Positions 1-64,000 are shown, counted from the first letter of the stretch. The stretch is 64,000 bases of DNA from an uncultured Clostridia bacterium (GCA_944381205.1 CALWKG010000001.1:66488-130487); one strand, 5' to 3'. A program made the numbers and translations. The notes: generated by a model not told the origin, from the sequence alone.

Positions 1-315
1 GTATATTACATAGCCGTTGACGACAATGATAAGTTGATGGACTTACTAAATTTAAGAATTAACAAAAGAAAAGGAATAGAACAACAAACAACAACACAAG
101 AAAACATCATAAAAAATGAGGTTACAAGCAACGAAAATGTTGTAGTAGAAAGCCCAAGTGAAGAAACATCAAAAGTAGAAAAAAAAGCAACTGCTAAAAA
201 AACAACTGCTAAAAAATCTACTAGTGGTGCAACTAAAAAGAAATCCGCCACCGCTAAAAAGACTACTACAAAAAAATCAACTGCTTCTAGTAAAAAAACT
301 GCAAAAAAAGAATAA
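1..315 (+). CDS. 3' end of a gene entering from upstream; C-terminal Lys/Ala/Thr-rich basic tail
   Basis: Frame 1 is open from base 1, with no stop before the ATG at 34. Low-complexity KKATAKKTTAKK-type tail. Terminator follows. Confidence 0.4.
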   Translation, partial: VYYIAVDDNDKLMDLLNLRINKRKGIEQQTTTQENIIKNEVTSNENVVVESPSEETSKVEKKATAKKTTAKKSTSGATKKKSATAKKTTTKKSTASSKKTAKKE

Positions 316-331
316 GACAACTTTTAATATT

Positions 332-359
332 AAATCTAGGGTTATTCCCTAGATTTTTT
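332..359 (+). terminator. Rho-independent terminator
   Basis: aaatctaggg / ttatt / ccctagattt hairpin followed by a T-run. Confidence 0.7.
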
Positions 360-433
360 ATGTTATAAGAGTTTAAATAAATTTTAGACCAATAACTTAA
401 AATTTTTTTAAATAAACAGATAACAAAAACTAT

Positions 434-462
434 TTGACCAAAGATATAAAAATTCTTATTAT
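434..462 (+). promoter_or_regulatory. Sigma-A-like promoter for the downstream CDS
   Basis: TTGACC, 17-nt spacer, TATTAT. An AAGAGG RBS lies about 8 nt before the ATG at 482. Confidence 0.45.
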
Positions 463-481
463 AAACTAAGAGGTATTTATT

Positions 482-1663
482 ATGAAAGTTTTCGGAACAA
501 TTTCACGTGGGGTTAGGACTCCAATAATAAAAGAAGGCGATGATTTGGCAAAAATTGTGTGTGATAGTGTTTTAAATGCAGTAAAAAAAGAAAAAGTTGA
601 TTTAAATGATAGAGATGTAATTGCCATAACCGAGGCGGTTGTTGGTATCTCACAAGGAAACTATGCCACAATAGACCAAATTGCAAAAGACGTAAATAGT
701 AAATTTGGTGACGAAACTGTTGGGCTTGTATTCCCTATTTTAAGTAGAAATAGATTTTCGATGTTGCTAAAAGGCATTGCAAAAGGGGTAAAGAAGTTAA
801 TTATCCAACTATCTTACCCTAGCGACGAAGTTGGAAATTCTCTTGTGGATTTAGAAACTTTTTATGAATCTAACATTAATCCTTACAGCGACGTATTTAC
901 CGGTGACGAATTTAACGCAAAATTTAATTACCCTGTACACACATTTACAGGCATTAATTACATTGATTTGTTTAAAGAATATGGTGGAAAAAACACGGAA
1001 ATTATATTATCTAATGACCCAAAAACAATATTAAATTACACTAAAAATGTTATTTGTGCGGATATTCACACAAGAAATAGGACTCAAAAAATAATAAAAA
1101 ATGCCGGTGGTGAAAAAGTTTTAACCCTTTGCGATATTATGAATAAAAGTATTGATGGTAGTGGTTATAACTCTAAATATGGCTTACTTGGCTCTAACAA
1201 ATCTACCGAAGACAAAGTAAAATTATTTCCTGAAAACGGACAAGAACTGGTTGATAAAGTGCAAAAAATGATTTTTGAACAAACAGGAAAAAAGTTAGAG
1301 ATTATGGTTTATGGAGATGGGGCTTTTAAAGACCCGGTTGGTGGAATTTGGGAACTTGCAGACCCAATTGTTTCCCCTGCCTATACAAGCGGACTAGTTG
1401 GCACCCCTAACGAACTAAAATTAAAGTTTTTGTCGGATAATAAATTTAGAGATTTGCGTGGCGAAGAATTAATGCTTGCAATGAAGAATGAAATTAAAAA
1501 TAAAAGTAAAAATCTAAAAGGCAGTATGGAAACACAAGGCACTACTCCTAGAAGATATATTGACCTTTTGGGTTCACTTGCTGACCTTACAAGCGGGAGT
1601 GGCGATAAAGGTACACCAGTTGTTTTGATACAGAATTATTTTTCAAATTACGCAGAAGATTAA
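482..1663 (+). CDS. F420-0:gamma-glutamyl ligase (CofE)-like family protein, function unknown in Firmicutes
   Basis: The N-terminal pattern (GVRTPIIKEGDDLAKIV...AITEAVVGISQG) resembles the CofE-like ligase family. Good RBS and promoter. Confidence 0.5.
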   Translation: MKVFGTISRGVRTPIIKEGDDLAKIVCDSVLNAVKKEKVDLNDRDVIAITEAVVGISQGNYATIDQIAKDVNSKFGDETVGLVFPILSRNRFSMLLKGIAKGVKKLIIQLSYPSDEVGNSLVDLETFYESNINPYSDVFTGDEFNAKFNYPVHTFTGINYIDLFKEYGGKNTEIILSNDPKTILNYTKNVICADIHTRNRTQKIIKNAGGEKVLTLCDIMNKSIDGSGYNSKYGLLGSNKSTEDKVKLFPENGQELVDKVQKMIFEQTGKKLEIMVYGDGAFKDPVGGIWELADPIVSPAYTSGLVGTPNELKLKFLSDNKFRDLRGEELMLAMKNEIKNKSKNLKGSMETQGTTPRRYIDLLGSLADLTSGSGDKGTPVVLIQNYFSNYAED

Positions 1664-1920
1664 TTTTTTTAGTTTATTATTATAAATTTTTAACAATGAA
1701 GTACTTATAAAGATGATAAAATTTATAGTAATAAAATTTTATGTTAAAATATTTTTTCGTTTTGAAATGTTATAATTTTTCTTTAAATTCTATTAATAGT
1801 AAATAAAATAATCGCGTTGTAAATCAATATATGCCCTATTTTAATTTAGTTATTTTTTGACATTATATCGCTCAATAAGTTTTGATAGATATAGATATTT
1901 ACATAAAGAATCTAAAATAA

Positions 1921-2628
1921 TTAAATGTTGAGCAAATATATAGTATTCCCTTTAAGGTTATATTGATTTTCCAAATCATACATATTTAATATTTTTTTTG
2001 AAAGCATTGCAAGTTCTTTACTATTTTCAAAAAAATTTGCCCTTGGAAAAATTTTTTTTAAAAGACAGATTATATAATTGTAGTGTGTGCAACCTACAAT
2101 TATATTTTTTATTTTTAAATTATTATACTTATTAAAATAATCACGCAATGGGGTTTCTAAAATTTCTATGTTATTTATGTTGTCATCAATTTTTTTCGCC
2201 AAATCTTTAAACCCTACTACGATTAGATTTTTATTACTTTTGTATCGCTTTATAAGTTTACTATGTTTCACTGTGTTTTTAGTTGCGATTAGTAGTGTTT
2301 TGTTTTGCAAAATTTTATTATTAATTTTAGGATTTACAAATAACAATATATATTTGCTATATCTCTTTATTATTAAATTTTTAAACATAGAACTAATTGT
2401 ATTGCAAGCGATAACTATCATTTTAATTTTGTATTTTTGAGTTAGTTTATCGAGTACTTTTACTATATTTTTCTTTAAATCATTTGATTTTTTATCCCCG
2501 TAGGGACAAAAATTTTGGTCTTTAAATAAAATATAATTTTCATTTGGCAAATAATATTTTAGTTTTTTCAAAACAAATTGCCCACCATTACCACTATCAA
2601 AAACTAAAATATAATCATTATTTTTCAT
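1921..2628 (-). CDS. murI: Glutamate racemase
   Basis: Motifs VFDSGNGG, IVIACNT, VGCTHY. Confidence 0.85.
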   Translation of the reverse strand: MKNNDYILVFDSGNGGQFVLKKLKYYLPNENYILFKDQNFCPYGDKKSNDLKKNIVKVLDKLTQKYKIKMIVIACNTISSMFKNLIIKRYSKYILLFVNPKINNKILQNKTLLIATKNTVKHSKLIKRYKSNKNLIVVGFKDLAKKIDDNINNIEILETPLRDYFNKYNNLKIKNIIVGCTHYNYIICLLKKIFPRANFFENSKELAMLSKKILNMYDLENQYNLKGNTIYLLNI

Positions 2629-2712
2629 ATAGTATTATTTTATGATAAACTTGTAAAAGAGGTTTTTGTCATTGATAACTTTTTTTAATTTTAAAGTTCA
2701 CTTTTATCGATT

Positions 2713-3054
2713 TTAGTCTATTTTATCTAAAATTTTCAGGTCAAAAATATCGTCGAAATTAATTTTTTTATCTTCTATACTTAAAATTTTTTTATTTACA
2801 TCAATATTTTTTACGGTGAAATTGCCATCTTTGTAGTATCCTTTTTCAAAATACTTTATATAAATTTGATTATTTTTTTTAATGTTTTTTAAAACTTCTG
2901 AAATTTTTAAAATTGTTTCGTCATCTAAATCTCCTTTTGTACTTCTATCGTGTTCGTATTCTTTAAGTCTAAGGGCTTTTTGCAAACCTTTTAAGGCATC
3001 AAAGGGGGCAAACTGCTTTGCTCGTTCACTATTTGGCATTTTAATTCTCTCCAC
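2713..3054 (-). CDS. YolD-like protein (accessory to Y-family polymerase)
   Basis: About 110 aa with an FAPFDALKG motif. Overlaps the 3' end of the upstream Y-family polymerase gene by 14 nt. Confidence 0.65.
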   Translation of the reverse strand: MERIKMPNSERAKQFAPFDALKGLQKALRLKEYEHDRSTKGDLDDETILKISEVLKNIKKNNQIYIKYFEKGYYKDGNFTVKNIDVNKKILSIEDKKINFDDIFDLKILDKID

Positions 3055-4306
3055 TTTTATGCCCTCCTATCATTGAATTTCTGTTCCGTTGAGTTGCTTT
3101 TTTATTTAGATCTAGCGCTTTTACAACTGAATTTTTTCCGTATTTGTCTTTAACATTGATAATTGTTTTTGTCACTTTACTTTCCTTTTCTATATTTTTT
3201 TGGACTGAAAAAAGGTCGTATTGTTCCCTATCTTCTTTTTGTAAGTCAGCAAAATCAAATCCAATTTTTCTAATAAATTTATGTTTATTTGCAACTTTTT
3301 CAAATAATTTTAGGGCGTATTTTATAATAACAGAATACAGGTTAGTTATAACAGGAATTCTAACTGTGCCCTTATCTCCATCTCCTTTACTATCGCCATA
3401 ACCAATAAAAATATGGATAAGTCCTGTATAGTAATTTTGACGGGATAAATCATAGCAACCATTTTGAATCATTTCTCTAAAAATCAATTTTGCTTCGTCG
3501 TAGGTATAATTAGTTGGGAGAATTTGCGACGATGATATAGACCTAGACTTTCCCTTATAATTTTTAATATTTGCTATTGTACAAGTTTCCCTTCCCCAAG
3601 CGTGGTCAATTATAAGTTCTGCGTTTATGCCGAACTCGTTGTATAAAATTTCTTCATTAAAATTGGCAAGTTGTCGCATAGTGTATATTCCGTATTTTGC
3701 AAGTCTTGTAGAAATTCCCTTTGAAATTTGCCAAAAATCTGTAAGTGGCTTATAATCCCACAACGTTTTTTTATAAATATTTTCGTCTAAAATACCAATT
3801 TTATCTTTGGAATTTTTTGCAGTAATATCAAGTGCAATTTTTGCCAGATACATATTTGTACCAATACCTATACTAGCCGGGATATTTAAAGTAGAAGATA
3901 TTTCATTAAGTAATTTTAAGGCAAAATCTTTTTTTGAAATTGAATACAGTGACAAGTAATCTGTAACGTCCAAAAAACACTCGTCAATAGAGTAAACGTG
4001 AATATCACTTTTATCAATATATTTGAGATAAATAGCATAAATATCTGCGGCATACTCTATATATCGTTTCATTCTAGGCGGGACCAAGATATAATCAATA
4101 GTTTTGGGAATTTCAAAAAGTCGGCACCTGTTTTTTATATTTAACTTTTTTAAAGCAGGGGTAATTGCTAAGCAGACCGTCTGTTCGGTTCGAGAATAAT
4201 CTGCGACCACTAGTTTTGCTCGCATAGGGTCAAGTCCCCTATCAGCACACTCACAGGACGCAAAAAAAGATTTCATATCAATTACAAAATAGCATCTACT
4301 TTTCAT
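3041..4306 (-). CDS. Y-family (ImpB/UmuC/DinB-type) translesion DNA polymerase
   Basis: N-terminal FVIDMKSFFASCE, SIDECFLDVT, and helix-hairpin-helix region ISKGISTRLAKYGIYTMRQLA. Confidence 0.85.
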   Translation of the reverse strand: MKSRCYFVIDMKSFFASCECADRGLDPMRAKLVVADYSRTEQTVCLAITPALKKLNIKNRCRLFEIPKTIDYILVPPRMKRYIEYAADIYAIYLKYIDKSDIHVYSIDECFLDVTDYLSLYSISKKDFALKLLNEISSTLNIPASIGIGTNMYLAKIALDITAKNSKDKIGILDENIYKKTLWDYKPLTDFWQISKGISTRLAKYGIYTMRQLANFNEEILYNEFGINAELIIDHAWGRETCTIANIKNYKGKSRSISSSQILPTNYTYDEAKLIFREMIQNGCYDLSRQNYYTGLIHIFIGYGDSKGDGDKGTVRIPVITNLYSVIIKYALKLFEKVANKHKFIRKIGFDFADLQKEDREQYDLFSVQKNIEKESKVTKTIINVKDKYGKNSVVKALDLNKKATQRNRNSMIGGHKSGEN

Positions 4307-4437
4307 TATAAATAGTATATACCCATATTGGTAAAATTAAAAATTTAATTTTAGACAATCTAAAAATATTTTGTCTTAAAATAATAATATATAAAATTCA
4401 ATTTATAAAAAAATTATCTATTAAAGACAAAAACTAT

Positions 4438-4752
4438 TTATAAAAAGATATGTCTGTATATTTCCAAATCTACCTTATTGTCGTCACTTACTTTAACTCC
4501 CTCTTGTTCTAACATTTGTTTTTGGGCATTTATTTTACCAAATGCAAAATTAGGGGCAAGTCTTCCATTTCTATTTACAACTCTATGACACGGGACTTCT
4601 AAAAAATAAGGGTTTTTATGCAAGGCATAACCTACAACTCGTGATAACTTTTTATTGCCAAGTACTATCGCTATATCGCCATAAGTTGAAACCTTTCCTT
4701 TGGGAATGTGTTTAACAATTTTATAAATTTCTTCATAAAGTAAACTAGACAT
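4438..4752 (-). CDS. MGMT-family (methylated-DNA-protein-cysteine methyltransferase DNA-binding domain) protein
   Basis: IPKGKVSTYGDIA and active-site-type PCHRVV motifs. Short single-domain form (104 aa). Confidence 0.8.
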   Translation of the reverse strand: MSSLLYEEIYKIVKHIPKGKVSTYGDIAIVLGNKKLSRVVGYALHKNPYFLEVPCHRVVNRNGRLAPNFAFGKINAQKQMLEQEGVKVSDDNKVDLEIYRHIFL

Positions 4753-4937
4753 TATTAACTACTCCTCTTAAAATCAAAAATCTTTAAATTACGAAATGCT
4801 TTATTTATAATGAAAACGATTAAACATATTGTTTTTATTAGGTAAAATCGTATTTACTACAAAAATTTATTAAATAAATACTAAAATGATAAAGTTGTTT
4901 TATATAATTAAAATCTAAAATCAAATTTCTTATTAAA

Positions 4938-4980
4938 AAATAAAAACCCTTAAAGAAGATTTGACTTTTTAAAGGTTTAA
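4938..4980 (-). terminator. Terminator after the minus-strand tRNA cluster
   Basis: On the minus strand: aaccttta...taagggtt stem followed by ttatttttt. Confidence 0.4.
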
Positions 4981-4990
4981 CTATTTCGTA

Positions 4991-5073
4991 TGGTGCGGAC
5001 GAGAGGACTTGAACCCCCACGGTTTCCCACTAGATCCTAAGTCTAGCGCGTCTACCAATTCCGCCACATCCGC
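4991..5073 (-). tRNA. tRNA-Leu (anticodon TAG), long variable arm, encoded CCA
   Basis: Reverse complement folds as a cloverleaf. Acceptor gcggatg/cgtccgc, anticodon loop ctTAGga, T-loop GGTTCAAGTCC. Confidence 0.9.
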
Positions 5074-5081
5074 ATATTATT

Positions 5082-5157
5082 TGGTGATCCACCCGAGGTT
5101 CGAACTCGGGACCCCTTGATTAAAAGTCAAGTGCTCTACCGACTGAGCTAGTGAATC
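5082..5157 (-). tRNA. tRNA-Lys (anticodon TTT)
   Basis: Acceptor gattcac/gtggatc, anticodon loop ctTTTaa, T-arm cccgagTTCGAACctcggg, CCA encoded. Confidence 0.9.
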
Positions 5158-5164
5158 ATATTTA

Positions 5165-5240
5165 TGGCTGGGGTGGCAGGATTTGAACCTACGCAATGCA
5201 AGAGTCAAAGTCTTGTGCCTTACCGCTTGGCTACACCCCA
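5165..5240 (-). tRNA. tRNA-Gln (anticodon TTG)
   Basis: Acceptor tggggtg/cacccca, anticodon loop ctTTGac, T-loop GGTTCAAATCC, CCA encoded. Confidence 0.9.
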
Positions 5241-5486
5241 AAACTCACTACCACAATATTATAATAGTATATTAAAAAATAATCAAGTATTTTTTTTATT
5301 TTTAACAATAATTTTTTATAAAATTTTATATAAAATTTAAAAAGCAATTATTTATAAAAATTTTTATTTTTATCAAATTGAACTTATTCTAATTTTTTTT
5401 CTATATAAATTTTAGTAAATAGATTAAAGTCTATAACTAAAAAATTTTAATCAATAAATTTTGATATTTTTTTAAAGTCTAAAAAT

Positions 5487-6497
5487 TTACAACTCTTTTT
5501 CTATATCAATTTGTTTTTTACCTAAGATAAATTTTGTATTGAATAGTAATTGTTCTATATTAGGCTTTGGTTTAAAGGTTGTGGAGTTATAGTTTTTTAG
5601 ACTATTTTGTACAGATAAAATTAGTAAATTTTGTGCCAAGGTAAAAATATTAGGTGCATTTATACTACTATCTACTTCTGGACTTCCCATTTTGGTTAAC
5701 ACTTTGAGCATATGGTCATTAGTTTTGGGATTATTTGTCATATTAGTGGTAAAAACACTAATAGTATTTTCGTCGCTTTTCATTGCCCCATTGCCTTGTT
5801 TTTCCTTAGTTGTTACATTTTGAAATCTTGAAAAATATACATTGCGAGTTTTTTTATTTGTATTCATAGGAACGTCATATCCATCACAACCAGATATTAT
5901 TTGGATATTAGAGGCACCAATAATTGTTCCCCTAGGGGCATAACTAACACTTATAATTTGTGAAAAAATTTCTCTTGTATCATCGTAGGTAAAACCTAAG
6001 TTTATCATTTCGTTATAGACGCAATTTATTATATTATTTACGGCAATAGACCCATAACTATGTGAAAAAATAGTAAGCAAATTAAAATTTTTTATGGCGG
6101 TTTGTTTATCTAACCTATTTCCGTTTTTATCCTTAAATAAAGGGTAAAACAAACTTTCTGCAATGGTTTTAATTTCACTGTCAGTTAAATGAGATGTTTC
6201 TATACCATTAAAACTGCAATATTTATTATTTTTGAACTTTCCGTAAGAAACTCCTATAAAATCTATTTGGCTTCTTTCAATAACTCCAAATAATTGTTCA
6301 AAATTAAGTAATTTTTCGGCAGATTTACAAAAAGCATTGGCATCTCGTTCGCCTAAACTTCTATTTCCACCAAGACACAAAACTGTGGGCTTAGTTATTT
6401 TTGCTTCGTTTAGGTTAAGTTCTTTCCAATGATTTTTGCAATTCAAGTCCCTTATTCCAAGTTTTGCGGGCAAAACCTTTTCATCAGAAGAATCCAT
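5487..6497 (-). CDS. Hypothetical protein, alpha/beta-hydrolase-like (nucleophile elbow FSHSYGS)
   Basis: 336 aa. VLCLGGN then IFSHSYGS (GxSxG-like), with later Asp (GCDGYD) and His (NDHML) candidates. AAGGA RBS. Starts 18 nt after the tRNA-Gln(CTG) 3' end. Confidence 0.5.
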   Translation of the reverse strand: MDSSDEKVLPAKLGIRDLNCKNHWKELNLNEAKITKPTVLCLGGNRSLGERDANAFCKSAEKLLNFEQLFGVIERSQIDFIGVSYGKFKNNKYCSFNGIETSHLTDSEIKTIAESLFYPLFKDKNGNRLDKQTAIKNFNLLTIFSHSYGSIAVNNIINCVYNEMINLGFTYDDTREIFSQIISVSYAPRGTIIGASNIQIISGCDGYDVPMNTNKKTRNVYFSRFQNVTTKEKQGNGAMKSDENTISVFTTNMTNNPKTNDHMLKVLTKMGSPEVDSSINAPNIFTLAQNLLILSVQNSLKNYNSTTFKPKPNIEQLLFNTKFILGKKQIDIEKEL

Positions 6498-6514
6498 TGT
6501 TTATCCTTTTAAAT

Positions 6515-6590
6515 TGGCTGGGGTGGTAGGATTCGAACCTACGCAATGTTGGAGTCAGAGTCCAATGCCTTACCGCTTGGCGACACCCCA
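6515..6590 (-). tRNA. tRNA-Gln (anticodon CTG)
   Basis: Paralogous to the 5165-5240 tRNA. Anticodon loop ctCTGac, T-loop GGTTCGAATCC, CCA encoded. Confidence 0.9.
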
Positions 6591-6751
6591 TTAAAATCTA
6601 AACTAAACTATAATATTATGTAATAATTTTACACAAAAATCAATAGTTTTTTATAAAAATTTTAAAATAAATAAACAATTTTTTTGCTTTTAACTTGTAT
6701 AAAAAGATTGACAACAAAAACTAATTATGATATTTTATATAGGTACAATAT

Positions 6752-6825
6752 GCGGGTGTAACTCAATGGTAGAGTTCCAGCCTTCCAAGCTGGCTACGAG
6801 GGTCCGATTCCCTTCACCCGCTCCA
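6752..6825 (+). tRNA. tRNA-Gly (anticodon TCC) with unusual T-loop
   Basis: Acceptor gcgggtg/cacccgc, anticodon loop ctTCCaa, CCA encoded. The T-loop reads TCCGATT rather than TTCGAnT. Confidence 0.8.
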
Positions 6826-6836
6826 ATATATTTTAT

Positions 6837-6913
6837 GTTTCAGTAGCTCAGTTGGATAGAGCACCGCCCTTCTAAGGCGGGTGTCGGGGGTTCGAATCCC
6901 TCCTGGAACACCA
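6837..6913 (+). tRNA. tRNA-Arg (anticodon TCT)
   Basis: Acceptor gtttcag/ctggaac, anticodon loop ctTCTaa, T-loop GGTTCGAATCC, CCA encoded. Confidence 0.9.
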
Positions 6914-6924
6914 TTTTTTTGTGT

Positions 6925-7002
6925 GGTGAATGTAGTTCAGTTGGCTAGAACGCCAGATTGTGGCTCTGGAGGTCGTGGGTTCGAGTCCCATCTTTCACCC
7001 CA
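6925..7002 (+). tRNA. tRNA-His (anticodon GTG) with extra 5' G(-1)
   Basis: Anticodon loop ttGTGgc, T-loop GGTTCGAGTCC, extra 5' G opposite the discriminator C, CCA encoded. Confidence 0.85.
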
Positions 7003-7014
7003 GAAATTAAAAAA

Positions 7015-7042
7015 ATCGCCATTAATATATGGTGATTTTTTT
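7015..7042 (+). terminator. Rho-independent terminator of the plus-strand tRNA operon
   Basis: atcgccat / taatat / atggtgat hairpin plus T-run. Confidence 0.7.
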
Positions 7043-7421
7043 GTTTATAAAAAGTTTCAAAATTTTAAAAATAATATTTATCCATTAAATATTTAAAATC
7101 GTAGTCTATATTTTTTAGCATAGTTAAAAAAATTTTTATTAGTAAAAATTTAAAGGTTTTTTTGCCGATTTTAAAATGATTACCATATTGATTTTTTCTT
7201 AAAATTAATTTTAATTATCTTTAATTAAGCAATGATTTAAACTTTTATTATATATTTTTATTTGTTTAATACTTTTTAGAGCTTTTTTTGCCCGTTTTTT
7301 ACTAGTATTAATCTTTTTTATAGGTTTTAAATAGGTTAATAGAAGATTATTGACTATGTTATTGCTGGATTTTGATGAGTTTTTGGTATTTTTTATTGAA
7401 TTTTTGCTAATTTTTATTTCT

Positions 7422-8105
7422 TTATGTGATTTCGACTAATTTATTGTCTAAGACATCACAGGAAGTTAAAAAATATTTTGTACTATTGTGTAAAATAATT
7501 TTTGGCGCATTTTTATTAGATGGCAAATGAAGATGCCCGTAAACTACAAAATCTACGTTATATTTTTCTATTATTTTGGAAAAAACTGTTTCCTTATAAT
7601 TTTTATCAAATGGTGGATAGTGCAAAAGGCATATTATTTTTTCATCATTTGTTTTTTTAGAAAATGCATCTTTTAATGACATTTCTAGACGAATTAGTTC
7701 TCTATTTACAAGTTTTTCATCGTCTAAACTCCAACCACGTGTACCACAAAAAATATAATTACCAATTTTTAGGCTGTCATTTTGTAGGGCGAAAATATTA
7801 GGTGGTAAGACATTCCTTACCTTACCTATTGCGCTCCACCAATAATCGTGATTACCGCGAATAATAATTTTTTTCCCCGGGAGATTAGAAATAAACTTTA
7901 AGTCTTCGACTGAGTCTTCTAATTTCATTGCCCAACTAATATCGCCTGCAAGCAAAACGATGTCGTCCTGGGTTACTTTTTTAGTCCAATCTGCAATTAA
8001 TTTATCTAAATAATTTTCCCAAACGGGACCAAAGATATTCATTGGTTTTTTGTTATTTATTGACAAATGCAAATCAGAAATTGCATATACTTTCATTTTT
8101 GACAC
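7422..8105 (-). CDS. Metallophosphoesterase family protein
   Basis: Motifs ISDLHL, AGDISW, GNHDYWW, GHLH. Confidence 0.85.
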   Translation of the reverse strand: MSKMKVYAISDLHLSINNKKPMNIFGPVWENYLDKLIADWTKKVTQDDIVLLAGDISWAMKLEDSVEDLKFISNLPGKKIIIRGNHDYWWSAIGKVRNVLPPNIFALQNDSLKIGNYIFCGTRGWSLDDEKLVNRELIRLEMSLKDAFSKKTNDEKIICLLHYPPFDKNYKETVFSKIIEKYNVDFVVYGHLHLPSNKNAPKIILHNSTKYFLTSCDVLDNKLVEIT

Positions 8106-8363
8106 CTTTTTGAAATAATTATTGATAAAAAACTAAAAAGTACCTTTTAAAAACAGAGATGAAAGGTCTTAATTTTTTAATTTGATAAGCATTGTACTTT
8201 ATACTTATTTATAAATAAAACCTTATTAATAGCATAAGACAATGGTTTGTTAACGTTAATAATATAGCACACAAGCATTAAATTGTAAAATATTTAACCA
8301 TTTATGAACAATTACATTTTATATTAAAGAAACAATTAGAGTATTTTTATAAAAATTTATAAA

Positions 8364-8441
8364 AGTAAAAAAAGACCTGAGATTTTAAAGTAAATTTTTA
8401 AAATAACAAACTAAAAAGTTTACTTTTTGTATCAGGTCTTT
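8364..8441 (-). terminator. Probable terminator of the 8499-9149 gene
   Basis: aaagacctga ... tcaggtcttt long stem with an inner aaagtaaa/tttacttt pairing. T-run on the minus strand. Confidence 0.45.
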
Positions 8442-8498
8442 AAGTTTTAAGTAAAATAAGATACTAATTTGCTAAAATTTTGTTTTTAGGTAAAAAAG

Positions 8499-9149
8499 TT
8501 ATATTCGTTGATTTTGTATTGCTGTTGGGAAGATTGGTAATTCAAACACGCCACTGCAAAGTTCTTGTGTAAACTCTTGTGCTGGTGGTGGAGCGCAATA
8601 GCCATAACTTGGAACTAGAATTTCCGACCTGACAAGAACTCTTGTAATTAATGTTACGCAAGCACTTATAGAAAATGTGGAGCCGGAAACATAAGTCCCG
8701 ATTGGGCTAGACATAGCACCAAAGACTTCTATCCTATAAGGGACAATAGATGGCTGTGGGATAAACAAAATAATATCATTAGGAATAACAATGGTTGCTT
8801 CCCCACTTCCAGCAACACCATTGGCATCTGTGTAATTTACAATAACAGGTACTGTTGCTTCAAAACTAACCCGTGCAAAATTTGGTTTATCGGTAAGTCT
8901 TTCTACCACTAGATTAGAAATTGTTGTATCTCCGTTTGTAGTAGCACTTACGAAGGTAAGCGGAGTGGTTGGGCTGGCAGGATTTTGATTAGTTAAAGTA
9001 ACTTGAACATTACTTTCCTGAATTTGCCTCATACCAGCATCTAAAACCTTATCCACTTGGATACACGCTTTTTCACAAATACCATTTAATGGGTTACCTG
9101 ACATAACCCCCGGGCAAACTCCCGTACGATTACAAGTATAATATGACAT
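8499..9149 (-). CDS. Hypothetical protein; Lys-poor, Cys-containing, beta-rich; possibly structural (spore surface or appendage?)
   Basis: Strong RBS (AAAGGAGAG). 216 aa with only 3 Lys and 7 Cys. Rich in V/T/S/P/G. Locally higher GC than its neighbours. Confidence 0.6.
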   Translation of the reverse strand: MSYYTCNRTGVCPGVMSGNPLNGICEKACIQVDKVLDAGMRQIQESNVQVTLTNQNPASPTTPLTFVSATTNGDTTISNLVVERLTDKPNFARVSFEATVPVIVNYTDANGVAGSGEATIVIPNDIILFIPQPSIVPYRIEVFGAMSSPIGTYVSGSTFSISACVTLITRVLVRSEILVPSYGYCAPPPAQEFTQELCSGVFELPIFPTAIQNQRI

Positions 9150-9335
9150 AAAAATAACACTCTCCTTTCTTTAATTTTTGTTGTTTTTTAGTCAAAACGT
9201 TAAAGTACTATCCTTTAACAAAAAGGTTATGTAATAACTTTAACTAAAAAATAATATGAGAGTAATATTTTTTTTGTGAAAAAAGGCAAATGACTATGTA
9301 AATATTAAGTAATGATTAGGAGGGGATTCTTCGAG

Positions 9336-9510
9336 TCGCTCAGCCACGACCTTTTAGGTGCTGGCTCCCTTTTTAACAAAAGTGAGAAATGCACCGCTTT
9401 CGGTCGGGCTTCGCTTCTCACCGCCAAACGAAAATGTTTTTTAACTGACGTTAAAAAAATTTTGCGGTGACTTTCTAATAGGTCAAATTAAGTTTAGTAG
9501 TATACGTCGT
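9336..9510. repeat. Left arm of a long imperfect inverted repeat (foldback element)
   Basis: Reverse complement of 9836-10008. Perfect blocks include 9413-9435 vs 9909-9931 (23 nt) and 9461-9485 vs 9860-9884 (25 nt). Confidence 0.85.
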
Positions 9511-9536
9511 ACAATGAGTTATTCGCCTTCGAAATA

Positions 9537-9633
9537 GGGGATTCTTCGTTAGCCGGTTAGGATTGCCCATCTCAGAATGACGGGAAAACGTCATATTGAG
9601 CCCGCTTACTTGATGGACTTACGAAATATCCCC
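9537..9633. repeat. Hairpin repeat unit A (GGGGATTCTTCG ... CTCAGAATGACG family)
   Basis: Self-complementary: ggggattcttcgt/acgaaatatcccc, gcccatc/gatggac, ctcagaatgacg/cgtcatattgag. Confidence 0.8.
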
Positions 9634-9685
9634 TAAGTAGTGGTATACAATTAGTAATAATACAAGTTGTACGTCTTTGAGATAT

Positions 9686-9810
9686 GAGATTCTTCGAGAG
9701 CCGAGCCTGATAGTCCATCTCAGAATGACGGAATAATACAAGGGCTGTCGCTCAGAATGACACGTCACCCTGAGAGTTGCCTACCTTGATGGACTAACGA
9801 AGGGTCCCCT
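9686..9810. repeat. Hairpin repeat unit B (tandem direct copy of unit A with an inserted extra hairpin)
   Basis: gagattcttcg...agtccatctcagaatgacgg...cttgatggactaacgaagggtcccc. Inner hairpin ctcagaatgac/gtcaccctgag. Confidence 0.8.
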
Positions 9811-9835
9811 AAGCGAAGAGATACAATTAGTAACA

Positions 9836-10008
9836 CAACGTATACTACTAAATTTAATCTGACCTATTAGAAAGTCACCGCAAAATTTTTTTGACAATGT
9901 CAAACAAAATTTTCGTTTGGCGGTGAGAAGCGAATACCAACCGTAAATGGTGCGTTTTTCACATTTGTAAAAATGTGAATTGCACCCAAAAGGTTGAGTA
10001 TGAGCGAC
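9836..10008. repeat. Right arm of the long inverted repeat
   Basis: See the left arm (9336-9510). Confidence 0.85.
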
Positions 10009-10078
10009 GGGGGATTCTTCGAGAGTCCATCGTTGCGGGTCGACACTCAGAATGACGGAATAATACTTAGAATGACAG
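10009..10078. repeat. Repeat unit C, near-identical to 44890-44946
   Basis: gggggattcttcgagagtccatcgttgcgggtcgacactcagaatgacggaataata differs at two positions from the copy at 44890. Confidence 0.85.
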
Positions 10079-10179
10079 AAAAAGGTGGGTTGAAATGGCA
10101 TTATTGGTTTAGGGAGATAGTGTTGCATAAGTCGTGTTATTATATATTTACAATTTATAGACTTATTAGAAATATGGGT

Positions 10180-10207
10180 AAAAAAAGCCCGCCTTATAAT
10201 GACGGGT
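10180..10207 (-). terminator. Rho-independent terminator after engB
   Basis: Minus strand: acccgtc / attataa / ggcgggc followed by TTTTTTT. Confidence 0.7.
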
Positions 10208-10243
10208 TGAATATCGCTGAGATGGGACGCAGTTAAGTAGGTG

Positions 10244-10825
10244 CTAGGAATTTACGTAGTGTTCTATATTTTCCAGTAGTTCCTTATGCCCTTTTTTATC
10301 CGCGGAAGATGTTATGATTATATCTTCCCTATTTAGACCTAATTTATTACAAATGATTATTAATTGGTTATTTACTTGCGAGCGCGATAAAGTATCAATT
10401 TTGGTAACAATTACTTTGCAAGGTATCCTATTATAGTACAAAAATTGCAACATTTGCTCGTCCTGATTTGTAGGAGTTCTACGAATATCTAGTAATAGAT
10501 AAACACATTTTAAGTTTTGAGATGTTTTTAGGTAAGTTTCTAGATACTCTGCCCAATTGGTTTTTTCCTTTTTACTAACTTCGGCATATCCGTAGCCCGG
10601 CAAATCTACAAGCAGAAAGGACTTATTAACTAGATAATAATTAATAAGTCTTGTTTTGCCCGGGGTAGAAGATGTATGGGCTAGTTTTCTTCTATTAGTA
10701 ATAAAGTTAATAAGAGAAGATTTTCCGACGTTGCTTCTACCCACCAAGGCGATTTCACTCATATTGCTTTGATAAAAATTTGTATCGGCTACACTTTTTA
10801 AAAATTCTGCGGACTTTATAAGCAT
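10244..10825 (-). CDS. engB: Ribosome biogenesis GTPase EngB/YsxC
   Basis: GRSNVGKSSLIN P-loop, DLPGYGYA, KID motif. Conserved position after clpX. Confidence 0.9.
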   Translation of the reverse strand: MLIKSAEFLKSVADTNFYQSNMSEIALVGRSNVGKSSLINFITNRRKLAHTSSTPGKTRLINYYLVNKSFLLVDLPGYGYAEVSKKEKTNWAEYLETYLKTSQNLKCVYLLLDIRRTPTNQDEQMLQFLYYNRIPCKVIVTKIDTLSRSQVNNQLIIICNKLGLNREDIIITSSADKKGHKELLENIEHYVNS

Positions 10826-10845
10826 AATTTACTCCTTTTTAAAAA

Positions 10846-12120
10846 TTATGCACTTTCTTCTTTTGCTTCGCTTATAGTATTTTTTCTGATATATTCTGGG
10901 TCTTCTCCTTTTGAAATAAAAGGTTCATTGATGATAATGCTATCAATAGTTTTATCTCCTGGGGCGGAATACATAAGTTTTAGCATACTTTCTTCCAAAA
11001 TAGTTCTAAGACCCCTTGCACCTGTTTTGAGTTTCATTGCCTTTTTTGCGACTGCCTTTACAGCCTCGTCTTTAAAGGTAAGTTTAATACCGTCCATATC
11101 AAACATCTTTTTATATTGTTTTGTAATGGAATTTTTTGGCTCAACCATAATTTGAACAAGGGCTTCTTCGGACAAATCGTGAAGTGCAACGGTAATAGGT
11201 AATCTGCCTACAAACTCTGGGATAAGACCAAATTTGTTTAAGTCTTGTGGCTGGACGTCTTTTAGAAGATTATAAGTTTCTTCTTCCTTAGTTAAATTTT
11301 CAACTTTGGCGCCAAAGCCAAGGGAAACGGTTGACTTGCGTTTTTCAATAATTTTATCAAGTCCTACAAAAGCCCCGCCACAGATAAACAAAATGTTTGT
11401 TGTATCTATTGAGATAGTTTCTTGCTGGGGGTGTTTTCTTCCCCCTTGTGGTGGGACACTGGCGACAGTACTTTCCAATATTTTAAGTAGTGCTTGTTGG
11501 ACCCCTTCGCCAGAAACATCGCGAGTGATTGACCTGTTTTCGCTTTTTCTTGCAATTTTGTCAATTTCATCTATATAAACAATGCCACGTTCTGCCCTTT
11601 TTACGTCATAATCGGCATTTTGGATAAGTTTGAGCAAAATATTTTCGACATCATCGCCCACGTAACCTGCTTCTGTCAAAGTAGTAGCATCGCAACTTGC
11701 AAAAGGCACTTTTAAAATTTTAGCCAAAGTTTTAGCAAGGAGTGTTTTTCCGCAACCGGTAGGACCTATTAAAAGGACGTTGCTTTTTTCTAGTTCTATT
11801 GGCTGTTCGGAATCCTTTTCGTTAACTTTAAGTTTGCTGTTATAGTTTATTCTTTTGTAATGGTTGTACACTGCGACTGAAAGCACCATTTTTGCTTCGT
11901 CCTGACCGATGATAAAATCGTCTAACTTATCTTTTATTTCGTGTGGAAGCGGAAGGTCAATAGTAGTGTTTTCGGTTTCTTTTATTTCTGACTTAATGAT
12001 TTCCTTACAAATATCTATACACTCGTCACAAATAAAACTTTCCCCGTCAGGACTTGCAATGATTTTTTTTGTCATTGCCTGAGATTTGCCACAAAAAGAA
12101 CAAAATAAATCTTTTTTCAT
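10846..12120 (-). CDS. clpX: ATP-dependent Clp protease ATP-binding subunit ClpX
   Basis: N-terminal zinc finger CSFCGK...CDEC, Walker [18 protein letters not shown]. Confidence 0.95.
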
Positions 12121-12149
12121 TTAAAAACTCCTTAAAAATTAAAACTCAA

Positions 12150-12758
12150 TTATTTGGTTTTCTTTCGTGTATAAAAAATGTCATCTACAAGCCCGTATGC
12201 TTTGGCTTCGTCTGCGCTCATAAAGTTATCCCTATCTGTATCCTTTTCTATTTTCTCCAAAGGTTGACCTGTAACTTCGCTTAGTATTTTGTTGAGTTGT
12301 TTTTTAGTCTTTATAATGTGCTTTGAATGAATTTCTATATCACTTGCCTGTCCCTGCATACCGCCTAGTGGTTGGTGAATCATAATCTCGCTATTAGGCA
12401 AGGCATAACGTTTGCCCTTTGTACCACTTGCCAAAAGAAAAGCGCCCATACTAGCGGCAAGCCCTACGCAAATAGTTACAACGTCGCACTTAATGTACTT
12501 TATTGTATCATAAATAGCAAAGCCTGCGCTGACACTGCCCCCCGGAGAATTTATATATAAATGTATGTCCTTATCTGGATTTTTACCTTCAAGATAAATT
12601 AACTGGGCAACTACAATATTCGCCGTTTGGTCAGTAATTTCACCTGTTAAAAATATAATTCGGTCTTCTAGCAATCTAGAATATATATCGTAACTTCTTT
12701 CTCCCGTGCTTGTTTGGTCAACGACCATTGGGATTAAAACATTTTTTTCATTACTCAT
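12150..12758 (-). CDS. clpP: ATP-dependent Clp protease proteolytic subunit ClpP
   Basis: [34 protein letters not shown] motifs. Confidence 0.95.
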
Positions 12759-12835
12759 AAAAATACTCCCTATTAATTATTATGTTTTTTCAAATTTTAT
12801 AAACAAAAATTACTTAAAAAATTTAATAAAAATTA

Positions 12836-14128
12836 CTAATTAAAATTATTTTTTGATTTAAGGAAAGTCATCAATTTGTTAAGTAACATACTATTGGCAA
12901 GGTAATTAAATTGTTCTTCGCCGATGGTTTTTCTTATTTCATCTAACGAAACTTTTTTCTTATCCTTATCACTGCGAATTTCGCTAAACTTGGTAATCAA
13001 ATCTTCTTCTGAAACATCAAGATTTTCGTTAGTTATAATTTTTTCTAGTACAAGTCTAGTTTTTACGGTACGTCTTGCGTCATCTAATCTGGATTTTCTG
13101 AGTTGGTCTATTGTAGTATTGGCATATTTTAGATAACCGTCAAGGTTAAGCCCCTGATAAGACAATCTGTACTCAAAGTCTTTTATAAAATCGTCGACTT
13201 GTTCTTCTACCATAATTTCTGGAATTTCTACCTTAGAAGCATCAACAATCATATCTATTAACTTGCTTTCTCTTTTTGAATCCGCTTCCTTTTCTTTTCT
13301 TTCAAGCAATTTCTTTTTTGTGTCTTCTTTAAGTTCTTTTAAAGTGGAAAATTCGCTAACTTCATCTGCAAAGGTGTCATTTAGTTCTGGGTAGACCTTT
13401 TCCTTAACGTCCTTAATTGTAACCTTAAAAACAGCAGGTTTTCCTTTTAAATTTTCTGCGTGGTAATTTTCAGGAAAAGTCACATTGACATCTTTTTGCT
13501 CTCCCTTTTTAAGTCCTACAAGTTGGTCTTCAAAGTTGTCAATAAAACTTTTGGAGCCAATTTCTAAATCAAAATCTGTGGCAGAACCGCCATCAAATTT
13601 GACTCCATTTATGCTACCTTCAAAGTCAATAGTGGTTACATCGCCATTTTTGATTTCCCTATCCACACTAACGAATTTTACCCTAGACTCGCGCATATGT
13701 TCTAGTTCGTGTTCGACATCGGCATCAGTGACTTCTACCTTATCCTTTTCGACATTAAGGTTGGTGTAAGCACCAAGTTCTACTTCTGGTTTATTAATCA
13801 CGGTTGCAATTAGTTCCAAGCCTGAGTCATCAATTTTGCTAATCCTAATATCTGGATTTGTTACAGGTTGGACGTCCTTTTCCTTAGACAAAATTTCAAA
13901 GTAACTTTTGTAAAAAGAATTATTAATTGCGTCATCATAAAAAACTGTATCTCCGTAGGTTTTTTCTATAACCTTTCTAGGTGCGTGACCCTTTCTAAAC
14001 CCCTGAATGTTATACTTACCTTTGTTTTCTTTATAAGCATTTTCAAGTGCTTCGTCCCACTCGGCCTTTTCTACATTAATTGTAAATTCAATTCTTTTAT
14101 CTTCTAAGATTTTTTTAGTATATTTCAT
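12836..14128 (-). CDS. tig: Trigger factor
   Basis: GFRKGHAP ribosome-binding signature, central FKBP-type region, synteny tig-clpP-clpX. Confidence 0.9.
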   Translation of the reverse strand: MKYTKKILEDKRIEFTINVEKAEWDEALENAYKENKGKYNIQGFRKGHAPRKVIEKTYGDTVFYDDAINNSFYKSYFEILSKEKDVQPVTNPDIRISKIDDSGLELIATVINKPEVELGAYTNLNVEKDKVEVTDADVEHELEHMRESRVKFVSVDREIKNGDVTTIDFEGSINGVKFDGGSATDFDLEIGSKSFIDNFEDQLVGLKKGEQKDVNVTFPENYHAENLKGKPAVFKVTIKDVKEKVYPELNDTFADEVSEFSTLKELKEDTKKKLLERKEKEADSKRESKLIDMIVDASKVEIPEIMVEEQVDDFIKDFEYRLSYQGLNLDGYLKYANTTIDQLRKSRLDDARRTVKTRLVLEKIITNENLDVSEEDLITKFSEIRSDKDKKKVSLDEIRKTIGEEQFNYLANSMLLNKLMTFLKSKNNFN

Positions 14129-14285
14129 ATTTCTCTCCTATTTTTAAAATCTGTACATTTGACATTATATCAAACTACAACAAAAAAAACAATAATAAAT
14201 ACACTATAAAATAAATTTTTATTGTATTATAGTATAAAAATATGATGATGGGTATAAATTAAAACTTTCTTTAACTTTTAAAAAT

Positions 14286-14666
14286 CTACAAAAATAATTT
14301 TATAACAAACATAAGGCTATAAAACATAAATCCTATGCCTAAAATTATCAATGCCACACTAGGCATAAGTGCGTTAAACTTTGATGCCACACCACGAATT
14401 TTTTTTGGCTCTTCTGTTTGGAAGTAATACACATCTTCGTCATAATCAATTTTAGTTGCATCAAAGACATTAGGTTGTTCGTTTTTATCTGCTTTTAAAG
14501 CATTATATTTTTGCTTAGCCTTAATACCGAGAATTAAGGTTGGAAGTCCTGTCAAAAAAGTGGCGACGGGCAAAAAATAGGGGCTAACAAAAACAAGCAC
14601 ATAGCAAATAAAAGCCAACACATAAAGAACTATATAAATGATATTTTTTAAAAAAAAATTTTTCAT
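14286..14666 (-). CDS. Hypothetical membrane protein
   Basis: Hydrophobic N- and C-terminal segments. 4-nt overlap with the upstream ORF. Confidence 0.45.
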   Translation of the reverse strand: MKNFFLKNIIYIVLYVLAFICYVLVFVSPYFLPVATFLTGLPTLILGIKAKQKYNALKADKNEQPNVFDATKIDYDEDVYYFQTEEPKKIRGVASKFNALMPSVALIILGIGFMFYSLMFVIKLFL

Positions 14667-14926
14667 ATAACTAAAAACACTATAATAGCCACAACAAGTA
14701 AAAATAGGACAACTTTAAACATTCCGTTACGTTTACTGCTTGCATATAAAAAGGCAGAAAAAACCGTTACAATTATGCCAAGGTACATAGCAATATTGTT
14801 ACACCAATAGGCAACTTCACTAGGAAAATCAAAAACTCGCCTTGACAAAAAACCAACTACTAACGAAATGCAAATTAAAACGACTGCAATATACGCAAGT
14901 AAATTAATGAACCATCGCGACTTCAT
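14663..14926 (-). CDS. Hypothetical small membrane protein
   Basis: 87 aa with three hydrophobic helices. Translationally coupled to 14286-14666. Confidence 0.45.
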   Translation of the reverse strand: MKSRWFINLLAYIAVVLICISLVVGFLSRRVFDFPSEVAYWCNNIAMYLGIIVTVFSAFLYASSKRNGMFKVVLFLLVVAIIVFLVI

Positions 14927-15117
14927 ATAGTTACATACTCCTAAAAATATATTAAATTTTTTTGTTTTTTAGGTCAAATAAAATTTGGCACTAATTTGTT
15001 TTATAAAACAAAATTAGACTAAAAAAGTATAAAATTCTTCTAAAAGCAATTTTATTGTACTTACTAGATATGATTATTTGTTTTAATAAGAATTTTAATA
15101 GAATTCCTGCAAAAAAA

Positions 15118-16044
15118 TTAAAGTGTATTTATGTCTACAACTTCTAAGTTATGCTTTTTTAAGAAATCGGCAAAATAGTCTGGTAATGGAGCAAAAAATG
15201 TCATTTGATTATTGGTTTTTGGGTGAATGAGTTGCAGTTTATATGCGTGTAATAATTGCCCAGAAAGTCCAAACTTTTCATTTTTTATTCCATACAATTT
15301 ATCCCCCACTATTGCGTGCCCCATATAACTGCTGTGGACTCTAATTTGATGAGTTCTGCCCGTTTTAAGTTCAAATTTTACAAGAGAAAAACCTTCGTTA
15401 TAATCAATAACCTTGTATAACGTTTTTGCGTATTTACCTTGGCTTTTTGGGACAACAAAAAACTTCTCGTATTTGTTTTTGCCACGCGCTAAATAGTTTT
15501 CTATCTCGCCTTCTTGTTGTTTAAATTTGCCGTATGTTACCGCCAAATAGTATCTTTTACAGACTTTGTTTTGAATTTGGTTTTGAAGGCTAAGGTGAGA
15601 AGCATCATTTTTGGCAATCACAATTAGCCCTGACGTATCCTTATCTATTCTATGAACAATCCCCGGTCTAATTTCCCCATTAATTCCGCTTAAATCCTTA
15701 ATGCAATACATCAATGCGTTTACCAAAGTCCCCGTCATAACAGCACTGGTAGGGTGAACTATCATTCCCTGAGATTTATTAATAACGGCAATGTCATCAT
15801 CTTCATATACAATATCTATGGGGATATTTTCGGCACTGATATTTGCTGGCTGTGACTGAAAATGGCTTACATAAACTTTATCGTTTTTTTTGAGAATATA
15901 GCCAGCCTTTTCGCTTTTTTCATTTACCAAAATTTTACCGCCACCAATCAGATTTTTAATAAAACTGCGAGTGATATCAAGTTTTTCGGTTAAAAATTTA
16001 TCTAACCTAACACCACCATCTTCTACGACAAAAATTTGCTCCAT
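15118..16044 (-). CDS. rluD: RluD-type 23S rRNA pseudouridine synthase (S4 domain + RluA catalytic domain)
   Basis: N-terminal S4-like RLDKFL and catalytic HRIDKDTSGL motif. Confidence 0.9.
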   Translation of the reverse strand: MEQIFVVEDGGVRLDKFLTEKLDITRSFIKNLIGGGKILVNEKSEKAGYILKKNDKVYVSHFQSQPANISAENIPIDIVYEDDDIAVINKSQGMIVHPTSAVMTGTLVNALMYCIKDLSGINGEIRPGIVHRIDKDTSGLIVIAKNDASHLSLQNQIQNKVCKRYYLAVTYGKFKQQEGEIENYLARGKNKYEKFFVVPKSQGKYAKTLYKVIDYNEGFSLVKFELKTGRTHQIRVHSSYMGHAIVGDKLYGIKNEKFGLSGQLLHAYKLQLIHPKTNNQMTFFAPLPDYFADFLKKHNLEVVDINTL

Positions 16045-16175
16045 ATACTTTTCTCCATATTAAATATTTGAAGTTGGATTTTTTAGGATTATCGATACGT
16101 TACAAAATTACATATCAAAAATATTAAGTTAAAACTCGAAAATACAATATAGTAATTGCTCCATTTGACAAAAGT

Positions 16176-16394
16176 TTAGGGGTTTTGGTCTTTTTTATTT
16201 TGGCTCCAAAAGCAACTTTTTGGGAGATTTTTAAAAACATCTAACGAAGCGGATTTAATACTTCCATCTTGACTTTTATATGTTACCCAAATTATATCTT
16301 CGCTATCGTCTATTTTCATCGCTCTTTTAATTGCTTCTTCTAACTTTGATACTTTATTCAATTTTAAAATTCCTTTTTTTAAATGGTTTGACAA
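16176..16394 (-). CDS. Small hypothetical protein; start uncertain
   Basis: The track start is a TTG without an RBS. An internal TTG at about 16361 is preceded by AAGGA. Lies in an unusual 427-nt gap between lspA and rluD. Confidence 0.3.
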   Translation of the reverse strand: MSNHLKKGILKLNKVSKLEEAIKRAMKIDDSEDIIWVTYKSQDGSIKSASLDVFKNLPKSCFWSQNKKDQNP

Positions 16395-16471
16395 AAAATA
16401 AAACGGATTTTTAGTATGAAATCGGTTGATTTTTGTGACAATTTAATTAAAAAGCATACGTGAAATAGGAT

Positions 16472-16993
16472 TTAGTTTTCGTTATTATTTTGTTGTTTGG
16501 TATCGTTTTTAGAGATAAGATTTGATTGTTTATTAAAGTCCTTACTGGCAAAAAAGAAAATATAAATGATAAGAAGGAGCATACCAACACACAGGAAAGA
16601 ATCTGCCATATTAAAAGTGGGAAAATCGGGATAAAATTCAAAAAATAAAAAATCCCTTACTCCGCCTAAAAAAATTCTATCTATCATATTTCCCAAAGCG
16701 CCACCGATAATAAAAGATATGGCGACAGAATAGAGTTTGTTTTGTATTTTCCATTTAAAATCAATAAAGGCAAATACGATTAAAAATACTATCGTAAAAA
16801 CTATTAAAAAAATTGTGTTATCTCCCATAATTCCCCAAGCGGCGCCGGTATTTAACTGACCGTGCATACTGCGAGAAGATACAAAAAAAGGGATAAGTGT
16901 TAAGTCTTTATCAAAAAGTAAAAGTTTGGTAATTAAATCTACTGCTATAACCGTCAAAATAAGCCCGAGTTTTAAAAACACTGATTTTTTCAT
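16472..16993 (-). CDS. lspA: Lipoprotein signal peptidase (signal peptidase II)
   Basis: Four TM segments, with GGALGNMIDR and FNMADS motifs. Confidence 0.9.
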   Translation of the reverse strand: MKKSVFLKLGLILTVIAVDLITKLLLFDKDLTLIPFFVSSRSMHGQLNTGAAWGIMGDNTIFLIVFTIVFLIVFAFIDFKWKIQNKLYSVAISFIIGGALGNMIDRIFLGGVRDFLFFEFYPDFPTFNMADSFLCVGMLLLIIYIFFFASKDFNKQSNLISKNDTKQQNNNEN

Positions 16994-17010
16994 AAAAATG
17001 CCTACCTAAA

Positions 17011-17442
17011 TTATTTGTTTGCTTGGGTCATAATATTAATACCTTCCGGCACCATTAGGAATAAATCTCCTTGAAGACGTTTTATACTACCTTTTAAGGC
17101 ATAGACCGCCCCACTAATAAACTGCAAAATTTTATCAGCATCAGAAGCATTTAATTGTCCCAAATTAACGATACAGGCTTCTTTACGTCTAAGGCACTCG
17201 ACAAGCAATCTTATATCATTATTGTCCTTTGGCGCATAGATTATAAGGTTTTTGGCAACACCGTCAGAAAACCCTTGTTGTTCGCTATCTTGATTTAACT
17301 CCCCAACCACAAAAGAATTAGCAAGCCCGTTGTCAAAGTTGCTGTATTTATCATCAGTGGTTGTGTGAGTTGAATTTTTGCTATTTTGATTTTTGTTATC
17401 AGAAAATCCCATACCTTTCATAATAGAATTAAAAAGACCCAT
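17011..17442 (-). CDS. sepF: Cell division protein SepF
   Basis: C-terminal SepF/DUF552 pattern (IVNLGQL...DADKILQFISGAVYALKGSIKRL). Start moved to MGLFNS, which follows a GGAG RBS. Confidence 0.8.
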   Translation of the reverse strand: MGLFNSIMKGMGFSDNKNQNSKNSTHTTTDDKYSNFDNGLANSFVVGELNQDSEQQGFSDGVAKNLIIYAPKDNNDIRLLVECLRRKEACIVNLGQLNASDADKILQFISGAVYALKGSIKRLQGDLFLMVPEGINIMTQANK

Positions 17443-17571
17443 ATCAAAAATCTCCTTTTTGAGACAAGCATACAATAATACAACTATCATTGTATCACAT
17501 AAAAAAATTTATGCAAAACATTTATATCTATAAGTTCTGCATAAAGGTAAATTTTTTATTAAAATTAATTT

Positions 17572-18489
17572 TCAATCTAATTTTAACCCACCGATAAACT
17601 CTCTTAATAAACTATTGTCTGGTATTAAATCTTCATTAAGAATTTGGCAATGCGAAAAAATGTCTAAATACTTTGAAATAACAGGGCTAATACTTTGATA
17701 CTGTTTAAACTTTGACTCTACTTCAAACTTAAACAATGATAACTCGTACGAAAAAACGGTATCAATTACAAAATTTGCGCTAGGTTTGTATGGTAAAATA
17801 TTTTTATCTTCTCCCACGCAAACTTCTTTCCACATCTCAATACTTTCAAGGTAAGGGACATCTCTATCTCGGGCATCTCTTATCATTCTTCTTAAAAGCC
17901 TAATTTCCCTAGACGACAACTTATCTTCCCCATTAATAAAAAACTTAGAGTCGCAATCTAAATAAATCTTATAAATTCTATCGTTGCTAAGCCCTTCGAC
18001 AATTTTAGGGTTATGTGCGTGGATACCTTCCATAATAATCACTTCGTTGCCATTGAGTTTACATTCTACCCATTCCGGCAAACGAGTATGCGTAGCAAAA
18101 TCAAATTGCGGGGTTTTTGTTTCGTTTTTTTCCAAAATTTCGCCAAGGCATTTTTTTATGCACTCTACATCAAGAGCCTGCAAACTTTCTATATCAGGTT
18201 CTCCATCTGGTCTAACGGGGATTTTATTTGCATCTATAAAAAAATCGTCCATATTTAAAACGTGAGAAGGTATGTTGTGTTGCCTTAATCTTTCCTGCAA
18301 TCTAAAACTTGTGGTGGTTTTACCAGCAGACGAAGGTCCTGAAATAAGTAGGATTTTTACGTTTAAATTTTCTATTTTTTGTGCCACTTCTTCTAATAAG
18401 TTTGCATAGTACTGCTCGGCAAGAGAAACAACTTGCTTAGGATTTTGCTGTATTTGTTCGTTAATTTGCTCTATGTTTATATTAATCAT
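17572..18489 (-). CDS. P-loop nucleoside kinase, uridine kinase/PRK family
   Basis: Walker A GPSSAGKTT and IIMEGIHA. Start moved to MININIEQ (AAGGA RBS), because the track start overlaps the upstream gene by 100 nt. Confidence 0.6.
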   Translation of the reverse strand: MININIEQINEQIQQNPKQVVSLAEQYYANLLEEVAQKIENLNVKILLISGPSSAGKTTTSFRLQERLRQHNIPSHVLNMDDFFIDANKIPVRPDGEPDIESLQALDVECIKKCLGEILEKNETKTPQFDFATHTRLPEWVECKLNGNEVIIMEGIHAHNPKIVEGLSNDRIYKIYLDCDSKFFINGEDKLSSREIRLLRRMIRDARDRDVPYLESIEMWKEVCVGEDKNILPYKPSANFVIDTVFSYELSLFKFEVESKFKQYQSISPVISKYLDIFSHCQILNEDLIPDNSLLREFIGGLKLD

Positions 18490-18502
18490 TTTATTTATCC
18501 TT

Positions 18503-19774
18503 TTAATAGTCTTTAAAGTATATTTTATAAGCAAAAGTTTGAACTTGCTCGAAATCTTGACTTTTGCAAGCCGACAAAAATTGTTTAATTTCGTCATCTT
18601 CAAAATCGTTTTCGCTAATGCCAGACTTTTTAATTACCTGACAAAAATCTTTTATGCAATCGTCGACACCTATTAAGTTCATTAAGACGAAATCGTCTTG
18701 CTTAAAGAAATTTTTAAAATAGTAAATCCATTTTTCTGTCGAAATCTCTTCAAGTATATTACCCGCCACCTCACGAGAAGAAGGCAAATACCCATTGCAA
18801 TTACCCAGATAACAGACTAGACTTGGGGTTATAACACTCCTTAAAAAATATCTTGGGTACGAATTTAACTCATTAAGTTTTATTAGTCCGTCTGTTTCGT
18901 CCTTTTGATTGTGGATACTATAATGGCAGGACAAAATATCCTGACAATTTTTAAGAATTGCCGTCACAACTGACAAGTCGGTAGTAAAATCAATTAACTT
19001 CACTTTACAAAAACCAGACATAAAGATTTTGTAAATAGCAGAATCTTCTGGCAATGTTTTTAAATAATAGGAGTAAAACTTTTTATCATTTAGACTTGTT
19101 TTATCCCACAAATCTTCTATTAGATTAATAAAATTTTGACTTAGGGTTTTTAATCTTTTATTATCGTTAGCAATCTCAGTTTTAATCATAGCAAAGATAA
19201 GCCTTAGTAAAATGTTTTTATGCTTGTTAATAGCCGACACGATATTTAGGTATTCTTCGCTAGATGGCAAGATATTAGTGGTTTGCAACAGGTCAATAAT
19301 GCTTTTTATCTTTGAAATTTCGTTGCTAAAATCTTTTTTTATAATTGATTCATACAAGTTTGAGATGTAGAATTTTGTACGTTCTTTATTGATATCTTCT
19401 GTTTCAATAAAAGAGTCTTTTTTGCCTTGCAAATATTCGATAATGTCTAAAATTATTAATTTTTCTTCCTTAGAAATTAAATCTAAGTCACACGCGAGCC
19501 TTAAAACAAAGACGTCAAAAAAGTTTGAAATAAATGTTCTATCTATCCAATGAATTAAATTAACGACTAACTCGTCACCTAACGAAAAAACCGTGTCTTT
19601 TAATTTTTTTACAGCCTTATTAAAGACATATTCTATAACATAATTATACATTTTTGCGTTAAATGACGAATAAATAAAGTCCTTATCATCTTCCGTAAGG
19701 TCGGATATGGTGGGGTCAGATATAACTTCTTTAAAAGCAGAATCGGAAATGCTTTTTTGTTTATGACTAATCAT
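18503..19774 (-). CDS. Hypothetical 423-aa all-helical protein, partner of the DAC-like gene
   Basis: No motif recognised. No TM segments. Start codon overlaps the stop of the upstream gene by 1 nt. Confidence 0.6.
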   Translation of the reverse strand: MISHKQKSISDSAFKEVISDPTISDLTEDDKDFIYSSFNAKMYNYVIEYVFNKAVKKLKDTVFSLGDELVVNLIHWIDRTFISNFFDVFVLRLACDLDLISKEEKLIILDIIEYLQGKKDSFIETEDINKERTKFYISNLYESIIKKDFSNEISKIKSIIDLLQTTNILPSSEEYLNIVSAINKHKNILLRLIFAMIKTEIANDNKRLKTLSQNFINLIEDLWDKTSLNDKKFYSYYLKTLPEDSAIYKIFMSGFCKVKLIDFTTDLSVVTAILKNCQDILSCHYSIHNQKDETDGLIKLNELNSYPRYFLRSVITPSLVCYLGNCNGYLPSSREVAGNILEEISTEKWIYYFKNFFKQDDFVLMNLIGVDDCIKDFCQVIKKSGISENDFEDDEIKQFLSACKSQDFEQVQTFAYKIYFKDY

Positions 19775-20814
19775 TATTTTTTCACCTCCTCGTAAAAAAT
19801 TTCCCCGTCTTGTGAGTGAAAATACACGCCTACGATTTTTTTGATATTTGAATTTATTACGGCATAGGCAGCGCGCTTTCTAGCCCCGCCGATGATGTTC
19901 TTTTTGGTATATTTTTCCGCCTTAATAAAGACGTTATATGCCCTGATTCGACCAATATTATCAACAATAGTTATTCCGTCATAATTTAACATAGCGATAA
20001 AAAGTTGGGCAATATTGGTGAGTTTTGCTTCCGAATAACTGCGTGTCATAAGAAATGTTTTAGAAAATTCTATTGGTTCATTTAGCCAAATACCATCGCT
20101 AAAAAATCCTTTTTGGTCCTTAAAATCTTTATCTACTACAACGCAAATTGCCCCGTGAATATCGTTTATGGCACGTTTTAGTATATTCTCGTACAAAATT
20201 TTTATTTCGTTTAATTTGTTTTTAGTGGTTTTTAATTTGGAAAAACTTGCGTTGACAAATCTTTTTATTACGTTTTCCCTATTTAAAAAGTTAGAGTCAT
20301 TTATCGAAAAATTTACAATTATGTTTCCGCCCCTAATACCACGCAAGCCTATTGCATAAGATGACATTGTATCTATATGTAGTAAAGAAAACTTTTCGTT
20401 TTGGGCTAAGGCTTCGTTTTCAAATATAAGGCTGTATAATGGTTTTTCCTTAATACTATTAAAGACCTTACAAATTCCATAATTTATTGCGCCGTCTTTG
20501 ATTTCTATATAAGTTGTCCAGTCATACGAGCAAAATATCAAAAGAGATTTAAGTCTAGAATTAAAATACTGCTCGTCCTCATCTGAAAACAAATGTAATT
20601 TAAAGAAATTAGGTATATTTTTGCTTAAAGTATCAATGTTACTTGTAAACAAAAGTCTTGGCTTAATGTTGTGGCCTTCTTCTTCATAACTGCAAAACTT
20701 ATAAAAACTATTTATAAAAAGCGAAATAAGATTTTCGGGCATAGTAGGATATTCTTTTGCTATAAGTCTTAAAACAGTTTCCTTTGCTTCTGTAAAATAC
20801 AAGTTATCCGCCAT
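19774..20814 (-). CDS. DisA_N/diadenylate-cyclase-like domain protein with an unknown ~200-aa N-terminal domain
   Basis: The C-terminal region aligns by eye to DAC motifs: HGAICVVVD, YDGITIVD..GRIRAYNVFI, GGARKRAAYAV, VGVYFHSQDGEI. Confidence 0.6.
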   Translation of the reverse strand: MADNLYFTEAKETVLRLIAKEYPTMPENLISLFINSFYKFCSYEEEGHNIKPRLLFTSNIDTLSKNIPNFFKLHLFSDEDEQYFNSRLKSLLIFCSYDWTTYIEIKDGAINYGICKVFNSIKEKPLYSLIFENEALAQNEKFSLLHIDTMSSYAIGLRGIRGGNIIVNFSINDSNFLNRENVIKRFVNASFSKLKTTKNKLNEIKILYENILKRAINDIHGAICVVVDKDFKDQKGFFSDGIWLNEPIEFSKTFLMTRSYSEAKLTNIAQLFIAMLNYDGITIVDNIGRIRAYNVFIKAEKYTKKNIIGGARKRAAYAVINSNIKKIVGVYFHSQDGEIFYEEVKK

Positions 20815-21635
20815 TAATTATTCCCCCCTTTATTATGTCCCCCAAAAAATTTTTCTGTAAAATGTAGCAAAACACTAAGTGGCATAAATCTCATAATAAA
20901 ATATAAAAATTTGTATTTAAAACCTATTATTTTGTGTGGTGGCAATTTGCGTTTAAGGCTGAGTTTATAGATTTTTTTTGCCACAAAATCAGCACTCATA
21001 CGATTATTTTCGTTAGCATCTATTTTATTAGTTGCGTTTAAAATTTTGTCATTGTACCTGCTATTTGTATTGAAATTTTTTACCCTGTTTTTTGTAAAAT
21101 TGGTTTTTGTATCCCCCGGGCAGACGTTACATATTTGAATTTTTAAGTCTTTACACTCCATACGTGCAGAGTAAAAAAGCAAATTCAATGCCGATTTGCT
21201 AGCACAATAAAAAGCCCTAAAAGGCAATGGAAAAAAAGCACAAACAGATGAAATGTTTATAATTTTTGAGCCACTTTCCATAAGCGGTAGTGCATATTTA
21301 TAGCAGTTAAACGCGCCAAAAAAATTAACGTCAAAAATTTGTTTTGCCGAAGATAAGTCGCATAACTCCACCGCGCCAGACAGCCCAAAGCCCGCGTTAT
21401 TAATTAATAAATTGATTTTACCAAATTTCTGTTTAATTTGATAAAAGGTATCCTTTACTTGTTGCTCGTCAGAAACATCGCATTGGTAAAAATTGCTTTG
21501 ATTTTGCCTATTATGCCTAGCAATGTTTACAACGATAAAGCCATTGTTGGTATAGAAATTACTAAGACAAAGACCAATACCGCTAGAAGCCCCGGTTATC
21601 ACTACGACATTACTTTCGTTTGCAAACTTACTCAT
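20814..21635 (-). CDS. Short-chain dehydrogenase/reductase (SDR) family oxidoreductase with hydrophobic C-terminal extension
   Basis: TGASSGIG, NNAG, and YCASK (YxxxK) motifs. Confidence 0.85.
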   Translation of the reverse strand: MSKFANESNVVVITGASSGIGLCLSNFYTNNGFIVVNIARHNRQNQSNFYQCDVSDEQQVKDTFYQIKQKFGKINLLINNAGFGLSGAVELCDLSSAKQIFDVNFFGAFNCYKYALPLMESGSKIINISSVCAFFPLPFRAFYCASKSALNLLFYSARMECKDLKIQICNVCPGDTKTNFTKNRVKNFNTNSRYNDKILNATNKIDANENNRMSADFVAKKIYKLSLKRKLPPHKIIGFKYKFLYFIMRFMPLSVLLHFTEKFFGGHNKGGNN

Positions 21636-21741
21636 AATAATATTTTACCCTACACACATACTTTTAGCAAGTAAAAAGTGTTACATAGAACTTATAAATA
21701 TAGAACTTTTTAAATTTTTATAAGGCAAAATTAAAATAATA

Positions 21742-22521
21742 TTATGCAAAAATATTTGATATGTTTTTATAATTAAGGGCGATTTTTAACAATGCAGATT
21801 TAATTTTTGAGTTGTAATACAAAGAGTTTTGTTCAAAATAAATACAATCATTAACGGTTTCATAAACTTCATTAAAACTGTTATTAAATTGTTCTAAAAC
21901 CAATTTACTTAAATCTAAATTATCCAAATTTTTTTTAAAATTTAAGGCATTAGAACAAATAAATGCACAGGCGCTATCTACTTCTGTCCTTAAAATTTTA
22001 GCACTGTCGTACTCTAAAATTTTTTCGTATAACAACATAAAACTTTCCCTAAAAAAATAAATAGCATCTACTATTTGCGTTTTACTATTGCCGTGATAAT
22101 CTATTAAAATTTCTTTGGCGCTTAAATTAACAATTTTTGAATTGTAATTGAGATTTTTTAAATTTTCCTGAATCTCTTTTGCTTCAATTAATGTTGGAAA
22201 AATTGAAGCAATTAGATAAAATTCCCCGCTTTGATAAATCTCACCCATTCCGCCCTTTGATTTTACGGCATCTGTCATAGAGTTTGCTTCTTCTAAATTA
22301 TCATAATCGGCAACAGACACCGCATAAACTTGAAAGGAAGGAACATCAATCTTATCTACAAAGAATAGTCCCTTTTTTTTAGTTATTACACTAGACATCA
22401 TATCGCAAATATTAAAGATAACTACACAAATAAGTAAAAAAATAATAAAAATATATATAAAATTTCGTTTTTTCCCCGATTTTTTATTGTTTTTTGTTGT
22501 TTTTTTTAAAAAAAATGGCAC
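21742..22521 (-). CDS. Membrane-anchored SPOR-domain protein
   Basis: N-terminal basic stretch plus TM helix. SPOR-like segment FQVYAVSVADYDNLEEANSMTDAVKSKGG...YLIASIFPTLIEAKEI. Confidence 0.55.
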   Translation of the reverse strand: MPFFLKKTTKNNKKSGKKRNFIYIFIIFLLICVVIFNICDMMSSVITKKKGLFFVDKIDVPSFQVYAVSVADYDNLEEANSMTDAVKSKGGMGEIYQSGEFYLIASIFPTLIEAKEIQENLKNLNYNSKIVNLSAKEILIDYHGNSKTQIVDAIYFFRESFMLLYEKILEYDSAKILRTEVDSACAFICSNALNFKKNLDNLDLSKLVLEQFNNSFNEVYETVNDCIYFEQNSLYYNSKIKSALLKIALNYKNISNIFA

Positions 22522-22653
22522 TAAAAATTGAAAACCCCCTTTTTTGTAGTTTAAAATTATAATAGATATGAAAATAAAATCGTAAAAACTTAATTTTAAT
22601 ACAAATTTATGATTAAATTCATATCAATATGATTAAAAGGGGGCTTTAAAAGT

Positions 22654-22917
22654 TTGGAATTTGTTGTTTTAGGCAAAAGAATAATTGCAATAGAAGAAAA
22701 AATCGATAGCATAACAAAAAGTGGTATTTGCTTGCAGTCGTCAGAAAGCAACTTAAAAAGAGCGAAAGTAATTTGCGTAAATGTAGACTTGATAAAAGAT
22801 ATACTTGTAGGAGAAATAATTTTGTACGAAGAACATAGTGCCATTAAATTTAGGTTAGAAGACAAAGACTATATAATACTTGAATACGACGATATTTTGA
22901 CGAAGATTAAAGAATAG
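22654..22917 (+). CDS. groES: Co-chaperonin GroES (divergent), TTG start
   Basis: 87 aa. GroES-like pattern (mobile-loop region ...KSGICLQ, VGEIILYEE, YIILEYDDIL). Lies upstream of groEL. GGGGG RBS before the TTG. Confidence 0.7.
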   Translation: MEFVVLGKRIIAIEEKIDSITKSGICLQSSESNLKRAKVICVNVDLIKDILVGEIILYEEHSAIKFRLEDKDYIILEYDDILTKIKE

Positions 22918-23088
22918 TTTAAAACCATATAACAGTTTTTAAATTTATTATGTTAATTAAAATTAAGTGGATTTAAAAAAATAATTTTAATATCAACTTT
23001 GATTAGACAAATAAATAAACTATAAAAATATCCATTGGAATAGATAAATTGATTTAATATAAATTTTAACAAAATTTAGGGAGTAAAA

Positions 23089-24666
23089 ATGAAAAGTATA
23101 ATTGTAAACAAAGAAGCAAAAGAAAAATTAAAACTTGGGGCAGAAAAAGTTGCAGAAATTGTAAAACTAACACTTGGCCCAAAAGGAAGAAATGTGGTAC
23201 TAGATAGAAAGTACTCTACCCCGTTAATTACTAATGACGGGGCTACGATAGCAAGAGAAATAGATTTAGAAGACCAATTTGAAAATATGGGCTGTAAATT
23301 AATAAAGGAAGTTTGCGCTAAAACAAATGATGATGCGGGCGATGGAACAACTACGGCAATTGTTTTGGCAAATAAAATGCTAAATTTGGGGCTAAAATAC
23401 GGAGATAACGGAATAAATCCCACAATACTAAATGAAGGGATAAAAATGGCTAGTGAACTGGCAATAAAATATTTAAAGTCAAAGGCAAAACCTGTAAAGA
23501 CGTCAAAAGATATAGAAAATATTGCAACGATTTCTTCTGGGTCTACATTTATTGGGAGTTTAATTAAAGAGGCTTATGAGTTTAATAACAACTGTAACAT
23601 TACTCTAATGGACTCTAAAACAAGCACCACAACACTTACGAAACAAGACGGAATGGCAATAGATAGTGGTTTACTATCTACATATCTTGCAACAAGCATT
23701 GAAAAAGGTATTTGTGAATATGATAACCCATACATACTAATAACTGACAAAAAAATCAATAATTTTAGCGAAATTTTGGGTGTTTTTGAGCAAATTATGA
23801 GTCAAAATAGACCAATTTTAATAATTTGCGATGATATAGACAGCGAAGCACTATCTACTATAATTGTAAATGTAATAAGAAAGACTTTTAGGGCTTGTGT
23901 AATAAAAGCACCACTTTATGGCGACAAAAAGAAAGCAATATTGGAAGACATTGCCTCGCTTTGTGATTGTGAAGTGATTTCTGATGAAAACGGGTTAAAT
24001 TTAAAAAATGCGTTACTTGAAAATTTGGGAGAAATAAAACACGTAAAGGTTACAAACAATCAAACAATTATAATTTCTAACAAAAAAAATAACGAAAGAC
24101 TAAAAAAACGTTTAAAGTTAATTGAAACTGAGATTGAAAATTGCACAAGTGATTATGACAAGGAAATGCTTAAAAATAGGTTCGCAAATTTAAGTGGTGG
24201 AATTGCAAGTATTTTAGTTGGAGCAAACAGCGACATAGAACAAAAGGAGTTTAAATTAAGAATTGAAGATGCTATTTGTGCGACAAACTCTGCCCTAGAA
24301 CTTGGGGTGCTTCCCGGTGGTGGTAGTAGTTTATACAAAAGTAGTAAAGTTTTAAGAAAATACAAATCAAAACTAAAAAATAAGGATTTACAGGCGGGAT
24401 TTGACATTGTGATACAAACTCTTGAAACACCTATTAGACAAATACTAGATAATGCGGGGTTGATCTCTGACAAAATTCTTAATAAGATAAATGATAAAAA
24501 ATCAATTAATTTTGGTTTTGACGCGCAAAATAATGTTTTTTGTAATTTAGAAAAAAAAGGTATAATTGACCCTGCGAAAGTGCCAATTTGTGCCCTGCAA
24601 AATGCAAGTAGCATTGTTAGAACTATGCTTACGACAGAGGCTCTTGTTTGTGATGAACAGAAATAA
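23089..24666 (+). CDS. groEL: Chaperonin GroEL (Cpn60), no C-terminal GGM tail
   Basis: TLGPKGRNVVL, AGDGTTTAIVLA, GGIASILVGA, VLPGGG motifs. Confidence 0.9.
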   Translation: MKSIIVNKEAKEKLKLGAEKVAEIVKLTLGPKGRNVVLDRKYSTPLITNDGATIAREIDLEDQFENMGCKLIKEVCAKTNDDAGDGTTTAIVLANKMLNLGLKYGDNGINPTILNEGIKMASELAIKYLKSKAKPVKTSKDIENIATISSGSTFIGSLIKEAYEFNNNCNITLMDSKTSTTTLTKQDGMAIDSGLLSTYLATSIEKGICEYDNPYILITDKKINNFSEILGVFEQIMSQNRPILIICDDIDSEALSTIIVNVIRKTFRACVIKAPLYGDKKKAILEDIASLCDCEVISDENGLNLKNALLENLGEIKHVKVTNNQTIIISNKKNNERLKKRLKLIETEIENCTSDYDKEMLKNRFANLSGGIASILVGANSDIEQKEFKLRIEDAICATNSALELGVLPGGGSSLYKSSKVLRKYKSKLKNKDLQAGFDIVIQTLETPIRQILDNAGLISDKILNKINDKKSINFGFDAQNNVFCNLEKKGIIDPAKVPICALQNASSIVRTMLTTEALVCDEQK

Positions 24667-24733
24667 CTAACCTTATTAAAAAATAATTAAACGTATATTA
24701 TGGTGTAATAAATTGTGTATATTTTAAACATAT

Positions 24734-24779
24734 AAAAAAAAGAATATGAAGTAAAAAAATTATCATATTCTTTTTTTTT
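24734..24779. terminator. Bidirectional hairpin terminator between groEL and the convergent rluA-like gene
   Basis: A-run, then agaatatga...tcatattct stem, then T-run. Confidence 0.65.
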
Positions 24780-24913
24780 AAAAACTTAGAAACAAATTTA
24801 TGGCTTAAAGACATAAGCATCAAAAATATAGCAAAATAAAATGTAATAAGAAAGCAAAACTAGACAAAAAATAAAAAATACTAGAATCTTTTGCAACAAA
24901 TATAAGGCAAACA

Positions 24914-25600
24914 TTACAAAAGATTATATTTAGACTGGTTAAATAAGTTCCAAGGGTATTCGTCATAAGGTGGTGGAACGTCAAATACGTAGGCATTCTT
25001 TTTAGTTGGGTGAACAAAAGAAATCTGTGACGAATACAATGCCAAGTTACCCTTTGACGACTGGTCGCCGTACTTTTGGTCATTTACAACACTACAATTT
25101 ATCCCTGCCATTTGTACTCGGATTTGGTGGCTTCTGCCTGTTAAAAGGTTAATTTTTAAAAGAGATTTGCCTTCCTTAGTGTCTAGGAGTTCGTAGTCCA
25201 AAATTGCTTCCTTGGCACCTTCTTCAAACCTTGGAACAATTTTTACAGTGTTATTTTTTTCGTCCTTTTTAAGATAGTTGGTGAGCCTGCCCCTTTTGTC
25301 CTTAGGTTTGCCGTTAACGACAACAAAGTATGTCTTTTTCATTGACTTATCTTTAATTTGCTCGCTTAGTCGCTCGGCGGACTTGGAAGTTTTGGCAAAT
25401 ACCATCACCCCGCCTGTTGGCCTGTCTAGCCTATGAACAAGGCCCAAATAGACGTTACCCGGTTTGTTGTGTTCCCTTTTTAAATAATCTTTGAGCATTG
25501 TTAAAAAGTCTTTATCATTAGAACTATCAAGTTGAGTTGGGATATTTTGGGGTTTGACAGCCACTAGCAAATGGTTATCTTCGTAAATAACGTCACACAT
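24914..25600 (-). CDS. RluA-family pseudouridine synthase (no S4 domain)
   Basis: HRLDRPTGGVMVFAKT catalytic motif and GRSHQIRVQ. Confidence 0.85.
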   Translation of the reverse strand: MCDVIYEDNHLLVAVKPQNIPTQLDSSNDKDFLTMLKDYLKREHNKPGNVYLGLVHRLDRPTGGVMVFAKTSKSAERLSEQIKDKSMKKTYFVVVNGKPKDKRGRLTNYLKKDEKNNTVKIVPRFEEGAKEAILDYELLDTKEGKSLLKINLLTGRSHQIRVQMAGINCSVVNDQKYGDQSSKGNLALYSSQISFVHPTKKNAYVFDVPPPYDEYPWNLFNQSKYNLL

Positions 25601-25606
25601 TATATT

Positions 25607-28600
25607 TTAACCGTCCTTTTTTATTGCTTTAAGTTTTAGGATAACTGGATTATCCATTATATCAACTTCTTTTTCTATATCTGGGGCTGGGATATTTTGA
25701 TTAAATTTTTTAACTAGGGCTTCTTGCTGGATTTTATCGGAAAAATTATCTATTACTTCCCTAATAAAAGGTGATGTGGACACAATATCCATTTCTATCC
25801 TATCTTCAATATTAAAATCGGCTTCCTTTCTGAGTACTTGGGCTGTTCTTACAAGTTCCCTATATGCGCCTTCAAGCATCAAATTATGGTCGATTGTGGT
25901 ATCAAGCACAATAGTGACGTTATTTTCGCTAAACACGACAAACTCTTGCTTTGGCTTTAAATTAAGCACAAACAAACTTGCGTCTAGTTTACCAAACTGT
26001 GAAATTTCTATTTGATTTTTATTGTACATTTCAACAAGTGCGCTCATACCTGCTTCGTTTAAACCTGAAACATAATTTTTGAGTGCCTGAACTTCGCCTT
26101 TAAGTACTGCTCCCGCAGATTTAAAGTTAACACTAAGATATGGAATATTAAATTTGTTGGTATTTTCTTCAAACTCAATATTTTTTATATTAAGTTCGTC
26201 TTTTATAATATCTGAAAGATTGGTTATTGCCTTTTTTGTTTTATCATCTGCCAAAACAAACATCGTTCTTAAAGGCTGTTTGATTTTTAAGGACTTTTCA
26301 TTACGAAGCCTTAGTGCGCTTGCGATGATGTTCCTTGCAATCGAAACGTCTTCTACCACTCCGCTTGACAGGACATTACTATCAACACTTGGAAAATCGC
26401 TAAGAAGGACACTAATCTCGGCAGATTTTTCACTACCGCGGACTAGGTTTTGCCAAATAAAATCGGTCATAAAAGGTATAATAGGAGCCATAACTTGCAA
26501 CATTGCCTTCAAAGCCCTATAAAGACAGGTGTAGGCGGTTAGTTGGTCATTTTTGTTATCACTTTTCCAAAAACGTTTACGATTAACGCGGATATAAAAG
26601 TTGGTGACCTCATCTACCAAATTTTCAAAGTCTTTTACAACCAAATAACTCTTGTTTTCGGCATAATTTTTATCACTATTTGCCACAAACTGATTAATTT
26701 TTTCAAGTAGCCACTTATCTGTAAGGCTAAGGTTTGCATAATCTAATTTAAAATTTTCGACGTCTGGGTTATCAATGCAAGCATAGGTATTGTAAAAAAC
26801 GTAACCATTCCAGAAATTCATAAGTTTACGTTTGGCTTCGTCAGTAAGAGTAAAGCCAAAACGCATATCATTGGTAATATTCGCCCCTGCATACAGGTAT
26901 CTGATAGCATCTGCACCAACCTTATCTGCGACGACATCGCTATCTAGTGCGTTGCCACCGCTTTTATGAAATTCCTCGCCATTTTCGTCTTTAACATACT
27001 GGTGAGTAACAATTTTTTTGTATGGGGCGCGCCCAGTTAGCACCACACTCATAACAAGCATAGAGTAAAACCAAAGTTTGATTTGCTCTACCATTTCACA
27101 AACGTAATCGCTTGGGAAATTTTCGTTAAAAAAGTTTTTGTCCTCAAAATATTTTTTTGTACTAAACGGAGTTATACCCGCATCTAGCCAGCAATCGCCC
27201 ACTTCTTTTACCCGCTCGACTACTTCACCACAATTTTGGCACTTAATTTTAATATCGTCAATCCAAGGTCTATGAATATTTGGCAAACTGGCAATTGCTT
27301 CGGGATTTACGGCTAGTTTAGTAAGTTCTTCCAAACTGCCTATTACGTGCAATTTTCCGCACTTTTGACAAACGTAAAATGGTAACGGAAGCCCATAAAA
27401 ACGGCTACGAGAGATATTCCAATCCCCCATATTATTAAGCCAATCGGTCATTCGCTTTTTGCCATATTCTGGCTGGAAGGTGACGTCGTCTATTGCCTTT
27501 AACAACTGCGGTCTAAGGTCATCTAGGGCAATGTACCACGTGGAAATTAGTTTATAGACAAGGTCTGTTTTGCATCTCCAACAATAAGGGTAACTGTGGG
27601 TGTATTTGTGTGCATAATACAACTTTCCGTCCTGTTTTAGCCTATTTACAACCAAATCTACCACGTCTACCGTCTTTTTGCCTGCCAAGAAGCCAGTATT
27701 ATCTAACATAACTCCTTGTTCGTCTATTGGACAATATTCCTTTAAATTATACTTTTTGCCAAGTTCAAAGTCTTCTGCCCCGCAACCCGGCGCTATGTGG
27801 ACTACACCACTACCTTCTACACTATCTACTTCGTCCCAAAGCAAGATGGTGTGTTTAAACTGTTGTTCTATGAGTTCTGGAAAGCAAGTTTCGTATTCTA
27901 GCCCGACAAGTGCATCGCCTTTAAATTCGTCTAAAATAGTATAACTTTCCTTTACAACCTTTAAAGTGTCTTTGCAAAGCACAATCGTGTCGTTTGTTTC
28001 GTTTAGTTTTACCTTTACATAAGTAAAATCTGGGTTTACGGCAAGAGCAGTATTTGCGCTAAGAGTCCAAGGTGTAGTTGTCCAAGCAAGCATTTTAAAA
28101 TCCTTGTCTTTTACCGGAAATTTGGCAAAAATTGCCGTATGAGTCACGTCGTGGTAACTCCCCGCCATTTCGTGTTCGGAAAGGCTTGTCCCGCACCTAG
28201 GACACCAAGCCATTGGTCGATTTTTCTTTACAATGTACCCCCTATCGCTACAAACTTTAAGAAAGTGCCAAATAGCCAAAATGTTATTATCGGTATTTGT
28301 AAAGTAACTGTGTTTCCAGTCCATCCACTGCCCCATACGAATTGATTGGTTAGTGATTTCGTTTGCGAAATATTTGACGCGTTCCATACACTTATTTGTA
28401 AAGTTATCAATACCATATTTTACAATCTCTGGTTTGCCGTTAAGCCCTAGTTCCTTTTCGACATTTACCTCTACCCACATACCCTGTGCGTCGAAGCCGT
28501 TTTGATACATTTGGTCACGACCTTTCATTGCATTGTATTTAATGGTAATATCTTTTAGAGTTCTGCCCCAAATGTGATGAACTCCGCACCTGTTATTTGC

Positions 28601-28744
28601 TGTAATTGGGCCGTCTAAAAATTTAAACCTTTGATGTCCTTTATTTTTTTGGACTAATTTTTCAAAGCACTTATTGTCGTGCCAAAATTTTAACATTTCT
28701 TTTTCATTTTTTACAAAATCTGGTTTACTGCTTTCTTTTCTCAT
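25607..28744 (-). CDS. ileS: Isoleucyl-tRNA synthetase-like protein (type 2 architecture) with atypical catalytic signature motifs
   Basis: WCPRCGTSL, TTTPWTLSANTA (editing domain), VVHIAPGCGAEDF, DWNISRSRFYGLPLP, GADAIRY. HIGH, HGLP and KMSKS positions are substituted (see findings). Confidence 0.7.
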   Translation of the reverse strand: MRKESSKPDFVKNEKEMLKFWHDNKCFEKLVQKNKGHQRFKFLDGPITANNRCGVHHIWGRTLKDITIKYNAMKGRDQMYQNGFDAQGMWVEVNVEKELGLNGKPEIVKYGIDNFTNKCMERVKYFANEITNQSIRMGQWMDWKHSYFTNTDNNILAIWHFLKVCSDRGYIVKKNRPMAWCPRCGTSLSEHEMAGSYHDVTHTAIFAKFPVKDKDFKMLAWTTTPWTLSANTALAVNPDFTYVKVKLNETNDTIVLCKDTLKVVKESYTILDEFKGDALVGLEYETCFPELIEQQFKHTILLWDEVDSVEGSGVVHIAPGCGAEDFELGKKYNLKEYCPIDEQGVMLDNTGFLAGKKTVDVVDLVVNRLKQDGKLYYAHKYTHSYPYCWRCKTDLVYKLISTWYIALDDLRPQLLKAIDDVTFQPEYGKKRMTDWLNNMGDWNISRSRFYGLPLPFYVCQKCGKLHVIGSLEELTKLAVNPEAIASLPNIHRPWIDDIKIKCQNCGEVVERVKEVGDCWLDAGITPFSTKKYFEDKNFFNENFPSDYVCEMVEQIKLWFYSMLVMSVVLTGRAPYKKIVTHQYVKDENGEEFHKSGGNALDSDVVADKVGADAIRYLYAGANITNDMRFGFTLTDEAKRKLMNFWNGYVFYNTYACIDNPDVENFKLDYANLSLTDKWLLEKINQFVANSDKNYAENKSYLVVKDFENLVDEVTNFYIRVNRKRFWKSDNKNDQLTAYTCLYRALKAMLQVMAPIIPFMTDFIWQNLVRGSEKSAEISVLLSDFPSVDSNVLSSGVVEDVSIARNIIASALRLRNEKSLKIKQPLRTMFVLADDKTKKAITNLSDIIKDELNIKNIEFEENTNKFNIPYLSVNFKSAGAVLKGEVQALKNYVSGLNEAGMSALVEMYNKNQIEISQFGKLDASLFVLNLKPKQEFVVFSENNVTIVLDTTIDHNLMLEGAYRELVRTAQVLRKEADFNIEDRIEMDIVSTSPFIREVIDNFSDKIQQEALVKKFNQNIPAPDIEKEVDIMDNPVILKLKAIKKDG

Positions 28745-29247
28745 TTTTTCTCCCCTAAAACCTGAAATTTTTGTGTAAGTTTATTTATAACGTCAACGTA
28801 GTCGCTTTCGTTTTCAAAATTATTTTTATCTATTATATACGCACTGAACTTGCTAATCAAGATATAAGTTTTAGTATTATTTTGATAAATTTTATAGATA
28901 TGGTCATATCTCATTGTCCCTGCGGACAACTGCTCCCCTGACGGAAGATAAGTTTTAATTGTAAAAAACTGGTCGTCAAACTCGTAAATTTCGTAGTTAC
29001 CGTAAACTTTTTTGTGAGAATTTGTTAAGACAACTTTTAATATAAGCCCATAGCACGCAAAAAATATACCAATTAGTGCATACAAAACCCCGTCTATATA
29101 TTCCGCAATACAAAACATTGCTATACTACAAGCCAAAATTATGCCGGCGCATACGTAAATTACAATTAGGGCTTTGTTCCTTTTTAGGATAAAAGACGTA
29201 AACTCGTCCAGTAGTTTTTTATCATAAACAGTCTTTGTTGTAATCAT
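28741..29247 (-). CDS. Membrane protein, tentatively YcxB-like
   Basis: Two adjacent TM helices followed by a soluble C-terminal domain. ATGA overlap with the downstream ileS-like gene. Confidence 0.4.
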   Translation of the reverse strand: MITTKTVYDKKLLDEFTSFILKRNKALIVIYVCAGIILACSIAMFCIAEYIDGVLYALIGIFFACYGLILKVVLTNSHKKVYGNYEIYEFDDQFFTIKTYLPSGEQLSAGTMRYDHIYKIYQNNTKTYILISKFSAYIIDKNNFENESDYVDVINKLTQKFQVLGEKK

Positions 29248-29257
29248 ATTTACCCCC

Positions 29258-29989
29258 TTAGTAGTTTTCTATAATAGCATTCATATCTAAGATGTCGGCA
29301 ATAGTTACAACTCCTAGTGGACGTTCGTTTAACTCACCGTGTTCGGTAATTATAATTATTTGAAGCCTTCTATTTAAGTAAAAGTTATTGAGAGCGGTTT
29401 CAATAGTTAAATTTTTATCGCAAACTCGAAAATACTTTGTGTCCTCTATGGTGGACAAGACGTCAATAACCGGGGTGTGTGTTAAGTATTCTTCTATATT
29501 ATCACCTTGAAGGACCCTTTCCCCGATACTTTCCAAAATATTTAGCCCTATGGCGACGCCCTTTAAAGTGTTCCCGTCATAGACTGGGATATTTTTGTAG
29601 CCGTTTCTTGACATCAAGCCAACTAACTCTTTAAGTTTGATATTGCTACCGCATACCCTTACCTCGTGTTTACAGACCTTATCTAGTGCAAGTGGCGGGG
29701 TTGTGATAATTTTTGCAATTTTCTCGAAGTCTTCCACCACTTCGATATGAGGCTCGGCAATAACATAGTTTGGGTTTGTTTTATGGACGATGGAATTCCT
29801 AAGCCTGCCATAGTCTATGAGTTCGTCTTCATATTTTCTAACCACACTATTTAGCGGAACGGTTTTCCTTATTAAATCGGCATAACTAATGCTACGTTTA
29901 AAGCCATAAATTGTACGCAAGGCATAGTCTATTTGGTTATAAGCAGAAATAAATCTTTCTGCATTAGTTTTTTCGTTTTGTTTTGCCAT
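29258..29989 (-). CDS. CBS-pair domain protein with N-terminal helical domain
   Basis: Two CBS-like repeats (NIPVYDGNTLKGVA... and IIIITEHGELNERPLGVVTIADIL). Start set to the ATG preceded by GGAG; the track start is an upstream TTG. Confidence 0.65.
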   Translation of the reverse strand: MAKQNEKTNAERFISAYNQIDYALRTIYGFKRSISYADLIRKTVPLNSVVRKYEDELIDYGRLRNSIVHKTNPNYVIAEPHIEVVEDFEKIAKIITTPPLALDKVCKHEVRVCGSNIKLKELVGLMSRNGYKNIPVYDGNTLKGVAIGLNILESIGERVLQGDNIEEYLTHTPVIDVLSTIEDTKYFRVCDKNLTIETALNNFYLNRRLQIIIITEHGELNERPLGVVTIADILDMNAIIENY

Positions 29990-30063
29990 ATAAAAAATCT
30001 CCAAATCAAACAAATTTTAACATCTTTTTAGCAAAAAATCAAAAGATTTATATGTAATTATTC

Positions 30064-30092
30064 TTGATTTTTTAATTAAATTATCATATAAT
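30064..30092 (+). promoter_or_regulatory. Sigma-A-like promoter of the SRP RNA gene
   Basis: TTGATT, 17-nt spacer, TATAAT, about 7-9 nt upstream of the RNA 5' end. Confidence 0.5.
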
Positions 30093-30098
30093 GCGTTT

Positions 30099-30377
30099 TA
30101 GGAAGTGCTAGGCGGGGAGCCAGTGGTGCCCTGTTACCTACAATCCACTATAAGTAGGGCTGAATGTCTTGCTTAGGGGCAACTCTTGTTAAGCAAGCGG
30201 TATATGCTTTAACGATGAAGTTAAGGTCTTGTGCAACTTTTACCCACGAACCATGTCAGGACCTGACGGTAGCAGCATTAAGTGGACCTAAAAGTGTGCC
30301 ACAAGGAAACTTTAACCGAGTTAAACTTATATCATACTACTTGACAGATTGTTTCGAAGCAGAATGCACTTCCTACC
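30099..30377 (+). ncRNA. ffs: Signal recognition particle RNA, long Bacillus-type with Alu domain
   Basis: 5' GUGCUAGGCGGGGAG..GGUGCCCUGU..CAAUCC Alu-domain signature. Domain IV GUCAGGACCUGACGGUAGCAGC. 5'/3' closing helix taggaagtgc/gcacttccta. Terminator follows. Confidence 0.9.
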
Positions 30378-30388
30378 AAATTAAATAT

Positions 30389-30422
30389 AAAAGACCGAAA
30401 GTTTTTACTTTTGGTTTTTTTT
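30389..30422 (+). terminator. Terminator after the SRP RNA
   Basis: gaccgaaagt / tttt / acttttggtt followed by a T-run. Confidence 0.6.
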
Positions 30423-30651
30423 ATAAAAGGAAAGAAATTGTAATATTTTATTATGGACTGAGAAATAAATTAGTGCCTTGATAGAATACGAGTGTTATTT
30501 AGTTTATTTTCTTTAAAACTAGTATAAAAGTGTAACATTGTATATAGATTTCCCTTTAATTTAAAAAGTTCCTTTATTTTAAAACAAAAAAAAAGAGTTT
30601 TATCTCTAAAAAATAAGACTCCTTTTTTAAATAAAATAAACTTTAAAATGA

Positions 30652-32268
30652 TTAGTTTTTGTTTTTGGCTTTTGTTTTGGATTTATTAGTAATTTTTTTT
30701 GACGAATTTGACCTACTATTTTTATTTGATTTAGTCGCGGGGTCGTCTTGTGCGGTATTTTGATTAATGGTATTATCTTGCGAGTCAATGCTATTATTTG
30801 ATTTGTTTTGCTCATTGTTATTTGACGATATTTCGCTCTTATTTGACCCGCGTTCGCCACTTGCAAAATATGGTTTATCCCCGCTATTAGAAGGCGCTTC
30901 AATATAATTATCCCTTTCGACAAGGGCGATTAAGAAGGCTGAAATTACGACAAAAAATGGTTCGACATTTGGGGTTGGGTCAAAAATAGCATCTATAAAA
31001 GCCACCACATAAAAAGTAAGTACAAAGAATTTAAACGGATTAAATTTTTTGAATACTTCTATATACTTTTTTATATAAAAAGGAGCATTAAGTACTAAGC
31101 CGACTACACCCGTGCAGGTCAAAAAGTGTAAAACAAAATTGTGGGCATAAATTATGTTATACCCCATAAGATTGGCATCTTTTAGGGTTGGTAAAACTCC
31201 TTCGTAAATAAAACCCGCCCCGAAAATTGGATATTCCTTAAATTTATCCCAGCACCAAGTCCAAAGACTTTCCCTACCATTACCGGTAAAGCCCTTTTCG
31301 ATATAATAAGAAAACAGGCTATACAACTTATCAAAAAATATAGCACAAATAATAACTGCTAGCAATATAAGGACTCCAAATCCGATATATAGATGTTTTT
31401 TGTTGGGGGATTTTCTTGCCACAAGGAAAAAGCAAACCAAAAACACGATAGTTCCAATAAAAAGTGCAATTCTAGAATGAGTGAGAAATATTATTACATC
31501 AAAAAACAACGCAAGCAATATGTACAAGTAGTCATACTTACTTTTACTAGCAAGATAAAAGCATGAACAAATCCCAACTGCTATGTATGTAACCGCAGAA
31601 TTAATTTCACCCGTGCCGACAAAGATAATTTTGTTTTCAAAGGCGGATAAAATATCTTCTGCGGTTAGAAATTCTATGACGATTTCCAGTGAAATTGTAA
31701 GGGCTAAAAACATTATCACACGTGCAAAATATTCCTTAGCATTATCTAGAAAATTTAAGCAAAACCAATAGCCCAAATAAACGGCAAGACTAATTAACAA
31801 AACGGCAATAAAAGACACAAAGTGAAAATTACCTATTATTCCACCTAGCAAATTACCAATTAAAGCAAGTAAAAAAAAGTAAAACATTTTGCCCTTGGTG
31901 ACCTTTTTGCCATACTTAATTATTTGGGTTAAGATATAACTACCAAAGGCGATAAAAAAGCCCGCGATATACAAAATTAAAAAAATCCAAGCAACTGCCC
32001 CATACTTTACGGTAGTGACCATATAAGGTATAGAAAATACGGGCAACATAAAAGCCTTAGGTGAGTCTTTACAAAGCGAAAAGACTAGGATTTCAAAAAT
32101 TAAAAGCAAAAACATTGTAACATAAGGAAAATCTAAAACCCAGCCAAAAATTGTTAAAAGACATATCAAAAACATAGCATAATTGCTGTTTAAAAAATCT
32201 TTTAAAGCAGTTTTAAAATCTTCTTCTCTACTTTGTTTTACAGAGATTTCTTCCATTGCTATCCTCAC
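30652..32268 (-). CDS. O-antigen ligase (Wzy_C)-like polytopic membrane protein with Ser/Asn/Lys-rich C-terminal tail
   Basis: About 11 hydrophobic helices, an AHNFVLHFLTCTGVVGL-type motif, and a low-complexity C-terminus. Confidence 0.65.
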   Translation of the reverse strand: MRIAMEEISVKQSREEDFKTALKDFLNSNYAMFLICLLTIFGWVLDFPYVTMFLLLIFEILVFSLCKDSPKAFMLPVFSIPYMVTTVKYGAVAWIFLILYIAGFFIAFGSYILTQIIKYGKKVTKGKMFYFFLLALIGNLLGGIIGNFHFVSFIAVLLISLAVYLGYWFCLNFLDNAKEYFARVIMFLALTISLEIVIEFLTAEDILSAFENKIIFVGTGEINSAVTYIAVGICSCFYLASKSKYDYLYILLALFFDVIIFLTHSRIALFIGTIVFLVCFFLVARKSPNKKHLYIGFGVLILLAVIICAIFFDKLYSLFSYYIEKGFTGNGRESLWTWCWDKFKEYPIFGAGFIYEGVLPTLKDANLMGYNIIYAHNFVLHFLTCTGVVGLVLNAPFYIKKYIEVFKKFNPFKFFVLTFYVVAFIDAIFDPTPNVEPFFVVISAFLIALVERDNYIEAPSNSGDKPYFASGERGSNKSEISSNNNEQNKSNNSIDSQDNTINQNTAQDDPATKSNKNSRSNSSKKITNKSKTKAKNKN

Positions 32269-32362
32269 GATTATTATATATTAGATACTATTTTTTGTAT
32301 ATCACATTTAAGGGATTTTGGTATAAAATTAGACTAAATTTTACACTTATTTTATTAAAGCA

Positions 32363-33031
32363 CTACTTTATTTCCCAGTCTATTGGTTGCCTGCCTGTTT
32401 CTTCCAAAAACTTATTACAAAGTTTAAAGTGATTGCAACCAAAAAAGCCGTGTGTGGCAGATAGTGGGCTTGGGTGGGCGGCATATAAAACCTTGTGCAT
32501 ACTAAGGTCAATATCGCTAACCAGTTGCTTTGCATTTTGTCCCCAAAGCATAAAGACAACGGGCTCGTTGCGTAGTGAAACTAGTTCTATAATCTTATGA
32601 GTAAAAATTTCCCAACCCTTATTTTTATGGCTTAGACTTTTACCCTTTTCGACAGTCAAAATACTGTTTAAAAGCAATACCCCCTGCTTTGCCCATTTGG
32701 TTAGATTTCCGTTATTTTTAGGAACGTTGTATCCTAGTTCTTCATAGATTTCCTTAAAAATATTTTTTAGGCTAGGTGGAAGTTCTCCACTTTCCACCGA
32801 AAAGCACAATCCGTGGGCTTGTCCGTCATTAATATAGGGGTCTTGCCCGATGATGACGACTTTTACATCTTTAAATTTGGTTAGATTTAGAGCATTAAAG
32901 ACATTTTTATCTTTTGGAAAAATTGTCTTAGTTTTATACTCGTTATCTAAAAATTTTTGCAACCTTAAAAAGTAATCTTTACTAAACTCGTTTTTAAGTA
33001 GTTCATACCAATTTTTTGTAATATAGAACAT
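32363..33031 (-). CDS. ung: Uracil-DNA glycosylase
   Basis: GQDPY, LLLNSILTVE, HPSPLS motifs. Confidence 0.95.
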   Translation of the reverse strand: MFYITKNWYELLKNEFSKDYFLRLQKFLDNEYKTKTIFPKDKNVFNALNLTKFKDVKVVIIGQDPYINDGQAHGLCFSVESGELPPSLKNIFKEIYEELGYNVPKNNGNLTKWAKQGVLLLNSILTVEKGKSLSHKNKGWEIFTHKIIELVSLRNEPVVFMLWGQNAKQLVSDIDLSMHKVLYAAHPSPLSATHGFFGCNHFKLCNKFLEETGRQPIDWEIK

Positions 33032-33040
33032 TTTTACCCC

Positions 33041-33973
33041 TTATTTATTTGTTTTTCTTGCCAACAGAACATATTCAAATGCTTTGGTTGCGGCGATGGC
33101 GCCGTCCGAACAAGCGGTTGCTATTTGCCTTAAAGGTGTATTGCGTATATCTCCCACCGCGAAAATTCCGTCAATATTTGTCTTCATATTTTGGTCGGTC
33201 ACAATATAGCCCGCACTGTCTTTTTGAATGTCACCGTCAATCATATCTGTATCTGGACCCCTGCCAATGCAGACAAAAAGCCCGTCGACGTTTATGGTAT
33301 TTGTTTGCTTAGTTTGTTTATTAAAGACGTCTATACTTTCAATTTTATCCGTTCCGCTAATTTTTGAAACAACACTATTTAAGACAAGTTCGATATTAGC
33401 CTTATTTTTTACTTGGCTTGAAAGATATTTTTCCCCCCTAAATTCGTCCCTACGATGTATTAAATAGACTTTGCTAGCAAGGTTAGATAGATAAAGCGCA
33501 TCTTCTAGGGCTGTGTTTCCGCCCCCGACAAGAGCAACGACACTGTTTTTATACAAGGCGCCGTCGCAAGTGGCACAATAACTAACACCTTTGCCCATAA
33601 ATTGATGTTCGCCTTCTACATTTAACTTTCTGACACTGGCACCAAAGGCGAGTATCACGGTGTAGGCGGAATACTCGTTGTCATACGTTATTACTTTTTT
33701 TATTTTATCATTTGTTTGCACAGTTTTTACTTCTTCAAAAATAAATGGTACGTCAAGTGCGCTTGCGTGCTCAAACATACGAGTTGCAAGTTCTATACCT
33801 TCTATTTTAGAAAAGCCCGTATAGTTGGAAACTTCCGGAGTGTTGGCAATAGCCCCGCCCGGCATACCCTTTTCTATTATAGCGACACTAAGTCCGGCAC
33901 GTTTTGCATAAATGCCAGCGGTGATACCTCCGGGTCCGCCACCAATTATTAGTACATCATAAAAGTTATCCAT
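33041..33973 (-). CDS. trxB: Thioredoxin-disulfide reductase
   Basis: GGGPGG FAD motif, redox-active CATCDG, GGGNTALEDA NADPH motif. Confidence 0.95.
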   Translation of the reverse strand: MDNFYDVLIIGGGPGGITAGIYAKRAGLSVAIIEKGMPGGAIANTPEVSNYTGFSKIEGIELATRMFEHASALDVPFIFEEVKTVQTNDKIKKVITYDNEYSAYTVILAFGASVRKLNVEGEHQFMGKGVSYCATCDGALYKNSVVALVGGGNTALEDALYLSNLASKVYLIHRRDEFRGEKYLSSQVKNKANIELVLNSVVSKISGTDKIESIDVFNKQTKQTNTINVDGLFVCIGRGPDTDMIDGDIQKDSAGYIVTDQNMKTNIDGIFAVGDIRNTPLRQIATACSDGAIAATKAFEYVLLARKTNK

Positions 33974-34140
33974 ACTATCCTCCCAACATCTATTTTGTAC
34001 AAAAACGACAAAACGATATAACTACTAATAGTATATTTATTTTTGTGCAAAATGACAAGAAAAAAAATAAAAATTAAATTAAAAACATAGTTTTCTTGGT
34101 TTTTAACTTTTTTTAACTAATTCATACTCTTTTTAAGGAT

Positions 34141-34181
34141 AAAAAAAGAACATACTGAATATTATCTTCAATATGTTCTTG
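34141..34181 (-). terminator. Terminator after rpsI
   Basis: gaacatactgaa...ttcaatatgttc hairpin flanked by an A-run and a T-run. Confidence 0.6.
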
Positions 34182-34248
34182 ATTTTTATTTGCTATTTGT
34201 TTTTTATCAAAAAAGAAACTAGTATATTTGATAAGCAAATACAAAGCA

Positions 34249-34776
34249 TTATCTCTTTGAAAATTGAGGTGCCTTCCTTGCCTTTTTAAGACCGTATTTT
34301 TTCCTTTCCTTCATTCTAGAATCCCTGGACAAGAAGCCTGCTTTTTTAAGTTCTTGCTTATAGATTTCGTTTTCTTTAACAAGAGCGCGGGCGATGCCGT
34401 GTCTTATTGCACCTGTTTGACCTGTGTAGCCACCGCCGTAGACATTTACAATAACGTCGTATTTATCGTTTGTATCTGTCAATACAAGTGGTTGGCGAAC
34501 GATTAATTTAAGAGTATCAAGATTAAAGTAATCGTCAATATCCCTGTCGTTGATTATTATTTTACCTGTGCCTGCGACCAATCTTACACGAGCAACAGAT
34601 TGTTTTCTTCTACCGGTAGAGATTTTATTTTCAGGTTTTACTTTTGATTTTTTGTGAAGTCTGACAAGCGGTTTTTTAACTTCGTTTAATTCAACCTGCT
34701 TTTTGCTATCTTGTTTTTTAGCATCTTGTTCCTTTTTTGGAACTCTCTTTTTAATTTCCTTAACTTCTTCTGCCAT
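34249..34776 (-). CDS. rpsI: 30S ribosomal protein S9 with ~45-aa Lys-rich N-terminal extension
   Basis: [32 protein letters not shown]-terminal [12 protein letters not shown]. Confidence 0.95.
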
Positions 34777-35219
34777 TATTCTCTTGCTCCTTTAATTGAG
34801 ATTAACTCTGGTTTTTGAGCCTCGTGGTTATGATTTGCATCTTTATAAACTCTTAACTTTTTAATCATCTTTGCTCCAAGAGAATTTTTAGGTAGCATAC
34901 CCTTAACTGCTCTTATGACTGCAAAGTCTGACTTCTCTTTAAGAAGTTTGTCATAACCTACTTCTTTAAGTCCGCCAACATAACCACTATAATGGTAATA
35001 CTTTTTGTCCTTTAACTTGTTGCCTGTTAAAACAACTTTGTCGCTATTAATAACTATAACGTGATCTCCTGTATCTACGTGTGGGGTGAATTCTGGCTTA
35101 TTTTTGCCACGCAAAATAGTTGCTACCTGACTTGCCAACCTACCAAGTGGCACATTAGTAGCATCTACGATAAACCATTTTGACTCCACAGAATGAGGTT
35201 TTGCCATAAATGTTTTCAT
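34776..35219 (-). CDS. rplM: 50S ribosomal protein L13
   Basis: KWFIVDA...[15 protein letters not shown] and Y.HSGY.GG pattern. rplM-rpsI synteny. Confidence 0.95.
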
Positions 35220-35382
35220 AATTTCTCCCTATAAATAAGTAAATTCTAGAAGCAAAATTGCAAAAAATCTCTCCGGGCTAAAAGAAAGACCCCACAAATG
35301 CTCATAGCAAGACAATAATATATTCTAATAGGTTTTTTGTCAAGTGTTTTTTATATTAAAAATTATAAAAGTTTAAAAAATG

Positions 35383-36120
35383 TTAGTCATATTCCACATT
35401 TTCTAAATAAAGTCCACAAGGGGATACGGTTTTTCCCGCCTGTGCCCTGTTGCCACCATTTAAAAGTTCTTTTATATCGTCTAATGACAACTTTCCCCTA
35501 CCCAAAAGTAGCAGTGTTCCTACCAAAATTCTAACCATATTATACAAAAAACCATTGCCGGTGATATGATAAACTATATAGTCGCCTTCCCTTGTAAAAT
35601 ATGAAGAAAAAATAGTCCGAATGGTCGTTTTGGTGGTGGCATTAGAGCGGACAAAAGCGTTAAAATCGTGCGTTCCGCAAATCAAATCCGCGCCCTTATT
35701 TAGTAAATCAAAATCCAATTTATATGGGTAATATAATACCCTATCTTCGTCAAAGACAGAAAAATTTTGACCGTTATAAATTTTATAAACATAGGTTTTC
35801 TTTTTGGCGGATTTTCTACTATTAAAGGACAAATCAACCGCTTTTGCACTTTTTACCCTAATATCTTTGGGCAAATAAAAGTTAATGGGGATTTTAAGTT
35901 TTTCTACCGGGATAGTTGTATTGGTGAAAAAATTAACCACCTGATTATATGCGTGCACTCCCGCGTCTGTCCTACCGCTAGGGGTAACTTTTACCTTTTC
36001 GCTAAGTGCCAAATTTATTGCGTTTTCGAGAACTTCTTGTATCGATAAGCCGTTTTTTTGCCTCTGAAAACCCGCATAATTTGTGCCAATATATTCTAAA
36101 ACTAAACAAATGTTTTGCAT
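35383..36120 (-). CDS. truA: tRNA pseudouridine(38-40) synthase TruA
   Basis: YIGTNYAGFQRQ, GRTDAGVHA, FLYNMVR motifs. Start moved to MQNICLV. Confidence 0.9.
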   Translation of the reverse strand: MQNICLVLEYIGTNYAGFQRQKNGLSIQEVLENAINLALSEKVKVTPSGRTDAGVHAYNQVVNFFTNTTIPVEKLKIPINFYLPKDIRVKSAKAVDLSFNSRKSAKKKTYVYKIYNGQNFSVFDEDRVLYYPYKLDFDLLNKGADLICGTHDFNAFVRSNATTKTTIRTIFSSYFTREGDYIVYHITGNGFLYNMVRILVGTLLLLGRGKLSLDDIKELLNGGNRAQAGKTVSPCGLYLENVEYD

Positions 36121-36224
36121 ACAAATAATATAGTACAAATTTATAAATTTTCAAATAAAAATTGACAAAAATTAAAAATATTATCATACTAAATTTATAC
36201 TTTTTTAATAATTAGGAGAACAAA

Positions 36225-39200
36225 ATGAAATTAACTGTTGATGGTAACACCGCTTGCGCAAGAATTGCTTATGCTTTTTCAGACATAGTGGCAATTTATC
36301 CCATTACTCCATCTTCCCCAATGGCAGAAGTATGCGACGAATGGCAAGCCAAAGGTGTAAAAAATCTTTTTAATAGGACGGTAAAAGTAGACGAACTTCA
36401 ATCCGAAGCGGGTGTTGCTGGTGCTGTACACGGGAGTTTATCCGCAGGGGCGCTTACAACAACGTTTACTGCTAGCCAAGGGTTACTACTTATGATACCA
36501 AATATGTATAAAATTGCGGGCGAATTACTACCAACGGTTTTTCACGTTAGTGCTAGGGCGCTGGCTACCCACGCGTTGTCTATTTTTGGCGACCACGCAG
36601 ATGTTATGGCTTGTAGGAGTACGGGGTTTGCGATGATTGCTTCTAACACACCAGAAGAAGCGCAAGATATGGCAGTGGTTGCACATTTGGCTACCCTAAA
36701 AAGCAGTGTGCCATTTTTACATTTTTTTGATGGGTTTAGGACTTCGCACGAAATTCAGAAGATAAATGGCATTGAATACGACGACTTGCAAAAAATTTTG
36801 CCGGACAAAGAAATTGAAGAGTTTACCAAAAGAGCATTATCTTCGACTAACCCGCACGCGCAAGGCACAGCGCAAAACCCAGACATATATTTTCAAAATC
36901 GTGAAGCCTGCAACTCGTATTATAACGATGCTATTTTGGCTGTAAAGTCTAGTATGGAAGATTTAAAGTCTATTACAGGTAGGACATATAACCTTTTTGA
37001 CTACTACGGCGACAAAAATGCAGAAAATGTTATTGTTTTAATTGGTAGCGCGGTAGAAACCGTTAAACAGGTAGTAGATGCCTTAAATAAAGAAAACAAA
37101 AAAGTTGGAGTGGTGGCGGTAAGGCTATATAGACCTTTTTCTAACCAAGATTTTATTTTAAGTTTGCCAAAAAGTGTAAAGAAAATTGCAGTGCTTGACC
37201 GAACCAAAGAAAGTGGCAGTAGTGGTGAACCGCTATACAAGGACGTTATTTCTGCCCTATGCAACAAAAATATAACTATTATTGGTGGTAGATATGGACT
37301 AGGCGGAAAAGAATTTACCCCTGCACACGCAAAGGCGGTTTTTGACAACCTAATGAGTGATGCCAAAAACAATTTTACAATAGGAATAAATGACGACGTG
37401 ACTCATTTATCGCTTGATTTTGACCCAAATTACCGTGTTAATACTAATAACTATTCTTGCAAATTTTATGGGCTTGGCAGTGACGGGACTGTGGGGGCAA
37501 ACAAAAATTCTATTAAGATTATTGGCAGTAACACCGACCTTAATGCGCAAGGATATTTTGAGTATGACTCTAAAAAATCAGGTAGTGCAACAATATCTCA
37601 TTTGCGCTTTGGTAAAGACTCGACCAATGCCCCGTATCTTATCACAAATGCTAATTTTATTGCCTGTCACAATGTAAGTTTTGTGGGAAAGTACGATATG
37701 GCAAGTGACCTTAAAGACAACGGGGTATTCTTGCTAAATGCTCCATTTAATAAGGAAGAACTTGAAAAGTATTTGCCAAATACGTTTTTTGCCGTGCTTA
37801 AACAAAAAAATGCTAAATTATTTGTTGTAGATGGCAGTAAAATCGCCCAAGAAGTTGGTTTGGGGAACAAAATAAATGTTGTAATGCAGGCTTGTTTCTT
37901 TAAACTGACAAACATAATAGAATACACAAAGGTAGAGCAACTTTTGATTGACAGTGCTGTAAAAACATATTCTAGAAAAGGGCAAAAAATAGTAGACGCA
38001 AACATAAACGCAATAAAAAATGCCACTAAAAATATGTGGGAGTTTGACCTAACGACTTATATTCCTAAAAAAGAGCCAAGGATAAGAACTGATGCCCCGC
38101 TAGACCCTTATGACGAAAAGTTTATAAAAGTTATTGAACACAAGCAAGGCGATAATTTGCCGGTGTCTAGTTTTGACCCACGGGGACACGTTCCGACAAA
38201 CACTTCTAAGTACGAAAAACGCGGGATATCACTGTCTTCCCCTTGCTGGATAAGTGAAAACTGCATTGAATGTAATATGTGCTCTATGGTTTGCCCGCAC
38301 GCAGCAATTAGACCAGTACTTGTAAAAAAAGAAAATCTAGCGGACGCACCGAAGTCGTTTGAAACAAAAAAAGCCCTTGGGGTAGACGGGTATGAATTTA
38401 GAATACAAATTGACCCACGCGACTGCACGGGTTGTGCTAATTGTGTGGCGGTTTGCCCTGCAAAAGAAAAAGCCCTAAAAATGATGCCGACAATAGACGT
38501 GGAAAAGACAGAATTAGACAACTATAATTTTGCAAAAGATATTGTAAATCCGCCTACTATTTTTGCCCCAAATACCATAAAAGGTAGCCAATTTAGAAAG
38601 CCTTACTTTGAATTTAGTGGGGCTTGCGCTGGGTGCGGAGAAACCCCTTACATTAAACTTGCCACTCAATTATTTGGGCATAGAATGGTTATTGCAAACG
38701 CAACTGGTTGCAGTAGTATTTATTCGGGCAGTGCGCCTACTTCCCCATTTGCAAAAAATGAGAACAACAGGGGTCCTGCGTGGGCAAATAGTCTGTTTGA
38801 AGACAATGCAGAATTTGGCTTAGGCATAAGGTTAGCACTTAATGAAAAACGTCAAAAATTACGTGATTTGGCACAAGAATACGTAAAAAACGACATAAAT
38901 ACCGACCTAAAAGGGCTTTTAAATGAATGGATTGAAAACTTTGATGATAAGGAAAAATCCTACGAACTATCCCTTAGACTTATCCCACTTGTAAAAGGTA
39001 CACCGCTTGAAAGTTTGTCGTCTTCGTTTGTATACGAAAGTGTATGGTGCATTGGTGGTGATGGTTGGGCTTATGACATTGGCTTTGGGGGGTTGGACCA
39101 CGTTTTAGCAAGTGGCGAAAATGTTAATATTTTAGTTTTGGATACCGAAGTTTATTCCAACACTGGCGGTCAGATGTCAAAATCTACCCCGCTATCCGCA

Positions 39201-39680
39201 ACGGCAAAGTTTGCAACAAGTGGCAAACGTACACCAAAAAAGGACTTGGGGCAAATTGCGATGACTTACAAAAATGTCTATGTAGCACAGGTGGGACTGG
39301 GGGCTGATATGAACCAATGTGTAAAGGCTTTTAGCGAAGCGGAAAGTTATGACGGCCCAAGTTTAATTATTGCGTACTCACCTTGCATTAACCACGGCAT
39401 AGATATGAGCAAATCTCAACTAGAAATTAAGCACGCAGTTGATAGCGGATATTGGTTCTTGTATAGATATGACCCTAGACTAATTGCTCAAAACAAAAAT
39501 CCTTTTGTACTAGATAGCAAAAAGCCAACACTAGACTATACCGAGTTTTTGGAAGGAGAAACAAGGTTTAAAGCCCTAGAAAAAATATCCCCTGCCCTAG
39601 CAACTAAATTGTTTGAACAGAGCAAGGCTTGGGCGGAAGCAAAATATCAGGAATACTTAAAATTGTCAAATAATGAATAA
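36225..39680 (+). CDS. nifJ: Pyruvate:ferredoxin (flavodoxin) oxidoreductase, single-chain
   Basis: 1151 aa. Two 4Fe-4S motifs (CIECNMCSMVCP, CTGCANCVAVCP) and TPP-binding GGDGWAYDIGFGG. Confidence 0.95.
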   Translation: MKLTVDGNTACARIAYAFSDIVAIYPITPSSPMAEVCDEWQAKGVKNLFNRTVKVDELQSEAGVAGAVHGSLSAGALTTTFTASQGLLLMIPNMYKIAGELLPTVFHVSARALATHALSIFGDHADVMACRSTGFAMIASNTPEEAQDMAVVAHLATLKSSVPFLHFFDGFRTSHEIQKINGIEYDDLQKILPDKEIEEFTKRALSSTNPHAQGTAQNPDIYFQNREACNSYYNDAILAVKSSMEDLKSITGRTYNLFDYYGDKNAENVIVLIGSAVETVKQVVDALNKENKKVGVVAVRLYRPFSNQDFILSLPKSVKKIAVLDRTKESGSSGEPLYKDVISALCNKNITIIGGRYGLGGKEFTPAHAKAVFDNLMSDAKNNFTIGINDDVTHLSLDFDPNYRVNTNNYSCKFYGLGSDGTVGANKNSIKIIGSNTDLNAQGYFEYDSKKSGSATISHLRFGKDSTNAPYLITNANFIACHNVSFVGKYDMASDLKDNGVFLLNAPFNKEELEKYLPNTFFAVLKQKNAKLFVVDGSKIAQEVGLGNKINVVMQACFFKLTNIIEYTKVEQLLIDSAVKTYSRKGQKIVDANINAIKNATKNMWEFDLTTYIPKKEPRIRTDAPLDPYDEKFIKVIEHKQGDNLPVSSFDPRGHVPTNTSKYEKRGISLSSPCWISENCIECNMCSMVCPHAAIRPVLVKKENLADAPKSFETKKALGVDGYEFRIQIDPRDCTGCANCVAVCPAKEKALKMMPTIDVEKTELDNYNFAKDIVNPPTIFAPNTIKGSQFRKPYFEFSGACAGCGETPYIKLATQLFGHRMVIANATGCSSIYSGSAPTSPFAKNENNRGPAWANSLFEDNAEFGLGIRLALNEKRQKLRDLAQEYVKNDINTDLKGLLNEWIENFDDKEKSYELSLRLIPLVKGTPLESLSSSFVYESVWCIGGDGWAYDIGFGGLDHVLASGENVNILVLDTEVYSNTGGQMSKSTPLSATAKFATSGKRTPKKDLGQIAMTYKNVYVAQVGLGADMNQCVKAFSEAESYDGPSLIIAYSPCINHGIDMSKSQLEIKHAVDSGYWFLYRYDPRLIAQNKNPFVLDSKKPTLDYTEFLEGETRFKALEKISPALATKLFEQSKAWAEAKYQEYLKLSNNE

Positions 39681-39729
39681 TTTTTTAAAAATAGCAAAAC
39701 AAGGTTTAGCCTAATAATTTTAACTAAAA

Positions 39730-39765
39730 TAAAAGGAACTTCGCTAAAATGAAGTTCCTTTTTAT
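39730..39765. terminator. Bidirectional terminator between PFOR and the convergent surface-protein gene
   Basis: aaaggaacttc / gctaaaat / gaagttccttt flanked by A/T runs. Confidence 0.7.
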
Positions 39766-39871
39766 TAAATAATTTTATATTAAAAGTCATATTATTTTAC
39801 AATTAAAATTTAAAATATTCAGTAAAAAAGTAAACTAAAATAAGTTTAACAAGACCTAAGTTTTTTGCATA

Positions 39872-42800
39872 CTACTTTCCAAAAACCCACCAATCAAATT
39901 TGTTTCGTTTTTTTCGTTTTATAATAGAAAGAATTATCATTACTGTCACAATTACCCCGACTACTGCAAGGACTATATACAAAATATAAATATTGCTACC
40001 CACCGTCACATTAATAGTAGTATCTTTATCTATACCGCTAAGGCTATGGTCAAAGTTAAGATATTCAAACACATTTAGGTCAATGTTTTCGTACAAAACA
40101 TTGGTATTAACCGTTTCACCATAATTTACGTCAACTACATAGGAATTTCCGTTTAAGACAAAGGTAACTTTATAGATGTTTGGGGTATAAATTGCTTCTA
40201 TATTTGTATCGTCTGATGCACTAACAATTTCGTTTTGCGACCAATAAGGTTGTATGTTGTCATAATTAGGTTTTTCAGGTATTTGTGGAAATTTGTCACT
40301 GGAAAGGGCTTCTCCGTGTAGGACAGATATTGTTTTTATAACTTCGCCATCTACAACAAAATTAATGTTGTAGCGATTTAACTCTATATTATCTAAAACA
40401 ACATCAAATTCGCCCCTAACACTCTTTATAACAAAATTGACCCCTGTGGAGTTTTCAACTGAAACTCTATCTAGCAACTCCGATTCTCCCGTACTTTTAT
40501 AAACCACTGTTGCCGTGAGATTGTCATAGGATTTATTGTACTTTTGCTCTAACTGTACAGAAAATATGTAATCTTTGCCAAACTCTATATTATTAGAACC
40601 AACCAAAGTGTATTTTTCACTTTCGCTAGGCAGTACAACGTCATAAACTTTTATGTCAAACTTTGCGTACAAGACGACATCGCCCACCCTACCTTTAAGG
40701 GTTTGCAATTTTTCACCATCGAAATTTGCATTATCGTAAAAACCGTCAAAATTATAACCCGTCCTAACAGGTGATTTAAGGCTAAAATTTGACTCAATAT
40801 TATATTCAGTTTCTACGTCTTGTAAAAACTCACCGCCATTTAACTCGTATGTGATTTTATAATTAACTGGGGCAAAAATCATTTCAAGAGTAGTGTTTTT
40901 GGTTATTATTACACTAGACAATTTGTCTATCATATATTCGTCATTGACCTGAAAGCCTTCAAATTTATAGCCTAAGATTTCGGAACTTATGCCTTCTGGC
41001 AAGGTGTTTATAGTAGAAAAGTGTTCAACTTCTAGGGTTTTACTAACTCCGTCAAATCCAATAAATTTTACCAAATATGTACGATAAACAATAAAATATT
41101 TTCCGCTAATAATGGTTGCGTTGTAATTTGGATTGCTGTAAGTTGCGGTAATTTTATAGCCACTTTCATCTTTTAAGGTATTATTATTGATTTCCTGTCC
41201 GTTACTATCAAGGCAAGAAAACTGCAAATTTAAGTTGTCCCCGCTGACATAATTGCCGGATACTGTGTATTTAAAATCCCTATTTATCTCGCCATAATAA
41301 GATGTTTTGTCTAATATTGTGATTGTTATGTCGGTTGGTAAAATTTCAAAGTATGTTTTTTCAAGCACAAGGTTATAATTTTTTTCTAATGACTTACCTA
41401 ACCTTAAAGTGCCAAGAGTAATTTCATAACTGCCTACGTTTTCGCCTTTTATTCTACTCAACTTACCCGTAAAATCAAGTGTGTCATTAAAGTAGAGTTT
41501 GGAATATTTAAAAGTAAAATTTGGGTCACTGTTACTATTTTTATCATAATGTTTGCTTGTTTGATTAGGGGTAATAACTAAATCTCTTTTTAAAATAGTA
41601 TACGTGTAATTGTTTTGATTATCAAAAATCAAATTATAGTTAGTCGCCTTAAAGTTTTCACCATCTTGCAAGGCTATATTGCCGACATTTATAAGATATG
41701 TCCCGACATATTCAATATTACCTTCCTTACCTAATTTGCCAGAGAAAGACGGGATTTCGCCCACCAAATTACCCGAATAATCAAACAAAATATTGTCGCT
41801 ATCGCCGTAAGTTTTGCTTTGATTTCCATTTGGTGAAATAGTTAAATCTATTGGCAGAATTCTTAAAGTAGCCGACATTACCTTATCATAATAATTGTGC
41901 TTTTTAAATAAGACGTCAATGATATATTCGCCAGCATCAACATATTCAAGAGAGTCAAAATATTCATCACTATTGTGTCTTGCAAACAAAATTTCAATGT
42001 CGTCATCATTTGCTTCGACAACTACACTATGTGGCTTAGCATCATATTTTACATACATATTATTTTTGACGTTAACCCAGTCAATTTCTCCAAGAGAGAT
42101 GTTAAAATAGACATCTTCGCCCATTTGCAAGGTATAGTTTTTTGCGTTAAAGTCTTCAAATGAAACAAGAGATAAATCTCCAAGTGTTATTAAATAATCG
42201 CCCGCATCAAACACGTCACCAATAGATAATCCACCTAAAAATTTAGGTGTTTCTAGCGCGTTTTGATAACTAAAAGTTATATTGCCCATAGGCTCGTCAT
42301 ACACTTTGGTTTGGTTTTTATCGGGATAGATATATATTGTTCTAGGCAAAATATTAAACTTAATATTGCTATTTAATGTTACGACATAATTCCTTGCCAA
42401 AAAATCGCCATTATCATAGATAACAGGGCTACCATTTAACGCAAACTCGTAACTGCCGACATTTTCGCCAAGTTGCCTTGTAATTAGCGCTTTTACAATA
42501 GGCTCTTCACCTGCCACGGCATTAACTATTTGGTATTCGAACTCGCTATTGCTATCGCCATAAATTTTTTGGTTATTAATGACTTCTATTTTGAGTTCTC
42601 TACACGCAATAGTAAATAATTTGCTGTCATTAAAAACAATGTCATAGTTGCTACTTTTAAACAGTCCATAATCCAGTAACTGCAAATTTCCCCTAGTGAT
42701 TTTATACGTTCCGACATTTTCCCCTAACTCACGGGAAAGCCTTCCATAACGTTGGGGCTCTTCGTTTTCGACCAAACCATCTAGAAAATAAGTTAAAATC

Positions 42801-44749
42801 GGGTCGTTATCGCCATAAAATTTAGATAAATTATTTGGGATAATGGTTAATTTTTTAGGCAAAATTGTAATGTTTACCTTCTCTATCTTGTCCTGATAGC
42901 CATAAGCAGATAATTTTACATAAATTTCGTAAGGTTCATTATTTGTTAAAACGTCTTTTACGTTATATTCACTTTCGCTAAAATAATTTTTTCCGTCAAA
43001 ACTATAACTTACACTATAATTAACGTCGTCATAAACCGCCACACTTGGTTTTACAATTTTGCCGTTATATTCACAGGTCACTCCTGTGATTTCCGCGTCA
43101 AACTGCGCAATGCTCAAACTTTCGACAATAATTGGCAAAACACATTCCGCACCCGACATCTCGTATTTGCTCCAACTAGAATTAGGATAAACTGTGTAAA
43201 AACTAGGCACGGGGATTGCCTGATTAGAATTATTATCAATAAATAACAATGCCCCGCCACCGAGAACTTCCATCACGACGACAAAATTTTGACCGGTGAC
43301 CAAAAGGTTTTCGTCAAGTTCAATAGTATAATAGCCCGTTTGCGCACTACTAAAAATATAATCACCTGTGAGTTTGTTTTTTATAGGCACTTTATCATTA
43401 AAATTATCCAAAAGAGCCTGCTCGTAATTTAAAATGTCACTTTCCTGCAAATTGATTAAATACACCTTAAAATTTGTAGGGGTGTTATTGCGTTTTATTC
43501 CGCTTAAATCTTCGCCTACCGAAGTAACTGTTGGAACTTTTATGCTACTAATAATTTGACTACCGCCATAAGTTTTAAAAAAGTTTGCCGTAAAGATACT
43601 TGTACCCTGTGTTGCACTTATAAATTGTGTGGAAAAAGCATTTAAACCACTTAATGTCACAAATTGGTCTTTTTGCTCGGATAATTCCGTACTATTGTAA
43701 ACAAAGTCATTATCCTGTTTAAGACCAACTCTTTTAAACCCCGCGACATCGTCTTCGATATTGGCATCTTCATACATTACATAAAAGTATCCGCCTTTGC
43801 CAAAAGTTTCGCCGTAAGAATTTTGAACAATATAAGCACCCTTTTTATCGCCGTGGGTAAAAGTGTCGTCCCAGCCAACAATAGTAACCATGTGATTTAC
43901 CTGATTGTTGCCCGTATAGGAATACACATAGGAATTGGCAAGATATGTCCTATCAAAATAAATTGAAGCCGTGACCGCGCCATAATTTTTAATGTGATAT
44001 TTTATGCTTTGTCTTAAATCTTCAATTTGGGAAATTTGTTCTTCATCTGACAGAGAATTATCCTTTTCTATTTCATATCTTGACGGGAAAAACTCTGCTT
44101 CCATAACGGAAAACTCGGATATGTTTCTTTGGTTATTTTGAAGATATGTAGCATACGAATTTGCAAGCATTTCGTTGCTGTCCCACCTTAGACTACTGTT
44201 ATTACCATAGGCTTCGTCTGAATTTTCATAAACTGGTCCCGCACCGCTTGCCAAATATTCGTAAGCGAGTTCAAACCCACCAGCGCCAAGTCTGTCTTTT
44301 CCACGAGATAGAATATAGACCGAATATGCTAAGTCCACTTCCGAAAAATTAAGTTGAGTGCTGAGTCCTAGTTTGTAGATTGTACTTTCTAGCGAAGTAT
44401 TGACCGCAAAAGCCCAACACAAATCAGTCATAAACTGATTGCCTACGTTGGATTTGTACCCAGCACTAACCCCTTTATAGTCGGCAAAGTCATACAACGA
44501 ATACTTTGTGCCAAGGTCTACATTGTAGTTGGTTCCTTCTACTAAACTATTTGTTGATACACTATTTTCACTACTTTGCAAAGTAGATAAATTGTCGTTA
44601 GATTTTTTAAGAGGCTTTTCCTGAGAATTATAAAAAATTGTAGGAGAGTACGCAAAAGCATTAACAGAACAAATCGAGCAAACAAAAAAGAGTGCTAGTA
44701 AAGCACAGCATAGTATAAAAAAATTGTTTAATCTTTTTTTTGTATCCAT
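39872..44749 (-). CDS. Giant surface protein: signal peptide + papain-like (C1) cysteine protease + MBG-type repeats + Listeria-Bacteroides-type repeats + C-terminal TM anchor
   Basis: Signal peptide. Catalytic Cys in DLCWAFA, His in VNHMVTIVGWDD, and QNSYG. Repeated ...YGD...G.L.R..GENVG.Y.I..G.L....NY...F modules. GYKFEGF/GYNFDGFYD repeats. C-terminal hydrophobic helix plus KRKKRNK. Confidence 0.85.
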   Translation of the reverse strand: MDTKKRLNNFFILCCALLALFFVCSICSVNAFAYSPTIFYNSQEKPLKKSNDNLSTLQSSENSVSTNSLVEGTNYNVDLGTKYSLYDFADYKGVSAGYKSNVGNQFMTDLCWAFAVNTSLESTIYKLGLSTQLNFSEVDLAYSVYILSRGKDRLGAGGFELAYEYLASGAGPVYENSDEAYGNNSSLRWDSNEMLANSYATYLQNNQRNISEFSVMEAEFFPSRYEIEKDNSLSDEEQISQIEDLRQSIKYHIKNYGAVTASIYFDRTYLANSYVYSYTGNNQVNHMVTIVGWDDTFTHGDKKGAYIVQNSYGETFGKGGYFYVMYEDANIEDDVAGFKRVGLKQDNDFVYNSTELSEQKDQFVTLSGLNAFSTQFISATQGTSIFTANFFKTYGGSQIISSIKVPTVTSVGEDLSGIKRNNTPTNFKVYLINLQESDILNYEQALLDNFNDKVPIKNKLTGDYIFSSAQTGYYTIELDENLLVTGQNFVVVMEVLGGGALLFIDNNSNQAIPVPSFYTVYPNSSWSKYEMSGAECVLPIIVESLSIAQFDAEITGVTCEYNGKIVKPSVAVYDDVNYSVSYSFDGKNYFSESEYNVKDVLTNNEPYEIYVKLSAYGYQDKIEKVNITILPKKLTIIPNNLSKFYGDNDPILTYFLDGLVENEEPQRYGRLSRELGENVGTYKITRGNLQLLDYGLFKSSNYDIVFNDSKLFTIACRELKIEVINNQKIYGDSNSEFEYQIVNAVAGEEPIVKALITRQLGENVGSYEFALNGSPVIYDNGDFLARNYVVTLNSNIKFNILPRTIYIYPDKNQTKVYDEPMGNITFSYQNALETPKFLGGLSIGDVFDAGDYLITLGDLSLVSFEDFNAKNYTLQMGEDVYFNISLGEIDWVNVKNNMYVKYDAKPHSVVVEANDDDIEILFARHNSDEYFDSLEYVDAGEYIIDVLFKKHNYYDKVMSATLRILPIDLTISPNGNQSKTYGDSDNILFDYSGNLVGEIPSFSGKLGKEGNIEYVGTYLINVGNIALQDGENFKATNYNLIFDNQNNYTYTILKRDLVITPNQTSKHYDKNSNSDPNFTFKYSKLYFNDTLDFTGKLSRIKGENVGSYEITLGTLRLGKSLEKNYNLVLEKTYFEILPTDITITILDKTSYYGEINRDFKYTVSGNYVSGDNLNLQFSCLDSNGQEINNNTLKDESGYKITATYSNPNYNATIISGKYFIVYRTYLVKFIGFDGVSKTLEVEHFSTINTLPEGISSEILGYKFEGFQVNDEYMIDKLSSVIITKNTTLEMIFAPVNYKITYELNGGEFLQDVETEYNIESNFSLKSPVRTGYNFDGFYDNANFDGEKLQTLKGRVGDVVLYAKFDIKVYDVVLPSESEKYTLVGSNNIEFGKDYIFSVQLEQKYNKSYDNLTATVVYKSTGESELLDRVSVENSTGVNFVIKSVRGEFDVVLDNIELNRYNINFVVDGEVIKTISVLHGEALSSDKFPQIPEKPNYDNIQPYWSQNEIVSASDDTNIEAIYTPNIYKVTFVLNGNSYVVDVNYGETVNTNVLYENIDLNVFEYLNFDHSLSGIDKDTTINVTVGSNIYILYIVLAVVGVIVTVMIILSIIKRKKRNKFDWWVFGK
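41085..42862 (-). repeat. In-frame tandem array of ~75-aa MBG-like modules within the surface-protein gene (approximate bounds)
   Basis: Recurrent KxYGDxxP...G.LxRxxGENVG(T/S)Y.I......NY motifs in the translated sequence. Confidence 0.6.
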
Positions 44750-44820
44750 TTTTGCTTTCCTTTTTTTATGACCTATTGAAAATCAAAAACGTATCGTCGG
44801 TAATTAGTTTTGAGTCTGTT

Positions 44821-44999
44821 GTGACATTTTAATAGGTCAAATTAAGTTTAACAGTGTATGTTGTAGTATGAGTTGTATGTCTACGAAATGGGGGATTCTT
44901 CGAGAGCCCTTCGTTGCGGGTCGACACTCAGAATGACGGAATAATATGGTGGATTAATTGTACGTCTTTGAGATAGGGGATTCTTCGCTTCGCTCAGAA
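44821..44999. repeat. Second cluster of the GGGGATTCTTCG/CTCAGAATGAC repeat family with the taataggtcaaattaagttta module
   Basis: 44829-44850 matches 9476-9497. 44890-44946 is near-identical to 10009-10066. Short-form unit at 44976-44997. Confidence 0.85.
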
Positions 45000-45319
45000 A
45001 GTTTTACTATACTTTATAAGTATAGTAATAGTATGGATACTCGTCAAATTTTTTTACAAAAATTAATTTAAAAACAATAATTTTTTTTGAAATTGACTTA
45101 AACTTATACATTATTTTCAATAATACCGATTTACAAAAACATACTTTAATAAGATTAAAATATTTTTTAGAACTATTTAAAAAAAATAGGCTTTTTGCTG
45201 GATTGATTTTAAAAAGGTATTATTACTTTATTTAATAAGGGTTACTTTAATAAAATTGGTTTAAAAATGTTTATTTTTATTAAAAAACCATTATTTTTAC
45301 TAAAAAATTATGCAAAAAA

Positions 45320-45913
45320 TTAGTTCATTTGCTTATATTTTAACAGTCTTACCTGGCTTGCTCTTTCGTTTTCTTCCAACTTAAAAGAGATATAACTTAT
45401 ATTTTTTTGTAAATTTGGTATTAAATTTTCATTTAAGGCATTAACCCTTCGTTTTGTAGATTCTATCTCCCTGCCGAGTTTAAAAATTTCGTCTTCTAGC
45501 CCTGCGAGTTTTAATAATTTTGGCATAAAATTTCGCAAATTTTGACCTAAAATATCAAGTAATGGTTGGTTTAAACTTATTTCTTTACTATCATTTTTAT
45601 TGTTTATACAAAAATCCTTTAAGCATATATTAAATAGATTTTTAGTTTTTACGTCAACATACAACGTTTTATTAAACTCTTTTTCTATATCGCTAGAAGA
45701 AACTCCTTGCCTTGAAAAAATATATTGCTTTATCAAGTCAAAAAATTCCTGCTCGACTTCCTTTCTAAGTCTTTTACAGGTTTTAATGCGTGAAGAAAAA
45801 ATTTTAACCATTTCGTCATTTTTGTCTTTTAGCATTTTATAGCCTTTTTTTGCAATGGCGAGTTTTCTAACTAAGTTTTTTAGTTCGCTTCTGGTAGGAT
45901 TATTGGTAAACAT
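45320..45913 (-). CDS. atpD: V-type ATPase subunit D
   Basis: NPTRSELKNL...AKKGYKMLKDK N-terminus typical of subunit D. Last gene of the operon. Confidence 0.85.
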   Translation of the reverse strand: MFTNNPTRSELKNLVRKLAIAKKGYKMLKDKNDEMVKIFSSRIKTCKRLRKEVEQEFFDLIKQYIFSRQGVSSSDIEKEFNKTLYVDVKTKNLFNICLKDFCINNKNDSKEISLNQPLLDILGQNLRNFMPKLLKLAGLEDEIFKLGREIESTKRRVNALNENLIPNLQKNISYISFKLEENERASQVRLLKYKQMN

Positions 45914-45939
45914 TATGTATTACCCCTTTTAAAAGTTTG

Positions 45940-47301
45940 TTAATTTTTTAAATATTTATCGATGTACTGTTTTTTTACTCTTTTTAAATCTTCTTTTGGG
46001 AGCAAAGAAAGTAACTCCCAACCGATATTTAGAGTTTGCTCTATACTTCTAAAAGTGTAAAAACCTTGTGATAAAAATTTTTCTTCAAAACTTGTTGCAA
46101 AATTTGCGTAAATTTTATCCCGTGGGCTTAAAGCCCCTTCACCCAAAATTTGAGCAAGTTCTTTGGCATTTACACCGGCGGAATAGGCGCTTACTAATGA
46201 ACTTGCGACTCCGCTATGGTCTTCCCTTGTTTTATTTTCGCCCATGCCCTTTTCCTTTAATCTGGATAGTGATGACAACACGTCTACCATAGGAAGAATA
46301 TTTTTTTTGTATAATTCACGCGAAAGGACAATTTGCCCTTCTGTAATATAGCCGGTTAAATCGGGGATTGGGTGGGTTTTATCATCTTCGGGCATTGTGA
46401 GTACCGGTATTTGAGTTATAGAACCCTTTTTGCCCTTTATTCTGCCTGCTCTTTCATAAATACTTGCAAGGTCAGTGTACATATACCCCGGATAGCCCCT
46501 TCTGCCCGGGACTTCCTTTTTGGCACTAGACAACTCTCTTAATGCCTCGCAATAATTGGTCATATCAGTCAAAATGACTAAAACGTTCATATCCATTTCA
46601 AAAGCCAAGTACTCGGCACAAGTTAAAGCGACCTTTGGGGTGGCAAGTCTTTCAATAGCGGGGTCGCTAGCAAGGTTGACAAACATAACGGTTTTGTCAA
46701 GTAAGCCCTTTAAGTTATTCATATAATAGTCGGCTTCTTCATAAGTTATGCCCATAGCGCAAAAGACAACGGCGAATTTTTCGTCTTTATTTTTTAATCT
46801 GCTTTGCCTTGCTATTTGAATAGTTAACTCCTGACTAGGCAAACCGCTCATAGAAAATATGGGCAACTTTTGCCCCCTAACCAAAGTGTTTAATCCGTCG
46901 ATAGCGCTAATGCCCGTTTCGATAAACTCGCTAGGATAATCCCTAGCATAAGGATTAATGGGAGAAGAATTTATATCAACTTCTTTTTCTGCAAACAACT
47001 CACCTGCGTCATCAATAGGTTTGCCAAGACCGTTAAAAAACCTGCCCAAAATTTCAGGGCTTAACTTTAACGTTAGTGGCTTATTTAGAAATTTTACTTT
47101 TGCATTTGTTGGGCTTAAACCTAAATTGCTTTCAAACAACTGAACAATTACTAAGTCGCCATCTACCATAATTACTCGCCCGTGCCTTGTGCTACCGTTT
47201 TTTAGTTCTATTTGCACTACTTCGTCATAATGGGCTCCTTCTACATTATCCAAAATTATTAAAGGACCTGTGATTTCCCTTATGGTTTTATAACTTTTCA
47301 T
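45940..47301 (-). CDS. atpB: V-type ATPase subunit B
   Basis: Non-catalytic B-subunit pattern ([22 protein letters not shown]). Start moved to MKSYKTI, which follows a GGAGG RBS. 14-nt overlap with atpA. Confidence 0.9.
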
Positions 47302-49054
47302 CTTCCCCTCCAAAGTCAAGTTTTGCGTCAATTTCATCGTCTATTTGTTGCAAAATGCCATCAAAATCATTTATTTTGGAATCGGCAATATATTTCATTT
47401 CCTTAAACTTAGTTTTGACGTTTAGGTCTTCCAACTCTCTAAACCCGACACCATTATTTACGGCATAGGATAACTTGTCATAGTAATGATAGATTGCTTC
47501 GACCATTCTAAACTGCTTTTTTAGGTTACAAAACGCATCTAAATCGTCATAGGCGCTTTGATACAAAAAGTCTTCCCTAATGATTTTGGCGGTGTCTAGG
47601 ATAAGTTTTTCCTTGTTTAAAAGTGAATCTGCCCCAATAAGCCTTACAATTTCTAGCAAATTACTTTCTTCCTGCAAAATTTTTAGCAAAAAAGTTCTGT
47701 ATTTTTCAAACTCCGTGCTTATATTATTTTCAAACCAAATCTGCAAGTTTTTACTATACATTGAATAACTTTGAAGCCAATCTATTGCGGGAAAGTGCCT
47801 AGAATACGCAAGAGAAGATGACAGGGCAAAAAACACTTTTACTACTCTTAACGTTGCCTGAGAAACTGGCTCGCTTAAATCGCCACCTGCGGGAGATACC
47901 GCCCCGATTATAGTTAATGAGCCGTTAGTTTTGTTTAAATTTTCCACACTCCCAGCGCGTTCGTAAAAGGAAGCCAATCTGCTCGCTAGATACGCAGGGT
48001 AGCCTTCTTCACCCGGCATTTCTTCTAACCTTGCACTCATTTCCCTAAGTGCTTCGGCATAACGAGATGTAGAGTCTGCCATAAGGGCGACATTATAACC
48101 CATATCCCTAAAATATTCCGCAATGGTAACCCCTGTGTAGATAGATGCTTCCCTTGCGCTTACCGGCATATTTGAAGTGTTGGCAATCAAGACCAATCTG
48201 TTTAGCAAACTTTCCTTAGTTTTTGGGTCGATGATGCTAGAAAATTCGTTTATGACGTCTACGATTTCGTTTCCCCTTTCGCCACAGCCGACATAAACTA
48301 TAATGTCTGCGTCACAGTATTTTGCAAGTTGGTGCTGGACGACGGTTTTGCCACTGCCAAACGGCCCCGGTATAGCACATACCCCGCCCCTTGCTATTGG
48401 GAATAAAGTATCTATCACCCTTTGCCCTGTTATAAGTGGAATATCTGGCGAATGTTTTTTTAAATACGGTCTAGGGGTTTTAATAGCCCATTTTTGTAGC
48501 ATAGTTACACTGTGGTTTTTGCCGTTTTTGTCTTCAATTACGGCAATTTTATCCAAAATATTAAACTTGCCACTCTTTATGCTTTTTATCTTTCCGCCCA
48601 CTCCTTGTGGAACCATTATCTTATGGGCAAAATATTTTGTTTCCATCACGAAACCTATTTCATCGCCAAAGGAAACTCTATCACCTACTTTTTTTGTTGG
48701 GACAAACCCCCACAATTTAGTTGTGTCTAACCTATCAATATTGTTGCCACGTTTTAAAAAGTCACCTTCCAAACCATACAACTTATCTAGCGGTCGTTCT
48801 ATCCCGTCAAAAACTCCGCCAAGTAACCCCGGGGCAAGATAAGCGCTTAATAATTCTCCCGTAGGGGTAACATCTTCGCCTACTTGTAGCATTGACGTTT
48901 CTTCATAAACCTGAATTGAAGCCACCCCGTTTTTTATTAAGGTGACTTCTCCGGTAAGTTTTAAGTTTCCCACCCTGACTAACTCGCCTACCATAGTGTT
49001 TTCCATATTGTCCGCCTCTATAAGCGGTCCCGAAATTTTTATTATTTTACCCAC
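47288..49054 (-). CDS. atpA: V-type ATPase catalytic subunit A
   Basis: Walker A GPFGSGKT and [16 protein letters not shown] motifs. Confidence 0.95.
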
Positions 49055-49096
49055 TTTTTACCCTCTTTTTACACAAATATTAAGCCAAAACACAAT

Positions 49097-49405
49097 TTAA
49101 CTAAAATTATGCCCCATCATTATTTTGCTTGCTTGCTCGTTTAATCTTTGCATTGGATAACTGTCAAAACTATTTGTTGGCAAGATGCAAATAGTAGAAT
49201 ATTCTTTATTAATTTCGTCAATTAAATCACTTGCAAATCTGGCAAAATTGCTAAAAATAAAAATTAGCGAATATTGCTTTGATAATTCTAATAAAGTTTT
49301 TCTTGTGTCTTCTTCGCCGTAGACTTCGTACCCATCAACTCCCGCGAGTTTAAACATATCTAGCATATATTTTTCGCCTATAACTGCCACTTTATTTTTT
49401 TCCAA
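49097..49405 (-). CDS. atpF: V-type ATPase subunit F
   Basis: About 100 aa with KVAVIGEKYMLDMFKLAGV pattern. Operon position before A. Confidence 0.75.
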   Translation of the reverse strand: MEKNKVAVIGEKYMLDMFKLAGVDGYEVYGEEDTRKTLLELSKQYSLIFIFSNFARFASDLIDEINKEYSTICILPTNSFDSYPMQRLNEQASKIMMGHNFS

Positions 49406-49594
49406 AGACGCTATCTCCTTTTAATATAAATTTTAAAACCTGTTTTGAAAAAATCTTAAAAATTTTTATAATATTTATTTTTTTTTAATTTACTAAGTAA
49501 CTTTTCCCATTACTTAATGAGATTTTTTTCCACGAAATTTAATAAACTTTTGTTACTAGAATTAAAAAAAATTTAATTCTAATATAAGATTTTT

Positions 49595-50455
49595 CTATAT
49601 TAAATACTTTTTTTGCATTGCAATAAATCTAATTTGTTCGATTTCCCGTAAACTTTTAAGTAAAAAATTTAAAAAAATACTTGGACTTTCTTCATCGGAG
49701 TCTTCTTTAAAAAGGCTAATAAAAGCCAGATTTAATTCTTCGTTAAAGGCTTTGAGTTTTTGCTCAAAACTTTTATTGCCATACAAAATTTTGATTAAAC
49801 CGGCATAAATTTGTTGATTTGTATTACAAAGAAAACTTTTGTTATTTACATTTATTAAATCGACATAATTTAATGTCCCAAAAACATAGTTTTTATATAT
49901 TGGTTTATTAATTAAGATTAATTTTAAATTAAAAAAATCAACCAACAAATTAAAATAATCCCTTATTTTACCCCGTTTAACGCATCTTTTTATTGCCAAT
50001 GACTTTTTTTGAGTTAAAAAAATTTGAACATCTAAAATTTTATTAACTTCTAATTCCGTTAAATCTTTTTTTAAGGTATCAAATTTAATTTTATCAAAAT
50101 TTTTAGTTTTTACTGCTTCTTTTAAATCTAAAATTGGAGTAAAACCACTAACAAAAGACAAATTATCACTAGACAAATTGTTGTTTTTATAAAAAGCCAA
50201 TGCGTTGTCGTATTCTAACCAAATTTTAAAAATATTTTGCATTTGTAAATCGGCATCTTTTAAAACAAAATTTATAATTTCTAATTTTTTTTCTTCCAGA
50301 GTATTTTCCAAACTTTTATCATAACCATAACTGGTAGATTGTAATAACTTTTTAAACTCCGCATAGTTTTTAGCATTTTTTAACTCTGTAATTTGCTTAG
50401 GGGTTAACAAATTTACTTCTTTTGCCGATGAAACTGCATTAATATATAAACTCAT
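49595..50455 (-). CDS. atpC: V-type ATPase subunit C (d-type)
   Basis: Helical 286-aa protein in the expected operon slot (I-K-E-C-F-A-B-D). Confidence 0.6.
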   Translation of the reverse strand: MSLYINAVSSAKEVNLLTPKQITELKNAKNYAEFKKLLQSTSYGYDKSLENTLEEKKLEIINFVLKDADLQMQNIFKIWLEYDNALAFYKNNNLSSDNLSFVSGFTPILDLKEAVKTKNFDKIKFDTLKKDLTELEVNKILDVQIFLTQKKSLAIKRCVKRGKIRDYFNLLVDFFNLKLILINKPIYKNYVFGTLNYVDLINVNNKSFLCNTNQQIYAGLIKILYGNKSFEQKLKAFNEELNLAFISLFKEDSDEESPSIFLNFLLKSLREIEQIRFIAMQKKYLI

Positions 50456-50488
50456 TTTTACCCCCTTTTTACTAAAAATATTATAAAT

Positions 50489-51052
50489 TTATTTTAACTT
50501 TAAAGTTTTTAAAATATGGTTTTGATTTTTACTAATTACGTCTTGTGCCATATCTTTTAACAAAAAATTGATTTCATAATCTTTATTTTCAATTATTATC
50601 CCTAAGTTTTCTCCGCTATATATTTTTAATTTAAGTTTTTTGACAATTTCTAGTTTTTTTATGTCGTCTAATTTTAAATCGTCAAAATTTACATATACTT
50701 TATCTGACGCAGAAGCATTGGATTTTAAAATGGTATTTACAAATTTAACCTTGTCCTTTTTAGGCAAATTATTGCAAGATTTGATTAATTCTTCCCTTAG
50801 TTCGTTTAGCAGGTGTTCAAGGTAAATGTTGTTAAGTTTTTTTAATTCAAAATCCAATTTTTTACTAAAAGTTTGTTTGATTGATTTTTTTTCTTCCTTT
50901 AACCTATTTTTATATTCGTCTTTAATTTGCTTTATTTGGGTGTTTAGATATTCTTCTCTTGCCTTAATTTCCAACTCCGCATTTTTTAAGATTTTGTTTT
51001 TGGAATTATCTCCATCTAGTTTTATTTGGTCTAAAATATTTTGAATTTCCAT
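50489..51052 (-). CDS. atpE: V-type ATPase subunit E
   Basis: Long charged N-terminal coiled coil plus a globular C-terminus. Operon position after K. Confidence 0.7.
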   Translation of the reverse strand: MEIQNILDQIKLDGDNSKNKILKNAELEIKAREEYLNTQIKQIKDEYKNRLKEEKKSIKQTFSKKLDFELKKLNNIYLEHLLNELREELIKSCNNLPKKDKVKFVNTILKSNASASDKVYVNFDDLKLDDIKKLEIVKKLKLKIYSGENLGIIIENKDYEINFLLKDMAQDVISKNQNHILKTLKLK

Positions 51053-51067
51053 AATTTTATCCCTTTT

Positions 51068-51511
51068 TTATGGTAAAAGTAACAAAGATATAACAAGTGA
51101 CAAAATAGCATAAGTTTCTATCATTGCTGGGAACAAAATTAACCTACCGCTTAGTCCGTCTTTTTTTGCCACTGCCATAATTGCACTGCTAGACGTTTTT
51201 CCCTGATAAATAGGTGTAATAAATCCGGCAAACATTAATGGCAATGAAGCAAGAAGCACACTAAGTCCGGTTGTTAAGTCCATACCCAAACTTAAACTGC
51301 CACTGGCAACTATTGCAAAGACAAAACCGTAAATGCCCTGAGTTGCCGGTAAAACGACTAATACTAGGACCTTACTAAATTTTTTTGGGTCTTCACTTAA
51401 AACCCCGCTAGCAGTTTGTCCTGTTTTGGCAAGCCCTATTGCCGAACCAATTCCGCAAAGTAAAGCGGTTAAAACTACTCCAACTAAACCTACTATATAA
51501 CCCCACTCCAT
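51068..51511 (-). CDS. atpK: V-type ATPase proteolipid subunit K (16-kDa, four-helix type)
   Basis: GIGSAIG, LPATQGIYGFV, IYQGK, AMIETYAIL. Closely parallels the Enterococcus hirae NtpK motifs as I recall them. Confidence 0.9.
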   Translation of the reverse strand: MEWGYIVGLVGVVLTALLCGIGSAIGLAKTGQTASGVLSEDPKKFSKVLVLVVLPATQGIYGFVFAIVASGSLSLGMDLTTGLSVLLASLPLMFAGFITPIYQGKTSSSAIMAVAKKDGLSGRLILFPAMIETYAILSLVISLLLLP

Positions 51512-51528
51512 ATTTTTTTACCTCCTTT

Positions 51529-53385
51529 TTATTTAGTTGTGGTTAAATTAATGTATTTAAAGTTGGTTGCAAATGGTTTAAAGAGTCTACCTTCGCCCTC
51601 ATAAAACCTAGAAAAGAATTCTATATACTGCAACCTAGAAACGTGAATATATGCGCTTAATGCCCCCATAGAAATGTTAAAACCGTGACCAATTAGTAAA
51701 ATGATTATTCCTATAATTCCGCCAAAGAAATTAGTAAAAAACGGGCTAGCAAGGTCATTGACAATGCTTGCAATTATCGCTCCACTTAGCATTAACCCAT
51801 ATAGTCTAGCATAACTAAGAGTGTCTGACAAAATGTTTATTATAGAATAAAGCGAAGAAAACGGCTTCGTAAGTCTATTAATACCGCGATTTACAAAAAT
51901 TTCGCCTATAATTGTAGCAAGAAGGCTAATCACGCACACTATTAGACCTATGTTTTGCAGATTGCCAATACCTAAAAGAGAAATGCTAACTATGCTTACC
52001 CCAGCAAAAAAGCACACCCATATAAAACCTGAAAAAATCGCCTCAAAGTATCGTTTTTCTTTAACTAGTAATACACCTTTTAAAACAAAAGACGTGGCAA
52101 TTTGTACAATTCCCGCTCCTAAACACAACGCAAGCATTAGGTAAACGTCGCCCGTCGGGTCGGGTATAATGGCTTTTGGGATAACCGCCCATTCGGTATG
52201 TGTAAGCCCAAAAAACGAGCCAAACAGGCAACCAAATAATATACAAAACAGCCCGCTAATACTAAGTATACCCATCAAACTTTTGCTTTTATTTAAAAAG
52301 TAGCACGGCGCGCAGAACACAACAAATAATATTCCGTACCCGATATCTGCCATAACAAAGCCAAAAAAGATGGAAAAAAATATCATCACGAAAACATTTG
52401 GGTCAATACCTTTCCTACTAGGGACTGAATATGTGTTGGTAATAAATTCAAAAGGCTTGACTATAACGTTATTTTTAAGCACTGTTGGAGCATCATCGTC
52501 TTTATTTAAAGGTTCAAACTCATAGCACAAAGAAAATTCGCTAAGTAACTGTTTTATGTCGTTTTCGTCCGATTGTCTTAGATAACAGGTGACAAAAAAT
52601 GTTCTATCTGTCTGTTTAAAGTCCTTTTCCGCAGTTAGTTTATCTAATTTAAAATTGTAATAGTCATAGGCGACTTTAAACTCGCTTAAAAATTTGCCAA
52701 ATGTTGCAATTTGCCTTTCTAAATCCAGTCTGTTAGATTTTAGGTTATCTATTTCTCTGTCAATTTTATTTATAACTTGTTGTGCTGTCGCCTTAGGCAA
52801 CTCGTCTAAAACTTCAAACTGGCAGTCTGCAAAAATTGGCAAAAGATTATTAATAACTTTTTTATGTGCAACTATTTTATAAACAGAGTCAATTTTTTCA
52901 AAACTAATAAGTTTTAATTCGTTTAATTTACTCTCAAACTTGTCTTGTTCTTCTAAATTTTTTAGTTTCCCTAAAAAAAATTCACAAGTTTTGGTTTCAC
53001 AAAAACCGCTAAGTCTTTCCCCTATATTAACGTACGGAATGAACTTTTGCTTTTGTTTGTCTAGATTTTTTATCGCGAAGTCTATATCATTTATTTTTTT
53101 TATTAGGTCTTCAACAACAAAAAGTTTTTTACCGTCCAATTTTGTATTTACTATTTGACTTGGGGTCAAGGTAATTTTTTGTTGCTTTTCATTTAAAAGG
53201 GCTTCCAAAAAACTTATGACATTTGCATACCTATTTTGGATATCAAAAGTGTTATCTGTAATTTCTACATCATCGTCACTTATTACCTTAATCTCCAACT
53301 TTTGAGAACAAAAAATTTGGTTTAAAATTTTATCCTTGTCCTTTTTTAAGGCGAGAATATTTACCTTTTCTACCTTTTCAATCAC
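51529..53385 (-). CDS. atpI: V-type ATPase subunit I (a-type stator)
   Basis: 618 aa. Soluble N-terminal half plus a polytopic C-terminal half with SYARL and LSAYIHVSRLQYIEFF motifs. Confidence 0.9.
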   Translation of the reverse strand: MIEKVEKVNILALKKDKDKILNQIFCSQKLEIKVISDDDVEITDNTFDIQNRYANVISFLEALLNEKQQKITLTPSQIVNTKLDGKKLFVVEDLIKKINDIDFAIKNLDKQKQKFIPYVNIGERLSGFCETKTCEFFLGKLKNLEEQDKFESKLNELKLISFEKIDSVYKIVAHKKVINNLLPIFADCQFEVLDELPKATAQQVINKIDREIDNLKSNRLDLERQIATFGKFLSEFKVAYDYYNFKLDKLTAEKDFKQTDRTFFVTCYLRQSDENDIKQLLSEFSLCYEFEPLNKDDDAPTVLKNNVIVKPFEFITNTYSVPSRKGIDPNVFVMIFFSIFFGFVMADIGYGILFVVFCAPCYFLNKSKSLMGILSISGLFCILFGCLFGSFFGLTHTEWAVIPKAIIPDPTGDVYLMLALCLGAGIVQIATSFVLKGVLLVKEKRYFEAIFSGFIWVCFFAGVSIVSISLLGIGNLQNIGLIVCVISLLATIIGEIFVNRGINRLTKPFSSLYSIINILSDTLSYARLYGLMLSGAIIASIVNDLASPFFTNFFGGIIGIIILLIGHGFNISMGALSAYIHVSRLQYIEFFSRFYEGEGRLFKPFATNFKYINLTTTK

Positions 53386-53743
53386 CCTGTATCACCTCTT
53401 TAAGCAAATCTTTTATTACAAGGTCAAAATTTTGTTTTATTTCGTCTTCCCTTTGTGATAAGGAATTTTTAAAGTTCAATAATTTTTCGTCCAAAAGTTT
53501 ATTTTGTTCTTCTTCAAAAGTTTTTAATTTACTTTCATAACTAATTTTTTCATCTCTTAAAGCGTTTTTTAGTTTGTTTTTACAAAGCATATTGGACTTT
53601 TTTATCATCTCGCTTGCCTGTTTTTTTGCGTTTTCTATGTTATTATTTGCTAGACGTTCTGCCCTGTTTATATCGTCAACTATATTATTTCTCATACAAA
53701 AAACATCTCCTTTAACAAAATTAGTAACCGTAAAATCACGCAA
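53378..53743 (-). CDS. Small coiled-coil V-type ATPase stalk subunit (G/H-like); real start probably the internal MRNNIVDD
   Basis: Charged helical protein overlapping the atpI start by 8 nt. The track start is a TTG. Confidence 0.45.
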   Translation of the reverse strand: MRDFTVTNFVKGDVFCMRNNIVDDINRAERLANNNIENAKKQASEMIKKSNMLCKNKLKNALRDEKISYESKLKTFEEEQNKLLDEKLLNFKNSLSQREDEIKQNFDLVIKDLLKEVIQGD

Positions 53744-53954
53744 AATACATCACAGCATATAAAAGCATTTGTGATAATAAACCCCAGCACTAAGCCCACA
53801 AGTACTAACTTATGTGCAAAGTTTACCGTATACTATACGTGTTTATTTTACCTTAAATTAGCATTTTTAAGCAAGCGAATAACGGCAATAGTTTGTAAAT
53901 TTCATTTAAAACTCATACAAAAAAGCATTATTAACTACAAATACTAAAATTTGT

Positions 53955-53983
53955 TTGACTTTTGCCTAATGGATTTATAAAAT
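53955..53983 (+). promoter_or_regulatory. Sigma-A-like promoter for the UPF0316 gene
   Basis: TTGACT, 17-nt spacer, TAAAAT. GAGG RBS before the ATG at 54013. Confidence 0.45.
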
Positions 53984-54012
53984 TATCTTGAAAAAATTAT
54001 GAGGTTTTTAAA

Positions 54013-54573
54013 ATGTTTTTTGGTGTAGAATTACAATTATGGCTTGTATGTTTATTGGTAGTTGTGGGAAGAATTTTTGATATGTCGCTTAGCAGTATTA
54101 GGACTGTTTATACCGTAAAACAAAAGCCACTTTTATCTAGTATTTTTGGCTTTTTTGAGGCTTTTTTGTGGTTTATTATTGTAAAAGCCGCACTAGACTA
54201 CGTTTTGAATGACCCAGTCACAGACACTCTTTTGATTGCACTTTCCTACTCTATTGGTTATGGTGTTGGAACATTTGTGGGCGGGGTTCTTGCTAGTAAA
54301 ATTGTAAAGACCAAAGTGAGTGTTCAAATTGTTTTATCAAAAAAGAACGACGAGATTATAAAGTCCTTACGTGATAATGGCTTTGGTCAAACTATTTTTA
54401 CCGCTCACGGTAGTGGTGATGACGCAAAAGAAACATATTTTATTACCATTGAAACAAACGAAAAAAATCTTAAAAACCTTAAACAAATTATAGATAAATA
54501 TGATAAAAAAGCCTTTTTATCTATTAACGAAACAAAACAAGTCTTTGGGGGGTACTTTGGTAATTCAAAGTAA
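54013..54573 (+). CDS. UPF0316 family membrane protein (DUF5698 + DUF2179 architecture)
   Basis: Three N-terminal TM helices with RIFDMSLSSIRTV. C-terminal soluble alpha/beta domain. Confidence 0.7.
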   Translation: MFFGVELQLWLVCLLVVVGRIFDMSLSSIRTVYTVKQKPLLSSIFGFFEAFLWFIIVKAALDYVLNDPVTDTLLIALSYSIGYGVGTFVGGVLASKIVKTKVSVQIVLSKKNDEIIKSLRDNGFGQTIFTAHGSGDDAKETYFITIETNEKNLKNLKQIIDKYDKKAFLSINETKQVFGGYFGNSK

Positions 54574-54612
54574 AATTTAAAAACTTTTAGATTATAATTT
54601 ACACAAAAAAAA

Positions 54613-54637
54613 TACAGGTATTCCCTGTAATTTTTTT
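54613..54637 (+). terminator. Rho-independent terminator
   Basis: tacagg / tattc / cctgta followed by a T-run. Confidence 0.65.
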
Positions 54638-54703
54638 ATATGCTTAAAAAGATTTGATTTTTAATGCCAAGAAAAAATCTCGTTTACCACTAAAATAAGT
54701 TCA

Positions 54704-54958
54704 TTACCTACTAGCAAGGTATATGATAATTTCTATACCTATGCAAAGAAATCCTACCAAAATAAGTATCATTCCCGTAATTTTAAGTGTTAAAAACAAT
54801 TTGTCGTGGTTATCGACATTGTTATTTTGCCTTACTGCTCTGGTAATCCTTCTGGCAAGAAAACCTACTGCAACCCCAACGGCAATGAGTGCAATACCTA
54901 CAATGACAAGACCTTCTGACAAAAATTGTTCAAGTGTACGACCTAATAGTAAATACAT
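54704..54958 (-). CDS. Small two-TM hypothetical membrane protein
   Basis: 84 aa with two hydrophobic helices separated by a basic loop. Confidence 0.4.
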   Translation of the reverse strand: MYLLLGRTLEQFLSEGLVIVGIALIAVGVAVGFLARRITRAVRQNNNVDNHDKLFLTLKITGMILILVGFLCIGIEIIIYLASR

Positions 54959-55074
54959 TTTTCACCCCTCCAATTATTTTCCATAGGTATTATAGCAAAG
55001 AATTTTTAAAATTTCAATAGTTAATTTGCACCAAAATAAATATTAATATAAAAAATCAAATTTTATTAATAAAA

Positions 55075-56754
55075 TTAGTCAATTTCGATTTTGTTTTTGT
55101 CAACAAATTCATAAAAATCTTTTTGAGTCACCTTAAAATGCCTTAAAATCTTTTTAAAACTATCCTTTACACCCAACTTTGTTAGTATCTTGTAACACAG
55201 CACGCAAGCCATAGTGTTGTTTGCACAGTTTTTATCAAAAGAGATTTTTGCCTTATCGAACTTTATGACCTTACTTGGAGATTTTATTCCCCAAACTATT
55301 TGGCTTAGAGTGGTTGTAATATCAACGTAACAAGGCTCGACAAACTTAACAATAAATTCTAGGCACAAAAACAGCACTTCCCTAATATTTTCTATAAACT
55401 GCCCATAAAAATCAAGGTCGGGCAACTCAAAATTATAATACGAGTCATAATACATTATACTTAAAAAAGCATTAAACTCTCTGTGCTTTGTGGATACAAT
55501 TTTGTGCAAGACCTTTAACTTAAAGTCGTCAAAATCGCTATCGTTTAACAGCAAAAATCTTGTCAGCAAATAGACCTCGTCGTCATTAATCCCGGCTAAT
55601 CTTAATAAAATATCTTCCCTTTCGCGAGTGATATGATTTGCCAAATAAAAAAACTCAGGCTTATTTTCTTTAAACTCTTTAAGTAATTCTTCATCGTCAA
55701 TAGTCAGATATTTTTTAACCTTTTTTCTTAACTTTCTTTGTTCTGACTCTGGGACATCAAAGTCATATCTAAACTTTGACTTATCCCTATTTTCACAGCA
55801 ATTTATGTAATACAAGTATATATATCTATTAAAGTAATCAAAGTTATACAGGTCAAGAAATTTTGCCTTTGCCTCTTTAAACATTTCCGCATTTAAACAA
55901 GTTAAGGCATAATAAAATGTAGACAAAATATGTATATGCTCGCTAGAACTATAATAGGTCATAAAATTTAGTGCTTCCTTAAAATATCCCATTTCGCCAA
56001 AAACAAGCCCAATTCTAAACAAATCTTCTAGTGAATAGGTCTTTTTATACTTATTAATTTTATCAATAACGACCTTTTGACCTGCTTCGTTACCCATCAT
56101 AGAGTATAAAAAGAACAAGTTGCACAAGTCTATAACCGTGTCCTGCCCGTACTTATCCATTAAGTCAATCGCTTTTTGAAATTGTTTGGAAAAGACATAG
56201 TTTAGACAAAGGTTACTTCTAATTTGCTCATTTTCAAAATTTCCTAATTCGTTTAGCAGTTTAATACTGTCCTCATATTTGCACATTCCCATTAGGTTTT
56301 CGGCTTTGTGATTGACCTTATCTATATAATCTTCATTGCCAGAAAAGACCTTAAAGCCCTTTCTAGACTCGTAAATCATATCCAAAATTTCTTCCGTCAA
56401 GCCATCTTCCAGCCCATCTTCGTCAAACGAACGTTTAAAGTATTCTATTGCCTTATCGTAATTTTGCTGTTTTAGATAGATATGTGCCACTTTTAAATAG
56501 GTATTTGACATAAAAAGGTCGGTTTCTTTATACAAAAAATTAAAAAAAAGCGACAAATTGTAGTTTTGAAGCACAAAATACGAACTCGCAAGGGTTTTTG
56601 CCGATGTGATAACACTGCGTCTGTTGGGCTCGTCTAAAACAGGTAAAAGAGTAAAAACCGCATTTAAGTAGTCGCCATCTTCAAATGCTTTTTTACCGCG
56701 GTCTAGCCTATTATTTGTGTTTAGTTTTTCAAAAGATATTACTCTTTCACTCAT
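55075..56754 (-). CDS. Hypothetical TPR-like helical repeat protein
   Basis: Repeated Y..A...F..a..-type helical hairpins (e.g. YLKQQNYDKAIEYFKRSF). No catalytic motif seen. Confidence 0.55.
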   Translation of the reverse strand: MSERVISFEKLNTNNRLDRGKKAFEDGDYLNAVFTLLPVLDEPNRRSVITSAKTLASSYFVLQNYNLSLFFNFLYKETDLFMSNTYLKVAHIYLKQQNYDKAIEYFKRSFDEDGLEDGLTEEILDMIYESRKGFKVFSGNEDYIDKVNHKAENLMGMCKYEDSIKLLNELGNFENEQIRSNLCLNYVFSKQFQKAIDLMDKYGQDTVIDLCNLFFLYSMMGNEAGQKVVIDKINKYKKTYSLEDLFRIGLVFGEMGYFKEALNFMTYYSSSEHIHILSTFYYALTCLNAEMFKEAKAKFLDLYNFDYFNRYIYLYYINCCENRDKSKFRYDFDVPESEQRKLRKKVKKYLTIDDEELLKEFKENKPEFFYLANHITREREDILLRLAGINDDEVYLLTRFLLLNDSDFDDFKLKVLHKIVSTKHREFNAFLSIMYYDSYYNFELPDLDFYGQFIENIREVLFLCLEFIVKFVEPCYVDITTTLSQIVWGIKSPSKVIKFDKAKISFDKNCANNTMACVLCYKILTKLGVKDSFKKILRHFKVTQKDFYEFVDKNKIEID

Positions 56755-56837
56755 AATTTATCTTTATGCCAAATATTTTAAAAGTTTGCGACTTTTACTA
56801 AATTTTACAAATAAAATAAATGGTTGTTCTCCTATTG

Positions 56838-57527
56838 TTAGTTATTTAGATAGTTTATCCTTCTACAATGTTCACATTCAAGGTAGCCCACTTGCTTTAA
56901 CTTTGTCATATGTGCGCTAGAAAACTCCATACTGCACCCACCACAAGAACTATTATTTACAGCAACAAATACCGGGAAAATCTTGTCTTGCTTTAACTGC
57001 TTATATTTTGCAAGTAAAATTTGGTTTACTTCTTTTTCCAAATTTTCCATTTCTTTATTAATTTCTTCCACCTTTGGAACGTAGGATTGCTTTACGTTTG
57101 CATAATTTTCTTTACTTTGAAGGTATTTGTTTTTAAACGTGACGATATTGTTTTTGCAAAGTTCAAACTGTTTTATGATATTATTAACGTTCTCCACCTG
57201 AGTAGATAAAATCCTTTCTATATTAGAAAGTTGCTTATCCATAATATGCTCCTGACTTGCCCACTTGTTTTTTTGCTCTAAGGACAAATCGGAATTTTTA
57301 ATTTTTTCAATTTCCTTTTTTAACTTTTCAAACTCTATCTCGCACTTATGGTATTGCTCTATACAAGTCTTGGCATCGTTGTCAATTTGGGCAAGTTTGT
57401 TTTGGTTGTCCTTTATAAGTTTAGCATAGTTATCGACTTCTTGCTTTTCCTTTAAACTATCTATCTCACGCAATAGTTTACTCTTTTTTATATCCAAATT
57501 TTGATATTGTACAATTTTTTCAAACAT
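56838..57527 (-). CDS. Coiled-coil protein with C-terminal C4 zinc ribbon (COG1579/DUF164-like)
   Basis: Long coiled coil, then CGGC...CEHC ribbon. Confidence 0.65.
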   Translation of the reverse strand: MFEKIVQYQNLDIKKSKLLREIDSLKEKQEVDNYAKLIKDNQNKLAQIDNDAKTCIEQYHKCEIEFEKLKKEIEKIKNSDLSLEQKNKWASQEHIMDKQLSNIERILSTQVENVNNIIKQFELCKNNIVTFKNKYLQSKENYANVKQSYVPKVEEINKEMENLEKEVNQILLAKYKQLKQDKIFPVFVAVNNSSCGGCSMEFSSAHMTKLKQVGYLECEHCRRINYLNN

Positions 57528-57530
57528 ACA

Positions 57531-58211
57531 CTACTCTCCTAAATCAATTTTTTCTAACAAGTCATATTCTTCCCTTATCTCTGCAACTTCCTTTTTACTT
57601 AAAATATCTTTATACAAAGATTTTTTGTAACGGACATAGTCCTTAAAATCTTGGCCGATTTCCGTCAAATTAGTCAATCCAAACAATATTTGCAGGCGAG
57701 ATAAATTTTGAATTTGATTATCCCTTTTAACTTTAAGCACATTATAAAACATTTTGTTATCTTTTGCAATAACATCTTCCTGTATGTAAAATTTGTTTTT
57801 TTGTAAAAAAAGTCTTAATTGAACTACGTTATTTTGCGGTTGTAAAACAAAGTTATCAAAATTTTTGCTAGGTTTTTGTTGCAAGATTTTCATAATTTCT
57901 TGCCCACCCATACCTGCTATGATTATCTGCTTGGGTGGTAGCAACCCAAAAGAACTATAATCAAAATTAGAAAAGACTTCCACCCCATCGCCCACAAGGA
58001 AAACGACATTTTTGCTATATTTTTTTAGTTTAAGGTGTGCCTTATTAAGACATTTTTTACTAATATCTGTAACATAAGCGAAATCTATTTGCCTGTTTTC
58101 AAAAAGTCTATGTGTGATATTTGCGTGGTCAGCCCCAATTTCTGCAATGGGATTTTTATCTACAAAAGCACAAATTTTATCAATGCGGTTGTTATTTTTT
58201 AGTCTAGTCAC
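57531..58211 (-). CDS. trmK: tRNA (adenine22-N1)-methyltransferase TrmK
   Basis: [11 protein letters not shown] and [10 protein letters not shown] motifs. Conserved position downstream of sigA. Confidence 0.8.
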
Positions 58212-59265
58212 AGTAGCCCTCTAATTTTTTTGCTCTATTTGGGTGACGCAATTTTCTAAGGGCTTTGGCTTCGATTTGCCTAATTCTTTCCCTAGTAACT
58301 GCAAATTCCTTGCCTACTTCTTCAAGTGTTCTTGGGTGGGCATCGTCTAGACCGTACCTAAGTCTTATGACCTTTTGCTCCCTTGGGGTAAGCGAGTCTA
58401 TGGCAAGCATTAGTTGTTCCTTTAAAATCACTTGCGCCGCGTTTTCTACTGGGGATTTTATCGTTTCGTCTTCTACAAAATCGCCGATTTTGCTGTCTTC
58501 TTCTTCACCGACTGGGTTATCTAGTGATATTGGGTCTTGGGCTATCTTTTGGATTTCGCAGACGCGGGCTTCGGTAATGCCTAACTTTTCCGCTATTTCC
58601 TGAGCGGTTGGGTCCCTGCCCAAAGTTTGAGTTAGCATACGGGACACTCTGTTTAGTTTGTTAATTGTTTCCACCATGTGAACGGGTATCCTGATTGTTC
58701 TGGCTTGGTCGGCTATTGCCCTTGTAATAGATTGCCTAATCCACCAAGTTGCATAGGTAGAAAACCTAAAACCCTTAGTGTAGTCGAATTTTTCTACCGC
58801 CTTTAAAAGCCCCAAATTGCCTTCTTGAATAAGGTCTAAAAACTGCATACTTGTCCTGCCGACATACTTTTTGGCAATACTCACAACAAGTCTTAAATTT
58901 GCTTCGGATAGTTTTTTTCTAGCCTCCAAGTCGCCTTCGCTCATCTTTTTGGCATAGACAACTTCTTCATCACTGCTAAGCAAAGGTACTTTGCCTATAT
59001 CTTTTAAATACATCTTAACGGGGTCGTCTACACTTACCTGATTTGCAATTTCGTTTAAATCTTCTATTTCTTCGTAAACGTCTACCGTCTTGTTTACCTT
59101 TATCCCGCAAGACTCAAAAAGGCTGGAAATTTCTTCTATATCCTTTGCCGATGCGTCGTATTTAAGAAGCCTTAAAATGATGTCTTCTTCGTTAATAGTA
59201 TTGCCCTTGTTTTTTGCAATTTCCATAAGTCTATTAATTTCTATTTGGTATTTTTCGTTAATCAT
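58204..59265 (-). CDS. sigA: Primary RNA polymerase sigma factor (SigA/RpoD)
   Basis: Region 2 [33 protein letters not shown], region 3 and region 4.2 [20 protein letters not shown]. Confidence 0.95.
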
Positions 59266-59268
59266 AAT

Positions 59269-61038
59269 TTAATCTCCGTTTTTAATTTCTTTTGCAATTT
59301 CATTTAGTTTGGAAGCAATCTCTCGACGCTTATTTAAGTCCCTTTCTTCCTTAAACTTAGCCAAAAGTTCTTCCTGCTCGTCTTTTAGCCCCTGAACTTT
59401 TAAGACCTTTAAACACTGGTCAAAATAATCCTTTTTATTATCGCCAATAGCATCAAAGTCAAACCCTATTATGTCGTTTATATCACTATTTTCGCTCGCG
59501 TCAAAATAGTCAAAAAGGCTACTTATTGTAAATGTTTTATTATTTTCGTAACAATCACACACAAAATCATATAATTTTTGATAAATTTTATTTTTAAAAT
59601 ATAATTTTTGACCAAAACAAGACTTTGCATACTCCTGTTTATGAATAATACTAGCCAATACAAATCTTACCGCTTTTGCATCTCCCTTTAAGCGCGTGTC
59701 GAGTGGGTCTTCTTCTTTTACGACAGCAGGAACGGCTTTTGAAAGTCCTAAATCTCGCCTTAGCAAATCAATAGAAATTTGTGTGATTTTACTTAGCATC
59801 TTTAAGTAAATTTCTCTTTCCGAATTTGTATCTAAACTTCTTATTATATCTAATGCGCCGTCCACAAACTTGCTTTTTTCGTACTTGTCGTCAATGTTGT
59901 ATTCGTTTTTAAGGCTTAGAATTTTGTATTCTATGGCATCTATCGAACTTTCCACCATTTCGTTTAATTTTTCCGCACCGTACTTTTTTAAATATTCGTC
60001 GGGGTCCAAATTTTCGCTTAAAGTGACTACCCTGACTTCCAGCCCCGATGCCACCAAGACATCTATTGCCCTTAAAGCCCCCTTTTGACCTGCGGAATCT
60101 CCGTCTAAGCACAAAACAACTTTGTCCGTATATTTTTTTAACAAATTAGAATGTTCCGAAGTGATAGCAGTACCCATACAAGCCACGGTGTTTTTGAATC
60201 CCGCCTTAAACATTGCAATGACGTCAATAGTTCCTTCGCATATAATTATGTACTGGTAAGAGTGTCTTAAATTTCTTATAGTATGCAGGTTATAAATTGT
60301 TTTACTTTTATCAAATACCAAAGTTTGAGCGCTGTTTACATACTTGGCAAATTGCGGGTTTGGGGCAAGTGTCCTTGCCGTAAAACCAATGGTATCACCG
60401 TGAACATTAAATATGGGAAACACCACCCTATCATAAAAAGCATCGTACAATCTGCCCTGTTCGTTGCGTTTTACTAGCCCTGCGTCCATCATTGTTTTGT
60501 CACTAATGCCGTGTTTTTTATTGAGATAATCTACTAGTCCAAATCCATTTTTGCTATAACCTATGGCAAAGTATTCTACAATTTCCGGGCTAAAACCCCG
60601 CTTTATTACAAAATCGCGAGCCTGACCCGTATCTTGTTTTAAGTTTTCAAAATAAAAATCTTTGGCATAATTTAATGCCCGCAAAACTTTTTCTTTTTCG
60701 CGTAAACTTTCAAGTTCCTTTTCTTCGTTATAACTAGTAGGCAATGCAATATTTGCACTGTCGGCCAACATTTTTACCGCTTCATAAAACGATATGCCTT
60801 CGTAACTTTGGATAAATTTTATAACATCGCCGGACACTCCACAACCAAAGCAATGGTAAAAACCTTCTTCTTCATTTATCGCAAATGACGGGGTCTTTTC
60901 GTTGTGAAAAGGACAACAAGCCCAAAAGGTTCTGCCTTTTCTATCTACCCTAATGTACTTAGAAATAACCGAAACTATATTGTTTTGCCTTTTAACTTCT
61001 TCAATAAAATCGCTAGGAAACCCACGATTCACTACCAC
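59269..61038 (-). CDS. dnaG: DNA primase
   Basis: Zinc-binding CPFHNEKTPSF...CFGCG, TOPRIM EGTIDV...DGDSAGQ. Confidence 0.95.
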   Translation of the reverse strand: MVVNRGFPSDFIEEVKRQNNIVSVISKYIRVDRKGRTFWACCPFHNEKTPSFAINEEEGFYHCFGCGVSGDVIKFIQSYEGISFYEAVKMLADSANIALPTSYNEEKELESLREKEKVLRALNYAKDFYFENLKQDTGQARDFVIKRGFSPEIVEYFAIGYSKNGFGLVDYLNKKHGISDKTMMDAGLVKRNEQGRLYDAFYDRVVFPIFNVHGDTIGFTARTLAPNPQFAKYVNSAQTLVFDKSKTIYNLHTIRNLRHSYQYIIICEGTIDVIAMFKAGFKNTVACMGTAITSEHSNLLKKYTDKVVLCLDGDSAGQKGALRAIDVLVASGLEVRVVTLSENLDPDEYLKKYGAEKLNEMVESSIDAIEYKILSLKNEYNIDDKYEKSKFVDGALDIIRSLDTNSEREIYLKMLSKITQISIDLLRRDLGLSKAVPAVVKEEDPLDTRLKGDAKAVRFVLASIIHKQEYAKSCFGQKLYFKNKIYQKLYDFVCDCYENNKTFTISSLFDYFDASENSDINDIIGFDFDAIGDNKKDYFDQCLKVLKVQGLKDEQEELLAKFKEERDLNKRREIASKLNEIAKEIKNGD

Positions 61039-61199
61039 ACATCTCCCAAAATAAACTTATGATTAATCGGTTATACAAATAAAACTAAAATTAACCACTA
61101 ATATATATATACAATGTTTCTTGTTTATTTCCTTTTTTATTTTTAAATTTTTTTACTGTTAAGCATTTTAGTCGATAAGAGTTTTAATCAATAAAAAAT

Positions 61200-62834
61200 T
61201 TATTCCACAGACAAAATATAATAGTAAACTGGTTGTCCGCCGTTTACTGCGTTAAACTCGCACTGTGGATAAATTTGCTTTAAATTATCCTGCAACTTAA
61301 CGGCATCGTCTTCTTTAATATCTTGCCCAAAGAACAGGGTTACATTTACCGTATTTTCGTCTAGCAGTTTTGCCACTAAGTCCTTTACTGTACTATCGAC
61401 GTCACTCCCCTTTGCAAGAATTGAATTGTTATCAAGCCCGATAATTTCGCCAACACTCAAATCAAAGCCATCGACGTGGGTATCCCTTACGGCATAGGTA
61501 ACGTTGCCAGTTTTGACGTTTTTCATAGACTCGGTCATACTTTCGATATTTTCGTCCACACTGCCATCTGGGTTAAAGGACAAGCAGGCGGAAATTCCTT
61601 CTGGCACACTACGGGTAGGAATTACAATGACATTTTTATCCACCAAATCTTTGGCTTGTTCGGCGGCGAGTACAATATTTTTGTTATTAGGCAAAACAAA
61701 AACCGTTTCCGCATTTACCTTTTCGATTGCTTCGGCAATATCATTTGCGCAAGGGTTCATTGTTTGCCCACCGCGAATGACGTAATCGACCATTAAGTCT
61801 TTAAACAGCAACTCAAAGCCTTCGCCCGCACTGACAGACACAATTCCCATAGGCTTTGGTGGTTCTTTTTCCTGCTCTTTTAATTTTTCTCTATTGGTTT
61901 CAAGCATATTTTCAATTTTAATATTGCTCAACTCGCCAATTTCTAAGCCAAAACCCAAGACTTTATTAGGTTCGTTAGTCAAAATATGCACTTTAACTAA
62001 GTTTAAGTCGCCTATACAGATGACGGAATCACCAATTTCTACCAATCTTTCTCGCAACTTATCGATATCGCTTTGGGTAGTCTTTTTAAGCATATTAATA
62101 ATGTTATATTCGGTAGCATAGACGTACTGAATTTCCGCAATATCAACAGCCCCGTTAGACCTATCTTTATCGTTTTGGTAATCAATCTCTGGGTCAAGGT
62201 ACTCACTATTAGGGCTGGCATCTTCGTCAAGAGCCTTACAAAAGCCATTAAAAATAATAAGTAGTCCCCTGCCACCCGCGTCGACCACTCCTGCCTTTTT
62301 TAAAACAGGTAGCAACTCTGGTGTTTGCATTAGGACTTCTTCACCCTTATCTAATACGTCCTTTAAAAAGGCTTCAAAGTCCTGAAATTTTTTTGACGAC
62401 GTGATGGCATATTCCGCCATAACGCGAATAACAGTTAAAATTGTGCCTTCCTTTGGCTTTGTCACTGCCTTGTATGCTATATCAGCGCCTTCCTTCATTG
62501 CCTGTGCGAAATCTTTGGTTTTAAGTTCGGTATACTGGCGGATTGTCTTTGCCATTCCCTTTAAAATTTGTGACAAAATAACACCGGAATTACCCCTTGC
62601 ACCCCTTAAAGCCCCTTTTGTGACCGCTTCGCAAAGGCTATCAAGGTTGTTATTAGGGCAAGCCTCGACTTCCTTTGTAGCGGATTTAAAAGTTAAATTC
62701 ATATTTGTACCCGTGTCACCATCTGGCACAGGAAAAACGTTTAGTGAGTCAACGTACTTTCTGTTTTCGTCAAGCAAACTAGATGCGGAAACTATCATTT
62801 TCCTAAACATTGCCCCGTTAATTGTTTTCTGCAA
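61200..62834 (-). CDS. yloV: DAK2-domain fusion protein YloV (fatty-acid-kinase FakA-like)
   Basis: N-terminal DAK2 motif VPDGDTGTNM. About 545 aa. Follows the Asp23-family gene as in Bacillus. Confidence 0.85.
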   Translation of the reverse strand: MQKTINGAMFRKMIVSASSLLDENRKYVDSLNVFPVPDGDTGTNMNLTFKSATKEVEACPNNNLDSLCEAVTKGALRGARGNSGVILSQILKGMAKTIRQYTELKTKDFAQAMKEGADIAYKAVTKPKEGTILTVIRVMAEYAITSSKKFQDFEAFLKDVLDKGEEVLMQTPELLPVLKKAGVVDAGGRGLLIIFNGFCKALDEDASPNSEYLDPEIDYQNDKDRSNGAVDIAEIQYVYATEYNIINMLKKTTQSDIDKLRERLVEIGDSVICIGDLNLVKVHILTNEPNKVLGFGLEIGELSNIKIENMLETNREKLKEQEKEPPKPMGIVSVSAGEGFELLFKDLMVDYVIRGGQTMNPCANDIAEAIEKVNAETVFVLPNNKNIVLAAEQAKDLVDKNVIVIPTRSVPEGISACLSFNPDGSVDENIESMTESMKNVKTGNVTYAVRDTHVDGFDLSVGEIIGLDNNSILAKGSDVDSTVKDLVAKLLDENTVNVTLFFGQDIKEDDAVKLQDNLKQIYPQCEFNAVNGGQPVYYYILSVE

Positions 62835-62908
62835 TTTTATTCCCCCTCAAAATCAAAGCACCAAAGTGCTAGAAATTTATATCTAAAAAATTATATTCAA
62901 TAAAAAAA

Positions 62909-63259
62909 CTAGACCCTAACCCCTATGACTTTAATATTTACAGCATCAACAATCATACCGGTAAACTTTTCCACACTATACTTAACGGTGCTTTTGACAC
63001 TGTCACACACGGCGGTTATTGAAACACCATATTTAAGTATAACGTTTAAATCTACTGTGATGTGATTGTTTTGGCTTACAATCTTAACCCCACGAGAAAA
63101 GGACCTACTTTTAAACATTTCGCCAAAACTTTCCTTGGCGCTACGCGCCACAAGGTCAACCACCCCATAGCACTCTAAGGCATTATACCCTGCGACAACA
63201 GCAATAGCATTATTATCTATTGTTATATCTCCGTAAATATTTGAAGTTTTAACGAACAT
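62909..63259 (-). CDS. Asp23/Gls24 family envelope stress protein
   Basis: 116 aa with GDITIDNNAIAVVAG...VKIV...V.V.V pattern. Synteny with yloV. Confidence 0.8.
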   Translation of the reverse strand: MFVKTSNIYGDITIDNNAIAVVAGYNALECYGVVDLVARSAKESFGEMFKSRSFSRGVKIVSQNNHITVDLNVILKYGVSITAVCDSVKSTVKYSVEKFTGMIVDAVNIKVIGVRV

Positions 63260-63436
63260 AATATTCCCTTTTTTACAAAAAATTTCGTGTTAATAAAACA
63301 ATTTTTGCACACATAAAAAGAGTTATACATACAACTCTCGCAATTAATATACTATATTTTTATAATTGATGCAACAATTTTTTACTAACTTTACAAAAAT
63401 ACTTTGATAATCAAAGTTTTTATTTAAAGAAATTAT

Positions 63437-63464
63437 AAAAAAGGAGTAGCAAGACGTCTACCCC
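63437..63464 (-). terminator. Terminator after the spoVM-like ORF
   Basis: Minus strand: ggggtag / acgtcttg / ctactcc followed by TTTTTT. Confidence 0.6.
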
Positions 63465-63490
63465 TTAAAATAAGATTTAATTTACAAATT

Positions 63491-63577
63491 TTAGTCAAAT
63501 TTTATGTAATATTTTTTAAATATAATTTTTAAAATAGTTGCAAGACCCTTTGGCGCTTTAATGCAAATAATTTTCAT
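63491..63577 (-). CDS. spoVM: Stage V sporulation protein M-like 28-aa peptide (below the ORF-track cutoff)
   Basis: Translates to MKIICIKAPKGLATILKIIFKKYYIKFD, compared with B. subtilis SpoVM MKFYTIKLPKFLGG... recalled from memory. Purine-rich RBS, its own terminator, and a rpe / spoVM / asp23-yloV neighbourhood. Confidence 0.6.
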   Translation of the reverse strand: MKIICIKAPKGLATILKIIFKKYYIKFD

Positions 63578-63634
63578 AACCTTAACCCCTTTTTTTAGGC
63601 TTTATTAAAGTATATGAAAATATGGTTTTTGTTG

Positions 63635-64000
63635 TTAAAAATTGTCCTTTAACTTTTTTACGGCGCTTGCTTTATCTGTGGCAGAATATATATAATTGCC
63701 AACCGCGACAATATCAACAGGCTTACCTTTAAGTAACTTTATAGTCTGGTCGTTAATACCGCCGTCTACTTCAATCTTTGTATTTAACTTGTTTTGATTT
63801 ATATAACTTGCGACACTGTCGATTTTGCTTAAAACTCGGCTATCAAAGTTCTGCCCGCTTTTACCAACTTTTACACTCATAAGAAGCACGACGTCCACAT
63901 ATTTAAGCAGGGAGAAAATATTTTTTTCCATAGTAGTAACTTTAATGCTAAGTCCAGCCTTTTTGCCAAGGTTTTTGATATCCTTTAAGATATTAATGAG
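63635..64000 (-). CDS. rpe: Ribulose-phosphate 3-epimerase, 5'-truncated by the window edge
   Basis: VLLMSVKVGKSGQNF and IEVDGGIN motifs. The frame stays open upstream of the track ATG to base 64000 (…IKNLGKKAGLSIKVTT). Confidence 0.85.
   Translation of the reverse strand, partial: LINILKDIKNLGKKAGLSIKVTTMEKNIFSLLKYVDVVLLMSVKVGKSGQNFDSRVLSKIDSVASYINQNKLNTKIEVDGGINDQTIKLLKGKPVDIVAVGNYIYSATDKASAVKKLKDNF

What the first reader, a model, noticed from the sequence alone, without database searches (positions are those of the whole stretch)
18503..21635. Translationally coupled SDR / sensor-DAC-like / 423-aa orphan cassette: candidate nucleotide-signalling module
The 346-aa ORF (19774-20814) has a C-terminal ~140 aa that aligns by eye with the diadenylate cyclase (DisA_N/DAC) fold. 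The matches are HGAICVVVDKD (cf. GALIVI), NYDGITIVDNIGRIRAYNVFI (cf. DGA[IV]I...I.AA..LP), GGARKRAAYAV (cf. GTRHRAA) and VGVYFHSQDGEI (cf. VSEETG.IS). Both nucleotide-binding signatures are altered: DGA becomes DGI and RHR becomes RKR. So the product may not be c-di-AMP, or the domain may only bind nucleotide. It has none of the known accessory architectures: no CdaA-type TM helices, no DisA HhH domain, and it is much larger than CdaS. Instead it carries a ~200-aa N-terminal domain that I cannot place. Its start overlaps the stop of an SDR oxidoreductase (TAATG at 20814). Its stop overlaps the start of a 423-aa all-helical protein with no recognisable motif (junction at 19774). A uridine-kinase-family P-loop protein follows after 13 nt. 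DAC-like domains fused to novel N-terminal sensor domains have, as far as I recall, been predicted computationally in NTP-dependent conflict systems. The partner here would be an uncharacterised effector or receptor.
Basis: partly seen in the sequence, partly recalled or inferred. Interest (0 to 1): 0.72.

Follow-up and report, generated by a model that had tools for sequence, protein, structure and literature searches.

The report
Split diadenylate-cyclase-like enzyme with helical partner
Two overlapping genes encode a very divergent diadenylate-cyclase-type signalling enzyme and a helical partner protein, a pair that standard searches miss, that sits in anti-phage islands, plasmids and prophages in other bacteria, and that has become a strongly conserved core gene pair in this gut Clostridia lineage.

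Summary
The ORFs, both TAATG overlaps, the 13-nt spacer and the motifs are all real. The C-terminal 150 aa of the 346-aa protein has a diadenylate cyclase (DAC) fold: the 49 best PDB fold matches are all DisA/CdaA/CdaM/DacA, and a profile-profile comparison with DisA gives P=4.5e-5 with the motifs in register. Pfam finds nothing in this protein. Catalytic-type residues (DG, GxRxR, S-x-D-G, a stacking Phe) stay near-invariant down to 20% identity.

The conserved unit is two genes, not the four-gene cassette. The 423-aa helical partner follows or overlaps the DAC-like gene in 46 loci. These include a Vibrio plasmid, prophage-like contigs and an Agrobacterium plasmid, where the pair sits beside a CD-NTase and patatin CBASS. 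In three proteins the partner is fused to the cyclase. The SDR and the kinase-like gene are lineage-specific neighbours.

The closest known kind is CdaG/DS-2C (CBASS-DAC, described 2023-2026), but Pfam's DAC model matches only below threshold and no DACNG or DACNH match appeared. In this lineage the pair sits in core chromosome, is syntenic across 35 species, and the cyclase is more conserved than SepF. Sister lineages keep the cyclase alone.

I could not settle whether it serves as the housekeeping c-di-AMP synthase or as an immune sensor. I rate it a new variant of a known kind.

The parts
19774..20814 (-). 346-aa DAC-like protein (the catalytic-type subunit of the module)
   Evidence: ORF. 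There are 702 close homologues and 594 representative clusters at 50% identity, and none carries a name. The AF2 model has pLDDT 85.8.
20230..20814 (-). N-terminal domain (residues 1-195), alpha/beta, unplaced. Conserved Y43-x-E45-E46, P52, K89, W99 and [YF]112-G113.
   Evidence: High-confidence model. It has no Pfam or NCBIfam hit. No PDB fold match other than DAC scored below E=0.1. There is no profile similarity to the C-domain or to the DisA DAC domain.
19777..20229 (-). C-terminal DAC-fold domain (residues 196-346)
   Evidence: Foldseek top 49 hits are all DisA, CdaA, CdaM or DacA. hhalign against a DisA DAC profile gives P=4.5e-5. Sub-threshold Pfam DAC hits occur in 16 of 76 members.
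19969..19980 (-). DGIT (residues 279-282), the counterpart of the DAC 'DGA' motif
   Evidence: D279 and G280 are invariant in 76 of 76 sequences. Position 281 is Ile in 67 of 76 and Ala in 3. The motif aligns to DisA MDGA. Coordinates verified.
19873..19890 (-). GGARKR (residues 309-314), the counterpart of the DAC 'GTRHR' motif
   Evidence: G310 and R312 are in 76 of 76 sequences and R314 in 73 of 76. Position 313 is K, R, S or T and never His. The motif aligns to DisA G(T/M)RHR.
19804..19815 (-). SQDG (residues 334-337), the probable counterpart of the DAC 'SEE(T)G' metal and phosphate motif
   Evidence: S334 is in 74 of 76 sequences, D336 in 72 and G337 in 75. The correspondence to SEETG is my inference from motif order, not an aligned result.
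19927..19938 (-). YNVF (residues 293-296). F296 is a candidate base-stacking aromatic, cf. Tyr187 of L. monocytogenes CdaA.
   Evidence: Y293 is Y or F in 76 of 76 sequences and F296 is in 70 of 76. The equivalence to CdaA Tyr187 is inference from spacing and from my own knowledge of CdaA structures.
18503..19774 (-). 423-aa all-helical partner (putative regulatory or sensor subunit)
   Evidence: Its start overlaps the cyclase stop (TAATG). The AF2 model has pLDDT 88.2 and 22 helices. No PDB or BFVD fold neighbour scored below E=0.1. Homologous proteins lie downstream of DAC-like genes in distant lineages (hhalign probability 98.4%, E=6.6e-15; HMM E values from 1e-77 to 1e-131).
18560..19009 (-). 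Partner residues ~256-405, the conserved C-terminal half (H284...E293, P307, G324, G328, W349). This half is fused to the cyclase in some relatives.
   Evidence: The partner HMM matches P0275 residues 430-586 (E=8.6e-13) and P0256 residues 344-496 (E=1.5e-13), in both cases C-terminal to the DAC domain. The P0301 tail carries the AHxxIDNFYKEP motif.
20814..21635 (-). SDR oxidoreductase. It is translationally coupled here but is not part of the conserved module.
   Evidence: Pfam adh_short, E=2e-42. It lies directly upstream only in loci L004-L028. It is 1.8 kb away behind a 182-aa gene and a GT4 gene in L001 and L029-L035, and is absent from distant pairs.
17572..18489 (-). Uridine-kinase/PRK-family P-loop protein (305 aa from the ATG at 18489). 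A lineage-specific downstream neighbour.
   Evidence: Pfam PRK, E=6.5e-13. The 13-nt spacer was verified. A LOG-like (Lysine_decarbox) gene takes its place in L001 and L029-L035.

Best explanation
The 346-aa and 423-aa genes form a two-protein nucleotide second-messenger unit.

The 346-aa protein is a highly divergent but probably active diadenylate-cyclase-fold enzyme. It has an unplaced N-terminal alpha/beta domain and a C-terminal DAC domain that keeps the Asp-Gly, Gly-x-Arg-x-Arg and Ser-x-Asp-Gly active-site positions. The 423-aa helical protein is its cognate regulatory or sensor subunit. It binds the cyclase and gates formation of the active head-to-head DAC dimer. In that role it is the split equivalent of the C-terminal helix bundle of CdaG/DS-2C, the DAC component of CBASS-DAC anti-phage systems. 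The product is c-di-AMP or a related cyclic dinucleotide.

The module is old and mobile, found in defence islands, plasmids and prophage-like elements. In the ancestor of this gut Christensenellales-type lineage it became fixed in the core chromosome, and the cyclase came under strong purifying selection. There it most likely feeds the cell's own nucleotide-signalling network rather than a dedicated suicide effector.

Shown: the DAC fold and motif conservation, the pair co-occurrence and fusions, the contexts, the synteny and the relative conservation. Inferred: catalytic activity, the product, physical binding, the direction of regulation, and homology (as opposed to analogy) to CdaG.
For: DAC fold and conserved motifs:
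- The Foldseek top 49 PDB hits are all DAC enzymes.
- hhalign against a DisA profile gives P=4.5e-5 with motifs in register.
- DisA is the top PDB sequence hit of the family profile.
- Pfam DAC is sub-threshold in 16 of 76 members and is the only recurrent family.
- D279, G280, G310 and R312 are invariant. R314, S334, D336, G337, H220, G221 and F296 are at 90% or more, down to 20% identity.

The pair is one unit:
- TAATG overlap in the window.
- The partner abuts or overlaps the DAC-like gene in all 35 loci with 52% identity or more, and in distant lineages L084-86, L088-89, L092-94, L095, L101 and L106-108. The totals are 46 paired, 3 fused and 42 solo.
- Rosetta-stone fusions exist: P0275, P0256 and P0301.

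Regulator rather than effector:
- Only the partner's C-half is fused in cis.
- It has no TM segment and no known fold or family.
- It has few invariant residues.
- Solo lineages keep an intact cyclase.

Link to CdaG-type systems:
- On Agrobacterium pAtCG920 the pair sits beside a CD-NTase (E=4e-50 to CdnE structures) and a patatin phospholipase. This is the gene set of CBASS-DAC/Liu-DS2 (PMC13069673).
- CdaG is described as DACNG + DACNH + DAC + a C-terminal helix bundle, about 575 aa (PMC13640721). The fused relatives here are 521-608 aa.
- DS-2C proteins make c-di-AMP in vitro (bioRxiv 10.64898/2026.08.10.743927).

Fixation in this lineage:
- The window is core chromosome (tig, clpPX, sepF, groESL, ileS, rpoD, dnaG).
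- Synteny holds across 35 species genomes.
- The cyclase is more conserved than SepF in every syntenic locus.
- The gut clade has short branches, nested among long-branched mobile copies.
Against: - No enzymatic evidence exists for this family.
- The Ala of DGA is Ile, and the His of RHR is never His, so activity or product may differ, or the domain may only bind nucleotide.
- The window protein itself has no Pfam DAC hit even at E<=1. The family profile against PDB sequences is not significant on its own (E=0.073).
- No DACNG or DACNH match was found in any of 76 members, and I could not obtain a CdaG sequence for direct comparison. Kinship to CdaG therefore rests on architecture and one shared context.
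- Physical interaction of the two proteins was not modelled.
- Whether these genomes also hold cdaA or disA is unknown. I saw at most 64 kb of this genome and about 13 kb of each relative.
- The NJ tree uses the C-domain only, is midpoint-rooted and has no support values.
Confidence: 0.6

Rival explanations
1. It is simply this lineage's housekeeping, possibly sole, c-di-AMP synthase. It would be a non-orthologous replacement for CdaA, with the 423-aa protein acting as its CdaR/GlmM-like regulator and with no immune role here.
For: - Core-genome location.
- Synteny across 35 species, and 214 species genomes with a relative.
- The cyclase is more conserved than SepF.
- Solo sister lineages keep the cyclase in assorted housekeeping contexts (pheST, addAB, cls, nrdR). 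In one of them it sits next to a DHH/DHHA1 phosphoesterase, the family that includes c-di-AMP and pApA phosphodiesterases.
- No canonical DGA...RHR protein occurs in 953 kb of window plus loci.
- No effector-type gene lies in the operon.
Against: - Absence of cdaA or disA from these genomes was not shown; only a small fraction of each genome was visible.
- The same module in Vibrio and Agrobacterium plasmids, prophage-like contigs and defence islands cannot be housekeeping there.
- The DGI and R-K-R changes leave the product open.
Confidence: 0.35
2. It is an active two-gene anti-phage system in this genome. The DAC-like protein senses infection or immune evasion and makes a signal, and the 423-aa protein is the signal receptor and toxic effector, by analogy with PanS-PanE or CBASS.
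For: - Relatives sit beside R-M, Thoeris, GmrSD, PLD-helicases, YobI-type and SMC-like ATPases and CBASS, and on plasmids and predicted prophages.
- The partner evolves much faster than the cyclase (92% against 66% in L006, 63% against 30% in L001), as expected for a component under conflict.
- DAC domains are now proven defence enzymes (bioRxiv 10.64898/2026.08.10.743927; PMC13069673; PMC13640721).
Against: - The partner has no TM segment, nuclease, TIR, patatin or other known effector signature.
- Only its C-half is fused to the cyclase.
- 42 loci keep the cyclase alone.
- There are no PADLOC hits.
- In this lineage the locus is fixed, syntenic and in a core operon with sepF and lspA-type genes, and no other defence gene was seen among the 34 window ORFs I annotated with Pfam.
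Confidence: 0.2
3. The DAC-like domain is a catalytically dead pseudo-enzyme. It only binds a nucleotide such as c-di-AMP or ATP and acts as a receptor or sensor.
For: - Both textbook signatures are altered: DGA to DGI, and RHR to R-[KRST]-R.
- Pfam's DAC model fails on the window protein.
- CdaG itself contains a degenerate DAC-like domain, DACNH (PMC13640721).
Against: The residues that do the chemistry or hold the phosphates in DACs are the ones that stay invariant across about 20% identity: Asp and Gly of DGA, both Arg of RHR, and the Ser and acidic pair. That pattern is typical of an active site. Characterised defence DACs likewise conserve only 'select residues' of DGA and RHR and are still active (bioRxiv 10.64898/2026.08.10.743927).
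Confidence: 0.15
4. The DAC resemblance is a chance or convergent similarity, and the proteins are unrelated lineage-specific orphans.
For: There is no significant hit for the single sequence in Pfam, NCBIfam or PDB sequences.
Against: - 49 of the top 49 Foldseek hits are DAC, followed by a sharp drop.
- The profile-profile P value is 4.5e-5 with three motifs in register.
- Sub-threshold DAC hits recur in 16 of 76 members.
- The family spans several phyla.
Confidence: 0.02

Closest known systems
CdaG / DS-2C, the DAC component of CBASS-DAC (Liu-DS2). Family named by Galperin 2023. Shown to be required for defence (PMC13069673) and to make 3'3'-c-di-AMP (bioRxiv 10.64898/2026.08.10.743927).
   Same: - Same order of parts: N-terminal uncharacterised domain(s), a DAC domain, then a C-terminal helical module. 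Fused relatives here are 521-608 aa against about 550-575 aa for CdaG.
- Only 'select' DGA and RHR residues are conserved.
- Defence-island association.
- One relative (Agrobacterium pAtCG920) sits next to a CD-NTase and a patatin phospholipase, the CBASS-DAC gene set.
   Different: - Usually split into two genes (about 345 aa and about 425-445 aa).
- The helical component is much larger than a 'helix bundle'.
- Among 76 members, Pfam DAC matched only below threshold and no DACNG or DACNH match was returned. That those two models are in this Pfam copy is my assumption.
- The N-terminal region is about 195 aa, not about 325 aa.
- In this window there is no CBASS and no defence neighbour.
- A direct sequence or structure comparison with a CdaG protein could not be run.
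DisA (DNA integrity scanning protein)
   Same: It gives the best structural and sequence matches to the C-domain (9y4s and 3c1y). A DAC domain followed by a helical module is also DisA's plan.
   Different: - In DisA the DAC domain is N-terminal; here it is C-terminal.
- There is no DisA-linker or HhH domain.
- There is no radA neighbour.
- DGA and RHR are intact in DisA and altered here.
CdaA with its regulators CdaR and GlmM
   Same: A DAC enzyme co-transcribed with a protein that controls its activity. It has a core-genome location and strong conservation in Firmicutes.
   Different: - No N-terminal TM helices.
- No YbbR-type CdaR and no glmM in the operon.
- The partner is an unrelated all-alpha protein.
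- The Pfam DAC model fails.
Panoptoo / PanDA (PanS minimal DAC + PanE S2TM-beta effector)
   Same: A two-gene DAC-based module found in defence islands and mobile elements. The altered DAC active site can change the product (cUA).
   Different: - PanS is about 150 aa and is recognised as DisA_N.
- Its partner is a beta-barrel membrane effector.
- Here the cyclase has an extra 195-aa domain, and the partner is soluble and helical.
CdaZ / DacZ (DacY) class
   Same: A soluble DAC with an N-terminal alpha/beta domain of unknown role and a C-terminal DAC domain.
   Different: The N-domain of that class is like the pyruvate-kinase C-terminal domain (PMC10249747). No pyruvate kinase structure appeared among the fold matches to this model, and there is no Pfam DAC hit.

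Membership tests
DAC / DisA_N superfamily (PF02457) | DAC alpha/beta fold | tested here: met
   Foldseek against the PDB: ranks 1-49 are all DisA, CdaA, CdaM or DacA, with probability about 1.0. Rank 50 has probability 0.03.
DAC / DisA_N superfamily (PF02457) | Score above the Pfam gathering threshold (27 bits) | tested here: not met
   The window protein has no hit at E<=1. The best family member scores 22.8 bits (E=7e-5), and 16 of 76 members are sub-threshold.
DAC / DisA_N superfamily (PF02457) | Profile-level sequence homology to bona fide DACs | tested here: met
   hhalign of the C-domain (76 sequences) against a profile of 5 DisA DAC domains gives P=4.5e-5 and probability 69% over 97 columns, with motifs in register.
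DAC / DisA_N superfamily (PF02457) | DGA motif | tested here: inconclusive
   Asp and Gly are invariant in 76 of 76 sequences. Ala is replaced by Ile in 67 of 76 and retained in only 3.
DAC / DisA_N superfamily (PF02457) | RHR motif | tested here: inconclusive
   Both Arg are conserved (76 of 76 and 73 of 76). The central His is never present; the position holds K in 32 sequences, R in 15, S in 14 and T in 11.
DAC / DisA_N superfamily (PF02457) | Synthesis of c-di-AMP from ATP | not testable with these tools
   This needs biochemistry.
CdaA (DacA) | Three N-terminal TM helices and a cdaA-cdaR-glmM operon | tested here: not met
   The maximum 19-residue hydropathy is 1.11. The neighbours are SDR, the partner and a udk-like gene.
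DisA | N-terminal DAC, helical linker and C-terminal HhH, with radA adjacent | tested here: not met
   The DAC domain is C-terminal. There are no HhH or DisA-linker hits and no radA nearby.
CdaS | About 200 aa, with a two-helix N-terminal autoinhibitory domain (own knowledge) | tested here: not met
   The protein is 346 aa with a 195-aa alpha/beta N-domain.
CdaZ / DacZ | N-terminal domain like the pyruvate-kinase C-terminal domain | tested here: not met
   No pyruvate kinase chain appears among the Foldseek matches with E<0.1. This is an indirect test.
CdaG / DS-2C | DACNG and DACNH domains N-terminal to the DAC domain | tested here: not met
   No DACNG or DACNH Pfam hit at E<=0.1 in any of 76 members or in the fused forms. 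That these models are in this Pfam copy is my assumption. The secondary-structure order of residues about 27-168 resembles a DAC fold, but hhalign finds no similarity.
CdaG / DS-2C | C-terminal helix bundle on the same polypeptide, about 550-575 aa in total | tested here: inconclusive
   This is not so in the window, where there are two genes. Three relatives (521, 568 and 608 aa) carry the partner's C-half fused after the DAC domain. Homology to the CdaG bundle could not be tested because no CdaG sequence was obtainable.
CdaG / DS-2C | Encoded with a CD-NTase and a CBASS effector | tested here: not met
   None was found in the window. It is met in one relative, Agrobacterium pAtCG920.
Panoptoo / PanDA | Minimal ~150-aa DAC next to an S2TM-beta (Cap15-like) effector | tested here: not met
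   The protein has 346 aa and two domains. The partner is all-helical and has no TM segment.
Known anti-phage systems (PADLOC-DB v2) | Match to any system protein model | tested here: not met
   No hits for the window proteins. No recurrent hit across 76 cyclase and 15 partner homologues.

The most novel reading that the evidence does not exclude
An immune-type, CdaG-like split diadenylate cyclase was captured by the ancestor of a large uncultured gut Christensenellales radiation. It became that lineage's principal, possibly only and essential, cyclic-dinucleotide synthase. This would be exaptation running from immunity to housekeeping, the reverse of the direction recently described for PanS. 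Because of the DG-Ile and R-x-R active site, the product may not be canonical 3'3'-c-di-AMP. Pfam-based censuses would score this whole lineage as 'DAC-negative'.
Probability: 0.25. Interest if true: 0.8.

Novelty: new variant of a known kind. Interest (0 to 1): 0.62.

Why it matters
**Missed by censuses.** DAC enzymes are counted and classified almost entirely through PF02457. The 2026 gut census, for example, used hmmsearch at E<0.01 (PMC12901056). This family is invisible to that filter: at least 594 clusters at 50% identity, and 214 species genomes for the gut clade alone. c-di-AMP-type signalling capacity is therefore probably under-counted in gut Clostridia.

**A handle on a new field.** Defence-associated DACs were only described in 2026, and the CdaG clade's extra domains are called an open frontier (PMC13640721). 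A naturally split version, with separate cyclase and helical subunits, natural fusions and natural partner-less forms, offers a way to dissect what the helical module does.

**An evolutionary case.** The contrast between mobile copies in defence islands and a fixed copy more conserved than SepF is a testable example of a signalling module moving between immunity and core physiology.

Tried and rejected
- **Single-sequence and narrow-profile searches.** Pfam, NCBIfam, PADLOC and PDB sequences gave nothing for either protein. Only fold search, a broad profile and family-wide scans showed the DAC link.
- **Internal duplication (N-domain as a degenerate DAC).** The secondary-structure order is suggestive, but hhalign of N against C and of N against DisA found nothing. 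Left as an open idea.
- **Partner identity.** The Pfam scan of 31 members gave no recurrent family. The profile against PDB sequences gave only thymidylate kinase at E=0.045 and BUB1, which I judged noise. Foldseek against PDB and BFVD gave only generic ARM/HEAT-type solenoids at E>=0.15 and TM about 0.2. I looked for a HEPN-type RxxxxH motif by eye and found none.
- **Partner census.** The broad-profile partner search was throttled by the word index and added only 3 proteins. The partner census therefore rests on neighbourhoods.
- **Canonical cdaA or disA in the same genomes.** The motif scan of 953 kb found none, but that covers only a small fraction of each genome. The gut DAC paper's supplement is not held.
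- **c-di-AMP riboswitch.** The Rfam scan of the window found no ydaO-type riboswitch. I did not scan the loci, since a hit would not discriminate between the hypotheses.
- **Getting a CdaG sequence.** Galperin 2023 is not held. The Liu et al. supplement is not held. A tblastn of a DisA DAC segment against plasmids returned only DisA orthologues.
- **GenBank phage genomes.** No homologue of the window protein.
- **SDR as part of the system.** Rejected on neighbourhood variation.

Full report
**1.

The minus strand carries three ORFs: a 273-aa SDR (20814-21635), a 346-aa ORF (19774-20814) and a 423-aa ORF (18503-19774).
- Both junctions are TAATG stop/start overlaps preceded by Shine-Dalgarno-like purine runs.
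- A PRK/uridine-kinase-family P-loop ORF starts 13 nt after the third stop.
- No terminator-like site lies on this strand between 23200 and 15000, so co-transcription is plausible.
- The window as a whole is ordinary low-GC (33%) Clostridia core chromosome. It holds tig, clpP, clpX, engB, rluD, lspA, sepF, the cassette, a SPOR-like gene, groES/EL, ileS, SRP RNA, rpsI, truA, PFOR, a V-type ATPase operon, rpoD and dnaG.

**2. The 346-aa protein has a real but very divergent DAC domain**

Single-sequence searches are blank: Pfam at E<=1, NCBIfam, PADLOC and PDB sequences. The protein nevertheless has 702 close homologues, all 'hypothetical' and without any Pfam domain. An exhaustive HMM search found 594 representative clusters at 50% identity, mostly 340-360 aa and full length.

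Four results support the DAC assignment.
- An AF2 model built on 33 homologues is confident (pLDDT 85.8, pTM 0.80). In a Foldseek search of the PDB, ranks 1-49 are exclusively diadenylate cyclases (M. tuberculosis and T. maritima DisA; CdaA from several species; CdaM; S. aureus DacA), with E from 9e-5 to 7e-3 and probability about 1.0. Rank 50 falls to probability 0.03.
- A 76-sequence family profile puts DisA first among 177,635 PDB sequences. The score is not significant (E=0.073), but HG, DG and GxRxR are in register.
- hhalign of the family's C-domain against a profile of five bona fide DisA DAC domains gives P=4.5e-5 over 97 columns, with the same register.
- Sixteen of 76 members give sub-threshold Pfam DAC hits (best E=7e-5, 22.8 bits against a 27-bit cut-off). 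Every other Pfam family hits at most one member.

**3. The active-site-type positions are the ones that stay fixed**

Conservation holds down to about 20% identity.
- D279 and G280: 76 of 76 sequences.
- G310 and R312: 76 of 76. R314: 73 of 76.
- S334: 74. D336: 72. G337: 75.
- H220: 72. G221: 76. F296: 70.
- The Ala of DGA is Ile in 67 of 76 sequences.
- The His of RHR is never His. That position holds K, R, S or T.

This looks like a conserved but remodelled catalytic pocket rather than a decayed one. It is also what was reported for defence DACs that proved active, one of which makes 3'3'-cUA instead of c-di-AMP (bioRxiv 10.64898/2026.08.10.743927). Activity and product here are still inference.

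**4. The N-terminal 195 residues**

They form a well-predicted alpha/beta domain with its own invariant positions: Y43, E45, E46, P52, K89, W99 and G113.
- It matches nothing in Pfam or NCBIfam.
- Nothing but DAC appears in the fold search below E=0.1.
- Its helix and strand order resembles a DAC fold, but profile comparison with the C-domain or with DisA is negative.

**5. The conserved unit is the cyclase plus the 423-aa protein**

In 80 species-representative genomes, all of them gut or rumen Clostridia and Christensenellales MAGs (taxonomy), the partner abuts or overlaps the cyclase in every locus with 52% identity or more (35 loci).
- SDR is directly upstream only in the nearest clade.
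- In the next clade a GT4 glycosyltransferase is upstream and a LOG-like gene replaces the kinase-like gene downstream.

Distant family members at 21-32% identity were sampled from metagenomes, a 5.7-Mb chromosome, two plasmids and three IMG/VR contigs. In all of them a homologous 429-445-aa gene overlaps or follows the cyclase:
- hhalign probability 98.4%, E=6.6e-15;
- HMM E values from 1e-77 to 1e-131.

Three proteins of 521, 568 and 608 aa carry the partner's C-terminal half fused after the DAC domain. That is Rosetta-stone evidence that the two products act together.

Counts over all loci held are 46 paired, 3 fused, 42 solo and 4 undetermined.

**6. The partner**

The model is confident and all-helical (22 helices, pLDDT 88.2, pTM 0.88).
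- It has no TM segment.
- No Pfam family recurs across 31 members, and there is no PADLOC match.
- No PDB or viral fold neighbour is better than generic solenoids at E>=0.15.
- Only a few positions survive across the broad family, all in the C-half: H284, E293, P307, G324, G328 and W349.
- It diverges much faster than the cyclase: 92% against 66% in L006, and 63% against 30% in L001.

Three things point to a regulatory or sensor subunit rather than a toxic effector: the cis-fusions of only its C-half, the lack of any effector signature, and the survival of an intact cyclase in lineages that lost it.

**7. Context elsewhere points to conflict systems**

| Source | Neighbours of the pair or fusion |
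|---|---|
| Vibrio sp. dhg mobilizable plasmid | HTH regulator, then cyclase, partner and a 204-aa multi-TM protein, next to a type II R-M system and an IS3 |
| Agrobacterium tumefaciens conjugative plasmid pAtCG920 | Divergent from a CD-NTase (E=4e-50 to CdnE structures) and a patatin phospholipase |
| Fused forms | GmrSD, a PLD-helicase and an SMC-like ATPase; Thoeris ThsA/ThsB, a transposase and an integrase; HNH, an SLFN-like helicase, MazG-like, NUDIX-MTase and AbiEii |
| Another pair (L084) | An AAA_15/SMC_N ATPase and a YobI-type ATPase |
| Three predicted viral contigs | The pair downstream of a DnaB-like helicase and an ImmR/Xre-like regulator |

**8. Relation to what is known**

Galperin's 2023 census split DACs into 22 families on the basis of recognisable DAC domains (cited in PMC12901056; the paper itself is not held).

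Two defence-associated classes were characterised in 2026.
- PanS is a minimal DAC of about 150 aa with an S2TM-beta effector (Panoptoo/PanDA).
- CdaG/DS-2C is about 550-575 aa, built of DACNG, DACNH, DAC and a C-terminal helix bundle. [quoted passage not shown] The DAC catalytic residues are required for defence, and the protein makes 3'3'-c-di-AMP (PMC13069673; bioRxiv 10.64898/2026.08.10.743927; PMC13640721).

The family studied here shares several features with CdaG: the order of parts, the total length when fused, the defence-island habit and, in Agrobacterium, the same CBASS partners.

It fails the formal tests for CdaG membership that I could run. No DACNG or DACNH hit was found, Pfam DAC is below threshold, the protein is normally split, and the N-region is shorter. 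I could not obtain a CdaG sequence for a direct comparison. I therefore file it as a CdaG-like, split variant of the DAC kind and not as a member of CdaG.

**9. What is different in this genome**

The gut Clostridia copies form one short-branched clade nested among long-branched mobile copies. Inside that clade the window's paired lineage and L038 sit among several partner-less lineages (NJ tree, C-domain only, no support values).
- In the paired lineage the locus is syntenic from the SPOR-like gene to sepF across 35 species.
- The cyclase is the most conserved gene of the block, ahead of SepF.
- Partner-less relatives lie among unrelated housekeeping genes: pheST, addAB, Ku/LigD, cls, nrdR and an ABC-F gene. 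In one lineage the gene sits directly upstream of a DHH/DHHA1 phosphoesterase.
- No CBASS, TM effector or other recognised defence gene turned up among the 34 window ORFs I annotated with Pfam.

This pattern fits fixation and domestication of an originally mobile module. The open question is whether it now serves as the lineage's housekeeping c-di-AMP-type synthase, possibly replacing CdaA. I could not resolve it, because only 64 kb of this genome and about 13 kb of each relative could be read. Those 953 kb hold no canonical DGA...RHR protein.

**10. Verdict**

| Claim | Probability |
|---|---|
| DAC-fold homology | about 0.95 |
| The two genes form a functional pair | about 0.9 |
| Active cyclic-dinucleotide synthase | about 0.6 |
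| Partner is a regulator or sensor | about 0.55 |
| Housekeeping role in this lineage | about 0.35-0.45 |
| Live anti-phage system in this lineage | about 0.2 |

Novelty: a new variant of a known kind. Interest: moderately high. The family is large, it is invisible to standard DAC searches, and it bears directly on a question raised in the 2026 literature.

Noticed in passing
L002/L003 7360-8388 (JGI 903-kb contig Ga0451654_000001; Logan SRR35183602): In one partner-less lineage the gene right after the DAC-like gene is a 342-aa DHH/DHHA1 phosphoesterase (Pfam E=6e-17 and 2e-13). That family includes the c-di-AMP and pApA phosphodiesterases. The precomputed annotation had it as '-'.
   Followed up: partly
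L095 3225-3839 (Vibrio sp. dhg plasmid NZ_CP028945.1): A 204-aa protein with several hydrophobic segments overlaps the partner's stop, making a three-gene operon behind an HTH regulator. It could be a membrane effector. No homologue was found in the other loci.
   Followed up: partly
L101 6704-11290 (Agrobacterium tumefaciens pAtCG920, NZ_CP116698.1): A CdnE-type CD-NTase and a patatin phospholipase are divergently adjacent to the DAC-like gene and its partner. A pre-toxin TG domain protein and a 1176-aa ankyrin-repeat protein lie just downstream.
   Followed up: partly
L001 8318-8929 and 11807-12388; also L029-L035: In the 62-64%-identity clade the gene after the partner is a LOG/'Lysine_decarbox'-family protein with a weak SLOG hit, where the window has the kinase-like gene. 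In both clades, then, a nucleotide-metabolism gene follows the pair. An MBL-fold hydrolase with a weak Anti-Pycsar Apyc1 hit lies further on.
   Followed up: no
L039 and L050, the ORF downstream of the DAC-like gene (452 and 459 aa): Two partner-less loci share a conserved downstream protein that looks beta-rich and is rich in Thr, Asn and Tyr. It has no assignment.
   Followed up: no
L055/L058, 200-aa ORF overlapping the start of the DAC-like gene: By eye, an HD-domain-like protein (HxxxxH...GLLHD) overlaps the start of a 388-409-aa DAC-like gene by 8 nt. This is another possible phosphohydrolase link. It was not tested with a profile.
   Followed up: no
window 39872-44749 (-): A 1625-aa protein with a papain-family Peptidase_C1 domain, MBG_2 repeats and Listeria-Bacteroides repeats, probably a large surface protease or adhesin.
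   Followed up: no
window 482-1663 (+): A 393-aa protein matching F420-0:gamma-glutamyl ligase (CofE-like, E=5e-53) over an unusually long span. This is unexpected in a gut Clostridia genome.
   Followed up: no
window 45320-53385 (-): A V/A-type ATPase operon (subunits D, B, A, C/AC39-like and I).
   Followed up: no
window 4994-5240, 6518-6590 and 6752-6999; 30103-30371: Seven tRNA genes in two clusters on both strands, and a large (Bacillus-type) SRP RNA.
   Followed up: no
window 21742-22521 (-): A 259-aa protein with one N-terminal hydrophobic segment and a weak SPOR hit. It is conserved upstream of the cassette throughout the syntenic clade.
   Followed up: no
window 17572-18603 (-): The mechanical ORF for the kinase-like gene starts at a TTG inside the partner gene. 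The likely true start is the ATG at 18489 (305 aa), about 100 aa longer than typical uridine kinases.
   Followed up: partly
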